Source: Octopus sinensis (taxonomy: Eukaryota). From it: DNA of 64,000 bases. Shown here one piece after another: positions 1-64,000 of this stretch. A model generated the notes under the pieces. The model did not search any database, was not told where the DNA came from, and saw nothing but the letters and a program-made list of their open reading frames with translations. The DNA lies in assembly GCF_006345805.1 (NCBI RefSeq), contig NC_043023.1, positions 10,478,001 through 10,542,000 of the forward strand, written 5' to 3'. Position 1 is the stretch's first letter. Each line of letters begins with the position of its first letter. The position numbers and the translations under genes are program-made.

Positions 1-26
1 GTACTGTGACGAGAGAAAGGAAAATT

Positions 27-1004
27 ATGGAAAATGAATTATATCGGAGTGAAGTTGAATGTAAAAGAGAGTCTGAAGAAATTGATTTTTCTGATGAGGA
101 ACACAACGAAAAGGGCAAAACATCATTTGATTGTGATATCTGTGGCAAGTCGTTCTCTCAGAAAGCTAAGTTAGTCATTCACGAACGTACTCATACAGGT
201 GAAAAACCATATCACTGTGAAATCTGTGGTAAATCTTTCTCTGAAAATGGTCATTTAACTACCCACAAACGCATTCATACAGGTGAGAAGCCATATCGCT
301 GTGATATCTGTGATAAATCATTCTCTCAAAGTTCTAACTTAACCAATCACAAGCGTGTTCATACGGGAGAAAAACCATATCACTGTGAAATCTGTGGTAA
401 ATCTTTCTCTCGAAACGAAAGCTTAACGAGGCACAAGAGTGGTGTTCACACAGGAGAGGCACCATATCACTGTGAAATCTGTGACAAATCTTTTTCTCAA
501 AACGATCACTTCACTATGCACAGGCGTGTTCATACAGGAGAAAAACCATATCACTGTGAAATCTGTGGTAAATCTTTCTCTCGAAACAAAAGCTTAACTA
601 GGCACAGGCGTGTTCATACAGGAGAAAAACCATATCACTGTGAAATCTGTGGTAAATTTTTCTCTGAAAACGGTACCTTGACCAAGCACAAGCGTGTTCA
701 TACAGGAGAAGAACCATATCACTGTGAAATCTGTGGTAAATCTTTCTCTCGAAACGATCACTTAACCATGCACAGGCGTGTTCATACAGGAGAAAAACCA
801 TATCACTGTGAAATCTGTGGTAAATCTTTCTCTCGAAACGATACCTTAACCAAGCACAAGTGTGTTCATACAGGAGAAAAACCATATCACTGTGAAATCT
901 GTGGTAAATCTTTCTCTCGAAACGATACCTTAACCAAGCACAAGTGTGTTCATACAGGGGAGAAGCCATATCATTGTGATATCTCTGGTAAATCATTTTC
1001 TTAA
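27..1004 (+). CDS. C2H2 zinc-finger protein, locus A (10 fingers; upstream exons outside window)
   Basis: ORF from ATG 27 (attATGG context) with acidic leader [25 protein letters not shown], then 10 C-x2-C-x12-H-x3/4-H fingers with TGEKPY linkers; ends CDISGKSFS*. Confidence 0.9.
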
Positions 1005-1315
<311 letters not shown>

Positions 1316-1890
1316 GGAATAGATTCATTTCCCAAGTTACAGACATTGTTTATGAGTTTTATTTTTCAAGCACAACATCCAAATTTTGAAAGTTTCTACT
1401 ACCATAACAAATGCATCTGTGTCTTACCAAGAAGTTTATAAAAAGCAAAGGAATGCTTCTCAGTAAACAACTCTAGACTTGTTTCTTGTGAATCAGTGGT
1501 CACGTCTACAAATGATGGTGTCCCTATGATCTTGACATTGTTTTTGACTTTACATAAAATATTCTTTACATTTTACTGTTGTTTTATTGTCATTTATTTA
1601 CAAGTATTATAAATTTTATTGGTAAAATATTTTTCTAGAAATGAATTACAATTTATAACATTGCTTCTATGGAAAATTATTGCTTTGCTTTATGAGTTTT
1701 CCCTTTAGGAGCAATCTCCAGTAAGAAATTAACTCATATATCAAGGCATTATTGTATCTGACATTATTTTAGCACAAGGCCAGCAATTTCAGGGGAAGGA
1801 GTAAGTTGAATAACCACATGGATCAGCATGTGTGCTTTTTACATGAACTAGCACAAATGCTTCTTACAGGGAGTGGCATTGCACGATATA

Positions 1891-2290
1891 TCTATATATA
1901 TAAAGCTGAAGTTGTCTGTGTGTGTGGCTGGTTTGGTAGCCCTCAACTAACACTATCTCCTCCGAGGCTCTGCGGTGCAAGTTGACCAAAATTGAGAGGA
2001 TGATTGTTGAAGGATTGCTCTTCCTTCCACAGAAGAAAAAAATTCAAATCGCACCATGTCAACAACAAAAATTATTTAGATCAGAAAGGTGCTTTTTTTT
2101 CTATGAAAATCCCAAATTTTTACGATTCTTTGACTGCTGTGACGCCATTTTTCAGTGTATTTCAACCAGAAAACTGTTCACTTTAAGAGAATAACAAGCT
2201 ACATAATGCAAGATTTTTACTTTTCAAAAATTCCAATTCTAAAGGGTCAAAAAGAAAACAAATGCGAGCAACACTGGGCGATTCTTGTAG
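1891..2290 (+). mobile_element. Non-autonomous Helitron (family 1), degenerate 3' end
   Basis: A|TCTATATATATAAAGCTGAAGTTGTC(TG)n 5' end; 3' end homologous to the CCCG-AGCAACGC-CGGG hairpin + CTAG of the other copies, here decayed to ...ctgggcgattcttGTAG. Confidence 0.7.
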
Positions 2291-2417
2291 GATATATATA
2301 TTTATATATATTTATATGAAGTTATTATGTTACTTCTCATATATATTTGAAGGCGCATGGCTCTCTAATTCCTAATTATCTTGTATGTTTTACACTGTTG
2401 TTTCTCTTTCGTTTCAG

Positions 2418-2515
2418 ATTATCAGATGACATCTGCTTCACAGAATTTTTACATAAGCAAAGTCATTAGAATGGAAAGTATTTTGAAGACTGAGCAAAGA
2501 TGTTATACAAAACAC
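2418..2515 (+). other. Small internal exon / uORF segment of locus B (30-codon ATG frame)
   Basis: Strong acceptor tttctctttcgtttcag|ATTATCAG, ATG 2426, MTSASQNFYISKVIRMESILKTEQRCYTKH, then possible weak donor CAC|GTATA. Homologues start at 8812, 13385, 25187, 30586, 42045, 49587 and 62342. Confidence 0.55.
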
Positions 2516-3155
2516 GTATAACCCTGTTTCTATAAATATTTACTGAATTACTGCAAAATATATCTTCTGAACTCTGACATATATGTAGCAAAATTTCTCT
2601 TCTTTATTGTCTGGAATACACAGAAAATTATATTTGCATATTAATTAATCATTTAGCATTTAAACTAGCACAAATATTCTGACCCTGCCGTGTCAGTTTA
2701 AACATAAACAATCAAATCACTGAAGTCTCAAAGCTATGAGATAATCCATGATTAATTCAAAACAATATGAATAAATAAGCATTACATTTCACAAAGGAAT
2801 CTCAATGCTAAACGGTTAAACTGGCCATATTTTTGTGTGTTTTATATTCATACTAGCCAGATCCCACCCCTCACACCCACCCTACAAGGTCATTCTAAAA
2901 GTAAACAATCACAACATTGAAATCTGAACATGATAACATAATGAATGATTAATTCAGAAGAATTTCAATAAACATTATATTTGACTGATTAATCTGAATG
3001 TTAATGAGTTAAAGCAATTAAGAAGGCAGTTTGCAGCATCTTCAGATATTAACAAAGATCACTTTTGATGAGATATATCAGTAGAAATATTTGTTCAGAG
3101 CAATATACGAGAAGAAGGAAAACCTTTGTGAACTGTGACAAGAGAAAGGAACATT

Positions 3156-4188
<1,033 letters not shown>

Positions 4189-4805
4189 GGAATAGATTCA
4201 TTTCCCAAGTTACAGACATTGTTTATGAGTTTTATTTTTCAAGCACAACATCCAAATTTTGAAAGTTTCTACTACCATAACAAATGCATCTGTGTCTTAC
4301 CAAGAAGTTTATAAAAAGCAAAGGAATGCTTCTCAGTAAACAACTCTAGACTTGTTTCTTGTGAATCAGTGGTCACGTCTACAAATGATGGTGTCCCTGA
4401 GTCTTTTCAAAGTGATTCAGAAAACAATTATAATGATCATATTTTATCTATTCTAAATGATCTTGACATTGTTTTTGACTTTACATAAAATATTCTTTAC
4501 ATTCTACTGTTGTTTTATTGTCATTTATTTACAACTATTATTAATTTTATTGGTAAAACATTTTTGTAGGAATGAATTACAATTTATAACATTGCTTCTA
4601 TGGGAAATTATTGCTTTGCTTTATGAGTTTTCACTTTAGGAGCAATCTCTAGAAGAAATTAACTCACATATCAAGGCATTATTTTGGCGGAAGGCCAGCA
4701 ATTTCAGGGGAAGGAGTAAGTTGAATAACCACATGGATCAGCATGTGTGCTTTTTACATGAACTAGCACAAATGCTTCTTACAGGGAGTGGCATTGCATG
4801 ATATA

Positions 4806-5205
4806 TCTATATAAAATAAAGCTGAAGTTGTCTGTGTGTGTGTGTGTGGCAGGTTTTGTAGCCTTCAACTAACACCATCTCCTAAGAGACCCTGCTGTGC
4901 AAGTTGATCAAGTTTGAGAGTATGATAGATAAAGGCTTGCTCTTCCTTACGTAGAAGAAAAAATTCAAATCGGCCCATGTTAACCCCAAAAATTATTTAC
5001 ATCGAAAAGGTGCTTTTTTACTATGAAAATCCCTATTTTTTTACGAATTTTTGACTTCTGTGCTGCCACTTTTCTGTGTATTTCAACCAGAAGAATCTTC
5101 ACTTAAAGAGAATAACAAGCTACATAATGCAAAATTATTACTTTTCAAACATTCCAATTCTAAAGGGTCGAAACAAACTCAAGCAACGCCGGGCGATATT
5201 GCTAG
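4806..5205 (+). mobile_element. Non-autonomous Helitron (family 1)
   Basis: A|TC start, (TG)n subterminal microsatellite, ends ctcaagcaacgccgggcgatattgCTAG|T. Confidence 0.8.
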
Positions 5206-5208
5206 TAA

Positions 5209-5691
5209 TCTCTCTATATATAAAATTGAGATCTTTCCGGTTTGAACGGCAGTTTTTAAAAATAATTTCCACCTAACTAAACACTTTCAAACTTCGTATA
5301 CTGGTAGAATATGTTTATAAAATGTCTTTTTCTCTTGGCTTTATTGAGAAAATTCTATGGTTTGTAAAATATTTGTTGTTTTTTTTCTTCAATTTCTGCA
5401 ATTTCAACCAATCAATGACGTCTATTGAGGTAAAAAAAAAAAATATTCTGTGCCGTATGAATATGTCCCTCGTTTAAGAAACAGATTGGGTTTATTTACA
5501 TTTCTGAAGAAAAAAAGATACCCTAACCCTAAAACAGATTGAAATGCAATAGATCGATACAAGGGTCATAATTATGGGTGACTTTTTCATATAACACCGC
5601 CAGAAAAACTGCCGTTCAAACCGAAAAGATCCCACAATTCTAATTCTAAATGATCGAAACAAACCCGAGCAACGCCGGGCGATACTGCTAG
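5209..5691 (+). mobile_element. Non-autonomous Helitron (family 2) with subterminal inverted repeats
   Basis: A|TCTCTCTATATATAAAA start; 27-bp inverted repeat 5231-5257 / 5604-5630 (1 mismatch); ends CCCGagcaacgcCGGGcgatactgCTAG|T. Confidence 0.8.
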
Positions 5692-5825
5692 TAAGCATAT
5701 AAAGCTATAAAAAAATCGAAAGGGTTTTTATTTTTACTGGACTTCGGTTTATGTACTTGCTTATCTCCCTTTACTCGTCTAATTAGCCTATTGTTTTCCC
5801 ACTGTTGTAATAAGCAACACGTACT

Positions 5826-6050
5826 TCTGTCCGATCTAATTACTTCTTCTCATTAATGTTGTAATTATTGTGGTAACAACGTTCCTTCGTATATCACATA
5901 CTTTTGTCCGATCTAATTACTTCTCATTAATGTTGTAATTATTGTGGTAACAACGTTCCTTCGTATATCACATACTTTTGTCCGATCTAATTACTTCTGT
6001 TAATTAATGTTATAATTATTGTGGTAACAACGTTCCTTCGTATATCACAT
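5826..6050. repeat. Short tandem repeat, ~75-bp unit x3
   Basis: Three copies of gtccgatctaattacttct...ttgtggtaacaacgttccttcgtatatcacatac. Confidence 0.85.
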
Positions 6051-6540
6051 ACATCTGATGGCTGATACCCCTTACGTTGTCGAGCGGTTACTGTTTATAT
6101 CTCGTTCAGAGATTTATTATTGTTTTCAGACAGTTTTTCTACATCAGTGACAGTGGTTACTGTGAAAAACATTATATATTACTTGCGAGGGGACTCCTTC
6201 ATCGAAGACCAGTGTTTACCATGCGTTGACGAGAGGCAATTACCTTGAAACTATAGTCCGTATGTAGTACTCGGGTCTTCGAGGGAGGATGACCTCCCTT
6301 TGCAAGTAACACAAGGACACTGATATAGTGTCTAAAGTCCTTTTGGTGACGTTGATCGCCTGGGGCTAAAAGCATCAGTAACACCCCACCCCATCCCAGT
6401 GGCTAGCCACATTCAGATGGCTGATACCCCTTACTTTCAATATAGTAACCCTCACAACAAATCACAGCACATAGCCAAGGCACACAGAGCTGCGCTCGGT
6501 AGTGAAGTGAAAGCACGCTATAAAAACAAAACTACTGAAT

Positions 6541-6572
<32 letters not shown>

Positions 6573-6739
6573 GGCGCAGGAGTGACTGTGTGGTAAGTAG
6601 CTTGTTTACCAGCTGCATCGTTCTGGGTTCAGTCCCAATGCGTGGCACCTTGGGCAAGTGTCTTATACTATAGCCTTGGGCCGACCAAAGCCTTGTGAGT
6701 GGATTTAGTAGACGGAAACTGAAAGAAGCACGTCGAATA

Positions 6740-6794
<55 letters not shown>

Positions 6795-7000
6795 ATGTTT
6801 GTGTGTCTGTGTTTGTCCCCCTAGCATTGCTTGACAGCTGATGCTGGTGTGTTTATGTCCCCGTAACCTAACGGTTCGGCAAAAGTCACCGATAGAATAA
6901 GTACCAGGCTTACAAAGAATAAGTCCTGGTGTCGAGTTGCTCGATTAAAGGCGGTGCTCCAGCATGGCCGCAGTCAAATGACTGAAATAACTAAAAAAAG
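6573..7000 (+). mobile_element. tRNA-derived SINE with internal (TA)n/(TG)n
   Basis: Head ggcgcaggagtgactgtgtggtaagtagc...gggttcagtccc (A/B-box-like), CORE-like ccttgggcaagtg, tail aaatgactgaaataa; same family recurs at 16750-17122 (-) and 24291-24674 (+). Confidence 0.75.
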
Positions 7001-7046
7001 AAAAAGAGGAAAAACGCAAAGTAAATAAATTTTTAAACTAAGTAAT

Positions 7047-7219
7047 CTTTTACTTGTTTCGGTCATTTGACTGCGGCCATGCTGGAGCACGGCCTTTAAT
7101 CGAGCAACTCGACCCCGGGACTTATTCTTTGTAAGCCCAGTACTTATTCTATCGGTCGCTATTTCCGAACCGCTAAGTGATGGGGACATAAACACACCAG
7201 CATCGGTTGTCAAGCAATG
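7047..7219 (-). mobile_element. Inverted 3'-half copy of the same SINE (tail-to-tail pair)
   Basis: Reverse complement of 6825-6995 with scattered mismatches. Confidence 0.8.
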
Positions 7220-9403
7220 TAATTTAATTGTTCATTTTGAATTGATAAAATGTGTTTTTTTTCTAATTTTTTAGATATATATATATTATATTGTGAAATT
7301 TGATTTAGTATTTCTAAATTGAATTTTTTTCCTTGTGAGTTTGGATTTATATTCCCTCAAATAATTATTATATGTATGTATATATATATATCATGGTGAT
7401 CTATGTAAAGGGCATCTATACTGCTTTGCACAAAAAACACCCATACATGTACCCTGTGAGAAGATCTCAACACATTCTCTAAATTTGGATGATTGTAATC
7501 GTCGTAAGCAACGGTGTATCAGTTTTTTATGTGTGTATGTGCGTATATAAAGATATAATTAAAACAAAACGTATACACCCACATATATACATATATATAT
7601 ATGTACATAAATATATATACTAATTATATACGTTTTTATTATTACTTTTTGACTTTTTATTGTTATTTTAATTTTAATATTTCTATTATATGTAATTTTC
7701 TAGATGGTGTAATTTAATTGTTCATTTTGAATTAATAAAAGGTGGTGTTTTTTTTCTGTATATTTATTATATTGTGTGAAATTTGATTTAGTAATTCTAA
7801 ATTGAATTTTTTTCCTTATAAGTTTGGATTTTATTCCCTCAAATAATAATTATATATATATATATATACATACTCAAAATAAGCAACAAGAATGACTCCG
7901 GTAATTTGGTATGATCGTTTCGTACTACATCATTTTATTAAATGTTGTAAGTATTACAACAGTTTTAAAATGCTGAGCACTCATCAGCCAATTATAGAGG
8001 TTTTCCATTAATACAAAACTTTTCAAATCAAGTGGCAACATGATAGAGAAGGTAGATATATAGACAAAGATGTGGATTTAAATGTTAAGAACTTATGAGG
8101 TAGTGGAGTCCACTGACTGACTAAAATCTGGTTGTTCTGACTGCTGTAAGGTTAGAAGCAATAAAGATTTTTTAATTGTAGAAATTGGGTACTCCATAAA
8201 AGGAATTCATGTTGAAGGGAGCAAAAGAAAGCCTAATGGTGCGAATCTTGTAAAACTCCTTTAGGGACCAGTTTAATCAGAATCTACCGGATCTGAAGCA
8301 TATTTGTAGAAAAGAAATATTCAATTTTCTCAATGTTCTGAAGAAGCAAATCTTCACCTAGATATTATCAGTAGAGTTTAACATATGAGAGAAAGAGAAA
8401 CAAAATAGAATTTACAAGACTGTCATTCACTATAATCATTTCAGCCCACCATCCATCAGTGCTTCTCAGGTGAGATGCTGTTCAGGTGTGTCTTGTCAGG
8501 TGACTTGTCAAAAGGTACCTCATACTTTAATTTCTGATGTTCTTATTTCAATTCAAATACATTTTTGTATTTGGTATATGTCAAGCTTCTTGCAGTTTCC
8601 ATCTACCAAATCCTTTCCCAAGGTTTTGATTGGCCACTCTGGGACTGAACCTAGAACCATCTGATTGGGAAGCCAACTTCTTACCACACAACCGTCCCTG
8701 CACCTCTGTGGTCATGTCTATATAAAAATATAGAAAAACTTTCACTGTTTTAATCTCTCTAATTCCTAATTATCTTGTATGTTTTACACTGTTGTTTCTC
8801 TTTCGTTTCAGATTATCAGATGACATCTGCTTCACAGGATTTTTACATAAGCAACGTCATTAGAATGGAAAGTCTTTTGAAGACTGAGCAAAGATGTTAT
8901 ACAAAACACGTAAAACCCTGTTTCTATAAATATTTACTGAATTACTGCAAAATATATCTTCTGAACTGACATATGTTATGAAATTTCTCTTCTTTATTGT
9001 CTGGAGTACACAGAAAATTATATTTGTATTTGAATTAATCCTTTAGCATTTGTACTGGCCGTATCAGTCCCAAAAGTTCAAGCTATTTTATGTTAAAACT
9101 GCCCACATCTGGCCTCTTATACTCACCTGGCAATGTCATTCTAAACATAAAGAATCACATCGTTGAAATCTAAAAGCAATAAGATAATGAATGATTAATT
9201 CAGAAGAATTTGAATAAATAATCATTACATTCGACAGAGTAATCTGCGTGTTAATGAGAAGTAATTAAGAAGGCAGTTTGCAGCATCTTCAGATATTAAC
9301 AAAGATCACTATTGATGGAGATATATCAGTAGAAATATTTGTTTAGAGCAATATACGAGAAGAAGGAAAACCTTTGTGTACTGTGACGAGAGAAAGGAAA
9401 ATT

Positions 9404-10102
9404 ATGGAAAATGAATTATATCGGAGTGAAGTTGAATGTAAAAGAGAGTCTGAAGAAATTGATTTTTCTGATGAGGAAAAGAATGAAAAGGGCAAAACAG
9501 CATTTGATTGTGATATCTGTGGCAAGTCGTTCTCTCGGAAAGCTAAGTTAGTCATTCACGAACGTACTCATACCGGAGAAAAACCATATCACTGTGAAAT
9601 CTGTGGTAAATCTTTCTCTCGAAACGAAAACTTAACTAGGCACAAGAGTGGTGTTCACACTGGAGAAGCACCATATCACTGTGATATCTGTGACAAATCT
9701 TTTTCTCAAAACGATCACTTAACTATGCACAGGCGTGTTCATACAGGAAAAAAACCAAATCAATGTGAAATCTGTGGTAAATCTTTCTCTCGAAACGATA
9801 CCTTATCCAAGCACAAGCATGTTCATACAGGAGAAAAACCATATCACTGTGAAATCTGTGGTAAATCTTTTTCTCAAAACGATACCTTAACTATGCACAG
9901 GTGTGTTCATACAGGAGAAAAACCATATCACTGTGAAGTCTGTGGTAAGTCTTTCTCTCGAAACGATACCTTAACCAAGCACAAGCATGTTCATACAGGA
10001 GAAAAGCCATATCACTGTGAAATCTGTTGTAAGTCTTTCTCTCGAAACGATCACTTAACCATGCACAGGCATGTTCATACAGACAGAGAACACATTTCAT
10101 GA
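9404..10102 (+). CDS. C2H2 zinc-finger protein, locus C (7 fingers)
   Basis: ATG 9404; fingers RKAK, RNEN, QNDH, RNDT, QNDT, RNDT, RNDH; ends in-frame HTDREHIS*; in-frame TAG upstream at 9344. Confidence 0.88.
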   Translation: MENELYRSEVECKRESEEIDFSDEEKNEKGKTAFDCDICGKSFSRKAKLVIHERTHTGEKPYHCEICGKSFSRNENLTRHKSGVHTGEAPYHCDICDKSFSQNDHLTMHRRVHTGKKPNQCEICGKSFSRNDTLSKHKHVHTGEKPYHCEICGKSFSQNDTLTMHRCVHTGEKPYHCEVCGKSFSRNDTLTKHKHVHTGEKPYHCEICCKSFSRNDHLTMHRHVHTDREHIS

Positions 10103-10735
10103 GGAATAGATTCATTTCCCAAGGTACAGACTTCGTTTATGAGTTTTATTTTTCAAGCACAACATCCAAATTTTGAAAGACTCTACTACCATAACAAATG
10201 CATCTGTGTCTTAGCAAGAAGGTTTTAAAGAGCAAAGGAATGCTTCTCAGTAAACAAATCTAGACTTGTTTCTTGTGAATCAGTGGTCACGTCTACAAAT
10301 GATGGTGTCCCTGAGTCTTTTCAAAGCGATTCAGAAAACAATTATAATAATAATATTTTATCTATTCTAAATGATCTTGACATTGTTTTTGACTTTACAT
10401 AAAATATTCTTTACATTCTACTGTTGTTTTATTGTCATTTATTTACAAGTATTATAAATTTTATTTGTAAAATATTTTTCTAGCAATGAATTACAATTTA
10501 TAACATTGCTTCTGTGGGAAATTATTGCTTTGCTTTATGAGTTTTCACTTTAGGAGCAATCTCCAGGAAGAAATTAACTCATATATCAAGGCATTATTGT
10601 GTTTGACATTAGTTTGGCACAAGGCCAACAATTTCAGGGGAAGGAGTAAGTTGAATAACCACATGGATCAGCATGTGTGCTTTTTACATGAACTAGCACA
10701 AATGCTTCTTACAGGGAGTGGCATTGCATGATATA

Positions 10736-11133
10736 TCTATATATATAAAGCTGAAGTTGTCTGTGTGTGTGGCAGGTTTTGTAGCCTTCAACTAACACTA
10801 TCTCTACCGAGACACTGTGGCGTATGTTGACCAAAATTGAGAGTATGATAAAAGAAAGCTTGCCCTTCCTTCCGTAGAAGAGAAATTCAAATCGCACCAT
10901 GTCAACACCAAAAATTATTTAGATCAGAAAGGTGCTTTTTTTATTATGAGAATCCCTAATTTTTACGATTCTTTGACTGCTGTGTCGCCGTTTTTCGGTG
11001 TATTTCAACCAGAAAACTGTTCACTTAAAGAGAATAACAAGCTACATAATGCAAGATTTTTACTTTTCGAAAATTCCAATTCTAAAGGGTCGAAAAGAAA
11101 ATAAACCCGAGCAACGCTGGGCGATACTTCTAG
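10736..11133 (+). mobile_element. Non-autonomous Helitron (family 1)
   Basis: A|TCTATATATATAAAGCTGAAG ... CCCGagcaacgcTGGGcgatacttCTAG|T. Confidence 0.8.
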
Positions 11134-11684
11134 TATATATATGAAGCTGTGTAACTTCTCATATATATTTGAAGGTGCATGGCTCAATCGTGAGTTCAAT
11201 TTCCATTCATCTTCATTACATTGAACAATGTTAAAGGGTCAAAGTGAAATGCAGCCACATTTTCTCTACAAAACTACTTTAAAACGTTTTCCAATGGCTG
11301 AATGACGAAACGTATTAATCTGGTTTCTGCCCTAAATATTCTGTTTAAGTAAGGATGCATCTTGTACACCAGCAAATACTCAGTGAAGTGCAAGTTAATT
11401 CATAATTAGTCAACGCCGTTGCCAAACACTGAAGTATCTTGTTTAATAATTTGGCTAATTTAGTGAAATTCAAAAGTTACTCCAATACTGATTCGGTGTA
11501 AGGAATAAAAACCTACTTATTTCCCCTTTAATTTCTATTTACTTTCTTAAATCTCCCATACTGAAGGATTATGCTTATTAGAGCCATGCTATCCATGCCA
11601 ACCGTGTACAATTACTAACATTTTCTCACACTAAACTATCCCTCTTACTAAAAATATCCTTCTTCTAGAGGATGGGGTTTAGTC

Positions 11685-12070
11685 AACTGGTACTTATTTT
11701 ATCGACCCCGAAACGATGTAAGGCACAATCGACCGTGGTGGAATTTGAACTGGGAACTGTGGGATGACGTCAGCGGCTAGGAAGCTGACCGGAAGAGGGA
11801 GGGTTGGGGCGATTGCGCCCTTTTCGATCGGGGAAGTTGTGAGTGCAGGACGTGTCAGTGCTTCGACCAGGTGAGGGATAGCAGCTGCTATTTTTAGCGT
11901 TTCGGGACGGGCCACGTGGAAGGGTACATTACCATCGGACAGATATGGGTCAACGAAGAGAAGGTGAGTGTCTTACTTCTAATCTCCCGCATTCACTACG
12001 AACGTAGCGTCGGTCGAAATAGCGGTTAGCATTTCGTCCGGCGTGCTAACGATCCTGCCAGCTCGCCGCC
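11685..12070 (-). mobile_element. tRNA-derived SINE split by the 246-bp promoter block
   Basis: 11685-11757 and 12004-12070 are the reverse complement of adjacent parts of the intact SINE at 38631-38842 (ggcggcgagctggcagaatcgttagcacgccgg...); GAAC lies on both sides of the insert. Confidence 0.75.
11758..11963 (+). promoter_or_regulatory. Putative promoter and non-coding exon 1 of locus D
   Basis: Local CpG-rich island; CRE TGACGTCA 11765-11772; ETS CCGGAAG 11789-11795; donors CAG|GTGAGG (11870/1) and consensus AAG|GTGAGT (11963/4). Confidence 0.65.
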
Positions 12071-12108
12071 CTGCAAAATACGTTAGATGCTTTGGGCAGA
12101 TAGGTTGT

Positions 12109-12203
12109 CCAAGCGGTCACCCATCTAAGTACCCTGCAGGCTGGACATTGCTTCACTTCGGTGATCAGGCGAGACAAGGTGCAATCAGCATTATATGGCT
12201 GTA
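12109..12203 (-). pseudogene. 5S rRNA-derived sequence (pseudogene or SINE3-type head)
   Basis: Minus strand tacagccata...tctcgcctgatcaccgaagtgaagcaatgtccagcc...gtacttagatgggtgaccgcttgg follows the metazoan 5S rRNA pattern (box A- and box C-like parts retained, 3' end missing). Copies at 20494-20587, 29319-29413 and 45856-45950. Confidence 0.8.
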
Positions 12204-13981
12204 ATAACAATATTAACAGTTTCAAAACATTCGCATTTTCTGAAGGTGGTAAAGTAGAGTTTGGTCAGTCGCTCGTACAAGTTATTCTCCTTGATATAAT
12301 TGTTTCTTCAGTTATCTGCTAGGAATAAAGTTTTTATTAAAAGGCCTACTGATTGTGGTTTGGGGGAGTTAGTAACTACCATCGACCTCTTGTACTGACT
12401 GGGTCTTTATTTTATTCATCCCAAAGCAATGAAAGGTAAAATTGACATCGTTGGGATTTCGTTTCGGTAATTAAAGCAAACCAATGTATGTTTTATACAT
12501 TCCCCTTTTTTATAAGTTTTTGTCGGTGATATTTCTGGTGTCAGATATTCTTTGATCTCGTCTGAAATTAATGATTTTTCTGGATGAATTTCTACTTTTG
12601 TATCAAAACTGAAGGGGAAAGGACTATTTCGAAGATAACGAGTGAGATTAAATTGTGAGTGAAGTAATAATTTCTTCTTATTTTATATTAAATTTCGTTT
12701 TCTCTTTGTACAAACCTGTTTTAGTGGGAAATCTTAACAATATTCAAGATTTCTTTACATTTTCCCGATCATAAATGCTATTTGTAAACCTGCTGAAATT
12801 ATGAAGATTAAGTTATTTATAGAAAAATATGTTTTTATGAAATTTGCTATAGATACCATTCAGAATGTGTATATTAGAATTCTATCGGAATTTAATATGA
12901 AAATATAAATTTGGTGGGCTCGTACACATGAAAGTTAAAATTTTTAAAGAAATTCTGGATTTGTCTCAGTATGTATGTGTATTTGTGTGTCTTTGTGTTA
13001 GTGTTTCTTCCCCTCCCATTCCCGCTTAACGAACGGTGTTGGTATATTTACATCCCTGGAACTTTCGGCAGTAGACTGATAGAATGAGTTCTAGGCATAA
13101 AAGAACAAACAAGTTCTCGAGTCGATCCAATCTCACTACAGATTCTTCAAGGAGATTCCCCAGCGTGGTGGCAGTCTAATGACAGAAACAAGTAAAAGAT
13201 AATAATAATAATAATTAATTCGTTTATTGGCCGCAAGGGCTAACAAAAATCAATTATAACAAGCTATTTACCACACAGCCACTCCTGCGCCTATAAAAAG
13301 ATGTAGTAAAACTTTCACTGTTTTAATCTCTCTAATTCCTAATTATCTTGTATGTTTTACACTGTTGTTTCTCTTTCGTTTCAGATTATCAGATGACATC
13401 TGCTTTACAGAATTTTTACATAAGCAACGTCATTAGCATGGAAAGTATTTTGAAGACTGAGCAAAGATGTTATACAAAACACGTATAACCCTGTTTCTAT
13501 AAATATTTACTGAATTACTGCAAAATATATCTTCTGAACTCTGACATATGTAGCAAAATTTCTCTTCTTTATTGTCTGGAGTACACAGAAAATTATATTT
13601 GCATATTAATTAATCGTTTAGCATTAAACCTGGCCGTATCAGTCCCAAACGTTCAAGCTATTTTACGTTAAAACTGCCCACATCTGGCCTCTTCCACTCA
13701 CCCTGCAATGTCATTCTAAACATAAACAATCACATCATTGAAATCTTAAAGCAATAAGATAATGAATGATTAATTCAGAAGAATTTGAATAAATAATCAT
13801 TAGATTTGACAGTGTAATCTGCGTGTTAATGAGTTAAAGTAATTAAGAAGGCAGTTTGCAGCATCTTCAGATATTAACAAAGATCACTTTTGATGGAGAT
13901 ATATTAGTAGAAATATTTGATATGAGCAATATACGAGAAGAAGGAAAACCTTTGTGTACTGTGACGAGAGAAAGGAAAATC

Positions 13982-15409
13982 ATGGAAAAGGAATTTTGTG
14001 AAAGAACTGATTTTTCTGATGATGTAAACAAAGAAAAGGGCAAAATATCATATGATTGTGATATTTGTGGTAAATTCTTCTCTAGGAAAGCTAGCTTACT
14101 CATTCACAAACGCATTCATACAGGAGAGAAGCCATATCATTGTGATATCTGTGGTAAGTCCTTCTCCCAGACTGGTTCTATAATTATTCACAAGCGTAAT
14201 GTTCACACAGGAGAGAAACCATATTGCTGTGAAATCTGTGGTAAATCATTCTCACAAGGTAATGACCTGACTAAGCACAGATGCGTTCATACAGGTGAAA
14301 AGCCATATCACTGTGTTACCTGTGGTAGATCGTTCTTTCGAAATCATGTCTTGGCTAGGCACAGACGCATTCATACAGGAGAGAAGCCATATCATTGTGA
14401 TATCTGTGGTAAGTCCTTCGCTCAGACTAGTTCCGTGACTATCCACAAGCGTAACGTTCACACAGGAGAAAGACCATATCGCTGTGAAATCTGTGGTACA
14501 TCATTCTCTCGAAATAATGGCTTGACTAGGCACAGACTTATTCATACAGGAGAGAAGCCATATCACTGTGATATTTGTGGTAAAACATTCACTCAAAATA
14601 ATGGTTTGACTAGGCACAGACGCATTCATACAGGAGAGAAGCCATATCACTGTGATATCTGTGGAAAATCATTCTCTGAAACTAGTCCCTTAAGTATTCA
14701 CAAGTGTGTTGTTCACACAGGAGAAGAACTATATAACTGTGAATTCTGTGGTAAATCATTCTCTCAAAATAATGACTTGGTTAATCACAAACGCATTCAT
14801 ACAGGAGTGAAACCATATCACTGTTATATTTGTGGTAAATCATTCTGTGAAGATATAAACTTAACTAATCACATACGTATTCACACAGGTGAGAAGCCAT
14901 ATCAGTGCGATATCTGTGGTAAATCATTCTCTCACGGACCCAATTTAGCTGTTCACAAACATGTTCATTCAAGTGTGAAGCCATATCACTGTGAAATCTG
15001 TGGTAAATCCTTCTCTCGAAACGATTACTTAACTTGCCATAAGCGTGTTCATACAGGAGATAAGCCATATCACTGTGATATCTGTGGTAAATCCTTCTCT
15101 CAAGATAATCACTTAACTAAGCACAAACGCATTCATACAGGTGAGAAGCCATATCACTGTGAAATCTGTGGTAAATCATTCTCTCAAAATGAACAGTTAC
15201 CTAAGCATATGCGTGTTCATACAGGAGAAAAGCCATATCACTGTGAAATCTGTGGTAAATCATTCTCTCAAAATGAACAGTTACCTAAGCATATGCGTGT
15301 TCATACAGGAGAAAAGCCATATCACTGTGAAATCTGTGGTAAATCTTTCTCTCGAATTTATAACTTAACTCGTCACAAACGTACTCACACAGGTGAAATG
15401 GCATATTGA
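13982..15409 (+). CDS. C2H2 zinc-finger protein, locus D (16 fingers, most divergent paralogue)
   Basis: ATG 13982 (alternative in-frame ATG 13922); shorter acidic leader; diverse helices; two consecutive identical [12 protein letters not shown] fingers; stop supplied by the downstream insertion. Confidence 0.9.
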
Positions 15410-15922
15410 TTATATCACAAATTCTGAATGTAAACTTTGAATTACCAAAAATCCACGAGATCCAGATAATTAACAAAGCCTGCAAACAATCACCTGACAT
15501 ATACATTAATGTCCAAGTACCCCATGATTGAAAACTTCTAGCTGGACCAGCAAGTGAAACCCACCCCTTAAGCAATTTTATCAACATCCTACTGAAACCC
15601 CTTTTAAAATGTAAATGCTTCATTACAGATTACCTTGATATGCTAAACCACCTACCAGAAACAATCGATGAAGGGGCAGTCATGGCTTCCTTCAATGTTA
15701 TAAACCTGGACACTAATATCCCATATAAATATGGAATACAAGCAATTAAATTCTGGCTGGAAAACTGTCCAGAAGAACTTCCAGAGTGTGTGAATCAGGA
15801 GTTTGTTATGGAAGCTTTAAAATTTATCCTTCAGAGCAGTTAGTTTTTATTTGGTACCACTTCCTACTGACAAAGATGTGGAATTGTGATGGGAATAAAA
15901 CCAGCCCCAGTTCTTGTGAAGC
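15405..15922 (+). mobile_element. Penelope-like element reverse-transcriptase fragment (degenerate)
   Basis: Conceptual translation [10 protein letters not shown]...LPKIH...AGPASETHPLSNFINILLKPLL...LNHLPETID...SFNVINLDTNIP...AIKFWLE...LKFILQ...GIVMGIKPAP matches PLE RT motifs; contains stops and indels. Confidence 0.8.
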
Positions 15923-15928
15923 TTTTAA

Positions 15929-16148
15929 CCCTTTTGTTACCAACCTGGCTTAAACCACCTCTGGTTCTGAGTACAAATGCCTTGTTTTCATAAGTTTTGA
16001 ATTAAAATCTTCCACCAAACATTAGTCACAATTTATGTTCCTAACACTAGCTGAATGATAACTAAGTTATTTTACTAAATTCTTTGTTATATTTAAAGTT
16101 ATTGAAAGAAACACAGAGCATCTCAACAGAAATATGGTAACAAAAAGG
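15929..16148. mobile_element. piggyBac-type MITE (copy 1)
   Basis: TTAA|CCCTTTTGTTACC ... GGTAACAAAAAGG|TTAA. Confidence 0.75.
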
Positions 16149-16197
16149 TTAAAATATATAATAGAGAAACAATTCTTAGTCACCATGATATTTTTAA

Positions 16198-16421
16198 CCC
16201 TTTTGTTACCAACCTGGCTGAAACCAGCTCTGGCTCTGTAGTAACAAATGTCCTGTTTCCAAAAGTTTTGAATAAAATCTTCCACCAAACCTTAGTCACA
16301 ATTTATGTTCGTTCCTAACACTAGTTGAATGATAACTAAGTTATTTTAGTAAATTCTTTGTTATATCTAAAGTTATTGAAAGAAACACAGAGCATCTCAA
16401 CATAAATACAGTAATGAAAGG
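16198..16421. mobile_element. piggyBac-type MITE (copy 2)
   Basis: TTAA|CCCTTTTGTTACC ... gtaatgaaagg|TTAA; internal sequence nearly identical to copy 1. Confidence 0.7.
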
Positions 16422-16749
16422 TTAATTTGATAATTCAGAAGTGCAAAAGTTTCTACTACCATTAACAAATGCTTCTCCATGTTACTGAGAAATTTATAGA
16501 GGACAAAAATAAAAGCTTCTTCTAAGCAAACAACTTAAAAGTCCATCTATGAGTGCTTGTGAATTGGTTATTGCTTCTACAAATGATGTTGTGAGTCTAG
16601 CATGAATGAAAGTGATTCAGAAAACAATTATAATAATAATATTTTGTCTATTCTAAATGATCTTGACATTGTTTTTGACTTTACATAAAATATTCTTTAC
16701 CTTCTACTGTTGTTTTATAGTCATTTATTTACAAGTATTATAAATTTTA

Positions 16750-17122
16750 TACTCTTTACTCTTTGACTTGTTTTAGTCATTTGACTGTGGCCATGCTAGA
16801 GCACTGCCTTTAGTCGACCCTAGGACTTATTGTATCAGTCTCCTTTGCCGAACTGCTAGGTTACAGGGACGTAAACACACCAGCATCGGTTGTCAAGCAA
16901 TGTTGGGTGGACAAACACAGACACACAAACATACACACACATACATATACATATATACGACGGGCTTCTTTCAGTTTCCGTCTACCAAATCCACTCACAA
17001 GGCTTTGGTCGACCTGGGGCTATAGTAGAAGACACTTGCCCAAGGTGCCACGCAGTGGGACTGAACCTGGAACCATGTCGTTGATAAACAAGCTACTTAC
17101 CACACAGCCACTCCTATGCCTA
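16750..17122 (-). mobile_element. tRNA-derived SINE in the 3' block of locus D
   Basis: Reverse complement of the 6573/24291 family; interrupts aaattttat|..ggtaaaatatttttc, which is contiguous in the other paralogues. Confidence 0.8.
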
Positions 17123-17829
17123 TAGGTAAAATATTTTTCTAGGAATGAATTACAATTTATAACATTGCTTCTATGGGAAATGATTGCTTTGCTTTATGAG
17201 TTTTCACTTCAGGAGCAGTCTCCAGGGAGAAATTAGCTCAAATATCAAGGCATTATTGTATCTGCCATACATGGCTCAGTGGTTAGAGCGTTAAGCCCAC
17301 AATCGTGAGTTCAGTTTCTGAACCTCACTGGTTCAGCATGGCTTAGCAGATGGGTGCAGGTTTATAATTTTACCGAAGAGTAGGTTAGTCGATTCCATTG
17401 AACGCCATTGTTCAACTGGTATTTATTTTGTTGGCACCCAAAAGGATGAAAGGCAATCTCAACCTTGGCAGAATATGATCTCAGAATATAAAAACAGATG
17501 AAGTTCCACTATTTGATGTGATATCTGATCTCTGTGAATTTTCCAAGATTTTTTCTTCCCCCGCTTCATTTTTTTCTACCTCATTGTTTTGAAAATCTTT
17601 AATTCTGATGCGAGATGAATATCTGTTTTAAGTTGTTGAGTAGTGAATCAGAATTTGTTGCTCGAAGACATAGAAAAAGAATCACTACATTCAGCAAAAG
17701 CAAAATCAACATAGTGTTTGTGCCAAGGAATTGCATATTTCTGTTTGTGAAAGTGAAAGTGATTCACACAATAACTCTAATGGTGACAAGATAATTTTTT
17801 ATCCAACTGGAACAAAAGCTTGTATACTG

Positions 17830-18500
17830 TTTTTGTGAAGAGACTGGACCCAGTCAGAGTCTTTTCCAGAATATAAGCAATTCTATAGAAATAACTGTTA
17901 TTGGCCTCCCACATGCTCAGATGAAATCCAAGCATTTTCTGCTATAAATATATTAATGAGAATAAGCAAGTTACCCAGAATAGCAAACGATTGGAGCAGC
18001 AAAGAAGCTTTTGGAGACCTGCATGTTTCCAGTATCAAGATAGAGACAGGATTTTAAAAACTGTCACAATACCTACACTGAAGACACTAGTAGTGGGCCA
18101 GTGGGTGGAGAACCAAACTGGTCCCTTATTTAAAATAAGACCTTCATCATAATGCTTATAAATGAGTCTCTAACCAAAAGATACTTTTATCTAGTTTCAC
18201 TTTCATTTTCAAAGAGTACTCATTTGTTTTTGTTTATATGTTAATATAATAGTTTTAGCCATTATTTTCTATACTTTTTATGTGTTCTTAAGCAATACTA
18301 TTACCAAAAACCATATTCTGATATTCCCTCATAAATGCCTATCCATCTATGAGGGTAGGGTGAGGTACAAAGGCAGAGTATGTTTCCCACAGTACATGCT
18401 TGGCAAAATAGCAAATGGGGGATCAAAGTTTGCAAGATCTGTGAAGTCAATGCTGTATACTGCTGTGGGTTCAATTTCTAAAGAGGGAAAAGGGGACACT
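17830..18500 (+). mobile_element. Degenerate piggyBac (PGBD4-like) transposase remnant
   Basis: WPPTCSDEIQAFSAINILMRISKLPRIANDWSSKEAFGD...RDR...QYLH (17902-18080) and PHKCLSIYEGRVRYKGRVCFPQYM...(K)WGIKV (18327-18490) resemble piggyBac DDD-domain motifs (LSIDE...FKGR...QY...KWGIK); frameshifted. Confidence 0.7.
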
Positions 18501-19323
18501 ACTGTAAGCGAAATAGCCCTTAAAACATGCACCAATTTTGTTTCTTTACTTGTATAATCATAATACAATTTGCAAATGAAAAAACACAAATTCGCAAAAC
18601 TTTTCCAGGCAATCCTGAAAATAAAGAAGACATAAGGGGTTAAAAACTACTTGAAAATGTCTTCCAATGGTTGTATGAGGAAACATCTTAACCATCTGGT
18701 GGTGCAGTTCTGTATTTTTCATGGTTTAGCTATTTTTAGTACATTTTATTACTTTAAATGTGTTTTAAAGCAATAATATTACCAAAAACTGTAATCTGAT
18801 ATAATGTATTTATTTAACATGTAAGCAAAAAACAAATGAATGCTCTTTGAAAATGAAAGTGAAACTAGATAAAAGTATCTTATGGTGAGGAGAGTGGTCC
18901 TTTCATATTCACTGTTTACTCATTGTTTGCACTCTCATCCTCATCACTCTGAGCAAAGAAGTCGATGCAGATGTGCATAGCATGTTGCAAGCAGATTGGC
19001 TTGGAGAACTTTTGGAAGCAAACAGAAGTGGGATTTAACATACTCCATAGCATATTTGCATAGTTCCGACACTATGTATGCACATAGATTAATTTCCCCT
19101 TTTAATTAGAATTTCAAACAGACGTTTATTGTCCTCTTGGCGAACAGAATTTTATTGTCATATATTTGAGAAAAATTGCGTTAACTGTATTTATTTCTCT
19201 GTAATAAATGTTATATTTTTTAAAAAGGAAGACTACATCTCTTTGCCCTTTTCTTATGCCTGTTGGGGCCATGCTATGCATACCAACCTCATGCATTACT
19301 AACATTTTCTCACACTAAACTAT

Positions 19324-20247
19324 GACTTGCCTGACGACCTCATGCAACACACACTTCTATTTGCCAATGATGTCAAACTGGTCGCTCCTCGCGGTGATAT
19401 AGATGATCTTCGTCAATGCCTCCACCAAGTTTGGAGATGGTCTAACGAATGGGACCTGTGTCTGAACGTGTCAAAGTGCTGTCATCTGCCTGTTGGCTCT
19501 TCTCCTGCAACTCAACTTGATTTCGAGCCGGGTTGTCTGCTGCTGGAGAGGACCGACCAGGTAAAGGACCTGGGTATCTTGGTGGATTCTTCCTTTTCGC
19601 CTTCAGCCCAGTGCGTCCATGCTGCCAACAAAGCACGCAGAGTTCTGTTTTTGATTCGATGGTTATTCGGAATGCTCACAGCAGCCATATTCCTACCGCT
19701 CTATGTCACGCTGGTGAAACCCATATTGGAGTGCGGGATTCAAGCCTCTTCTCCTTATCTCCTGAAAGACATACATCATTTCAAAAGAGTCCAGAAGCTG
19801 GCTACCCACATGGTTCTTGGTCTCAAGCATTTGTCTTATGAAGAAAGGCTGAAGACGCTCGACCTTTATTCTCTAGAAAAACGCCGCCGCGGTGCTGATC
19901 TCATTCTCGCTCACAACATCATAAGCGGAAAGTGTAACCTCTCAAAAGAGCTGTTCTTCACTCCTGCACCAGAGCGTCGGCTGCGGGGTCACTCCGACAA
20001 ACTCTATCTGCAACGATTTCATCTCAATCGAAGGAGAGGGGCTTTCTCTGTCAGGGTTGCGGATCCGTGGAATAAGCTGCCGGACGAGATAATGAAGATG
20101 GCGACGACCGCTCGGTTCAAAGTCTCTCTTGACCAGAAATGGCCTGAATTCTTTGCATGAACACCCTCCCTGTACATAACACCATGTCCCCCTACATGGC
20201 CTTGCTTTTTGCTTTTTGAGCCAAAAAATTAACTTAACCTAACTTAC
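19324..20247 (+). mobile_element. 5'-truncated CR1-clade LINE (RT C-terminus + 3' UTR)
   Basis: ORF 19327-20160 with LFANDVKL (FADD decayed), W..W.L.LN..KC, KDLGI, FSVRVADPWNKLP; tail taacttaacctaactta; possible CTAT duplication; empty site readable at ~11635. Confidence 0.88.
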
Positions 20248-20289
20248 CTATCTCTCTTACTAAAAATCTCTTCTAAAGGCACAACGCCT

Positions 20290-20457
20290 GAAATGTGGGG
20301 AGTTGGCTAGTCGATTACATCGAGTCCAGTGTTTAACTGGTAACCATTTTATCAACCCCGAAAGTATAAAAAGCAAAGTCGATCTTGACAGAATTTGAAC
20401 TCAGAACGTCGCGAAACATTTTGTCCAGCACGCTAACGATTCTGCCAGTTCGCTGCC
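20290..20457 (-). mobile_element. tRNA-derived SINE, uninterrupted counterpart of the promoter-containing SINE
   Basis: Same upstream flank (cttactaaaaat) and same downstream 5S-derived neighbour as 11685-12070, but reads tttgaactcaGAACgtc with no 246-bp insert. Confidence 0.7.
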
Positions 20458-20587
20458 TTAGAAATGTGAGTGAGATACTTTCATCATGTACGCTTCCCAA
20501 GTGGTCATCCATCTAAGTACTCGGTAGGCTCGACATTGCTTAACTTCGATGATCGCACGAAAACCGGTGCATTCTACTTGATATGGC

Positions 20588-21050
20588 TTTAATGGCCGTT
20601 GCCAGCACCGCCCCGACTGGCCTCCATGCTGGTGGCACGTAAAAAGCACCATCGAATTGTGGCCGTTTGCCAGCCTCGCCTGGCACCCGTGCCGGTGCAA
20701 CGTAAAAGGCACCATCCGATTGTGGCCGTTTGCCAGCCTCGCCTGGCACGTAAAAAGCACCATCCGATTGTGGCCGTTGCCAGCCTCGTCTGGCCTCCAT
20801 GCCGGTGGCACATAAAAAGCACCATCTGATCATGGCCGTTTGCGCGCCTCGTCTGGCACCTGTGCCGGTGGCACGTAAAAGCATCCACTACACTCACGGA
20901 ATGGTTGGCGTTAGGAAGGGCATCCAGCTGTAGAGACACTGCCAGATCAGACTGGAGCCTGGTGCAGCCTTCTGGCTTCCCAGACCCCAGTTGAATCGTC
21001 TAACCCATGCTAGCATGGAAAACGGACGTTAAACGATGATGATGATGATG
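20588..21050 (+). mobile_element. RTE-LINE 3'-tail-derived element with internal tandem repeats and (GAT)n tail
   Basis: ggcacgtaaaaagcaccatc... repeats, then ggttggcgttaggaagggcatccagc...ggacgttaaacgatgatgatg, matching the 3' end of the RTE element at 57550-57723. Confidence 0.75.
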
Positions 21051-21830
21051 AATCATAACAGTTTTAAAACATTTTTCGTATTTTCTAAAGGTGGTATATT
21101 AGTTCGTGTCAGTTATTCACCTTGATATAATTGTTTCTTCAGTTATCCGCTAGGGGCAAAATCGATCGACCTAATATTGGGGTTGTAGAGTGATTAGTGT
21201 CTGTCATCGATTTCTGTTTTTGATAGATCTTTATTTTATTGATTCTGAAGCATCTGAAGCAATGACAGGTAAAATTTGACATCGGCAGGAGTTGACCTCA
21301 GAAGATAAAAGAAACATAAGTAACACTGCATTACCTAATTTCGTTTCGGGATTTAATGAAAACCATTACGTATTTTATAAATTCCCCGTTTACACAATTT
21401 TTGTCATGGTTCATTTTAGGGTCAGATATTCTTTGACCTCGTCCGAAATTAATGATTTTTCTCGATGAATTTCTACTTTCGTATCAAAACTGCTGGGGGG
21501 AAAGACTATCGGAGGATAAGGAGTGATATTAAATGGTGAGTAAAGTAATAATTTCATTTTGTTTTTATATTAAATTTCGTTTTCTCTTTGTACAAACCTG
21601 TTTTAGTGGTAAATCTTAACAATATTCAAGATTTCTTTACATTTTCCCGATCATAAATGCTATTTGTAAACCTGCTGAAATTATGAAGATTAAGTTACTT
21701 ACAGAAAAATGTATATGTATTAATGAGATTTGCTACAAATACCATTCAGAATGTGTATATTAGAATTCTATCGGAATTTAATGTGAAAATATAAATTTGT
21801 TGGGTTCGTCCTCATTCATTACTGACACAT

Positions 21831-22135
21831 AGTTAAGTTAAGTTGATTTTTTGGCTCAAAAAGCAAAAAGCAAGGCCATGTAGGGGACATGGAGTTATGT
21901 ACAGGGAGGGTGTTCATGCAAAGAGTTCAGGCCATTTGAGGTCAAGGGAGACTTTGAACCGAGCGGTCGTCGGCATCTTCACTATCCACGGATCCGCAAC
22001 CCGGACGGAGAAAGCCCCTCCCCTTCGATTGAGATAAAATCGTCGCAGGTAGAGCTTTTCGGAGTGACCCCACAGCCTACGCTCTGGAGCAGCCTTTCTT
22101 CATAAGACAAATGCTTGAGACCAAGAACCACATGT
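21831..22135 (-). mobile_element. Inverted, internally deleted 3' fragment of the same CR1 LINE
   Basis: Reverse complement of parts of 19808-20240, including the tail. Confidence 0.85.
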
Positions 22136-22679
22136 ATCGACAAAATAAAAGTTGGAATTTTTTAAAGCGAATTCTTAGTCTGTGTCAGAATGTATATTCG
22201 TGTGTGCAGTTTGGTCTCAGTGTTTCCACCTCTTCTATTTCCACTTAACAAATGGAGATGGTTAATTTACATTCCCGTAACTTAGCATTTTGGCAATAAA
22301 CGGAGATTGAATGAGTTTCAGACAGAAAGGGAAAAATGAATAGATGACGGCGAATGTAAAGAAGACGGATCGCACCGCCTTTCGGTTATTATTTTCCTTT
22401 TTTGTTTGGGTATTTTCTACCCACATTTTCGACTGCGGAGATACCGAATCTACGAGAAAACAAATCGGCATTTCAGAATTTTAATTCCTCCCCCACCCCC
22501 ACCTCTTTTTCACTTCTTTTGGATTTTTTTTTTTTTTTTTTTTGCGAAATACGTTGTAAAACACAGAAATTGTGATTCTGAAAAAAAAAATTGGTAAAAT
22601 TTCAATTTTACAAAGAAAAATAAAACAAATTAAGAACCCTTCCCTCCTACTAAAATAGTAAACGTATCTAAAGAGAAAA

Positions 22680-23499
22680 CTCGACATGCTAGAAACAGCA
22701 GCTAAACAACGAATCACTAATTCAAATTTTTATTCCCCCCACCACCCCTTCTCGACATGCTAGAAACAGCAGCTAAACAACGAATCACTAATTCAAATTT
22801 TTATTCGCCCCACCCCCTCTTCTCGACATGCTAGAAACAGCAGCTAAACAACGAATCACTAATTCAAATTTTTATTTCCCCCACCACCCCTTCTCGACAT
22901 GCTAGAAACAGCAGCTAAACAACGAATCACTAATTCAAATTTTTATTTCCCCCACCACCCCTTCTCGACATGCTAGAAACAGCAGCTAAACAACGAATCA
23001 CTAATTCAAATTCTTATTTCCCCCACCACCCCTTCTCGACATGCTAGAAACAGCAGCTAAACAACGAATCACTAATTCAAATTTTTATTCCCCCCACCCC
23101 CTTCTCGACATGCTAGAAACAGCAGCTAAACAACGAATCACTAATTCAAATCTTTATTCCCCCCACCCCGCTTCTCGACATGCTAGAAACAGCAGCTAAA
23201 CAACGAATCACTAATTCAAATTTTTATTCCCCCCACCCCCCTTCTCGACATGCTAGAAACAGCAGCTAAACAACGAATCACTAATTCAAATCTTTATTCC
23301 CCCCACCACCCCTTCTCGACTTGCTAGAAACAGCAGCTAAACAACGAATCACCAATTCAAATTTTTATTCCCCCCACCCCCTCTTCTCGACATGCTAGAA
23401 ACAGCAGCTAAACAACGAATCACTAATTCAAATTTTTATTCCCCCCACCCTCTTCTCGACATGCTAGAAATAGCAGCTAAACAACGAATCACTAATTCA
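22680..23499. repeat. Minisatellite, ~70-bp unit x12
   Basis: tcgacatgctagaaacagcagctaaacaacgaatcactaattcaaatttttattcccccaccacccctt starts at 22681, 22752, 22823, 22894, 22965, 23036, 23105, 23175, 23245, 23316, 23387 and 23456. Confidence 0.95.
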
Positions 23500-23971
23500 G
23501 ATTCCATCCCACTCTTTTTTTCATTGCTAGAGAGGTGGGGAGAAATCTGGTGCAGTCTTCTGACTGGCCACCCCCTGCCAAAGCATCCAGCCAATACTGG
23601 CATTGAAGACAGACATTAAATTATGAGGATCAAAAAACAAGGCTCCTAGCATTTTGCCGTGCTTGAAAAGACACATCAAGCTAAGTAAAAGTATGGTTGG
23701 CCTTGCATACAAGCTTATCTCTTTTATTGAAATCTTAAAGCAATAAGACAATGAATGATTAATTCAGAAGAAATTTCAATAAATAATCATTACATTTGAC
23801 AGAGTAATCTCAATGTTAATGAGTTAAAGCAATTAAGAAGGCAGTTTGCAGCATCTTCAGATATTAACAAAGAACACTTTTGATGGAGATATATCAGTAG
23901 AACTATTTGTTCAGAGCAATATACGAGAAGAAGGAAAACATTTGTGTACTGTGACGAGAGAAAGGGAAATT

Positions 23972-24082
23972 ATGGAAAATGAATTATATAGGAGTGAAGA
24001 TCAATACAAAAAACAATCTGAAAAAATTGATTTTTCTAATGAGGAAAAGAATGAAAAGGGCAAAACAGCATTTTTTCCCTAA
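23972..24082 (+). pseudogene. Finger-less ZF gene stub, locus E1
   Basis: Acidic leader [34 protein letters not shown], broken off before the first Cys by repeat-derived sequence. Confidence 0.8.
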
Positions 24083-24290
24083 CCTTTTAGGCTCGTGGCT
24101 GCTAGTGCCATGTGGAAATCTCCAATATAAACTCTGTAAGGTGGTCGTGTTACGAAGGGCATCCAACCACAAAAACCAAGCTAAAATAGAGATGGAGCCT
24201 GAACAGCCCTTCAGTTGGTTACCCCCTTTCAAACCATCCAAGCCATGCCAGTATGTAAAATGGACTTTAAATGATGATGAAGTAATAATT

Positions 24291-24674
24291 CTGAGTGGCT
24301 GTGTGGTAGGTAGCTTGTTTACCAACCACATGGTTCCAGTTTCAGTCCCACTGCGTGGCACCTTGAGCAAGTGTCTTCTGCTATAGCCTCGGGCCGACCA
24401 ATGCCTTGTGAGTGGATTTGGTAGACGGAAACTGAAAAGAAAACCGTTGTATATATGTATATGTATATGTGTGTGTGTGTCTGTGTTTGTCCCCCTAACA
24501 TTGCTTGACAACCGATGCTGGTGTGTTTATGTCCCCGTCACTTAGCAGTTCGGCAAAAGAGACCGATAGAATAAGTACTGGGCTTACAAAGAATAAGTCC
24601 CGGGGTCAAGTTGCTCGATTAAAGGCGGTGCTCCAGCATGGCCACAGTCAAATGACTGAAACAAGTAAAAGAGT
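24291..24674 (+). mobile_element. tRNA-derived SINE
   Basis: Same family as 6573-7000; near full length, tail aaatgactgaaacaagtaaaagag. Confidence 0.8.
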
Positions 24675-25797
24675 GTATAAACCTTTTGTGCTATTTAAAG
24701 CCTGCTCACTGTATTTGGCTATCTGATGTCATCAATAGTAAGGATTCAAATGACACTGGACTTACTTGAGGCATTCTTTCATCTCAGTCGAGACAAGAAT
24801 ATGAGAAAAAGAGAAGAGAAATAGAATTTACAAACTACTATTTAGTATGATTGCTTCAACACATCATTCATTAGTGACTTGTCAAAAGGTACCTCATATT
24901 TAAAGTTTCTGTTTTGCTTAATCCAATTAGGATTCATTTTCGTATTTGGTTTATGTCAAGCTTCTTTTAGTTTCCATCTACCAAATCCTCTCCCAAGGCT
25001 TTGATTGGCCACTCTGGGACTGAACCCAGGACCTTGTGGTTGGGAAGCCAACTTCTTACCACACAACCATCCCTGCACTTCTACAGCCATGTCTATATAA
25101 AAATGTAGTAAAGCTTTCACTGCTTTAATCTCTCTAATTCCGAATTATCTTGTATGTTTTACACTGTTGTTTCTCTTTCGTTTCAGATTATCAGATGACA
25201 TCTGCTTCACAGGATTTTTATATAAGCAACGTCATTAGAATGGAAAGGCTTTTGAAGACTGAGCAAAGATGTTATACAAAACACGTATAACCCTGTTTCT
25301 ATAAATATTTACTGAATTACTGCAAATTATATCTTCTGAACTGAAAGAAGTAATCACATCACTGAAATCTCAAATCTATGAGATAATCCATGATTCATTG
25401 AAAATAATTTGAATAAATAAGCATTACATTTGAGAAAGGAATCTGAATGCTTAAGGGTATTTCACTAAAATATTTACAAGTTCTTTATTCAAACCTGCCA
25501 GATCCTACCGCTCACACCCACCCTACAATGTCATTCTAAACGTAAAGAATCATATCATTGAAATCTTAAATCTGTAAGATAATGAATGATTAATTCAGAG
25601 GAATTTGAATAATCATTACATTTGACAGAGTAATCTGAATGTTAATGAGTTAAAGCAATTAAGAAGGCAGTTTGCAGCATCTTCAGATATTAACAAAGAT
25701 CACTATTGATGGAGATGTATCAGTAGAAATATTTGTTAAGAGTAATATACGAGAAGAAGGAAAACCTTTGTGTACTGTGACGAGAGAAAGGAAAATT

Positions 25798-26946
25798 ATG
25801 GAAAATGAATTACGTAGGAGTGAAGTTGAATGTAAAAGAGAGTCTGAAGAACTTGATTTTTCTGATGAGGAAAAGAATGAAAAGAGCAAAACATCATTTG
25901 ATTGTGATATCTGTGGCAAGTCGTTCTCTTGGAAAGCTAAGTTAGTCATTCACGAACGTACTCATACAGGAGAGAAGCCATATCACTGTGAAATCTGTGA
26001 CAAATCGTTTTCTCAAAACAATTCCTTAACCAAGCACAAGCATGTTCATACAGGAGAAAAACCATATCACTGTGAAATCTGTGGTAAGTCTTTCTCTCAA
26101 AGTGAACACTTAACTAGGCACAGGCGTGTTCATACAGGAGAAAAACCATATCACTGTGATATCTGTGGTAAGTCTTTCTCTCGAAGCGAAAACTTCACTA
26201 TGCACAAGAGTTGTGTTCATACAGGAGAGAAACCATATCACTGTGAAATCTGTGGTAAATCTTTCTCCCGAAACGAAAGCTTAACTAGGCACAAGAGTTG
26301 TGTTCATACAGGAGAGAAACCATATCACTGTGAAATCTGTGGTGAATCCTTTTCTCAAAACGATCACTTAACCAATCACAAGCGTGTTCATACGGGAGAA
26401 AAACCATATCACTGTGAAATCTGTGGTAAATCTTTCTCTCGAAACGAAAGCTTAACGAGGCACAAGAGTGGTGTTCACACAGGAGAAGCACCATATCACT
26501 GTGAAATCTGTGACAAATCTTTTTCGCAAAACGATCACTTCACTATGCACAGGCGTGTTCATACAGGAGAAAAACCATATCACTGTGAAATCTGTGGTAA
26601 ATCTTTCTCTCGAAACGAAAGCTTAACTAGGCACAGGCGTGTTCATACAGGAGAAAAACCATATCACTGTGAAATCTGTGGTAAATTTTTCTCTGAAAAC
26701 GGTACCTTAACCAAGCACAAGCGTGTTCATACAGGAGAAGAACCATATCACTGTGAAATCTGTGGTAAATCTTTCTCTCGAAACGATCACTTAACTATGC
26801 ACAGGCGTGTTCATACAGGAGAAAAACCATATCACTGTGAAATCTGTGGTAAATCTTTCTCTCGAAACGATACCTTAACCAAGCACAAGTGTGTTCATAC
26901 AGGGGAGAAGCCATATTGTGATATCTCTGGTAAAACATTTTCTTAA
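25798..26946 (+). CDS. C2H2 zinc-finger protein, locus E2 (12 fingers)
   Basis: ATG 25798; 12 fingers; ends PYCDISGKTFS*; followed by short dead tail to 27257. Confidence 0.9.
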   Translation: MENELRRSEVECKRESEELDFSDEEKNEKSKTSFDCDICGKSFSWKAKLVIHERTHTGEKPYHCEICDKSFSQNNSLTKHKHVHTGEKPYHCEICGKSFSQSEHLTRHRRVHTGEKPYHCDICGKSFSRSENFTMHKSCVHTGEKPYHCEICGKSFSRNESLTRHKSCVHTGEKPYHCEICGESFSQNDHLTNHKRVHTGEKPYHCEICGKSFSRNESLTRHKSGVHTGEAPYHCEICDKSFSQNDHFTMHRRVHTGEKPYHCEICGKSFSRNESLTRHRRVHTGEKPYHCEICGKFFSENGTLTKHKRVHTGEEPYHCEICGKSFSRNDHLTMHRRVHTGEKPYHCEICGKSFSRNDTLTKHKCVHTGEKPYCDISGKTFS

Positions 26947-26963
26947 AATAGTCAGCTGCTTAA

Positions 26964-27254
<291 letters not shown>

Positions 27255-27895
27255 TGAGGAATAGATTCATTTCCCAAGTTACAGACATTGTTTATGAGTT
27301 TTATTTTTCAAGCACAACATCCAAATTTTGAAAGTTTCTACTACCATAACAAATGCATCTGTGTCTTACCAAGAAGTTTATAAAGAGCAAAGGAATGCTT
27401 CTCAGTAAAATGCTCTAGACTTGTTTCTTTGCTTGTGAATCAGTGGTCACGTCTACAAATGATGGTGTCCCCTAGTCTTGTGAAAGTGATTCAGAAAACA
27501 ATTACAATAATAATACTTTATCTATTCTAAATGATCTTGACATTGTTTTTGACTTTACATAAAATATTCTTTACATTCTACTGTTGTTTTATTGTCATTT
27601 ATTTACAAGTATTATTAATTTTATTGGTAAAATATTTTTCTAGGAATGAATTACAATTTATAACATTGCATCTATGGGAAATTATTGCTTTGCTTTATGA
27701 GTTTTCACTTCAGGAGCAGTCTCCAGGGAGAAATTAACTCATATATCAAGGCATTATTGTATCTGACAGTATTTTGGCACAAGGCCAGCAATTTCAGGGG
27801 AAGGAGTAAGTTGAATAACCACATGGATCAGCATGTGTGCTTTTTACATGAACTAGCACAAATGCTTCTTTCAGGGAGTGGCATTGCATGATATA

Positions 27896-28296
27896 TCTAT
27901 ATATATAAAGCTGAAGTTGTCTGTGTGTGTGTGGCAGGTTTTGTAGCCTTCAACTAACACTATCTCTACCGAGACACTGTGGCGTATGTTGACCAAAATT
28001 GAGAGGATTATAGATGAAGGCTTGCTCTTCCTTCCATAGGAGAAAAAATTCAAATCGCACCATGTCAACACCAAAAATTATTTAGATCAGAGAGGTGTTT
28101 TTTTTTCAATGAAAATCCCTATTTTTTACGATTCTTTGACTGCTGTGTCACCGTTTTTCGGTGTATTTCAACCAGAAAAATGTTCACTTAAATAGAATAA
28201 CACGCTACATGATGCAAAATTTATACTCTTCAAAAATTCCAATTCTAAAGGGTCGAAAAGAAAACAAACCCGAGCAACGCTGGGCTATACTTCTAG
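27896..28296 (+). mobile_element. Non-autonomous Helitron (family 1)
   Basis: A|TC start; CCCGagcaacgcTGGGctatacttCTAG|T end. Confidence 0.8.
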
Positions 28297-28300
28297 TATA

Positions 28301-28338
<38 letters not shown>

Positions 28339-28956
28339 GCTATGTAACTTCTCATATATATTTGAAGGCGCATGGCTCAATCGTGAGTTCAATTCCCGTC
28401 ATCTTCATTACATTGAACATTGTTAAAGGTTAAAGGGTCAAAGCGAAATGCAGCCACATTTTCTCTACAAAACTACTTTAAGACGTTTTCCAATGGCTGA
28501 ATGACGAAACGTATTAATCTGGTTTCTGCCCTAAATATTCTGCTAAAGTAAGGATGCATCTTGTACACCAGCAAATACTCAGTGAAGTGCAAGTTAATTC
28601 ATAATTAGTCAACGCCGTTGCCAAACACTGAAGAATCTTGTTTAATAATTTGGCTAATTTAGTGAAATTCAAAAGTTACTCCAATACTGATTCGGTGTAA
28701 GGAATGGAAACCTACTTATTTCCCCTTTAATTTCTATTTACTTTCTTAAATCTCCCATACTGAAGGATTATGCTTATTAGAGCCATGCTATCCATGCCAA
28801 CCGTGTACAATTACTAACATTTTCTCACACTAAACCATCCCTCTTACTAAAAATATCCTTCTTCTAGAGGATGGGGTTTAGTCAACGGGTACTTATTTTA
28901 TCGACACCTAAACGATGAAAGACCCAATCGACCATGGTGGAATTTGAACTGAGAAC

Positions 28957-29173
28957 TGTGGGATGACGTCAGCGGTTAGGAAGCTGACCGGAAGAGGAAG
29001 GGCGCGCATAGGGTAGGGGCGATTGCGCCTTTTTCGATCGGGGAAGTTGTGAGTGCATGACGTGTCAGTGGTTCGACCAGGTGAGGGATAGCATCTGCTA
29101 TTTTTAGCGTTTCGGGACGGGCCACGTGGAAGGGTACATTACTATCGGACAGATAACGGTCAACGAAGAGAAG
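28957..29173 (+). promoter_or_regulatory. Putative promoter/exon 1 of locus F (inside antisense SINE)
   Basis: CRE 28964-28971, ETS 28988-28994, donor AAG|GTGAGT 29173/4; GAAC at 28953 and 29210. Confidence 0.65.
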
Positions 29174-31337
29174 GTGAGTGTCTTACTTCTAATCTCCCGC
29201 ATTCACTACGAACGTAGCGACGGTCGAAATAGCGGTTCGCATTTCGTCCGGCGTGCTAACGATCCTGCCAGCTCGCCGCCCTGGAAAATACGTTAGATGC
29301 TTTGGGCAGATAGGTTGTCCAAGCGGTCACCCATCTGAGTAACCTGCAGGCTCGACATTGCTTCACTTCGGTGATCAGGCGAGACAAGGTGCAATCAGCA
29401 TTATATGGCTGTAATAACAATATTAACAGTTTCAAAACATTCGCATTTTCTGAAGGTGGTAAAGTAGAGTTTGGTCAGTCGCTCGTACAAGTTATTCTCC
29501 TTGATATAATTATTTCTTCAGTTATCTGCTAGGAGCAAAGTTTTTATTAAAAGGCCTACTGATGGTGGTTTGGGGGAGTTAGTAACTACCATCGACCTCC
29601 TGTTTTGAATGGGTCTTTATTTTATTCATCCCAAATCAATGAAAGGTAAAATTGACATCGGTGGGATTTCGTTTCGGTAATTAAAGCAAACCAATGTATG
29701 TTTTATACATTCCCCTTTTTTATAAGTTTTTGTCGGTGATATTTCTGGTGTCAGATATTCTTTGATCTCGTCTGAAATTAATGATTTTTCTGGATGAATT
29801 TCTACTTTTGTATCAAAACTGAAGGGGAAAGGACTATTTCGAAGATAACGAGTGAGATTAAATTGCGAGTGAAGTAATAATTTCTTCTTATTTTATATTA
29901 AATTTCGTTTTCTCTTTGTACAAACCTGTTTTAGTGGGAAATCTTAACAATATTCAAGATTTCTTTACACTTTCCCGATCATAAATGCTATTTGTAAACC
30001 TGCTGAAATTATGAAAATTAAGTTATTTATAGAAAAATACGTTTTTATGAAATTTGCTATAAATACCATTCAGAATGTGTATATTAGAATTCTATCGGAA
30101 TTTAATATGAAAATATAAATTTGGTGGGCTCGTGCACATGGAAGTTAAAACTTTTAAAGAAATTCTGGATTTGTCTCAGTATGTATGTGTATTTGTGTGT
30201 TAGTGTTTCTTCCCCTCCCATTCCCGCTTAACAAACGGTGTTGGTATATTTACATCCCTGGAACTTTCGGCAGTAGACTGATAAAATGAGTGCCAGGCAT
30301 AAAAAACAAGTAAGTACTGGGGTCGATCCAATTTCACTACAGATTCTTCAAGGAGATTCCCCAGCGTGGTGGCAGTCTAATGACAGAAACAAGTAAAAGA
30401 TAATAATAATAATAATTAATTCGTTTATTAGCCACAAGGGCTAACAAAAATCAATTATAACAAGCTACTTACCACACAACCACTCCTGCGCCTATAAAAA
30501 GATGTAGTAAAACTTTCACTGCTTTAATCTCTCTAATTCCTAATTATCTTGTATGTTTTACACTGTTGTTTCTCTCTCGTTTCAGATTATCAGATGACAT
30601 CTGCTTCACAGGATTTTTACATAAGCAAAGTCATTAGAATGGAAAGGCTTTTGAAGACTGAGCAAAGATGTTATACAAAACACGTATAACCCTGTTTCTA
30701 TAAATGTTTACTGAATTACTGCAAAATATATCTTCTGAACTCTGACATATATGTAGCAAAATTTCTCTTCTTTATTGTCTGGAATACACAGAAAATTATA
30801 TTTGCATATTAATTAATCATTTAGCATTTAAACTAGCACAAATATTCTAACCTCTCACACTCACCCTGCAGTGTCAATTTAAACATAAACAATCAAATCA
30901 CTGAAGTCTCAAAGCTATGAGATAATCCATGATTAATTCAAAACAATATGAATAAATAAGCATTACATTTCACAAAGGAATCTCAATGCTAAACGGTTAA
31001 ACTGGCCATATTTTTGTGTGTTTTATATTCATACTAGCCAGATCCCACCCCTCACACCCACCCTACAAGGTCATTCTAAAAATAAACAATCGCAACATTG
31101 AAATCTGAACATGATAACATAATGAATGGTTAATTCAGAAGAATTTCAATAAACATTCTATTTGACAGAGTAATCTGAATGTTAATGAGTTAAAGCAATT
31201 AAGAAAGCAGTTTGCAGCATCTTCAGATATTAACAAAGATCACTTTTGATGGAGATATATCAGTAGAAATATTTGTTAAGAGCAATATACAAGAAGAAGG
31301 AAAACCTTTGTGTACTGTGACGAGAGAAAGGAACATT

Positions 31338-32536
<1,199 letters not shown>

Positions 32537-32699
32537 TAGCAATGTCATATCTGTGGTAAATTATTTTATGAAAATAGAATCTTTACTAATTAGATACATA
32601 TTCACACAGGAGAGATGTCATATCATTGCGGTGTCTGTGGTAAGTCATTCTCTGATGGACCCAGGTTAACTGTTAGCAAATACATTCATTCAAGTGTGA

Positions 32700-32804
<105 letters not shown>

Positions 32805-32807
32805 TGA

Positions 32808-32963
<156 letters not shown>

Positions 32964-33603
32964 TGAGGAATAGATTCATTTCCCAAGTTACAGACATTGT
33001 TTATGAGTTTTATTTTTCAAGCATAACATCCAAATTTTGAAAGTTTCTGCTACCATAACAAATGCATCTGTGTCTCCCAAGAAGTTTATAAAGAGCAAAG
33101 GAATGCTTCTCAGTAAACAACTCTAGACTTGTTTCTTTGCTTGTGAATCAGTGGTCAAGTCTACAAATGATGGTGTCCCTGAGTCTTGTGAAAGTGATTC
33201 AGAAAACAATTATAATAATAATATTTTATCTATTCTAAATGATCTTGACATTGCTTTTGACTTTACATAAAATATTCTTTACATTCTACTGTTGTTTTAT
33301 TGTCATTTATTTACAAGTATTATAAATTTTATTGGTAAAATATTTTTCTGGCAATGAATTACAATTTATAACATTGCTTCTATGGGAAATTATTGCTTTG
33401 CTTTATGAGTTTTCACTTTAAGAGCAATCTCCAGTAAGAAATTAACTCATATATCAAGGCATTATTGTATCTGACATTATTTTGGCACAAGGCCAGCAAT
33501 TTCAGGGGAAGGAGTAAGTTGAATAACCACATGGATCAGCATGTGTGCTTTTTACATGAACTAGGACAAATGCTTCTTACAGGGAGTGGCATTACACGAT
33601 ATA

Positions 33604-33980
33604 TCTATATATATAAAGCTGAAGTTGTCTGTGTGTGTGTGTGGCAGGTTTTGCAGCCTTCAACTAACACTATCTCCTCCGAGACCCTGCGGTGCAAGTT
33701 GAACAAAACTGAGAGTATGATAAAAGAAGGCTTGCTCTTCCGTACTTAGAAGAAAAAATTCAAATAGGACTAAGTTAACACCAAAATTTATTTCCATCAA
33801 AAAGGTGCTTTTTTCTTCTATGAAAATCCCTATATATTATGATTCTTTGACTGCTGTGTTGCCATTTTTTTTTGGTGTATTTCAACCAGAAAACTGTTCA
33901 CTTTCCTAGATAATGCAAAATTTTCAAAACTTCCAATTCTAAAGGGTCAGAAAAAAAAAACACCCGAGCAATGCCGGGCG

Positions 33981-33982
<2 letters not shown>
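33604..33982 (+). mobile_element. Non-autonomous Helitron (family 1); terminal CTAG replaced by (TA)n
   Basis: A|TC start; hairpin CCCGagcaatgcCGGG 33963-33978 runs directly into the TA microsatellite. Confidence 0.7.
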
Positions 33983-34011
<29 letters not shown>

Positions 34012-36256
34012 TATATATACATATATATATATATACATATATATTTATATATATATATATATATATACATATATATTTATATATGCTCTCTATGTATAAA
34101 TGAAATTTTTTTCATTATTAAAGCGGGTAGGCATATTATTAACAACATAAATGAAAAAAACTTGTTTTGCATTCATAAACTACCGTTCACCTTCTCTAGA
34201 TTCAGATAGAACTTAGCTTTTCTACTAATAATTTTTTAACTCCCTTCTGTAACTAACTATACTAGTGGTCTTCTATAATTCTAAAGCATGCAACTTATAA
34301 ATGTATAATTTTATATAATTTTGTAGCTACACATGTATAATAATAGATGTGTCCAGTATTAATTGTTTTTTGTTTTTTGTATGTGGGTTTTTGTCTTGTT
34401 TTTAAGGGAAATACACTATGACAAGAAATAACTTATTCATTTTGGTATTTGCCTTGTAATATGTGATTCTCGAAGTTTTCTAATATCGCATAGTGTATAT
34501 GAATATCAAGGTTAGTTACCTAGCTCTTGATAATGTAATACTATTGTGCAATATATGAGAGCCTTTTTGGGAGTTTGTTTTGTTTAGGTTGAGAATCTAG
34601 GTTTTTTGTATGTTTATTTGGCAGGTTTATATTGTATATTTGGTCTTTCTTTGTACTCACCTTAATTTGTATCTTATGCTATTTACTAATAAACCTTTTC
34701 ATTTACAAACATTAAGCTTTATAAATATTACCAGCCTTATATATTTAGTCTATATTTATAGTCTTCTGGATCTGTACATTAAATTATCCATCTATCCAAT
34801 TTTTTACTCACTATCTACAGGTATAAACTTTCATAGTATTAGCCTGTATACTAAGTTTATATTAGTACTTTCTTCAATATATATCTTCACTTTATTTATG
34901 TTATTGATTTACATTTATACTCTTTTATGTATATGTGGATATATGCATATTAGCATTACTATATATTAGGTGTACCTGTACCTATGCATTTATCTGAATT
35001 GGTTCTCTATGGTATCTATCTTTGCATTTAGTCATCTAATTATTTATTTATTTATTTACTTATATAAGTGTAGATTTATACATACATATCAATAATTTAT
35101 TTCTTAATAATATATGAATACATATATACTGGTTTGTACTTATATTATGTGTGTAATCGTAATTATTTCTTCTTATTTATTTTATCACATTTTAACTTAA
35201 GTATTTACAATCTTTTAATTTCTGTGATTTTCTTATATACGATTGCATTAGTGAGTCCCCCAGTTGTTATTATTTAATGCCTAATCTTGTTTATAATATA
35301 AAAATTAATCTATACTTTATAACTTAGCGTACATGGAATCATAACTAATTACGGTAAATCTAGTAACCGTTATGTTGACTATGATAAAAACCGGCGTTAA
35401 ATATGGAGGGTACCTAGTGAAATAGCATCCAACATCGTGATATATTGATATATAAATATATATCTTTGAAATAAATATTTTATGGAAATATATGAGTGGA
35501 TCTTTTTGTTATTTGAGGCATAGTTATAATTTTGATAGACTAGATGACAGTATAGTTGCTCCCCTATTTATTTATCTTTATGCTAGAGGTTGCTTGTGGA
35601 TGTGTATGTGTATAAGTGTATGTGTGTGTGTATACATATAATTATGTATGTATGTGCGATTGATCTGTCGATGTGCGTGTGCGTATTTGCGTTTCTTGAT
35701 TAACTAACCGTAAAATTTCTTTTCTGATTCAAATTTCAAACTACAAGCCAATCGAATTAATCTAGAATAATCAATATCAAGCGGACAGAATAACTGAACT
35801 CATAGTTATTTCGATTTTGAATGGATGGACTTGGTGCAAACTTAACTGTATCTATTATTATTATTATTATATTTATTAATAGTAATTTTTATTGACTTTT
35901 ATAGGTTTATAATTTTATGAACTGAACTATGGTTTTTTATTATTTTTTTATTATTATTTTTCAGGTATAGGTATGATTTTAATTTAAATAGTAGTGCGCA
36001 TACATCTCCCTATGTGTTAGTTTTTAGAACTATTAGCCAAATATGTAAAATAACTGTGCTTATTAATATTAATATATACACTGATATATATTTTGTTTTA
36101 TTTTGTTTTGTTTACCTTGCATTATTGTATCAATGAGTATTATATACGTGTAGCATTATGGAGTTTATGCACAAGTTTTTATATTTTACATTTTCATATT
36201 TTTATATTTATATGTATATGGAAAAATAATTTTTTCACAATTATAACAAATTAAAT

Positions 36257-36366
36257 TCTCTGAAGAGGCCGTGGGGCATCCTTGTTAATGCCTCATTTAT
36301 ACCTGCCTTTATGGCTTATAGGTTAAATGAGGTATGACTGCCCTTACTGCCGAAACAGCTGTCAGA
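36257..36366 (+). ncRNA. Minimal type-I hammerhead ribozyme motif (Penelope-type)
   Basis: tct-CTGAAGA-ggc[long stem II including atgcctcattta/taaatgaggtat]gcc-GAAA-cagctg-TC^aga: intact core, palindromic stem III, GUC site at 36361-36363. Confidence 0.7.
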
Positions 36367-36547
36367 TATGATATAATTATATATTATATTTTATATTTCT
36401 ATTTCCTTGTCTATTTATATTTACTATATATTTTGTATAATGCCTTTACTGATATGTAATGGTGTAATAAAGTATTGATTGGGTATCATCTGATAGTTGA
36501 TGTTTTATTGATTTAAGTATGTTTCTCCATTTTCTAATTTTGTAGTT

Positions 36548-36557
36548 ATATATACAT

Positions 36558-36609
<52 letters not shown>

Positions 36610-36654
36610 ACTTATATATATATTTATATATATATATATACTTATATATATATT

Positions 36655-36694
<40 letters not shown>

Positions 36695-36862
36695 CATATA
36701 TACATATATATATATATAAATACATATATAGATATATATATATATACATATATAGATATATATATATATATACATATATAGATATATATATATATATACA
36801 TATATAGATATATATATATATACATATATAGATATATATATACATATATATATATATATACA
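36548..36862. repeat. (TA)n-derived compound microsatellite
   Basis: TA runs interrupted by C/G; similar tracts at 33980-34085, 37522-37852, 46853-46906, 53388-53718, 54448-55175, 55496-55592 and 57731-58170. Confidence 0.95.
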
Positions 36863-36865
36863 TAC

Positions 36866-37256
36866 TTCAATAAAAATGGTAAATAATTTTCCTGTGATTT
36901 ATCATGTAACCAACAATTATTTACCGGTAAATTTCGGTATGTAAATACGACAAATTAATTGTCAGGACCTTTGTAAGGTTCAGTATATAGTAAGGAAAAA
37001 ATAAGATGGTTAAGAGCAGATTGTTTCACCTCATACCGAAGGAATTAGAAATGGCAGTCAAAGACCGTTTTTCAATTTCTATAAGTGGAGAATCCAAACA
37101 GCCTGCTGTTAACCTTCTTATTTTTTCCTTACTATATACTGAACCTTACAAAGGTCCTGACAATTAATTTGTCGTATTTACATACCGAAATTTACCGGTA
37201 AATAATTGTTGGTTACATGATAAACCACAGGAAAATTATTTACCATTTTTATTGAA
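36866..37256. repeat. Fold-back element: 154-bp inverted arms, 83-bp loop
   Basis: 36866-37019 is the reverse complement of 37103-37256 with 3 mismatches by eye. Confidence 0.9.
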
Positions 37257-37434
37257 TTACCATGTGGATTCCTCATTCCATTACGATTACCCAGAAAGCG
37301 CGCATGGCAGAATTTTGGAGGGAAAATTTACGTTCCCAGTCGCCACTTAGTTTTAACATCTGCTCTCTTCCCCCCACTATCTGATGTCGCTGGGTCAGAA
37401 GTGAGGGCTAGTGGCATTTAGTAAAGCTATCGAA

Positions 37435-37500
37435 TATAGCGCCGATGACGGAATTCAAACTGATTTCTACGTTTGCGATCCAGAAACATATGTTCGCTAT
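37435..37500 (+). ncRNA. Decayed hammerhead ribozyme motif
   Basis: atagcg-CCGATGA-cgga...tcca-GAAA-catatg-TT^cgctat: 6-bp stem I, palindromic stem III; core U4 and the stem-II closing pair are mutated. Confidence 0.5.
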
Positions 37501-37541
37501 TAACGGTAAGTGACTGAATTCGTATATATATACATATATAG

Positions 37542-37594
<53 letters not shown>

Positions 37595-37603
37595 CATATA
37601 TAG

Positions 37604-37680
<77 letters not shown>

Positions 37681-37683
37681 TAG

Positions 37684-37714
<31 letters not shown>

Positions 37715-37743
37715 GATATATATATATAGATAGATATATATAT

Positions 37744-37774
<31 letters not shown>

Positions 37775-38624
37775 TACATATATATAGATATCTATATACA
37801 TATATATATATACATATATATAGATATATATATACACATATATATATATATCAAGTTAATCCAAAGAAGAAAACACAAAAAACACAACGCGAGGACGTGG
37901 AATAAATATAGTATTATTTGACGGAAGCTATTATGTAACTTCTCATATATATTTGAAGGTGCATGGCTCAGTCGTGAGTTCAATTCCCGTCATCTTCATC
38001 ACATTGAACAATGTTAAAGGGTCAAAGCGAAATGCAGCCACATTTTCTCTACAAAACTACTTTAAAACGTTTTCCAATGGCTGAATGACGAAACGTATTA
38101 ATCTGGTTTCTGTCCTAAATATTCTGCTAAAGTAAGGATGCATCTTGTACACCAGCAAATACTCAGTGAAGTGCAAGTAAATCAGTTGACCAAAAGATTG
38201 ACTCCTCGTTGTGAAACGACGGAGATCCACCACCGTTATAAGCCTATGAAGCCATCTAAAGATCGAATGCTTCTTTTTCCCGTAATTAGGCTCATGCCCT
38301 TGCTTATCTCCCTTTACTCACTAATTTTCCTTATCGTCTTTCAATGAATTAATACCAACACAAATTTCTCTCAGATCTAATCCCTTCCTCTAATCAATGC
38401 TGGAATTTTTTTAGTAACAATCTTCCTCTGAATATTATATGGAGCTGTTTTCTTTTCATTTCGTTTTCTACGCACTTTTTTAGGTACTACTAGCGAACAG
38501 TGGTCCCGGTGCGCTCACACGCACATGGGTCTTTTAGCAAGCACAGCAAACGTTCGCATTTTCTAAAGGTGACATATTACTAATTGGTCATTCATTCGTG
38601 GAAGTTGCTTTTGATATAATTGTT

Positions 38625-38842
38625 TCTTAAGGCGGCGAGCTGGCAGAATCGTTAGCACGCCGGGCGGAATACCTGGCCGTATTTCGTCTGTTTTTTATGT
38701 TCTGAGTTCAAATTCCGCCGAGGTCGACTTTGCCTTTCATCCTTGCGGGGTCGATAAATTAAGTACCAGTTGCGTACTGTGGTCGATCTAATCGCTGCCC
38801 CTCTCACTCCAAATTTCTGGCCTTGTGCCTAGAGTAGAAAAG
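38625..38842 (+). mobile_element. Full-length tRNA-derived SINE with 12-bp target-site duplication
   Basis: GATATAATTGTT on both sides (38613-38624, 38843-38854); empty site at ~12294 and ~29503; paralogous copy at 58946-59164. Confidence 0.88.
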
Positions 38843-40296
38843 GATATAATTGTTACCTCAGTTACCTGCTAGAAGCAAAGTTGTTATTAACAGACTTAAT
38901 ATTGGGGGTGTGGGGGAGATTAGTATCAACCTCTGTTTTCGATGGATCTTTATTTTGATTCCGAAGCAATTAAAGGTAAAATTGACAGCGGCGGGATTTG
39001 AGCTCAGAACGTAAAAAACCACAAGAAATACTGCCCGGCGTAAATAGTTACTGTTAATTTTGGTACAACGCTAAGATTTCGTTTCGGTATTTCAAGCAAA
39101 CCATTACATGTTTTATATATTCCCCGTTTACACAATTTTTGTAACGGTTCTTTTTAGGGTCAGATATTCTTTGATTTCGTCTAAACTTATCGACTTTTCT
39201 CGATGAATTTCTACTTTTGTATCAAAACTGCTGGGGGAAAGACTATTCGGAGGATAAGGAGTGATATTAAATGGTGAGTAAAGTAATAATTTCATTTTGT
39301 TTTTATATTAGACTGATGAAATGAGTTCCAGGCATAAAAAACAAATAAGTTCTGGGGTCGATCCAGTCTCACTACAGATTCTTCAAGGCGATGCCCCAGC
39401 ATGATGGCAGTCTAATGACAGAAATAAGTAAAAGATAGTAATAATAAGAAGCAGAATTATAATTATATATATATATATACACACAGTTGCAAAGTGCCCC
39501 TCCTCCCCGTCCAAGGACGGTGATGAGTTGTCAAACATTTAAACCAAATTTTCTCAAGACAACTTGTCCGACCGCTCCATAGGCCTCCCCTTTGAGAAAC
39601 ACTGATTTAACCTAAATTAGGGACACCAGCAAAAGAAGAAATAAAGATAGACTTTTTTTCTATTCCAAAGAAAAACGATTTTATTCACACAAATATGCAA
39701 CCGAAGAGTTTAAAGTACCAGTAATTATAAGGCTGTTGACTGGGAGAACACAAACATGGTTTAAACAGTTCTTTTCATTAAAAAATAATTAAGCATGCCT
39801 ATATTTCAATAAAACTTTTGGTTTTGTTAAACAAAGTTAAGGCAAAGAAAAAAAAACTTCTTGAGAAACGAAATAGTCTTTCCTTCCTTCATGCCAAGTT
39901 TGAAGAAAATATCTCTTTTGCATCTTACTTTTTTGGTCTCTTAAATATACTGCATTTTGTGGCATTATTTCAAGCCAGCCGGCACAAACTGCATGTGCAT
40001 TTTTGTTGCGTACGTGTAGTATCGATCACAACAGCTGATGTACTTGCGCATATAAATGCACGTTCCCATGGCTTTATCGATCGCATTCTCACCTGGAATC
40101 GATTTTTGTAATTTTTTCAAGACTTATACACGTCCTGATACCTTCGGCATCTACATATCGAATTAGGCTGCAATCAGATTGAGGATGCCCGAGATACTAG
40201 AGGACACACAGACAGACAGAACAGATTTTATATTATAAATATATATACGTATATACATATGTGTATATATATATATATATATTAGAAAAAAAAACT

Positions 40297-40549
40297 ACCT
40301 TTTATCAATTCAAAATGAACAATTAAATTACACCATCTAGAAAATTACATATAATAGAAATATTAAAATTAAAATAACCATAAAATATCCATGATTAAGT
40401 AAATTGCAAAAAAATAATAAGAACATATCTAATGGGTAGAATAACGACACGTCATTGATATTTTATTGTTATTTTAATTTTAATAATTCTATTATATGTA
40501 ATTTTCTAGATGGTGTAATTTAATTGTTCATTTTGAATTGATAAAAGGT
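40297..40549. repeat. Inverted-repeat element, ~80-bp arms (MITE-like)
   Basis: accttttatcaattcaaaatgaacaattaaattacaccatctag... versus ...ctagatggtgtaatttaattgttcattttgaattgataaaaggt; paralogous copy at ~60620-60875. Confidence 0.7.
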
Positions 40550-42634
40550 GGGTTTTTTCTAATTTTTCATATATATATATATATATATATATATTGTGAA
40601 ATTTGATTTAGTATTTCTAAATTGAATTTTTTTCCTTGTGAGTTTGGATTTATATTCCCTCAAATAATTTTTATATGTATGTATATATATATATCATGGT
40701 GATCTGTATAAGGGGCATCTATACTGCTTTGCATAAAAGACACCCATACATGTACCATGTGAGAAGATCTCAACACAGTCTCTAAAGTGGTTGGCGTTAA
40801 GAAGAGTGTCCAGCTGTAGAAAGCAATCTAAATCAAGCAGGAACTGGGGGCAGCACCCCTGTTTGCCAGCCCAGGTCAAACCAACCAACCCAGGGAAGCA
40901 TGGTAAATGGACATTAAATGTAAAAAGCTGTGCCAAAACTGACCTTGCCTGTGATCTTGCCACTTAAAATGTAGTCAATACACTCTGTAGTATGGTTGGT
41001 GTTAGGAAGAGCATCCAGCTGTAAAAGCTGAGCCAAAACAGACACACAAGTCTGGGGCAGTCTTCTGACTGACCACCTCCTACCAAACCATCCAACAGAT
41101 ACTGGTATTGAAGGCAGACATTAAATGAAGGGGATCAGGAAACGAGAATCCTGGCAGTTTGCTGTGTTTGAAAAGACACATCAAGCTAAGTAAAAGCATG
41201 GTTGCCCTTGCATACAAGCTTGTCCCTTGCGACCCCCTCCAGCTGAGCATCCCTAATCCTGCAGGCTCATGGGTGCTGATACCACGTAAAAAGCACCCAG
41301 TGGTACTGCGTAATATCACCCAGTACATTGTGTAAAGGGTTTGTGTTAGAAAGGGCATCCAGCATAGAAACTATTTTAAGATAGAGATGGGGCCTGATCA
41401 GCCCTTCAGCTGGTTAGCTCTTTTCAAATCATCCAACCCATGCCAGTGTGTAAAATGGAATTTAAATGATGATGAAGTAATAATTTTAAATTTGTATATA
41501 GACATTGCAGTATGCCATTTAAAGCCTGCTCACTGTATTTGGCTATCTGATGTCATCAACAATATGGATTTAAATGACAATGGATTTACTGTAGGAATTC
41601 CTTCATGTCCATAGAGTTTAAACAATGAAAGGAAAGGAAATAGAATTTACAAGTCTATGATACTCTGTGATCATTGCAACCCATCATGCATCATTGCCTT
41701 GCAGGTGTGTCTTGTCAGGTGTGCTTTGTCAGGTGACTTGTCAAAAGGTACCACATAATTTAATTTCTGTTTTCCTTTTTTGGATTAGAATTCTTTCGGG
41801 TAGTTCGAATGTGTCAAGCATTTTTCAGTTCCCATCTACCACATCCTCTCACAAGGCTTTGTTTGGCCACTCTGGGACTGAACCCAGGACCATGTGGTTG
41901 GGAAGCCAACATCTTACCACACAACCATCCCTGCACTTCTATAGCCATGTCTATATAAAAATGTAGTAAAACTCTCACTGTTTTAATCTCTCTAATTCCG
42001 AATTATCTTGTATGTTTTACACTGTTGTTTCTCTTTCGTTTCAGATTATCAGATGACATCTGCTTCACAAGAGTTTTATATAAGCAACGTCATTAGAATG
42101 GAAAGTCTTTTGAAGACTGAGCAAAGATGTTATACAAAACACGTATAACCCTGTTTCTATAAATATTTACTGAATTACTGCAAAATATATCTTCTGAACT
42201 CTGACATATGTAGCAAAATTTCTCTTTATTGTCTGGAGTACACAGAAAATTATATTTGTATTTGAATTAATCCTTTAGCATTTGTACTGGCCATATCAGT
42301 CCCAAACGTTCAAGCTATTTTATGTTAAAACTGCCCACATCTGGCCTCTTATACTCACCTGGCAATGTCATATAAACATAAAGAATCACATCGTTGAAAT
42401 CTTAAAGCAATAAGATAATGAATGATTAATTCAGAAGAATTTGAATAAATAATCATTACATTCGACAGAGTAATCTGCGTGTTAATGAGAAGTAATTAAG
42501 AAGGCAGTTTGCAGCATCTTCAGATATTAACAAAGATCACTTTTGATGGAGATATATTAGTAGAAATATTTGATATGAGCAATATACGAGAAGAAGGAAA
42601 ACCTTTGTGTACTGTGACGAGAGAAAGGAAAATT

Positions 42635-43837
42635 ATGGAAAATGAATTATATCGGAGTGAAGTTGAATGTAAAAGAGAGTCTGAAGAAATTGATTTTTCT
42701 GATGAGGAGAAGAATGAAAAGGGCAAAACAGCATTTGATTGTGATATCTGTGGCAAGTCGTTCTCTCGGAAAGCTAAGTTAGTCATTCACGAACGTACTC
42801 ATACAGGAGAAAAACCATATCACTGTGAAATCTGTGGTAAATCTTTCTCTCGAAACGAAAACTTAACTAGGCACAAGAGTGGTGTTCACACTGGAGAAGC
42901 ACCATATCACTGTGAAATCTGTGACAAATCGTTTTCTCAAAACGATCACTTAACTATGCACAGGCGTGTTCATACAGGAGAAAAACCATATCACTGTGAA
43001 CTCTGTGGTAAATCTTTCTCTCGAAATGATACCTTAACCAAGCACAAGCGTGTTCATACAGGAGAAAAACCATATCACTGTGATATCTGTGGTAAAATAT
43101 TATCTCAGAAAGGTAGCTTAGTCACTCACCGACGTATTCATACAGGAGAGAAGTCATATCACTGTGATGTTTGTGGTAAATCATTTTTTGATATTCATCA
43201 TTTAACTACTCACAAACGCATTCATACAGGTGAGAAGCCATATCGCTGTGATATCTGTGATATATCATTCTCTCAAAGGTATAACTTAACTAGGCACAAA
43301 TACATTCATACAGGAGAAAAACCATATCACTGTGATATCTGTGGTAAATCCTTTTCTCTAAACGATAACTTAACCAAGCACAAGCGTGTTCATACAGGAG
43401 AAAAACCATATCACTGTGAAATCTGTGGTAAATCTTTTTCTCAAAACGATACCTTAACTATGCACAGGCGTGTTCATACAGGAGAAAAACCATATCACTG
43501 TGAAATCTGTGGTAAATCTTTCTCTCAAAACGGTACCTTAACCAAGCACAAGCATCTTCATACAGGAGAGGGACCATATCACTGTGAAATCTGTGGTAAA
43601 TCCTTTTCTCAAAACGATCACTTAACTATGCACAGGCGTGTTCATACAGGAGAAAAACCATATCACTGTGAAATCTGTGGTAAGTCTTTCTCTCGAAACG
43701 ATACCTTAACCAAGCACAAGCATGTTCATACAGGAGAAAAACCATATCACTGTGAAATCTGTGGTAAGTCTTTCTCTCGAAACGATACCTTAACCAAGCA
43801 CAAGCATGTTCATACAGACAGAGAACACATTTCATGA
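42635..43837 (+). CDS. C2H2 zinc-finger protein, locus G (13 fingers)
   Basis: ATG 42635 (alternative in-frame ATG 42575); 13 fingers; ends in-frame HTDREHIS*. Confidence 0.9.
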
Positions 43838-44469
43838 GGAATAGATTCATTTCCCAAGGTACAGACTTCGTTTATGAGTTTTATTTTTCAAGCACAACAT
43901 CCAAATTTTGAAAGACTCTACTACCATAACAAATGCATCTGTGTCTTACCAAGAAGTTTATAAAGAGCAAAGGAATGCTTCTCAGTAAAATGCTCTAGAC
44001 TTGTTTCTTGTGAATCAGTGGTCACGTCTACAAATGATGGTGTCCCTGAGTCTTTTCAAAGTGATTCAGAAAACAATTATAATAATAATATTTTATCTAT
44101 TCTAAATGATCTTGACATTGTTTTTGACTTTGCATAAAATATTCTTTACATTCTACTGTTGTTTTATTGTCATTTATTTACAAGTATTATAAATTTTATT
44201 GGTAAAATATTTTTCTAGGAATGAATTACAATTTATAACATTGCTTCTATTGGAAATTATTGCTTTGCTTTATGAGTTTTCACTTTAGGAGCAATCTCCA
44301 GGAAGAAATTAACTCATATATCAAGGCATTATTGTGTTTGACATTATTTTGGCACAAAGCCAACAATTTCAGGGAAGGAATAAGTTGAATAACCACATGG
44401 ATCAGCATGTGTGCTTTTTACATGAACTAGCACAAATGCTTCTTACAGGGAGTGGCATTGCATGATATA

Positions 44470-44869
44470 TCTATATATATAAAGCTGAAGTTGTCTGTGT
44501 GTGTGGCAGGTTTTGTAGCCTTCAACTAACACTTTCTCTCCCGAGACACTGTGGCGTATGTTGACCAAAATTGAGAGTATGATAAAAGAAAGCTTGCCCT
44601 TCCTTCCGTAGAAGAAAAAAATTCAAATCGCACCATGTCAACACCAAAAATTATTTAGATCAGAATGGTGCTTTTTTTACTATGAGAATCCCTAATTTTT
44701 ACGATTCTTTGACTGTTGTGTCGCCGTTTTTCGGTGTATTTCAACCAGAAAACTGTTCACTTTTACAGAATAACAAGCTACATAATGCAAGATTTTTACT
44801 TTTCGAAAATTCCAATTCTAAAGGGTCGAAAAGAAAATAAACCCGAGCAACGCTGGGCGATACTTCTAG
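44470..44869 (+). mobile_element. Non-autonomous Helitron (family 1)
   Basis: A|TC start; hairpin + CTAG|T end. Confidence 0.8.
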
Positions 44870-45493
44870 TATATATATGAAGCTGTGTAACTTCTCATAT
44901 ATATTTGAAGGTGCATGGCTCAATCGTGAGTTCAATTTCCATTCATCTTCATTACATTGAACAATGTTAAAGGGTCAAAGTGAAATGCAGCCACATTTTC
45001 TCTACAAAACTACTTTAAAACGTTTTCCAATGGCTGAATGACGAAACGTATTAATCTGGTTTCTGCCCTAAATATTCTGGTAAAGTAAGGATGCATCTTG
45101 TACACCAGCAAATACTCAGTGAAGTGCAAGTTAATTCATAATTAGTCAACGCCGTTGCCAAACACTGAAGAATCTTGTTTAATAATTTGGCTAATTTAGT
45201 GAAATTCAAAAGTTACTCCAATACTGATTCGGTGTAAGGAATGGAAACCTACTTATTTCCCCTTTAATTTCTATTTACTTTCTTAAATCTCCCATACTGA
45301 AGGATTATGCTTATTAGAGCCATGCTATCCATGCCAACCGTGTACAATTACTAACATTTTCTCACACTAAACCATCCCTCTTACTAAAAATATCCTTCTT
45401 CTAGAGGATGGGGTTTAGTCAACTGGTACTTATTTTATCGACCCCGAAACGATGAAAGGCACAATCGACCATGGTGGAATTTGAACTGGGAAC

Positions 45494-45710
45494 TGTGGGA
45501 TGACGTCAGCGGCTAGGAAGCTGACCGGAAGAGGAAGGGTGCGTAAAGGGTTGGGGCGATTGCGCCCTTTTCGATCGGGGAAGTTGTGAGTGCATGACGT
45601 GTCAGTGCTTCGACCAGATGAGGGATAGCATCTGCTATTTTTAGCGTTTCGGGACGGGCCACGTGGAAGGGTACATTACCATCTGACAGATATGGGTCAA
45701 CGAAGAGGAG
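45494..45710 (+). promoter_or_regulatory. Putative promoter/exon 1 of locus H (inside antisense SINE)
   Basis: CRE 45501-45508, ETS 45525-45531; first donor lost (GT>AT at 45618), second donor GAG|GTACGT 45710/1. Confidence 0.6.
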
Positions 45711-46850
45711 GTACGTGTCTTACTTCTAATCTCCCGCATTCACTACGAACGTAGCGTCGGTCGAAATAGCGGTTAGCATTTCGTCCGGCGTGCTAACGAT
45801 CCTGCCAGCTCGCCGCCCTGCAAAATACGTTAGATGCTTTGGGCAGATAGGTTGTCCAAGCGGTCACCCATCTAAGTACCCTACAGGCTGGACATTGCTT
45901 CACTTCGGTGATCAGGCGAGACAAGGTGCAATCAGCATTATATGGCTGTAATAACAATATTAACAGTTTCAAAACATTCGCATTTTCTGAAGGTGGTAAA
46001 GTAGAGTTTGGTCAGTCGCTCGTACAAGTTATTCTCCTTGATATAATTATTTCTTCAGTTATCTGCTAGGAGCAAAGTTTTTATTAAAAGGCCTACTGAT
46101 GGTGGTTTGTGGGACTTAGTCTCTACCATCGACCTCTGGTATTGGCTGGGTCTTTATTTTATTCATCCCAAATCAATGAAAGGTAAAATTGACATCGTTG
46201 GGATTTCGTTTCGGTAATTAAAGCAAACCAATGTATGTTTTATACATTCCCCTTTTTTATAAGTTTTTGTCAGTGATATTTCTGGTGTCAGATATTCTTT
46301 GATCTCGTCTGAAATTAATGATTTTTCTGGATGAATTTCTACTTTTGTATCAAAACTGAAGGGGAAAGGACTATTTCGAAGATAACGAGTGAGATTAAAT
46401 TGTGAGTGAAGTAATAATTTCTTCTTATTTTATATTAAATTCGTTTTCTCTTTGTACAAACCTGTTTTGTGGGAAATCTTAACAATATTCAAGATTTCTT
46501 TACATTTTCCCGATCATAAATGCTATTTGTAAACCTGCTGAAATTATGAAGATTAAGTTATTTATAGAAAAATATGTTTTTATGAAATTTGCTACAAATA
46601 CCATTCAGAATGTGTATATTAGAATTCTATCGGAATTTAATATGAAAATATAAATTTGGTGGGCTCGTACACATGACAGTTAAAATTTTTAAAGAAATTC
46701 TGGATTTGTCTCAGTATGTATGTGTATTTGTGTCTTTGTGTTAGTGTTTCTTCCCCTCCCATTCCCGCTTAACAAACGGTGTTGGTATATTTACATCCCT
46801 GGAACTTTCGGCAGCAGACTGATAAAATGAGTGCCAGGCATAAAAAACAA

Positions 46851-46908
<58 letters not shown>

Positions 46909-47129
46909 TGGTGATCTATGTAAAGGGCATCTATACTGCTCTGCATAAAAAGCTCCCATACAAGGACCATGTGAGAAGATCTCAATACAATCTCTAAAGT
47001 GGTGGGCATTAAGAAGAGTGTCCAGCTGTAGAAAGCAATCTAAATCAGGCAGGAACTGGGGGCAGCACTCCTGTTTGCCAGCACAGGTCAAACCAACCAA
47101 CCCAGCGAAGCATGGTAAATGGACATTAA

Positions 47130-48170
47130 CCCTTTCCTTACTATATTTCTGACTAAAATACACCCCTCATGAGTTTCAATTAAATTCTAAAATAATCATG
47201 AATCTAGGCTTGTTTCATTAAATAACTGTAACTTTTTTACTTATCAACATCTTAATGTGATATTTGGAACATAATTAAAGAATGGGTTCTTAATCAATTC
47301 TACTGCATAACTTTTGTCTCAAAGTGACTTTAATTACAGGTAAATTGAGCAAAAGTTAAAAATATTAAAATTTTAAATTGAGCAAATGGTAAAAATATTA
47401 AAATTTTGTTTAAATATCACCATAGAAAATGAATCATCAGCTAATATTCAAATGGGTATGCAACAAAATTTTGATAAAGAAGAATTGTGCACATCACTAT
47501 ATCATCAGTTGAATTTAATGCACAACAGGTGTACCATAAAGGTGGAAGAAACTGAAATATTGGAATCCACCGTATGTTTGACCGAACTAAAGAAATCGGT
47601 CAAAATATAATATACAGCCCTGGTTATGGTAAGGAAGTGATAAATTCCAGACCACATCGTTCCATAGGCCACGCCGACTAACATTATTTTCCCTGTATAA
47701 AAACTAAATCCACGCAGTACCCAGTATTTGCTTCACAAATTTTCCCAAATTTGAACCCCCATTTTGTGTTTGTTTCCACATTGATCGCTTCAAACAATAA
47801 CTTCCAGACCACATCATACCCTAAGCCATGCTGACTAACATTAGTTTCCTTGTATAAAAACTAAATCCACAACAGTACCCAGTATTTGTTTCACAAATTT
47901 TCCAATTCGGAATCAATGCTTGATAACGTGAAACTCCTATCTATTTTCAAAGTTGAAGAAAAATCGATGCAGAAAAAATGTGGAAAAAAATCTCCCAAAA
48001 TTCAGGGAATTAAAATTACACATCGATCATTGTACAAAACTGTAGATGAACAGTTTAGGAAGTATAATCACGTATTTTCACGAATGTACTAAAGAGATTT
48101 GCTCTGATATTCTCATTTAAAAATGAATAGGTAAATTCGGGCGGCTTTGGTCGGTTTGGTAACGAAAGGG
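47130..48170. mobile_element. Non-autonomous piggyBac-type element with TTAA duplication
   Basis: ggaca-TTAA|CCCTTTCCTTAC ... GTAACGAAAGGG|TTAA-atgtaaaaag; empty site ggacaTTAAatgtaaaaag at ~40915. Confidence 0.9.
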
Positions 48171-48764
48171 TTAAATGTAAAAAGCTGTGCCAAAACTGAC
48201 CTTGCCTGTGATCTTTCCACTTGAAATGTACTCAATACCCTCTGTAGTATGGTTGGTGTTAGGAAGAGCATCCAGCTGTAAAAGCTGAGCCAAAACAGAC
48301 ACACAAGCCTGGGGCAGTCTTCTGACTGACCACTTCCTACCAAACCATCCAGCAGATACTGGTATTGAAGGGGACATTAAATGAAGGGGATCAGGAAACG
48401 AGAATCCTGGCAGTTTGCTGTGTTTGAAAAGACACAGCAAGCTAAGTAAAAGCATGGTTGCCCTTGCATACAAGCTTGTCCCTTGCAACCCCCTCCAGCT
48501 GAGCATCCCTAATCCTGCAGGCTCATGGGTGCTGATACCACGTAAAAAGCACCCAGTGGTACTGCGTAATATCACCCAGTACATTCTGTAAAGGGTTTGT
48601 GTTAGAAAGGGCATCCAGCCATAGAAACTATTTTAAGATAGAGATGGAGCCTGATCTGCCCTTCAGCTGGTTAGCTCCTTTCAAATCATCCAACCCATGC
48701 CAGTGTGTAAAATGGAATTTAAATGATGATGAAGTAATAATTTTAAATTTATATATACACCTTA

Positions 48765-49041
<277 letters not shown>

Positions 49042-50338
49042 TAGCCTTCCCACTGTATTTGGCTATCTGATGTCATCTACAGTATGGATATAAATGACAC
49101 TGGATTTATTTGAGGAATTCCTTCATGTCAGTAGAGTTTAAAACATGAGAGAAAGAGAAAGAAAATAGAATTTCCAAGACTAGTATTCACTATGATTGTT
49201 TCAACCCATCGTGCATCTGTGCCTCGCAGGTGAGATTCTGTACGAACAGTTGTGGGGCATCCTTTGATGCAGACATGTCCCATCAGGTGACTTATCAAAT
49301 GGTTCCTCGTATTTAAATTTCTGTTTTGCTTATTTCGATAAGATTTCGTTTTGGTATTTGGGACAAGTCAAGCTTCTTTCAGTTTCCATCAAACATGGCT
49401 TTGATTGGCCACTCTGGGACTGAACCCAGGACCATGTGGTTGGGAAGCCAACTTCTTACCACACAACCATCCCTGCACTTCTACAGCCATGTCTATGTAA
49501 AAATGTAGTAAGACTTTCACTGCTTTAATCTCTCTAATCCCTAATTATCTTGTATATTTTACACTGTTGTTTCTCTTTCGTTTCAGATTATCAGATGACA
49601 TCTGCTTCACAGGATTTTTACATAAGCAACGTCATTAGAATGGAAAGTCTTTTGAAGACCGAGCAAAGATGTTATACAAAACACATATAACCCTGTTTCT
49701 ATAAATATTTACTGAATTACTGCAAAATATATCTTCTGAACTCTGACATATATGTTATGAAATTTCTCTTCTTTATTGTCTGGAATACACAGAAAATTAT
49801 ATTTGCATATTAATTAATCATTTAGCATTTAAACTAGCACAAATATTGTGACCTCTCACACTCACCTTGCAGTGTCAATTTAAACATAAACAATCAAATC
49901 ACTGAAGTCTCAGAGCTATGAGATAATCCATGATTAATTCAAAACAATATGAATAAATAAGCATTACATTTCACAAAGGAATCTCAATGCTAAACGGTTA
50001 AACTGGCCATATTTTTGTGTGTTTTATGTTCATACTAGCCAGATCCCACCCCTCACACCCACCCTACAAGGTCATTCTAAAAATAAACAATCACTACATT
50101 GAAATCTGAACATGATAACATAATGAATGATTAATTCAGAAGAATTTCAATAAACATTATATTTGACAGAGTAATCTGAATGTTAATGAGTTAAAGCAAT
50201 TAAGAAGGCAGGTTGCAGCATCTTCAGATATTAACAAAGATCACTTTTGATGGAGATATATCAGTAGAAATATTTGTTCAGAGCAATATACGAGAAGAAA
50301 GAAAACCTTTGTGTACTGTGACGAGAGAAAGGAAAATT

Positions 50339-51820
50339 ATGGAAAATGAATTACGTAGGAGTGAAGTTGAATGTAAAAGAGAGTCTGAAGAAATTGTTTT
50401 TTCTGATGAGAAGAACAAAAAGGGCAAAACATCATTTGATTGTCATATCTGTGGCAAGTCGTTCTCTTGGAAAGCTAACTTAGTCATTCACGAACGTACT
50501 CATACAGGAGAAAAACCATATCACTGTGAAATCTGTGGTAAGTCTTTCTCTCGAAACGATCACTTAACTAGGCACAAGCATGTTCATACAGGAGAAAAGC
50601 CATATCAGTGTGATATCTGTGATAAATCCTTCTCTCAAACCGATCACTTAACCAAGCACATACGCATCCATACAGGTGAGAAGCCATACCACTGTGATAT
50701 CTGTGGTATATCATTCTCTACATGCAGTGTATTAGCTACTCACAGGCATTTTCATAGTGGAGGGATACCGTATAGCTGTGAATTCTGTGGTAAATCCTTT
50801 TCTCGAAACGGTCACTTAACTAGGCACAAAAGTAGTGTTCACACTGGAGAAGCACCATATCACTGTGAAATCTGTGACAAATCTTTCTCTCGAAACGATA
50901 ACTTAACCATGCACAGGCGTGTTCATACAGGACAAAAACCATATCACTGTGAAATCTGTGGTAAAACTTTCTCTCGAAACGATTGCTTAGCCAAGCACAA
51001 ACGTGTTCATACAGGGGAACAACCATATCACTGTGAAATCTGTGGTAAATCTTTCTCTCGAAACGAATGCTTAACCAAGCACAAGCAGGTTCATACAGGA
51101 GAAAAACCATACCACTGTGAAATCTGTGGTAAATCTTTCTCTCGAAACGAATGCTTCACCAAGCACAAGCAGGTTCATACAGGAGAAAAACCATATCACT
51201 GTGAAATCTGTGGGAAATCCTTTTCTCAAAATGATCACGTAACTATGCACAAGCGTGTTCATAGAGGAGAAAAGCCATATCACTGTGATATCTGTGATAA
51301 ATCCTTTTCTCAAAACGATTCCTTAATCAAGCACAAGCATGTTCATACAGGAGAAAAACCATATCACTGTGAAATCTGTGGTAAATCTTTCTCTCGAAAC
51401 GATTCCTTAACAAAGCACAAGCATGTTCATACAGGAGAAAAACCATATCACTGTGAAATCTGTGGTAAATCTTTCTCTCTAAATCATTCCTTAACCAAGC
51501 ACAGGCGTGTTCATACAGGAGAGAAACCATATCACTGTGATATCTGTGATAAATCCTTCTCTCGAAGTGATAGCTTGACTACGCACATACGCATCCATAC
51601 AGGTGAGAAGCCATACCATTGTGATATCTGTGGTAAATCCTTTTCTCAAAACGAACACATAACTAGGCACAAGATTAGTGTTCATACAGGAGAAGTACCA
51701 TATCACTGTGAAATCTGTGGTAAATCTTTCTCTCGAAATGATACCTTAACCCAGCATAAGCGTGTTCATACAGGAGAAAAACCATATCATTGTGATATCT
51801 CTGGTAAATCATTTTCTTAA
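50339..51820 (+). CDS. C2H2 zinc-finger protein, locus H (16 fingers)
   Basis: ATG 50339; 16 fingers; ends CDISGKSFS*. Confidence 0.9.
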
Positions 51821-52383
51821 AATAGTCAGCTGCTTAATCACTGATACATTTATACAGGGTGTAAAAAACCATATCACTGCGAAATCTGTTTAAATCATTC
51901 TTTCAAAATAAAGGCGTGACTAATCACAGACGCATTCATACAGGAGAGAAGCTGTAGCAATGTCATATCTGTGGTAAATTATTTTATGAAAATAGAATCT
52001 TAACTAATCAGATACATAATCACACAGATGAGAAGTCATATCATTGCGGTGTCTGTGGTAAGTCATTCTCTGATGGACCCAGGTTAATTGTTCGCAAATA
52101 CATTCATTCAAGTGTGAAACCATATCACTGTGAAATCTGTGGTAAATCCTTCTCTGAAAATGGTCGCGTAACTATTCACATACGCATTCATACAGGAGAG
52201 AAGCCATATCACTGTGATATCTGTGGTAAATCATTCTCTACATGGAGTGCCTTATTTAAACACAAATACATTCATACAGGAGAAAAGCCATATCATTGTG
52301 AAATCTGTGGTAAATCTTTCTCTCGAAACGATCACTTAACCAAGCACAAGCATGTTCATACAGACAGAGAACACATTTCATGA
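51821..52383 (+). pseudogene. Long dead zinc-finger tail of locus H
   Basis: Stops and frameshifts, then three intact-looking fingers (ENGR, TWSA, RNDH) ending HTDREHIS* with no ATG of their own. Confidence 0.85.
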
Positions 52384-53014
52384 GGAATAGATTCATTTCC
52401 CAAGTTACAGACATTGTTTATGAGTTTTATTTTTCAAGCACAACATCCAAATTTTGAAAGTTTCTACTACCATAACAAATGCATCTGTGTCTTACCAAGA
52501 AGTTTATAAAGAGCAAAGGAATGCTTCTCAGTAAACAACTCTAGACTTGTTTCTTGTGAATCAGTGGTCACGTCTACAAATGATGGTGTCCCTGAGTCTT
52601 TTCAAAGTGATTCAGAAAACAATTATAATAATAATATTTTATCTATTCTAAATGATCTTGACATTGTTTTTGACTTTACATAAAATATTCTTTACATTCT
52701 ACTGTTGTTTTATTGTCATTTATTTACAAGTATTATAATTTTATTGGTAAATATTTTTCTAGCAATGAATTACAATTTATAACATTGCTTCTATGGGAAA
52801 TTATTGCTTTGCTTTATGAGTTTTCACTTTAGGAGCAATCTCCAGTAAGAAATTAACTCATATATCAAGGCATTATTGTATCTGACATTATTTTTGGCAC
52901 AAGGCCAGCAATTTCAGGGGAAGGAGTAAGTGAATAACCACATGGATCAGCATGTGTGCTTTTTACATGAACTAGCACAAATGCTTCTTACAGGGAGTGG
53001 CATTACACGATATA

Positions 53015-53390
53015 TCTATATATATAAAGCTGAAGTTGTCTGTGTGTGTGTGTGGCAGGTTTTGCAGCCTTCAACTAACACTATCTCCTCCGAGACCCTG
53101 CGGTGCAAGTTGAACAAAACTGAGAGTATGATAAAAGAAGGCTTGCTCTTCCGTACTTAGAAGAAAAAATTCAAATAGGACTAAGTTAACACCAAAATTT
53201 ATTTCCATCAAAAAGGTGCTTTTTTCTTCTATGAAATCCCTATATATTATGATTCTTTGACTGCTGTGTTGCCATTTTTTTTTGGTGTATTTCAACCAGA
53301 AAAACTGTTCACTTTCCTAGATAATGCAAAATTTTCAAAACTTCCAATTCTAAGGGTCAGAAAAAAAAACACCCGAGCAAGCCGTCGATA
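53015..53390 (+). mobile_element. Non-autonomous Helitron (family 1), F-type truncated end
   Basis: A|TC start; decayed hairpin acccgagcaagccgtcg runs into (TA)n; shares diagnostic sequence with the 33604 copy. Confidence 0.65.
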
Positions 53391-53397
53391 TATATAT

Positions 53398-53525
<128 letters not shown>

Positions 53526-53600
53526 CTATATATATATATAGATATACACATATACATATATATATATCATATAACTATATATATATATAATATCTACATA

Positions 53601-53638
<38 letters not shown>

Positions 53639-53718
53639 CATATAATATATATATATACATATATATATAATATATATACATATATATTATACATATATAT
53701 TTATATATATATATATAA

Positions 53719-54116
53719 ATAGAATATTAAAATAACTAAGTCTCTCTAAAAGAGAACAGTGGCAGCGTTCCCGGAAAATAATAGTTATCGCCATACTAAT
53801 ATGGCATTCTTATAAAATAAGAAAAAGCTGTCCGCTTATTAGCTCCATGAGGCCATCGCCTTAAGTAGCTATTTGATACACAAACTGTATCCATATAACC
53901 TTCGAACAAGGGAGGTCAGTCGCTCCACACTACTTGACCGCAGCTACAGACGCGTTTCGGGGTATTGCCCCTTTTCAATGCAGTGTCGCCAGCCAGTAGG
54001 TGTCGCTTCCGACTATCTCTGTTCGATGGTTTTATTTACCTAGTTTCGGTGGATACATCCACTTGTTTTCAATAATAGAAATATTAAAATAACTAAGTCT
54101 CTCTAAAAGAGAACAG
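53719..54116 (-). mobile_element. Penelope-derived element with ~41-bp terminal direct repeats and a decayed hammerhead
   Basis: atagaatattaaaataactaagtctctctaaaagagaacag at 53719 and 54075; minus strand 53983-53944 reads ctgca-TTGAAAA-gggg caata cccc-GAAA-cgcg-TC^tgtag. Confidence 0.55.
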
Positions 54117-54130
54117 CGGCATATAAAGTC

Positions 54131-54445
54131 TAGCTTACGATCGTGAGGTTGTGAGCTCGAATCCCGGACCGGGCTGCGTGTTGTGTTCTTGAGCAAGACA
54201 CTTTTTTCCCTTTGCTCCAGTTCACTCAGCTGTAGAAATGAGTTGCGACGTCACTGGTGCCAAGCTGTATCGACCTTTGTCTTTCCCTTGGACAACACTG
54301 GTGACGTGGAGAGGGGAGGCTGGTATGCATGGGCGACTGCTGGCCTTCCATAAAACACCTCGCCCGGACTTGTGTCTAGGAGGGTAACTTTCTAGGTGCA
54401 ATCCCATGGTCATTCATGACCGAAGGGGGTCTTTACCCTTTTACT
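54131..54445 (+). mobile_element. tRNA-derived SINE (third family)
   Basis: B-box-like gagctcgaatccc, V/CORE-like cttgagcaagacactt, ctcagctgtagaaatgagt. Confidence 0.65.
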
Positions 54446-54621
54446 TTATATACATATCTATTTATATATATATATACATGTATATATATATACATATATA
54501 TATATATACATATATATTTATATATGCATATATATTTATATATACATATATATGTACATATATATTTATATATACATATATATATACACATATATATATA
54601 CACATATATATATATATATAT

Positions 54622-54667
<46 letters not shown>

Positions 54668-54685
54668 CATGTATATATATTATAT

Positions 54686-54719
<34 letters not shown>

Positions 54720-54720
54720 G

Positions 54721-54751
<31 letters not shown>

Positions 54752-55296
54752 GTAGATATATATATATATGTATATAATATATGTATATGTATATATATGT
54801 ATATATATATATATATATATATAATATGTATATATATATGTATATATATATATATATATGTATACCCATATATATATTCTATAGATTATATATATATGTA
54901 TATATATATATATACATATATATATACATATATGTATATATATATATATATATATAGATGTAGATATAGTATATATATGTATATATATATGTATATAATA
55001 GATATATTATATATACATATATGTATATATATAATATATATATATTATAGATATCATCTATGTATATATATAATATCATATATATATATATATTTATATA
55101 TATATAATATATACATATATGTATATATATAATATTATATATATGTATATATATAATTATATATATATATATTAATTAATAAGGGTGAGAGAATTAGATA
55201 CTAATTTATAGTATATCCATTCAACACCAAGTGGCCTATGTCTCCGAGAAACCTGGATTATTATAATATTTATAATATATTATAATATTTTTACAA

Positions 55297-55495
55297 AATA
55301 AATATAAGAGAGTGGTCACTATATGGCTCACTCTAGCACCAGTTATCCAAAGGTTTCAACCACTAAAAATACATATTTTTAGTGGTTGAAACATGTATTT
55401 TTAGTGGTTGAAACATGTATTTTTAGTGGTTGAAACCTTTTGGATTAACTGGTGCTAGAGTGAGCCATATAGTTACCACTCTCTTATATTATTTT
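55297..55495. repeat. Palindrome with ~80-bp arms and a central 21-bp tandem repeat
   Basis: aagagagtggtcactatatggctcactctagcaccag...tttcaaccactaaaaataca versus its reverse complement; centre (tatttttagtggttgaaacatg)n. Confidence 0.85.
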
Positions 55496-55537
55496 ATATA
55501 TATATATATATATACATATATCTATATATATATATAC

Positions 55538-55578
<41 letters not shown>

Positions 55579-55592
55579 TATATATATATACA

Positions 55593-57723
55593 TAAGAGGT
55601 GCAGCAATGTCAAAAGAAGTCTAACTAGGAAAATAGTTTGTCTGTGGCAGATGCACAGGAGCAATAAACACTGGAAATGTGCAGATACCAACTTCTACCA
55701 CGTTCCAGGGAGACAAACTAAAGTAGTTGATAGCTTCCGCTACCTGGGAGACCAAGTCAGTAGCGGGGGTAGGGGTGCTGAAAGTGTAACCGCTAGAGTA
55801 AGAATAGCCTGGGCAAAGTTTAGAGAGCTCTTACCCCTACTGGTGACAAAAGGCTTCTCGCTCAGAGTAAAAGGCAGACTGTATGATGCATGTGTACGTA
55901 CAGGCATGCTACATGGTAGAAACATGGGCTGTGACTGCTGAGGATATGCGTAAGCTCGCAAGAAATGAAGCCAGTATGCTCCGATGGATGTGTAATGTCA
56001 GTGTTCATAATCGTCAGAGTGTAAGTGCCTTGAGAGAAAAGTTGAACCTAAGAAGCGTCATTGTGGTGTGCAAGAGAGACGGCTGCGCTGGTATGGTCAT
56101 GTGACGAGAATGGCTGAAGGTAGTTGTTTGCAAAATTGCTACACCCTAGCAGTTGAGGGAACCTGTGGAAGAGGTAGACCCAGGAAAACCTGGGACAAGG
56201 TGGTGAAGCACGACCTTCGAACTTTAGGTCTCACCAAGGAAATGACTAGAGACCGAGACCTATGGAAGTATGCTGTACGTGAGAAGACCCGGCAAGACTA
56301 GTGAGGCCATAACCCGTGGCCCCTACCTGGAACGTAGTCAGTCCACCTGTGCATACCTTCCTTCTTGTGACACTTGTGAAGACCTGCTGAGGCAAGTGAA
56401 AATCAAATCAAAATAGATGAACATCAATGGAATTTGTATCTTTGTGGTACCAGTGCCGGTGGCACACAAGAAAGCCATCCGAACGTGGCCGTAGCCTGTA
56501 CCGCATCGACTGGCATCCGTGCTGTGGGCACGTAACAAACACCATCCGATCGTGGCCGTTCGCCAGCCTCATCTGGCACCTGTGTCGGTGGCACATAAAA
56601 ACACCTTCCGAAGACCCGGCAAGACTAGTCAGGCCATAACCCGTGGCCCCTACCTGTGACGTAGTCAGTCCACCTGTGCATACCTTCCTTCTCGTGACAC
56701 TTGTGAAGACATGTTGAGGCAAGTGAAAATCAAATCAAATCAAATCAAATCAAAACAAATCAAAATAGATGAACATCAATGGAATTTGTATCTTTGTGGT
56801 ACCAGTGCCGGTGGCACACAAGAAAACCGTCCAAACGTGGCCGTAGCCAGTACCGCATCGACTGGCCTCCATGCTGTGGGCACGTAACAAACACCATCCG
56901 AAGACCCGGCAAGACTAGTCAGGCCATAACCCGTGGCCCCTACCTGGGACGTAGTCAGTCCACCTGTGCATACCTTCCTTCTTGTGACACTTGTGAAGAC
57001 CTGTTGAGGCAAGTGAAAATCAAAACAAATCAAAATAGATGAACATCAATGGAATTTGTATCTTTGTGGTACCAGTGCCGGTGGCACACAAGAAAACCGT
57101 CCGAATGTGGCCGTAGCCAGTACCGCATCGACTGGCCTCCATGCTGTGGGCACGTAACAAACAACATGCGACCGTGGCCGTTCGCCAGCCTCATCTGGCA
57201 CCTGTGTCGGTGGCACAGAAAAACACCATCCGAAGACCCGGCAAGACTAGTCAGGCCATAACCCGTGGCCCCTACCTGGGACGTAGTCAGTCCACCTGTG
57301 CATACCTTCCTTCTTGTGACACTTGTGAAGACCTGTTGAGGCAAGTGATCAAATCAAAACAAATCAAAATAGATGAACATCAATGGAATTTGTATTTTTG
57401 TGGTACCAGTGCCTGTGGCACACAACAAAACCATCCGAACGTGGCCGTAGCCAGTACCGCATCGACTGGCCTCCGTGCTGTGGGCACGTAACAAACACCA
57501 TCCGATCGTGGTTGTTCGCCAGCCTCATCTGGCACCTGTGTCGGTGGCACATAAAATCACCCACTACACTCTCGGAGTGGTTGGCGTTAGGAAGGGCATC
57601 CAGCTGTAGAAACACTGCCAGATCTGACTGGCCTGGTGCAGCCTTCGGGCTCCCCAAACCCCAGTTGAACTGTCCAACCCATGCTAGCATGGAAAGCGGA
57701 CGTTAAATGATGATGATGATGAT
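55593..57723 (+). mobile_element. 5'-truncated RTE-clade LINE with tandemly repeated 3' UTR
   Basis: Frameshifted ORF ...FRYLGD...RVRIAWAKFREL...ETW...EASMLRWMC...RRLRWYGHV.R...GRGRPRKTW (to 56301); 290-330-bp UTR units start at 56283, 56610, 56900 and 57232; (TGA)n tail. Confidence 0.9.
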
Positions 57724-57746
57724 ACAAAAATCTATATATATATATA

Positions 57747-57785
<39 letters not shown>

Positions 57786-57786
57786 T

Positions 57787-57829
<43 letters not shown>

Positions 57830-57837
57830 TTAATATA

Positions 57838-57899
<62 letters not shown>

Positions 57900-58012
57900 C
57901 ATATATAGATATATATATATACATATATAGATATATATATATACATATATAGATATATATATATACATATATAGATATATATATAGATATATATATATAT
58001 ATATATATATAT

Positions 58013-58126
<114 letters not shown>

Positions 58127-58945
58127 ATATACATATATATTGATATATATATATACATATATATATATATAAAGTTAATCCAAACAAGAAAACACAACGC
58201 GAGGACGTGGAATAAATATGGTATTATTTGACGGAAGCTATTATGTAACTTCTCATATATATTTGAAGGTGCATGGCTCAGTCGTGAGTTCAATTCCCGT
58301 CATCTTCATCACATTGAACAATGTTAAAGGTTAAAGGGTCAAAGCGAAATGCAGACACATTTTCTCTACAAAACTACTTTAAAACGTTTTCCAATGGCTG
58401 AAAAACGAAACGTATTAATCTGGTTTCTGCCCTAAATATTCTGGTAAAGTAAGGATGCATCTTGTACACCAGCAAATACTCAGTGAAGTGCAAGTAAATC
58501 AGTTGGCCAAAAGATTGACTCCTCGTTGTGAAACGACGGAGATCCACCACCGTTATAAGCCTATGAAGCCATCTAAAGATCGAATGCTTCTTTTTCCCGT
58601 AATTAGGCTCATGCCCTTGCTTATCTCCCTTTACTCACTAATTTTCCTTATCGTCTTTCAATGAATTAATACCAACACAAATTTCTCTCAGATCTAATCC
58701 CTTCCTCTAATCAATGCTGGAATTTTTTTTAGTAACAATCTTCCTCTGAATATTATATGGAGCTGTATTCTTTTCATTTTCGTTTTCTACGCACTTTTTA
58801 TAGGTACTACTAGTGAACAGTGGTCCCGGTGCGCTCACACGCACATGGGTCTTTTTAGCAAGCACAGCAAACGTTCGCATTTTCTAAAGGTGACATATTA
58901 CTAATTGGTCAGTCATTCGTGGAAGTTGCTTTTGATATAATTGTT

Positions 58946-59164
58946 TCTTAAGGCGGCGAGCTGGCAGAATCGTTAGCACGCCGGGGTAGTAAAGAAATAG
59001 GTATTTCGTCTGTCTTTACGTTCTGAGTTCAAATTCCACCGAGCTACACTTTGCCTTTCGTCCTTTCGGGGTCGATAAATTAAGTACCAGTTACGTACTG
59101 TGGTCGATCTAATTGACTGCCACTCTTACCCCAAATTTCTGGCCTTGTGCCTAGAGTAGAAAAG
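58946..59164 (+). mobile_element. Full-length tRNA-derived SINE with 12-bp TSD (paralogue of 38625)
   Basis: Same insertion site and GATATAATTGTT duplication. Confidence 0.85.
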
Positions 59165-62100
59165 GATATAATTGTTACCTCAGTTAACTGCCAGAGGCAA
59201 AGTTGTTATTAACAGACTTAATATTGGGGGTGTGGGGGAGATTAGTATCAACCTCTCTTTTCGATGGATTTTTATTTTGATTCCGAAGCAATGAAAAGTA
59301 AAATTGACATCGGCGGGATTTGAGCTCAGAACGTAAAAAACCACAAGAAATACTGCCTGGCGTAAATAGTTGCTGTTAATTTTGGTACAACGCTAAGATT
59401 TCGTTTCGGTATTTCAAGCAAACCATTACATGTTTTATATATTCCCCGTTTACACAAGTTTTGTCATGGTTCTTTTTAGGGTCAGATATTCTTTGATCTC
59501 GTCTAAAATTATCGACTTTTCTCGATGAATTTCTACTTTTGTATAAAAACTTTTGGGGGGAAAGACTCTACGGAGGATAAGGAGTGATATTAAATGGTGA
59601 GTAAAGTAATAATTTCGTTTTGTTTTTATATTAGACTGATGAAATGAGTTCCAGGCCTAAAAAACAAATAAGTTCTGGGGTCGATCCAGTCTCACTACAG
59701 ATTCTTCAAGGCGATGCCCCAGCATGATGGCAGTCTAATGACAGAAATAAGTAAAAGATAGTAATAATAAGAAGCAGAATTATAATTATATATATATACA
59801 CACACACAGTTGCAAAGTGCCCCTCCTCCCCGTCCAAGGACGGTGATGAGTTGTCAAACATTTAAACCAAATTTTCTCAAGGCAACTTCTCCGACCGCTC
59901 CATAGGCCTCCCCTTTGAGAAACACTGATTTAACCTAAATTAGGGACACCAGCAAAAGAAGAATTAAAGATAGACTTTTTTTCTATTCCAAAGAAAAACG
60001 ATTTTATTCACACAAATATGCAACCGAAGAGTTTAAAGTACCAGTAATTATAAGGCTGTTGACTGGGAGAACACAAACATGGTTTAAACAGTTCTTTTCA
60101 TTAAAAAATAATTAAGCATGCCTATACTTCAAGAAAGCTTTTGGTTTTGTTAAACAAAGTTAAGGCAAAATAAAAAACTTCTTGAGAAACGAAATAGTCT
60201 TTCCTTCCTTCATGCCAAGTTTGAAGAAAATATCTCTTTTGCATCTTATTTTTTTGGTCTCTTAGATATACTGCATTTTGTGGCATTATTTCAAGCCAGA
60301 CGGCACAAACTGCATGTGCATTTTTCTTGCGTACGTGTAGTATCGATCACAACAGATGATGTACTTGTGCATATAAATGCACGTTCCCATGGCTTTATCG
60401 ATCGTATTCTCACCTGGAATCGATTTTTGTAATTTTTTCAAGACTTATACACGTCCTGATACCTTCGGCATCTACATATCGAATTAGGCTGCAATCAGAT
60501 TGAGGATGCCCGAGATCCTAGAGGACACACAGACGGACAGAACAGATTTTATATTATAAATATATATACGTATATACATATGTGTATATATATATATATA
60601 TATATATTAGAAAAAAAACTACCTTTTATCAATTCAAAATGAACAATTAAATTACACCTTCTAGAAAATTAGATATAATAGAATTATTAAAATTAAAATA
60701 ACAATAAAATATCCATGATTAAGTAAATTGCAAAAAAATAATAAGAACATATATAATGGGTAGAATAACGACACGTCATTGATATTTTATTGTTATTTTA
60801 ATTCTAATAATTCTATTATATGTAATTTTCTAGATGGTGTAATTTAATTGTTCATTTTGAATTGATAAAAGGTGGGTTTTTTCTAATTTTTCATATATAT
60901 TTATATATATATATTATATTGTGAAATTTGATTTAGTATTTCTAAATTGAATTTTTTTCCTTGTGAGTTTGGATTTATATTCCCTCAAATAATTTTTATA
61001 TGTATGTATATATCATGGTGATCTGTATAAGGGGCATCTATACTGCTTCGCATAAAAAACACCCATACATGTACCATGTGAGAAGATCTCAACAGAGTCT
61101 CTTAAGTGGTTGGCGTTAAGAAGAGTGTCCAGTTGTAGAAAGCAATCTAAATCAGGCAGGAACTGGGTGCCGCACTCCTGTTTGCCAGCCCAGGTCAAAC
61201 CAACCAACCCAGGGAAGCATGGTAAATGGATATTAAATGTAGAAAGCTGTGCCAAAACTGACCTTGCCTGTGATCTTGCCACTTAAAATGTACTCAATAC
61301 ACTCTGTAGTATGGTTGGTGTTAGGAAGAGCATCCAGCTGTAAAAGCTGAGCCAAAACAGACACACAAGCCTGGGGCAGTCTTCTGACTGACCACCTCCT
61401 ACCAAACCATCCAACAGATACTGGTATTGAAGGTGGACATTAAATGAAGGGGATCAGGAAACGAGAATCCTGGCAGTTTGCTGTGTTTGAAAAGACATAT
61501 CAAGCTAAGTAAAAGCATGGTTGCCCTTGCATACAAGCTTGTCCCTTGCGACCCCCTCCAGCTGAGCATCCCTAATCCTGCAGGCTCATGGGTGCTGATA
61601 CCACGTAAAAAGCACCCAGTACATTGTGTGAAGGGTTTGTGTTAGAAAGGGCATTCAGCAATAGAAACTATTTTAAGATAGAGATGGGGCCTGATCAGCC
61701 CTTCAGCTGGTTAGCTCCTTTCAAACCATTCAACCCATGCCAGTGTCTAAAATGGAATTTAAATGATGATGAAGTAATAATTTTAAATTTGTATATAGAC
61801 ATTGAAGTATGCCATTTAAAGCCTGCTCACTGTATTTGGCTATCTGATGTCATCAACAATATGGATTTAAATGACAATGGATTTACTGTAGGAATTCCTT
61901 CATGTCCATAGAGTTTAAACAATGAAAGGAAAGGAAATAGAATTTACAAGTCTATGATACTCTGTGATCATTGCAACCCATCATGCATCATTGCCTTGCA
62001 GGTGTGTCTTGTCAGGTGTGCTTTGTCAGGTGACTTGTCAAAAGGTACCACATAATTTAATTTCTGTTTTCCTTTTTTGGATTAGAATTCTTTCGGGTAG

Positions 62101-62920
62101 TTCGAATGTGTCAAGCATTTTTCAGTTCCCATCTACCACATCCTCTCACAAGGCTTTGTTTGGCCACTCTGGGACTGAACCCAGGACCATGTGGTTGGCA
62201 AGCCAACATCTTACCACACAACCATCCCTGCACTTCTATAGCCATGTCTATATAAAAATGTAGTAAAACTCTCACTGTTTTAATCTCTCTAATTCCGAAT
62301 TATCTTGTATGTTTTACACTGTTGTTTCTCTTTCGTTTCAGATTATCAGATGACATCTGCTTCACAAGAGTTTTATATAAGCAACGTCATTAGAATGGAA
62401 AGTCTTTTGAAGACTGAGCAAAGATGTTATACAAAACACGTATAACCCTGTTTCTATAAATATTTACTGAATTACTGCAAAATATATCTTCTGAACTGAC
62501 ATATATCTTCTTTATTGTTTGGAGTACACAGAAAATTAAATTTGTATTTGAATTAATCCTTTAGCATTTGTACTGGCCGTATCAGTCCCAAACTTTCAAG
62601 CTATTTTATGTTAAAACTGCCCACATCTGGCCTCTTATACTCACCTGGCAATGTCATATAAACATAAAGAATCACATCGTTGAAATCTTAAAGCAATAAG
62701 ATAATGAATGATTAATTCAGAAGAATTTGAATAAATAATCATTACATTCAACAGAGTAATCTGCGTGTTAATGAGAAGTAATTAAGAAGGCAGTTTGCAG
62801 CATCTTCAGATATTAACAAAGATCACTATTGATGGAGATATATCAGTAGAAATATTTGTTCAGAGCAATATACGAGAAGAAGGAAAACCTTTGTGTACTG
62901 TGACGAGAGAAAGGAAAGTT

Positions 62921-64000
62921 ATGGAAAATGAATTATATCGGAGTGAAGTTGAATGTAAAAGAGAGTCTGAAGAAATTGATTTTTCTGATGAGGAAAAGAA
63001 TGAAAAGGGCAAAACAGCATTTGATTGTGATATCTGTGGCAAGTCGTTCTCTCGGAAAGCTAAGTTAGTCATTCACGAACGTACTCATACAGGAGAAAAA
63101 CCATATCAATGTGAAATCTGTGGTAAATCTTTCTCTCGAAACGAAAACTTAACTAGGCACAAGAATGGTGTTCACACTGGAGAAGCACAATATCACTGTG
63201 ATATCTGTGACAAATCGTTTTCTCAAAACGATCATTTAACTATGCACAGGCGTGTTCATACAGGAGAAAAACCATATCACTGTGAAATCTGTGGTAAATC
63301 TTTCTCTCGAAACGATACCTTAACCAAGCACAAGCGTGTTCATACAGGAGAAAAACCATGTCACTGTGATATTTGTGGTAAATCCTTCTTTGATAAAAGT
63401 TACTTAACTAGACACATATGTATTCACACAGGTGAAAAGCCATATCAGTGTGATATCTGTGGTAAATCTTTCTCTGAAACTAGTACCTTAACAATGCACA
63501 AGCGTACTGTTCACACAGGAGAGAAACCATATCACTGTGATATCTGTGGTATAAAATTCTCTCAAAACGATCACTTGACTATTCATAAATGCATTCACAC
63601 AGGAGAGAAACCATATCACTGTGAAGTCTGTGGTAAATCCTTTTCTCGAAACGATACCTTAACTATGCACAGGCGTGTTCATACTGGAGAAAAACCATAT
63701 CAATGTGAAATCTGTGGTAAATCTTTCTCTCGAAACGAAAACTTAACTAGGCACAAGAGTGGTGTTCACACAGGAGAAGGACCATATCACTGTGAAATCT
63801 GTGACAAATCTTTCTCTCGAAACGATCACTTAACTATGCACAGGCGTGTTCATACAGGAGAAAAGCCATATCACTGTGAAATCTGTGGTAAATCTTTCTC
63901 TCGAAACGATAACTTAACCAAGCACAAACGTGTTCATACAGGAGAAAAACCATATCACTGTGAAATCTGTGGTAAATCTTTCTCTCGAAACAAATGCTTA
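62921..64000 (+). CDS. C2H2 zinc-finger protein, locus J (11 complete fingers + partial; truncated by window end)
   Basis: Translated by hand: open from ATG 62921 to the end; helices RKAK, RNEN, QNDH, RNDT, DKSY, ETST, QNDH, RNDT, RNEN, RNDH, RNDN, RNKC. Missing from the ORF track, presumably because no stop is reached. Confidence 0.9.

What the first reader, a model, noticed from the sequence alone, without database searches (positions are those of the whole stretch)
11685..12070. ZF promoter and first exon are nested inside an antisense tRNA-SINE, with an empty-site paralogue in the window
Seen: in D, F and H a ~246-257-bp CpG-rich block (CRE TGACGTCA, ETS CCGGAAG, consensus donor AAG|GTGAGT in D and F) separates two adjacent halves of a minus-strand SINE and is bounded by GAAC on both sides. 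At 20290-20457 the paralogous SINE, with the same flanks, is uninterrupted (tcaGAACgtc). Inference: a portable promoter/exon module was inserted into the SINE (or precisely excised in E) and then amplified with the ZF genes; the origin of the block is unknown.
Basis: partly seen in the sequence, partly recalled or inferred. Interest (0 to 1): 0.75.

Follow-up and report, generated by a model that had tools for sequence, protein, structure and literature searches.

The report
Promoter-like insert splitting an octopus SINE
In an Octopus sinensis zinc-finger gene cluster, one roughly 250-base CpG-rich, promoter-like piece of DNA of unknown source was inserted into a SINE retroposon and then copied three times along with the genes. 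The structure is real, but nothing here shows that it is the genes' promoter or that it is a mobile module.

Summary
The structural observation is confirmed. The window is Octopus sinensis chromosome CM016885.1, a tandem C2H2 zinc-finger (ZF) cluster. In three 94-98% identical segmental copies, a 246/257-bp block (11758-12003, 28957-29213, 45494-45750) splits a minus-strand SINE exactly between its A-box and B-box halves. GAAC is duplicated at both junctions. A diverged paralogue with homologous flanks (SINE 20268-20457) and two further copies of the family (38631, 58952) are uninterrupted, so this is one insertion event that duplication then amplified.

The block has the highest CpG density in the window. 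It holds the window's only TGACGTCA, CCGGAAG and CACGTG, and has a 5' splice-site consensus in all three copies, all in the sense of the ZF genes. A promoter plus leader exon is therefore plausible but unproven:
- no transcript data could be reached;
- the ATG is missing in one copy;
- the only annotated CDS found starts in the ZF exon;
- a second candidate first exon, conserved upstream of six ZF genes, lies about 650 bp downstream of the block.

The "portable module" idea has no support: no terminal repeats, no LTR ends and no other copies. Interest is modest.

The parts
11658..11757 (-). D copy, 3' part of the SINE (B box GAGTTCAAATTCC-like, central region, tail). It ends at the target GAAC, 11754-11757 on the + strand.
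   Evidence: Alignment with uninterrupted copies; profile hit to model positions 68-146 at 11757-11679.
11758..12003 (+). D copy of the inserted CpG-rich block (242 bp plus the second GAAC at 12000-12003). It contains CRE 11765-11772, ETS 11789-11795, E-box 11913-11918, ATG 11946-11948 and a donor AAG|GTGAGT with the exon ending at 11964.
12004..12070 (-). D copy, 5' part of the SINE (head with A-box-like TGGCAGGATCG).
   Evidence: profile hit to model positions 1-76 at 12070-11995.
12088..12206 (-). 5S-rRNA-like element directly upstream (in the SINE's sense) of the SINE head. It is decayed.
   Evidence: Rfam RF00001, full-length match, 25.5 bits, E 0.006 in the local search.
28857..29280 (.). 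F copy of the whole composite: SINE 3' part 28857-28956, block 28957-29213 (257 bp; no ATG; donor AAG|GTGAGT), SINE 5' part 29214-29280. The 5S-like element is at about 29298-29416.
45394..45817 (.). H copy of the composite: SINE 3' part 45394-45493, block 45494-45750 (257 bp; ATG present; donor GAG|GTACGT), SINE 5' part 45751-45817. The 5S-like element is at 45835-45953.
20268..20457 (-). E: paralogous SINE, uninterrupted, with a single GAAC at 20404-20407 (the empty site).
   Evidence: profile positions 1-198, E 3e-53.
20477..20594 (-). E: 5S-rRNA-like element next to the SINE, in the same arrangement as in D.
   Evidence: Rfam RF00001, 56 bits, above the gathering score of 38.
19326..20241 (+). 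E: non-LTR retrotransposon fragment (C-terminal ORF 19327-20160), inserted between the left flank and the SINE tail with a duplicated ctaaactat-like target.
   Evidence: There was no Pfam hit, so the LINE assignment rests on the look of the C-terminal sequence (inference).
38631..38826 (+). K: independent, uninterrupted insertion of the same SINE family with a 12-bp target duplication, gatataattgtt. D 12290-12301 is its empty site. L (58952-59150) is the segmental copy.
12459..12689 (+). Candidate ancestral core promoter and first exon ('exon 1-prime'). TATAAG at 12511, conserved GTCAGATATTC at 12540, ending TTAAATT|GTGAGT at 12648-12660. Paralogues lie at 21341-21571, 29669-29899, 39079-39309, 46206-46436 and 59401-59632.
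   Evidence: E, K and L read ATG|GTGAGT, in frame with the ZF-exon acceptor. Function is inferred only.
13385..13482 (+). Candidate 98-nt internal exon (acceptor tttcag|, donor CAC|GTATAA, in-frame ATG at 13393), present upstream of all eight ZF exons examined.
   Evidence: Its flanks are equally conserved, so exon status is not shown.
13862..15409 (+). ZF exon of gene D (acceptor tttgcag|CAT). The annotated CDS of 495 aa starts at ATG 13922.

Best explanation
Proposed history, with shown and inferred steps marked.

Step 1 (shown). A Pol III-type SINE (A box, B box, target duplications, multi-copy) lay next to a 5S-rRNA-like element in the 5' spacer of an Octopus sinensis C2H2 ZF gene.

Step 2 (insertion shown; mechanism and donor unknown). 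One piece of foreign DNA, about 242-253 bp, GC-rich and CpG-rich, was inserted 4 bp upstream of the B box. A 4-bp target duplication (GTTC on the SINE strand, GAAC on the + strand) marks the site. The insertion separates the A and B boxes by about 250 bp.

Step 3 (shown). The composite was carried along when a unit of at least 3 kb (the previous gene's 3' flank, the spacer and the intron) was duplicated in tandem. This gave three 94-98% identical copies upstream of ZF genes D, G and I.

Step 4 (inferred). The block acts as an upstream, CpG-type Pol II promoter with a short leader exon for these three genes.
- CRE and ETS sites sit in its first 40 bp.
- An E-box, an ATG in good context (two of three copies) and a consensus 5' splice site lie 150-210 bp further on.
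- All of these are in the sense orientation of the ZF genes.

The block is probably an additional or replacement promoter, not the family's original one. A TATA/Inr-like candidate first exon, conserved in all six spacers, lies about 650 bp downstream. Its ATG is intact only in the three spacers that lack the block.
For: Structure:
- Exact colinearity of the two SINE pieces with uninterrupted copies, plus the GAAC duplication.
- Abutting profile hits, model positions 1-76 and 68-146.
- Paralogous empty site with homologous flanks on both sides.
- Segmental copies at 94-98% identity.

Promoter reading:
- Highest CpG density in the window; CpG o/e 1.0 against 0.64.
- The only CRE, ETS and E-box motifs in the 64 kb, invariant in all three copies.
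- A donor consensus kept in all three copies even though H differs at three bases there.
- The motif combination occurred 0 times in 20,000 shuffles.
- Sense orientation, 1.85, 2.0 and 4.5 kb upstream of intact ZF ORFs.
- In D, the block's ATG, plus the 98-nt candidate exon, plus the ZF exon form one open frame.

Ancestral-exon context:
- Six copies of the conserved segment, one per ZF gene with an open leader frame. ATG|GTGAGT appears only in the units without a block.
Against: - No transcript, CAGE or chromatin data could be reached.
- The only annotated CDS found (495 aa) starts at 13922 inside the ZF exon.
- No protein in the searched collections contains the peptide that the block exon or the 98-nt exon would encode. 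Coverage of O. sinensis proteins there is clearly incomplete, though.
- The block's ATG is absent in F.
- The 98-nt exon's donor is GT>AT in the unit downstream of H.
- The block is no better conserved than its flanks among the three young copies: 4.7% variable columns against 5.7% and 2.8%.
- ZF genes F, H and J keep intact ORFs without any block.
- The motifs were chosen after seeing the sequence.
Confidence: 0.5

Rival explanations
1. The block is an inert insertion. It is captured filler DNA at a staggered break, or a fragment of an unrecognised repeat (for example a retroelement 5' region or an atypical solo LTR). Its motifs and donor-like site are not used. The ZF genes are transcribed from the conserved segment about 650 bp downstream or from elsewhere.
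For: - A better-conserved candidate first exon exists in every spacer, with or without the block.
- Genes F, H and J are intact without a block.
- The ATG is lost in one block copy.
- The annotated CDS does not use the block.
- The 4-bp target duplication fits LTR-type or break-repair insertions.
Against: - Four independent promoter or exon signals are concentrated and correctly ordered in 210 bp, in the sense orientation. They are unique in 64 kb and absent from 20,000 shuffles.
- There are no TG..CA ends, no terminal repeats and no second copy that would mark a repeat family.
- The exon-1-prime ATG is lost exactly in the units that carry the block.
Confidence: 0.3
2. The block was already present in the common ancestor of the D-type and E-type spacers, and E lost it by precise deletion between the two GAAC repeats.
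For: - Four-base direct repeats can mediate deletion.
- E has other deletions in the same SINE, including an 18-bp one only 8 bp away.
- D and E have exchanged sequence by gene conversion: 98-100% identity at 12682-12803 against about 75% in the SINE. Unit phylogeny therefore cannot polarise the event.
Against: - A deletion that restores the family sequence base for base is rare.
- Every other copy of the family lacks the block, so an insertion is needed in any case.
- This scenario adds an extra, improbable step.
Confidence: 0.1
3. The block is one member of a mobile family of promoter/leader-exon cassettes that insert with a 4-bp target duplication and seed ZF transcription units.
For: A clean 4-bp duplication at a precise site, and a compact unit holding promoter motifs plus a donor.
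Against: - Only one insertion event is visible.
- No terminal structures.
- No other copy in the 64-kb window, in contig L002 or in the O. bimaculoides ZF locus L003.
- No ORF-level relatives in the public protein sets.
Confidence: 0.07
4. The two SINE pieces are independent partial insertions that happen to flank an older promoter.
For: None beyond the general abundance of SINE fragments in the window.
Against: - The two pieces have the same orientation.
- Their breakpoints are exactly complementary at one family position, with 4 bp shared.
- The paralogue E has the same flanks and an intact element.
Confidence: 0.01

Closest known systems
Octopus tRNA-derived SINEs (OK, OR1, OR2; Ohshima & Okada 1994, as cited in PMC4824008)
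   Same: Short, multi-copy octopus retroposon with an internal A-box/B-box Pol III promoter and target duplications. There are several independent insertions in 64 kb.
   Different: The family name could not be assigned.
- tRNA models do not recognise the head.
- A comparison with the MIR/CORE consensus, as I recalled it, was not significant.
- None was found in 22 kb of an O. bimaculoides ZF locus.
5S-rRNA-derived SINE heads (SINE3 type) and 5S pseudogenes
   Same: A full-length 5S-like sequence directly upstream of, and in the same orientation as, the SINE in both D and E.
   Different: The K and L copies of the SINE start cleanly at GGCGGCGAG after their target duplication and have no 5S part. 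The 5S-like piece is therefore a neighbour, not the head of this SINE.
Alternative or replacement promoters acquired by insertion in lineage-specific tandem zinc-finger clusters (for example mammalian KRAB-ZNF clusters)
   Same: Tandem segmental duplication carries the promoter region and the ZF exon together. The paralogues differ in their 5' ends.
   Different: The inserted piece is not itself a recognisable transposable element. It sits inside one, in antisense. Promoter use is not demonstrated.
Solo LTRs and other nested transposable-element insertions with 4-6-bp target duplications
   Same: A precise insertion with a 4-bp duplication, containing promoter-type motifs.
   Different: No TG..CA termini, no inverted ends, no other copies. 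It also contains a splice donor and an ATG, which LTRs do not need.
Common 5' exon spliced to alternative ZF exons (Drosophila lola / mod(mdg4) type loci)
   Same: There are fewer promoter-like blocks (3) than ZF exons (about 10). An annotated 867-aa model spans more than 21 kb across several ZF exons, and P0121 joins two ZF segments.
   Different: This is purely a lead. No splice evidence was available, and each of six ZF genes has its own candidate first exon.

Membership tests
tRNA-derived SINE | Internal Pol III promoter: an A box and a B box at tRNA-like spacing | tested here: met
   TGGCAGAATCG and GAGTTCAAATTCC-like boxes are present in K, L, E and (split) in D, F and H, by direct reading and alignment.
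tRNA-derived SINE | Head recognisable as a tRNA (cloverleaf or sequence) | tested here: not met
   ARAGORN finds 0 genes in the window. The Rfam search found no tRNA hit at E<=10 on the best-preserved copy.
tRNA-derived SINE | Retroposon hallmarks: target-site duplication and many dispersed copies | tested here: met
   12-bp duplication gatataattgtt around K and L, with the empty site in D at 12290-12301. At least 4-5 independent insertions by profile search.
CORE-SINE superfamily (for example octopus OR1) | Conserved ~60-bp CORE central domain | tested here: inconclusive
   Local alignment to the MIR consensus written from memory scored 24, against a shuffle mean of 26.6. No authentic OR1 or CORE sequence was available.
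5S ribosomal RNA (gene, pseudogene or SINE head) | Match to the Rfam 5S covariance model over its full length | tested here: met
   E scores 56 bits, above the gathering score of 38. D scores 25.5 and H 26.6 bits, below gathering but full length.
Solo LTR | TG...CA termini with short inverted ends and a 4-6-bp target duplication | tested here: not met
   The block starts TGTGGG and ends CACTAC. No inverted ends were found. Only the 4-bp duplication fits.
MITE / cut-and-paste DNA transposon | Terminal inverted repeats and multiple copies | tested here: not met
   No terminal inverted repeats. nhmmer finds only the three segmental copies.
Pol II CpG-type promoter with first exon | CpG enrichment, clustered activator sites, and a downstream 5' splice site in the sense of the gene | tested here: met
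Pol II CpG-type promoter with first exon | Transcription start and spliced transcripts mapped to it | not testable with these tools
   No RNA or chromatin data were available. The protein collections hold no product that includes the putative exon.

The most novel reading that the evidence does not exclude
The block is a copy of an undescribed, TIR-less mobile cassette (promoter plus leader exon plus splice donor) that inserts with a 4-bp target duplication, possibly at Pol III-bound sites. Such cassettes would supply new transcription starts to expanding octopus ZF genes whose original start codon has decayed.
Probability: 0.07. Interest if true: 0.8.

Novelty: new member of a known kind. Interest (0 to 1): 0.33.

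Why it matters
Octopus genomes carry very large, young C2H2 ZF expansions, and how the new copies acquire or keep transcription is not known. If the block is active, this locus shows a datable promoter gain: an empty-site paralogue, a filled site, then amplification. The gain coincides with loss of the start codon in the older first exon. That would be a compact example of promoter turnover inside a tandem gene family, and it could be tested directly with public RNA data. If the block is inert, the locus is ordinary nested-repeat architecture.

Tried and rejected
- Whole ZF ORF against the protein database. It returned only generic ZNF hits of at most 57% identity and no species-level help.
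- Spliced N-terminal peptide (block exon + 98-nt exon + leader). It returned only P0121, a partial O. sinensis model without those exons. A full HMMER search of the leader gave the same result.
- Block translated in its long minus-strand open frame, to fish for other copies through called ORFs. No hits and no Pfam domain.
- Exact look-ups of the other ZF ORFs, to find annotated ranges or transcript contigs. None is on record. The D protein is not in the cluster table.
- Metagenome scans for the block and, as a control, for the SINE core. Both were empty, so the negative is uninformative.
- nhmmer with the block profile against the window, L002 and L003. Only the three known copies were found.
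- Search for terminal repeats or LTR ends. None were found.
- CpG retention in D-type SINE copies against other copies, as a proxy for germline hypomethylation. The differences are too small to use: o/e 1.3-1.4 against 1.1-1.15.
- Conservation of the block against its flanks among D, F and H. The copies are too young to be informative.
- Literature. Nothing was found on this locus or on SINE-embedded ZF promoters in octopus. Sequence-string searches found nothing relevant.
- CORE-SINE assignment from the recalled MIR consensus. Not significant, so dropped.

Full report
**Where the window comes from.** The D ZF ORF, read from its first ATG (13922-15406), is an annotated 495-aa product on Octopus sinensis GCA_006345805.1, chromosome record CM016885.1 at about 10.49 Mb. 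The window is a tandem cluster of single-exon C2H2 ZF arrays on the + strand: ORFs at 6, 3132, 9374, 13856, 25672, 31212, 42509, 50213 and 63012. It is 35% GC with CpG o/e 0.64.

**Checking the observation.** A self-comparison shows three copies of the queried region: 11601-12250, 28800-29460 and 45337-45997, at 94.6-96.5% identity. Each lies within a longer segmental copy of about 3 kb.

In the three-way alignment, the block starts TGTGGGATGACGTCAG directly after GAAC and ends CACTACGAAC. It spans 11758-12003 in D (246 bp, with an 11-bp deletion) and 28957-29213 and 45494-45750 in F and H (257 bp each).

I removed the block and one GAAC and aligned the rest, as reverse complement, with the element at 20268-20457 (E) and with two plus-strand elements at 38631 (K) and 58952 (L). 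The alignment is colinear through the junction:
- D ...CGCTACGTTC|CCAGTTCAAATTCC
- E ...CGCGACGTTCTGAGTTCAAATTCT
- K ...TTTTATGTTCTGAGTTCAAATTCC

A profile built from four copies hits D, F and H as two abutting pieces, model positions 1-76 and 68-146. The element is therefore one SINE split by an insertion with a 4-bp target duplication. The idea of two independent half-elements is excluded.

**The SINE.** K and L carry a clean 12-bp target duplication (gatataattgtt), and D 12290-12301 is their empty site. The profile finds at least four or five independent insertions in the window. The head has A-box-like and B-box-like motifs, and the block sits 4 bp upstream of the B box.

Neither ARAGORN nor the Rfam tRNA model (nothing at E<=10) recognises a tRNA. 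'tRNA-SINE' is therefore plausible from the literature on octopus SINEs (Ohshima & Okada 1994, cited in PMC4824008) but was not demonstrated here. My attempt to link the central region to CORE-SINEs through a MIR consensus recalled from memory was not significant.

K and L lack it, so it is a neighbour and not part of the SINE.

**The empty-site paralogue.** E shares the following with D:
- the 5S-like element;
- the SINE;
- the sequence just beyond the SINE tail, ATTTTTAGTAAGAG;
- the left flank, E 19254-19323 = D 11569-11639;
- the right flank, E 21051 onward = D 12209 onward.

E differs in three ways. It has a non-LTR retrotransposon fragment (19326-20241) with its own target duplication. 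It has a GC-rich minisatellite at 20595-21050. And it lacks the block.

D-E identity is mosaic: about 75% across the SINE and 5S region, but 98-100% at 12682-12803. The units have therefore exchanged sequence by gene conversion, and unit trees cannot polarise the event. The family consensus can: every other copy lacks the block. An insertion happened, and a later precise loss in E would be an extra, unlikely step. I put it at about 0.1.

**What the block looks like.**
- It is 54% GC with CpG o/e 1.0, and the surrounding 650 bp is the densest CpG region of the window.
- TGACGTCA, CCGGAAG and CACGTG occur only in the three blocks in the whole 64 kb, and are invariant among the copies.
- All three copies keep a 5' splice-site consensus about 205 bp into the block: AAG|GTGAGT in D and F, GAG|GTACGT in H.
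- D and H have an ATG in good context 18 nt upstream of the donor. F has AAC there.
- In dinucleotide-preserving shuffles the single motifs occur in 0.5-6.7% of trials, and all together in none of 20,000. Because I chose the motifs after reading the sequence, this overstates the significance.
- The block has no inverted termini and no TG..CA ends.
- It has no relatives elsewhere in the window, in the O. sinensis contig L002 or in the O. bimaculoides ZF locus L003.
- It has no Rfam match and no protein-level relatives.

Its source stays unknown. The octopus genomes themselves cannot be searched with the tools at hand. The metagenome scans were empty even for the SINE core, so they say nothing.

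**Is it the ZF promoter and first exon?**

For:
- It lies in the sense orientation, 1.85, 2.0 and 4.5 kb upstream of three intact ZF ORFs.
- In D, the block's ATG (phase 1), a 98-nt candidate exon (13385-13482, with a strong acceptor tttctctttcgtttcag|) and the ZF exon form a continuous open frame.

Against:
- The ATG is missing in F.
- The 98-nt exon's donor is mutated in the unit downstream of H, and that exon is no better conserved than its flanks.
- The only annotated CDS on record begins inside the ZF exon.
- No database protein contains the putative upstream peptides. The databases do miss even the annotated D protein, however.

**A second candidate first exon.** A different segment is shared by all six paralogous spacers, and only by them: 12459-12689, 21341-21571, 29669-29899, 39079-39309, 46206-46436 and 59401-59632. 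One copy lies upstream of each of ZF genes D, F, G, H, I and J.
- It is the best-conserved part of the spacer between diverged paralogues, at 80-94% against 50-65% just upstream.
- It contains an invariant GTCAGATATTCTTTGA. In the D-type copies a TATAAG lies 31 bp upstream of it.
- In E, K and L it ends TTAAATG|GTGAGTAAAG, an ATG directly followed by a consensus donor. Joined to the ZF-exon acceptor (tttgcag|CAT), this reads [14 protein letters not shown]... in frame.
- That leader frame is open in the six genes that have this segment. It is broken by stops in ZF exons B (3037) and C (9284), which lack it.
- In the three block-bearing units the ATG is ATT, and in F the donor is GC.

My reading, which is inference, is as follows. 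This segment is the family's older core promoter and first exon. The block is a later, upstream addition confined to the lineage in which the old start codon was lost. Whether the block replaced it, supplements it or does nothing can only be settled with transcript data.

**Verdict.** The anatomy is right and more than chance: a split SINE, a 4-bp duplication, an empty-site paralogue and amplification with the genes. The functional label is plausible (about 0.5) but unproven, and the block is not the only or the original candidate first exon. The 'portable module' idea has no support beyond the clean target duplication (about 0.07). The element types need correcting: a Pol III A/B-box SINE of unassigned family sitting next to a 5S-like element. 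This is a well-documented nested insertion and a testable case of possible promoter turnover in an octopus ZF cluster. Interest is modest.

Noticed in passing
window 12459-12689, 21341-21571, 29669-29899, 39079-39309, 46206-46436, 59401-59632: A conserved segment occurs once upstream of each of six ZF genes. It ends ATG|GTGAGT in the three spacers without the block (ATG at 21533, 39271, 59594) and ATT|GTGAGT or ATT|GCGAGT in the three with it. It is a candidate ancestral first exon, in frame with the ZF-exon acceptor.
   Followed up: partly
window 12088-12206, 20477-20594, 45835-45953 (and about 29298-29416): A full-length 5S-rRNA-like sequence lies directly next to the SINE head on the minus strand. 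The E copy scores above Rfam's gathering threshold. It is a pseudogene or the head of a 5S-type SINE.
   Followed up: partly
window 3037-3100 and 9284-9350: ZF exons B and C have neither the block nor the conserved first-exon segment upstream. Both have stop codons in the HLQILTK... leader frame that is open in the other six genes, so they are probably decaying copies.
   Followed up: partly
window 13385-13482 and seven paralogous sites (2418, 8812, 25187, about 30585, 42045, 49587, 62342): A 98-nt candidate exon has a strong acceptor and an in-frame ATG, and is present upstream of every ZF exon examined. Its donor is GT>AT at 49685. Its flanks are equally conserved, so its status is open.
   Followed up: partly
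window 12682-12923 versus 21560-21900: D and E are 94-100% identical here but only about 75% identical in the SINE/5S region 600 bp away. This suggests a gene-conversion or recombination boundary near the candidate first-exon donor.
   Followed up: no
window 19326-20241: A fragment of a non-LTR retrotransposon (277-aa C-terminal ORF, GC about 50%) is inserted with a target duplication, tail to tail with the E SINE. It has no Pfam match.
   Followed up: partly
window 20595-21050 and 56283-57561: Related GC-rich minisatellites with units of about 48-110 bp and about 300 bp. The first sits exactly between the E 5S-like element and its right flank.
   Followed up: no
window 22680-23503: A 71-bp tandem repeat with 11.7 copies at 96% identity lies in the decayed E spacer. 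It is followed at 23726-23920 by a relic of a ZF-exon start.
   Followed up: no
window 6898-7145 (also about 24300-24700 and 16760-17100): A long hairpin-like repeat gives a sub-threshold Rfam MIR841 hit (103 bits, gathering 200). It is probably a MITE-like element, not a microRNA.
   Followed up: no
window 33970-37850, 53388-55180, 57720-58180: Large low-complexity TA/CA-rich arrays give many spurious mir-297/mir-466-type Rfam hits and a 238-aa pseudo-ORF at 54416-55132.
   Followed up: no
L001 (window 3922-25409) and L002: The genome annotation holds an 867-aa gene model that spans more than 21 kb across several ZF exons. It also holds a partial model (P0121) that joins the end of one ZF array to the leader of another. 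Either there are read-through transcripts with long-range splicing, or these are gene-prediction artefacts.
   Followed up: no
window 48780-48995: An inverted fragment of a ZF array lies inside the 2.6-kb extra sequence that separates the H block from its downstream ZF exon.
   Followed up: no
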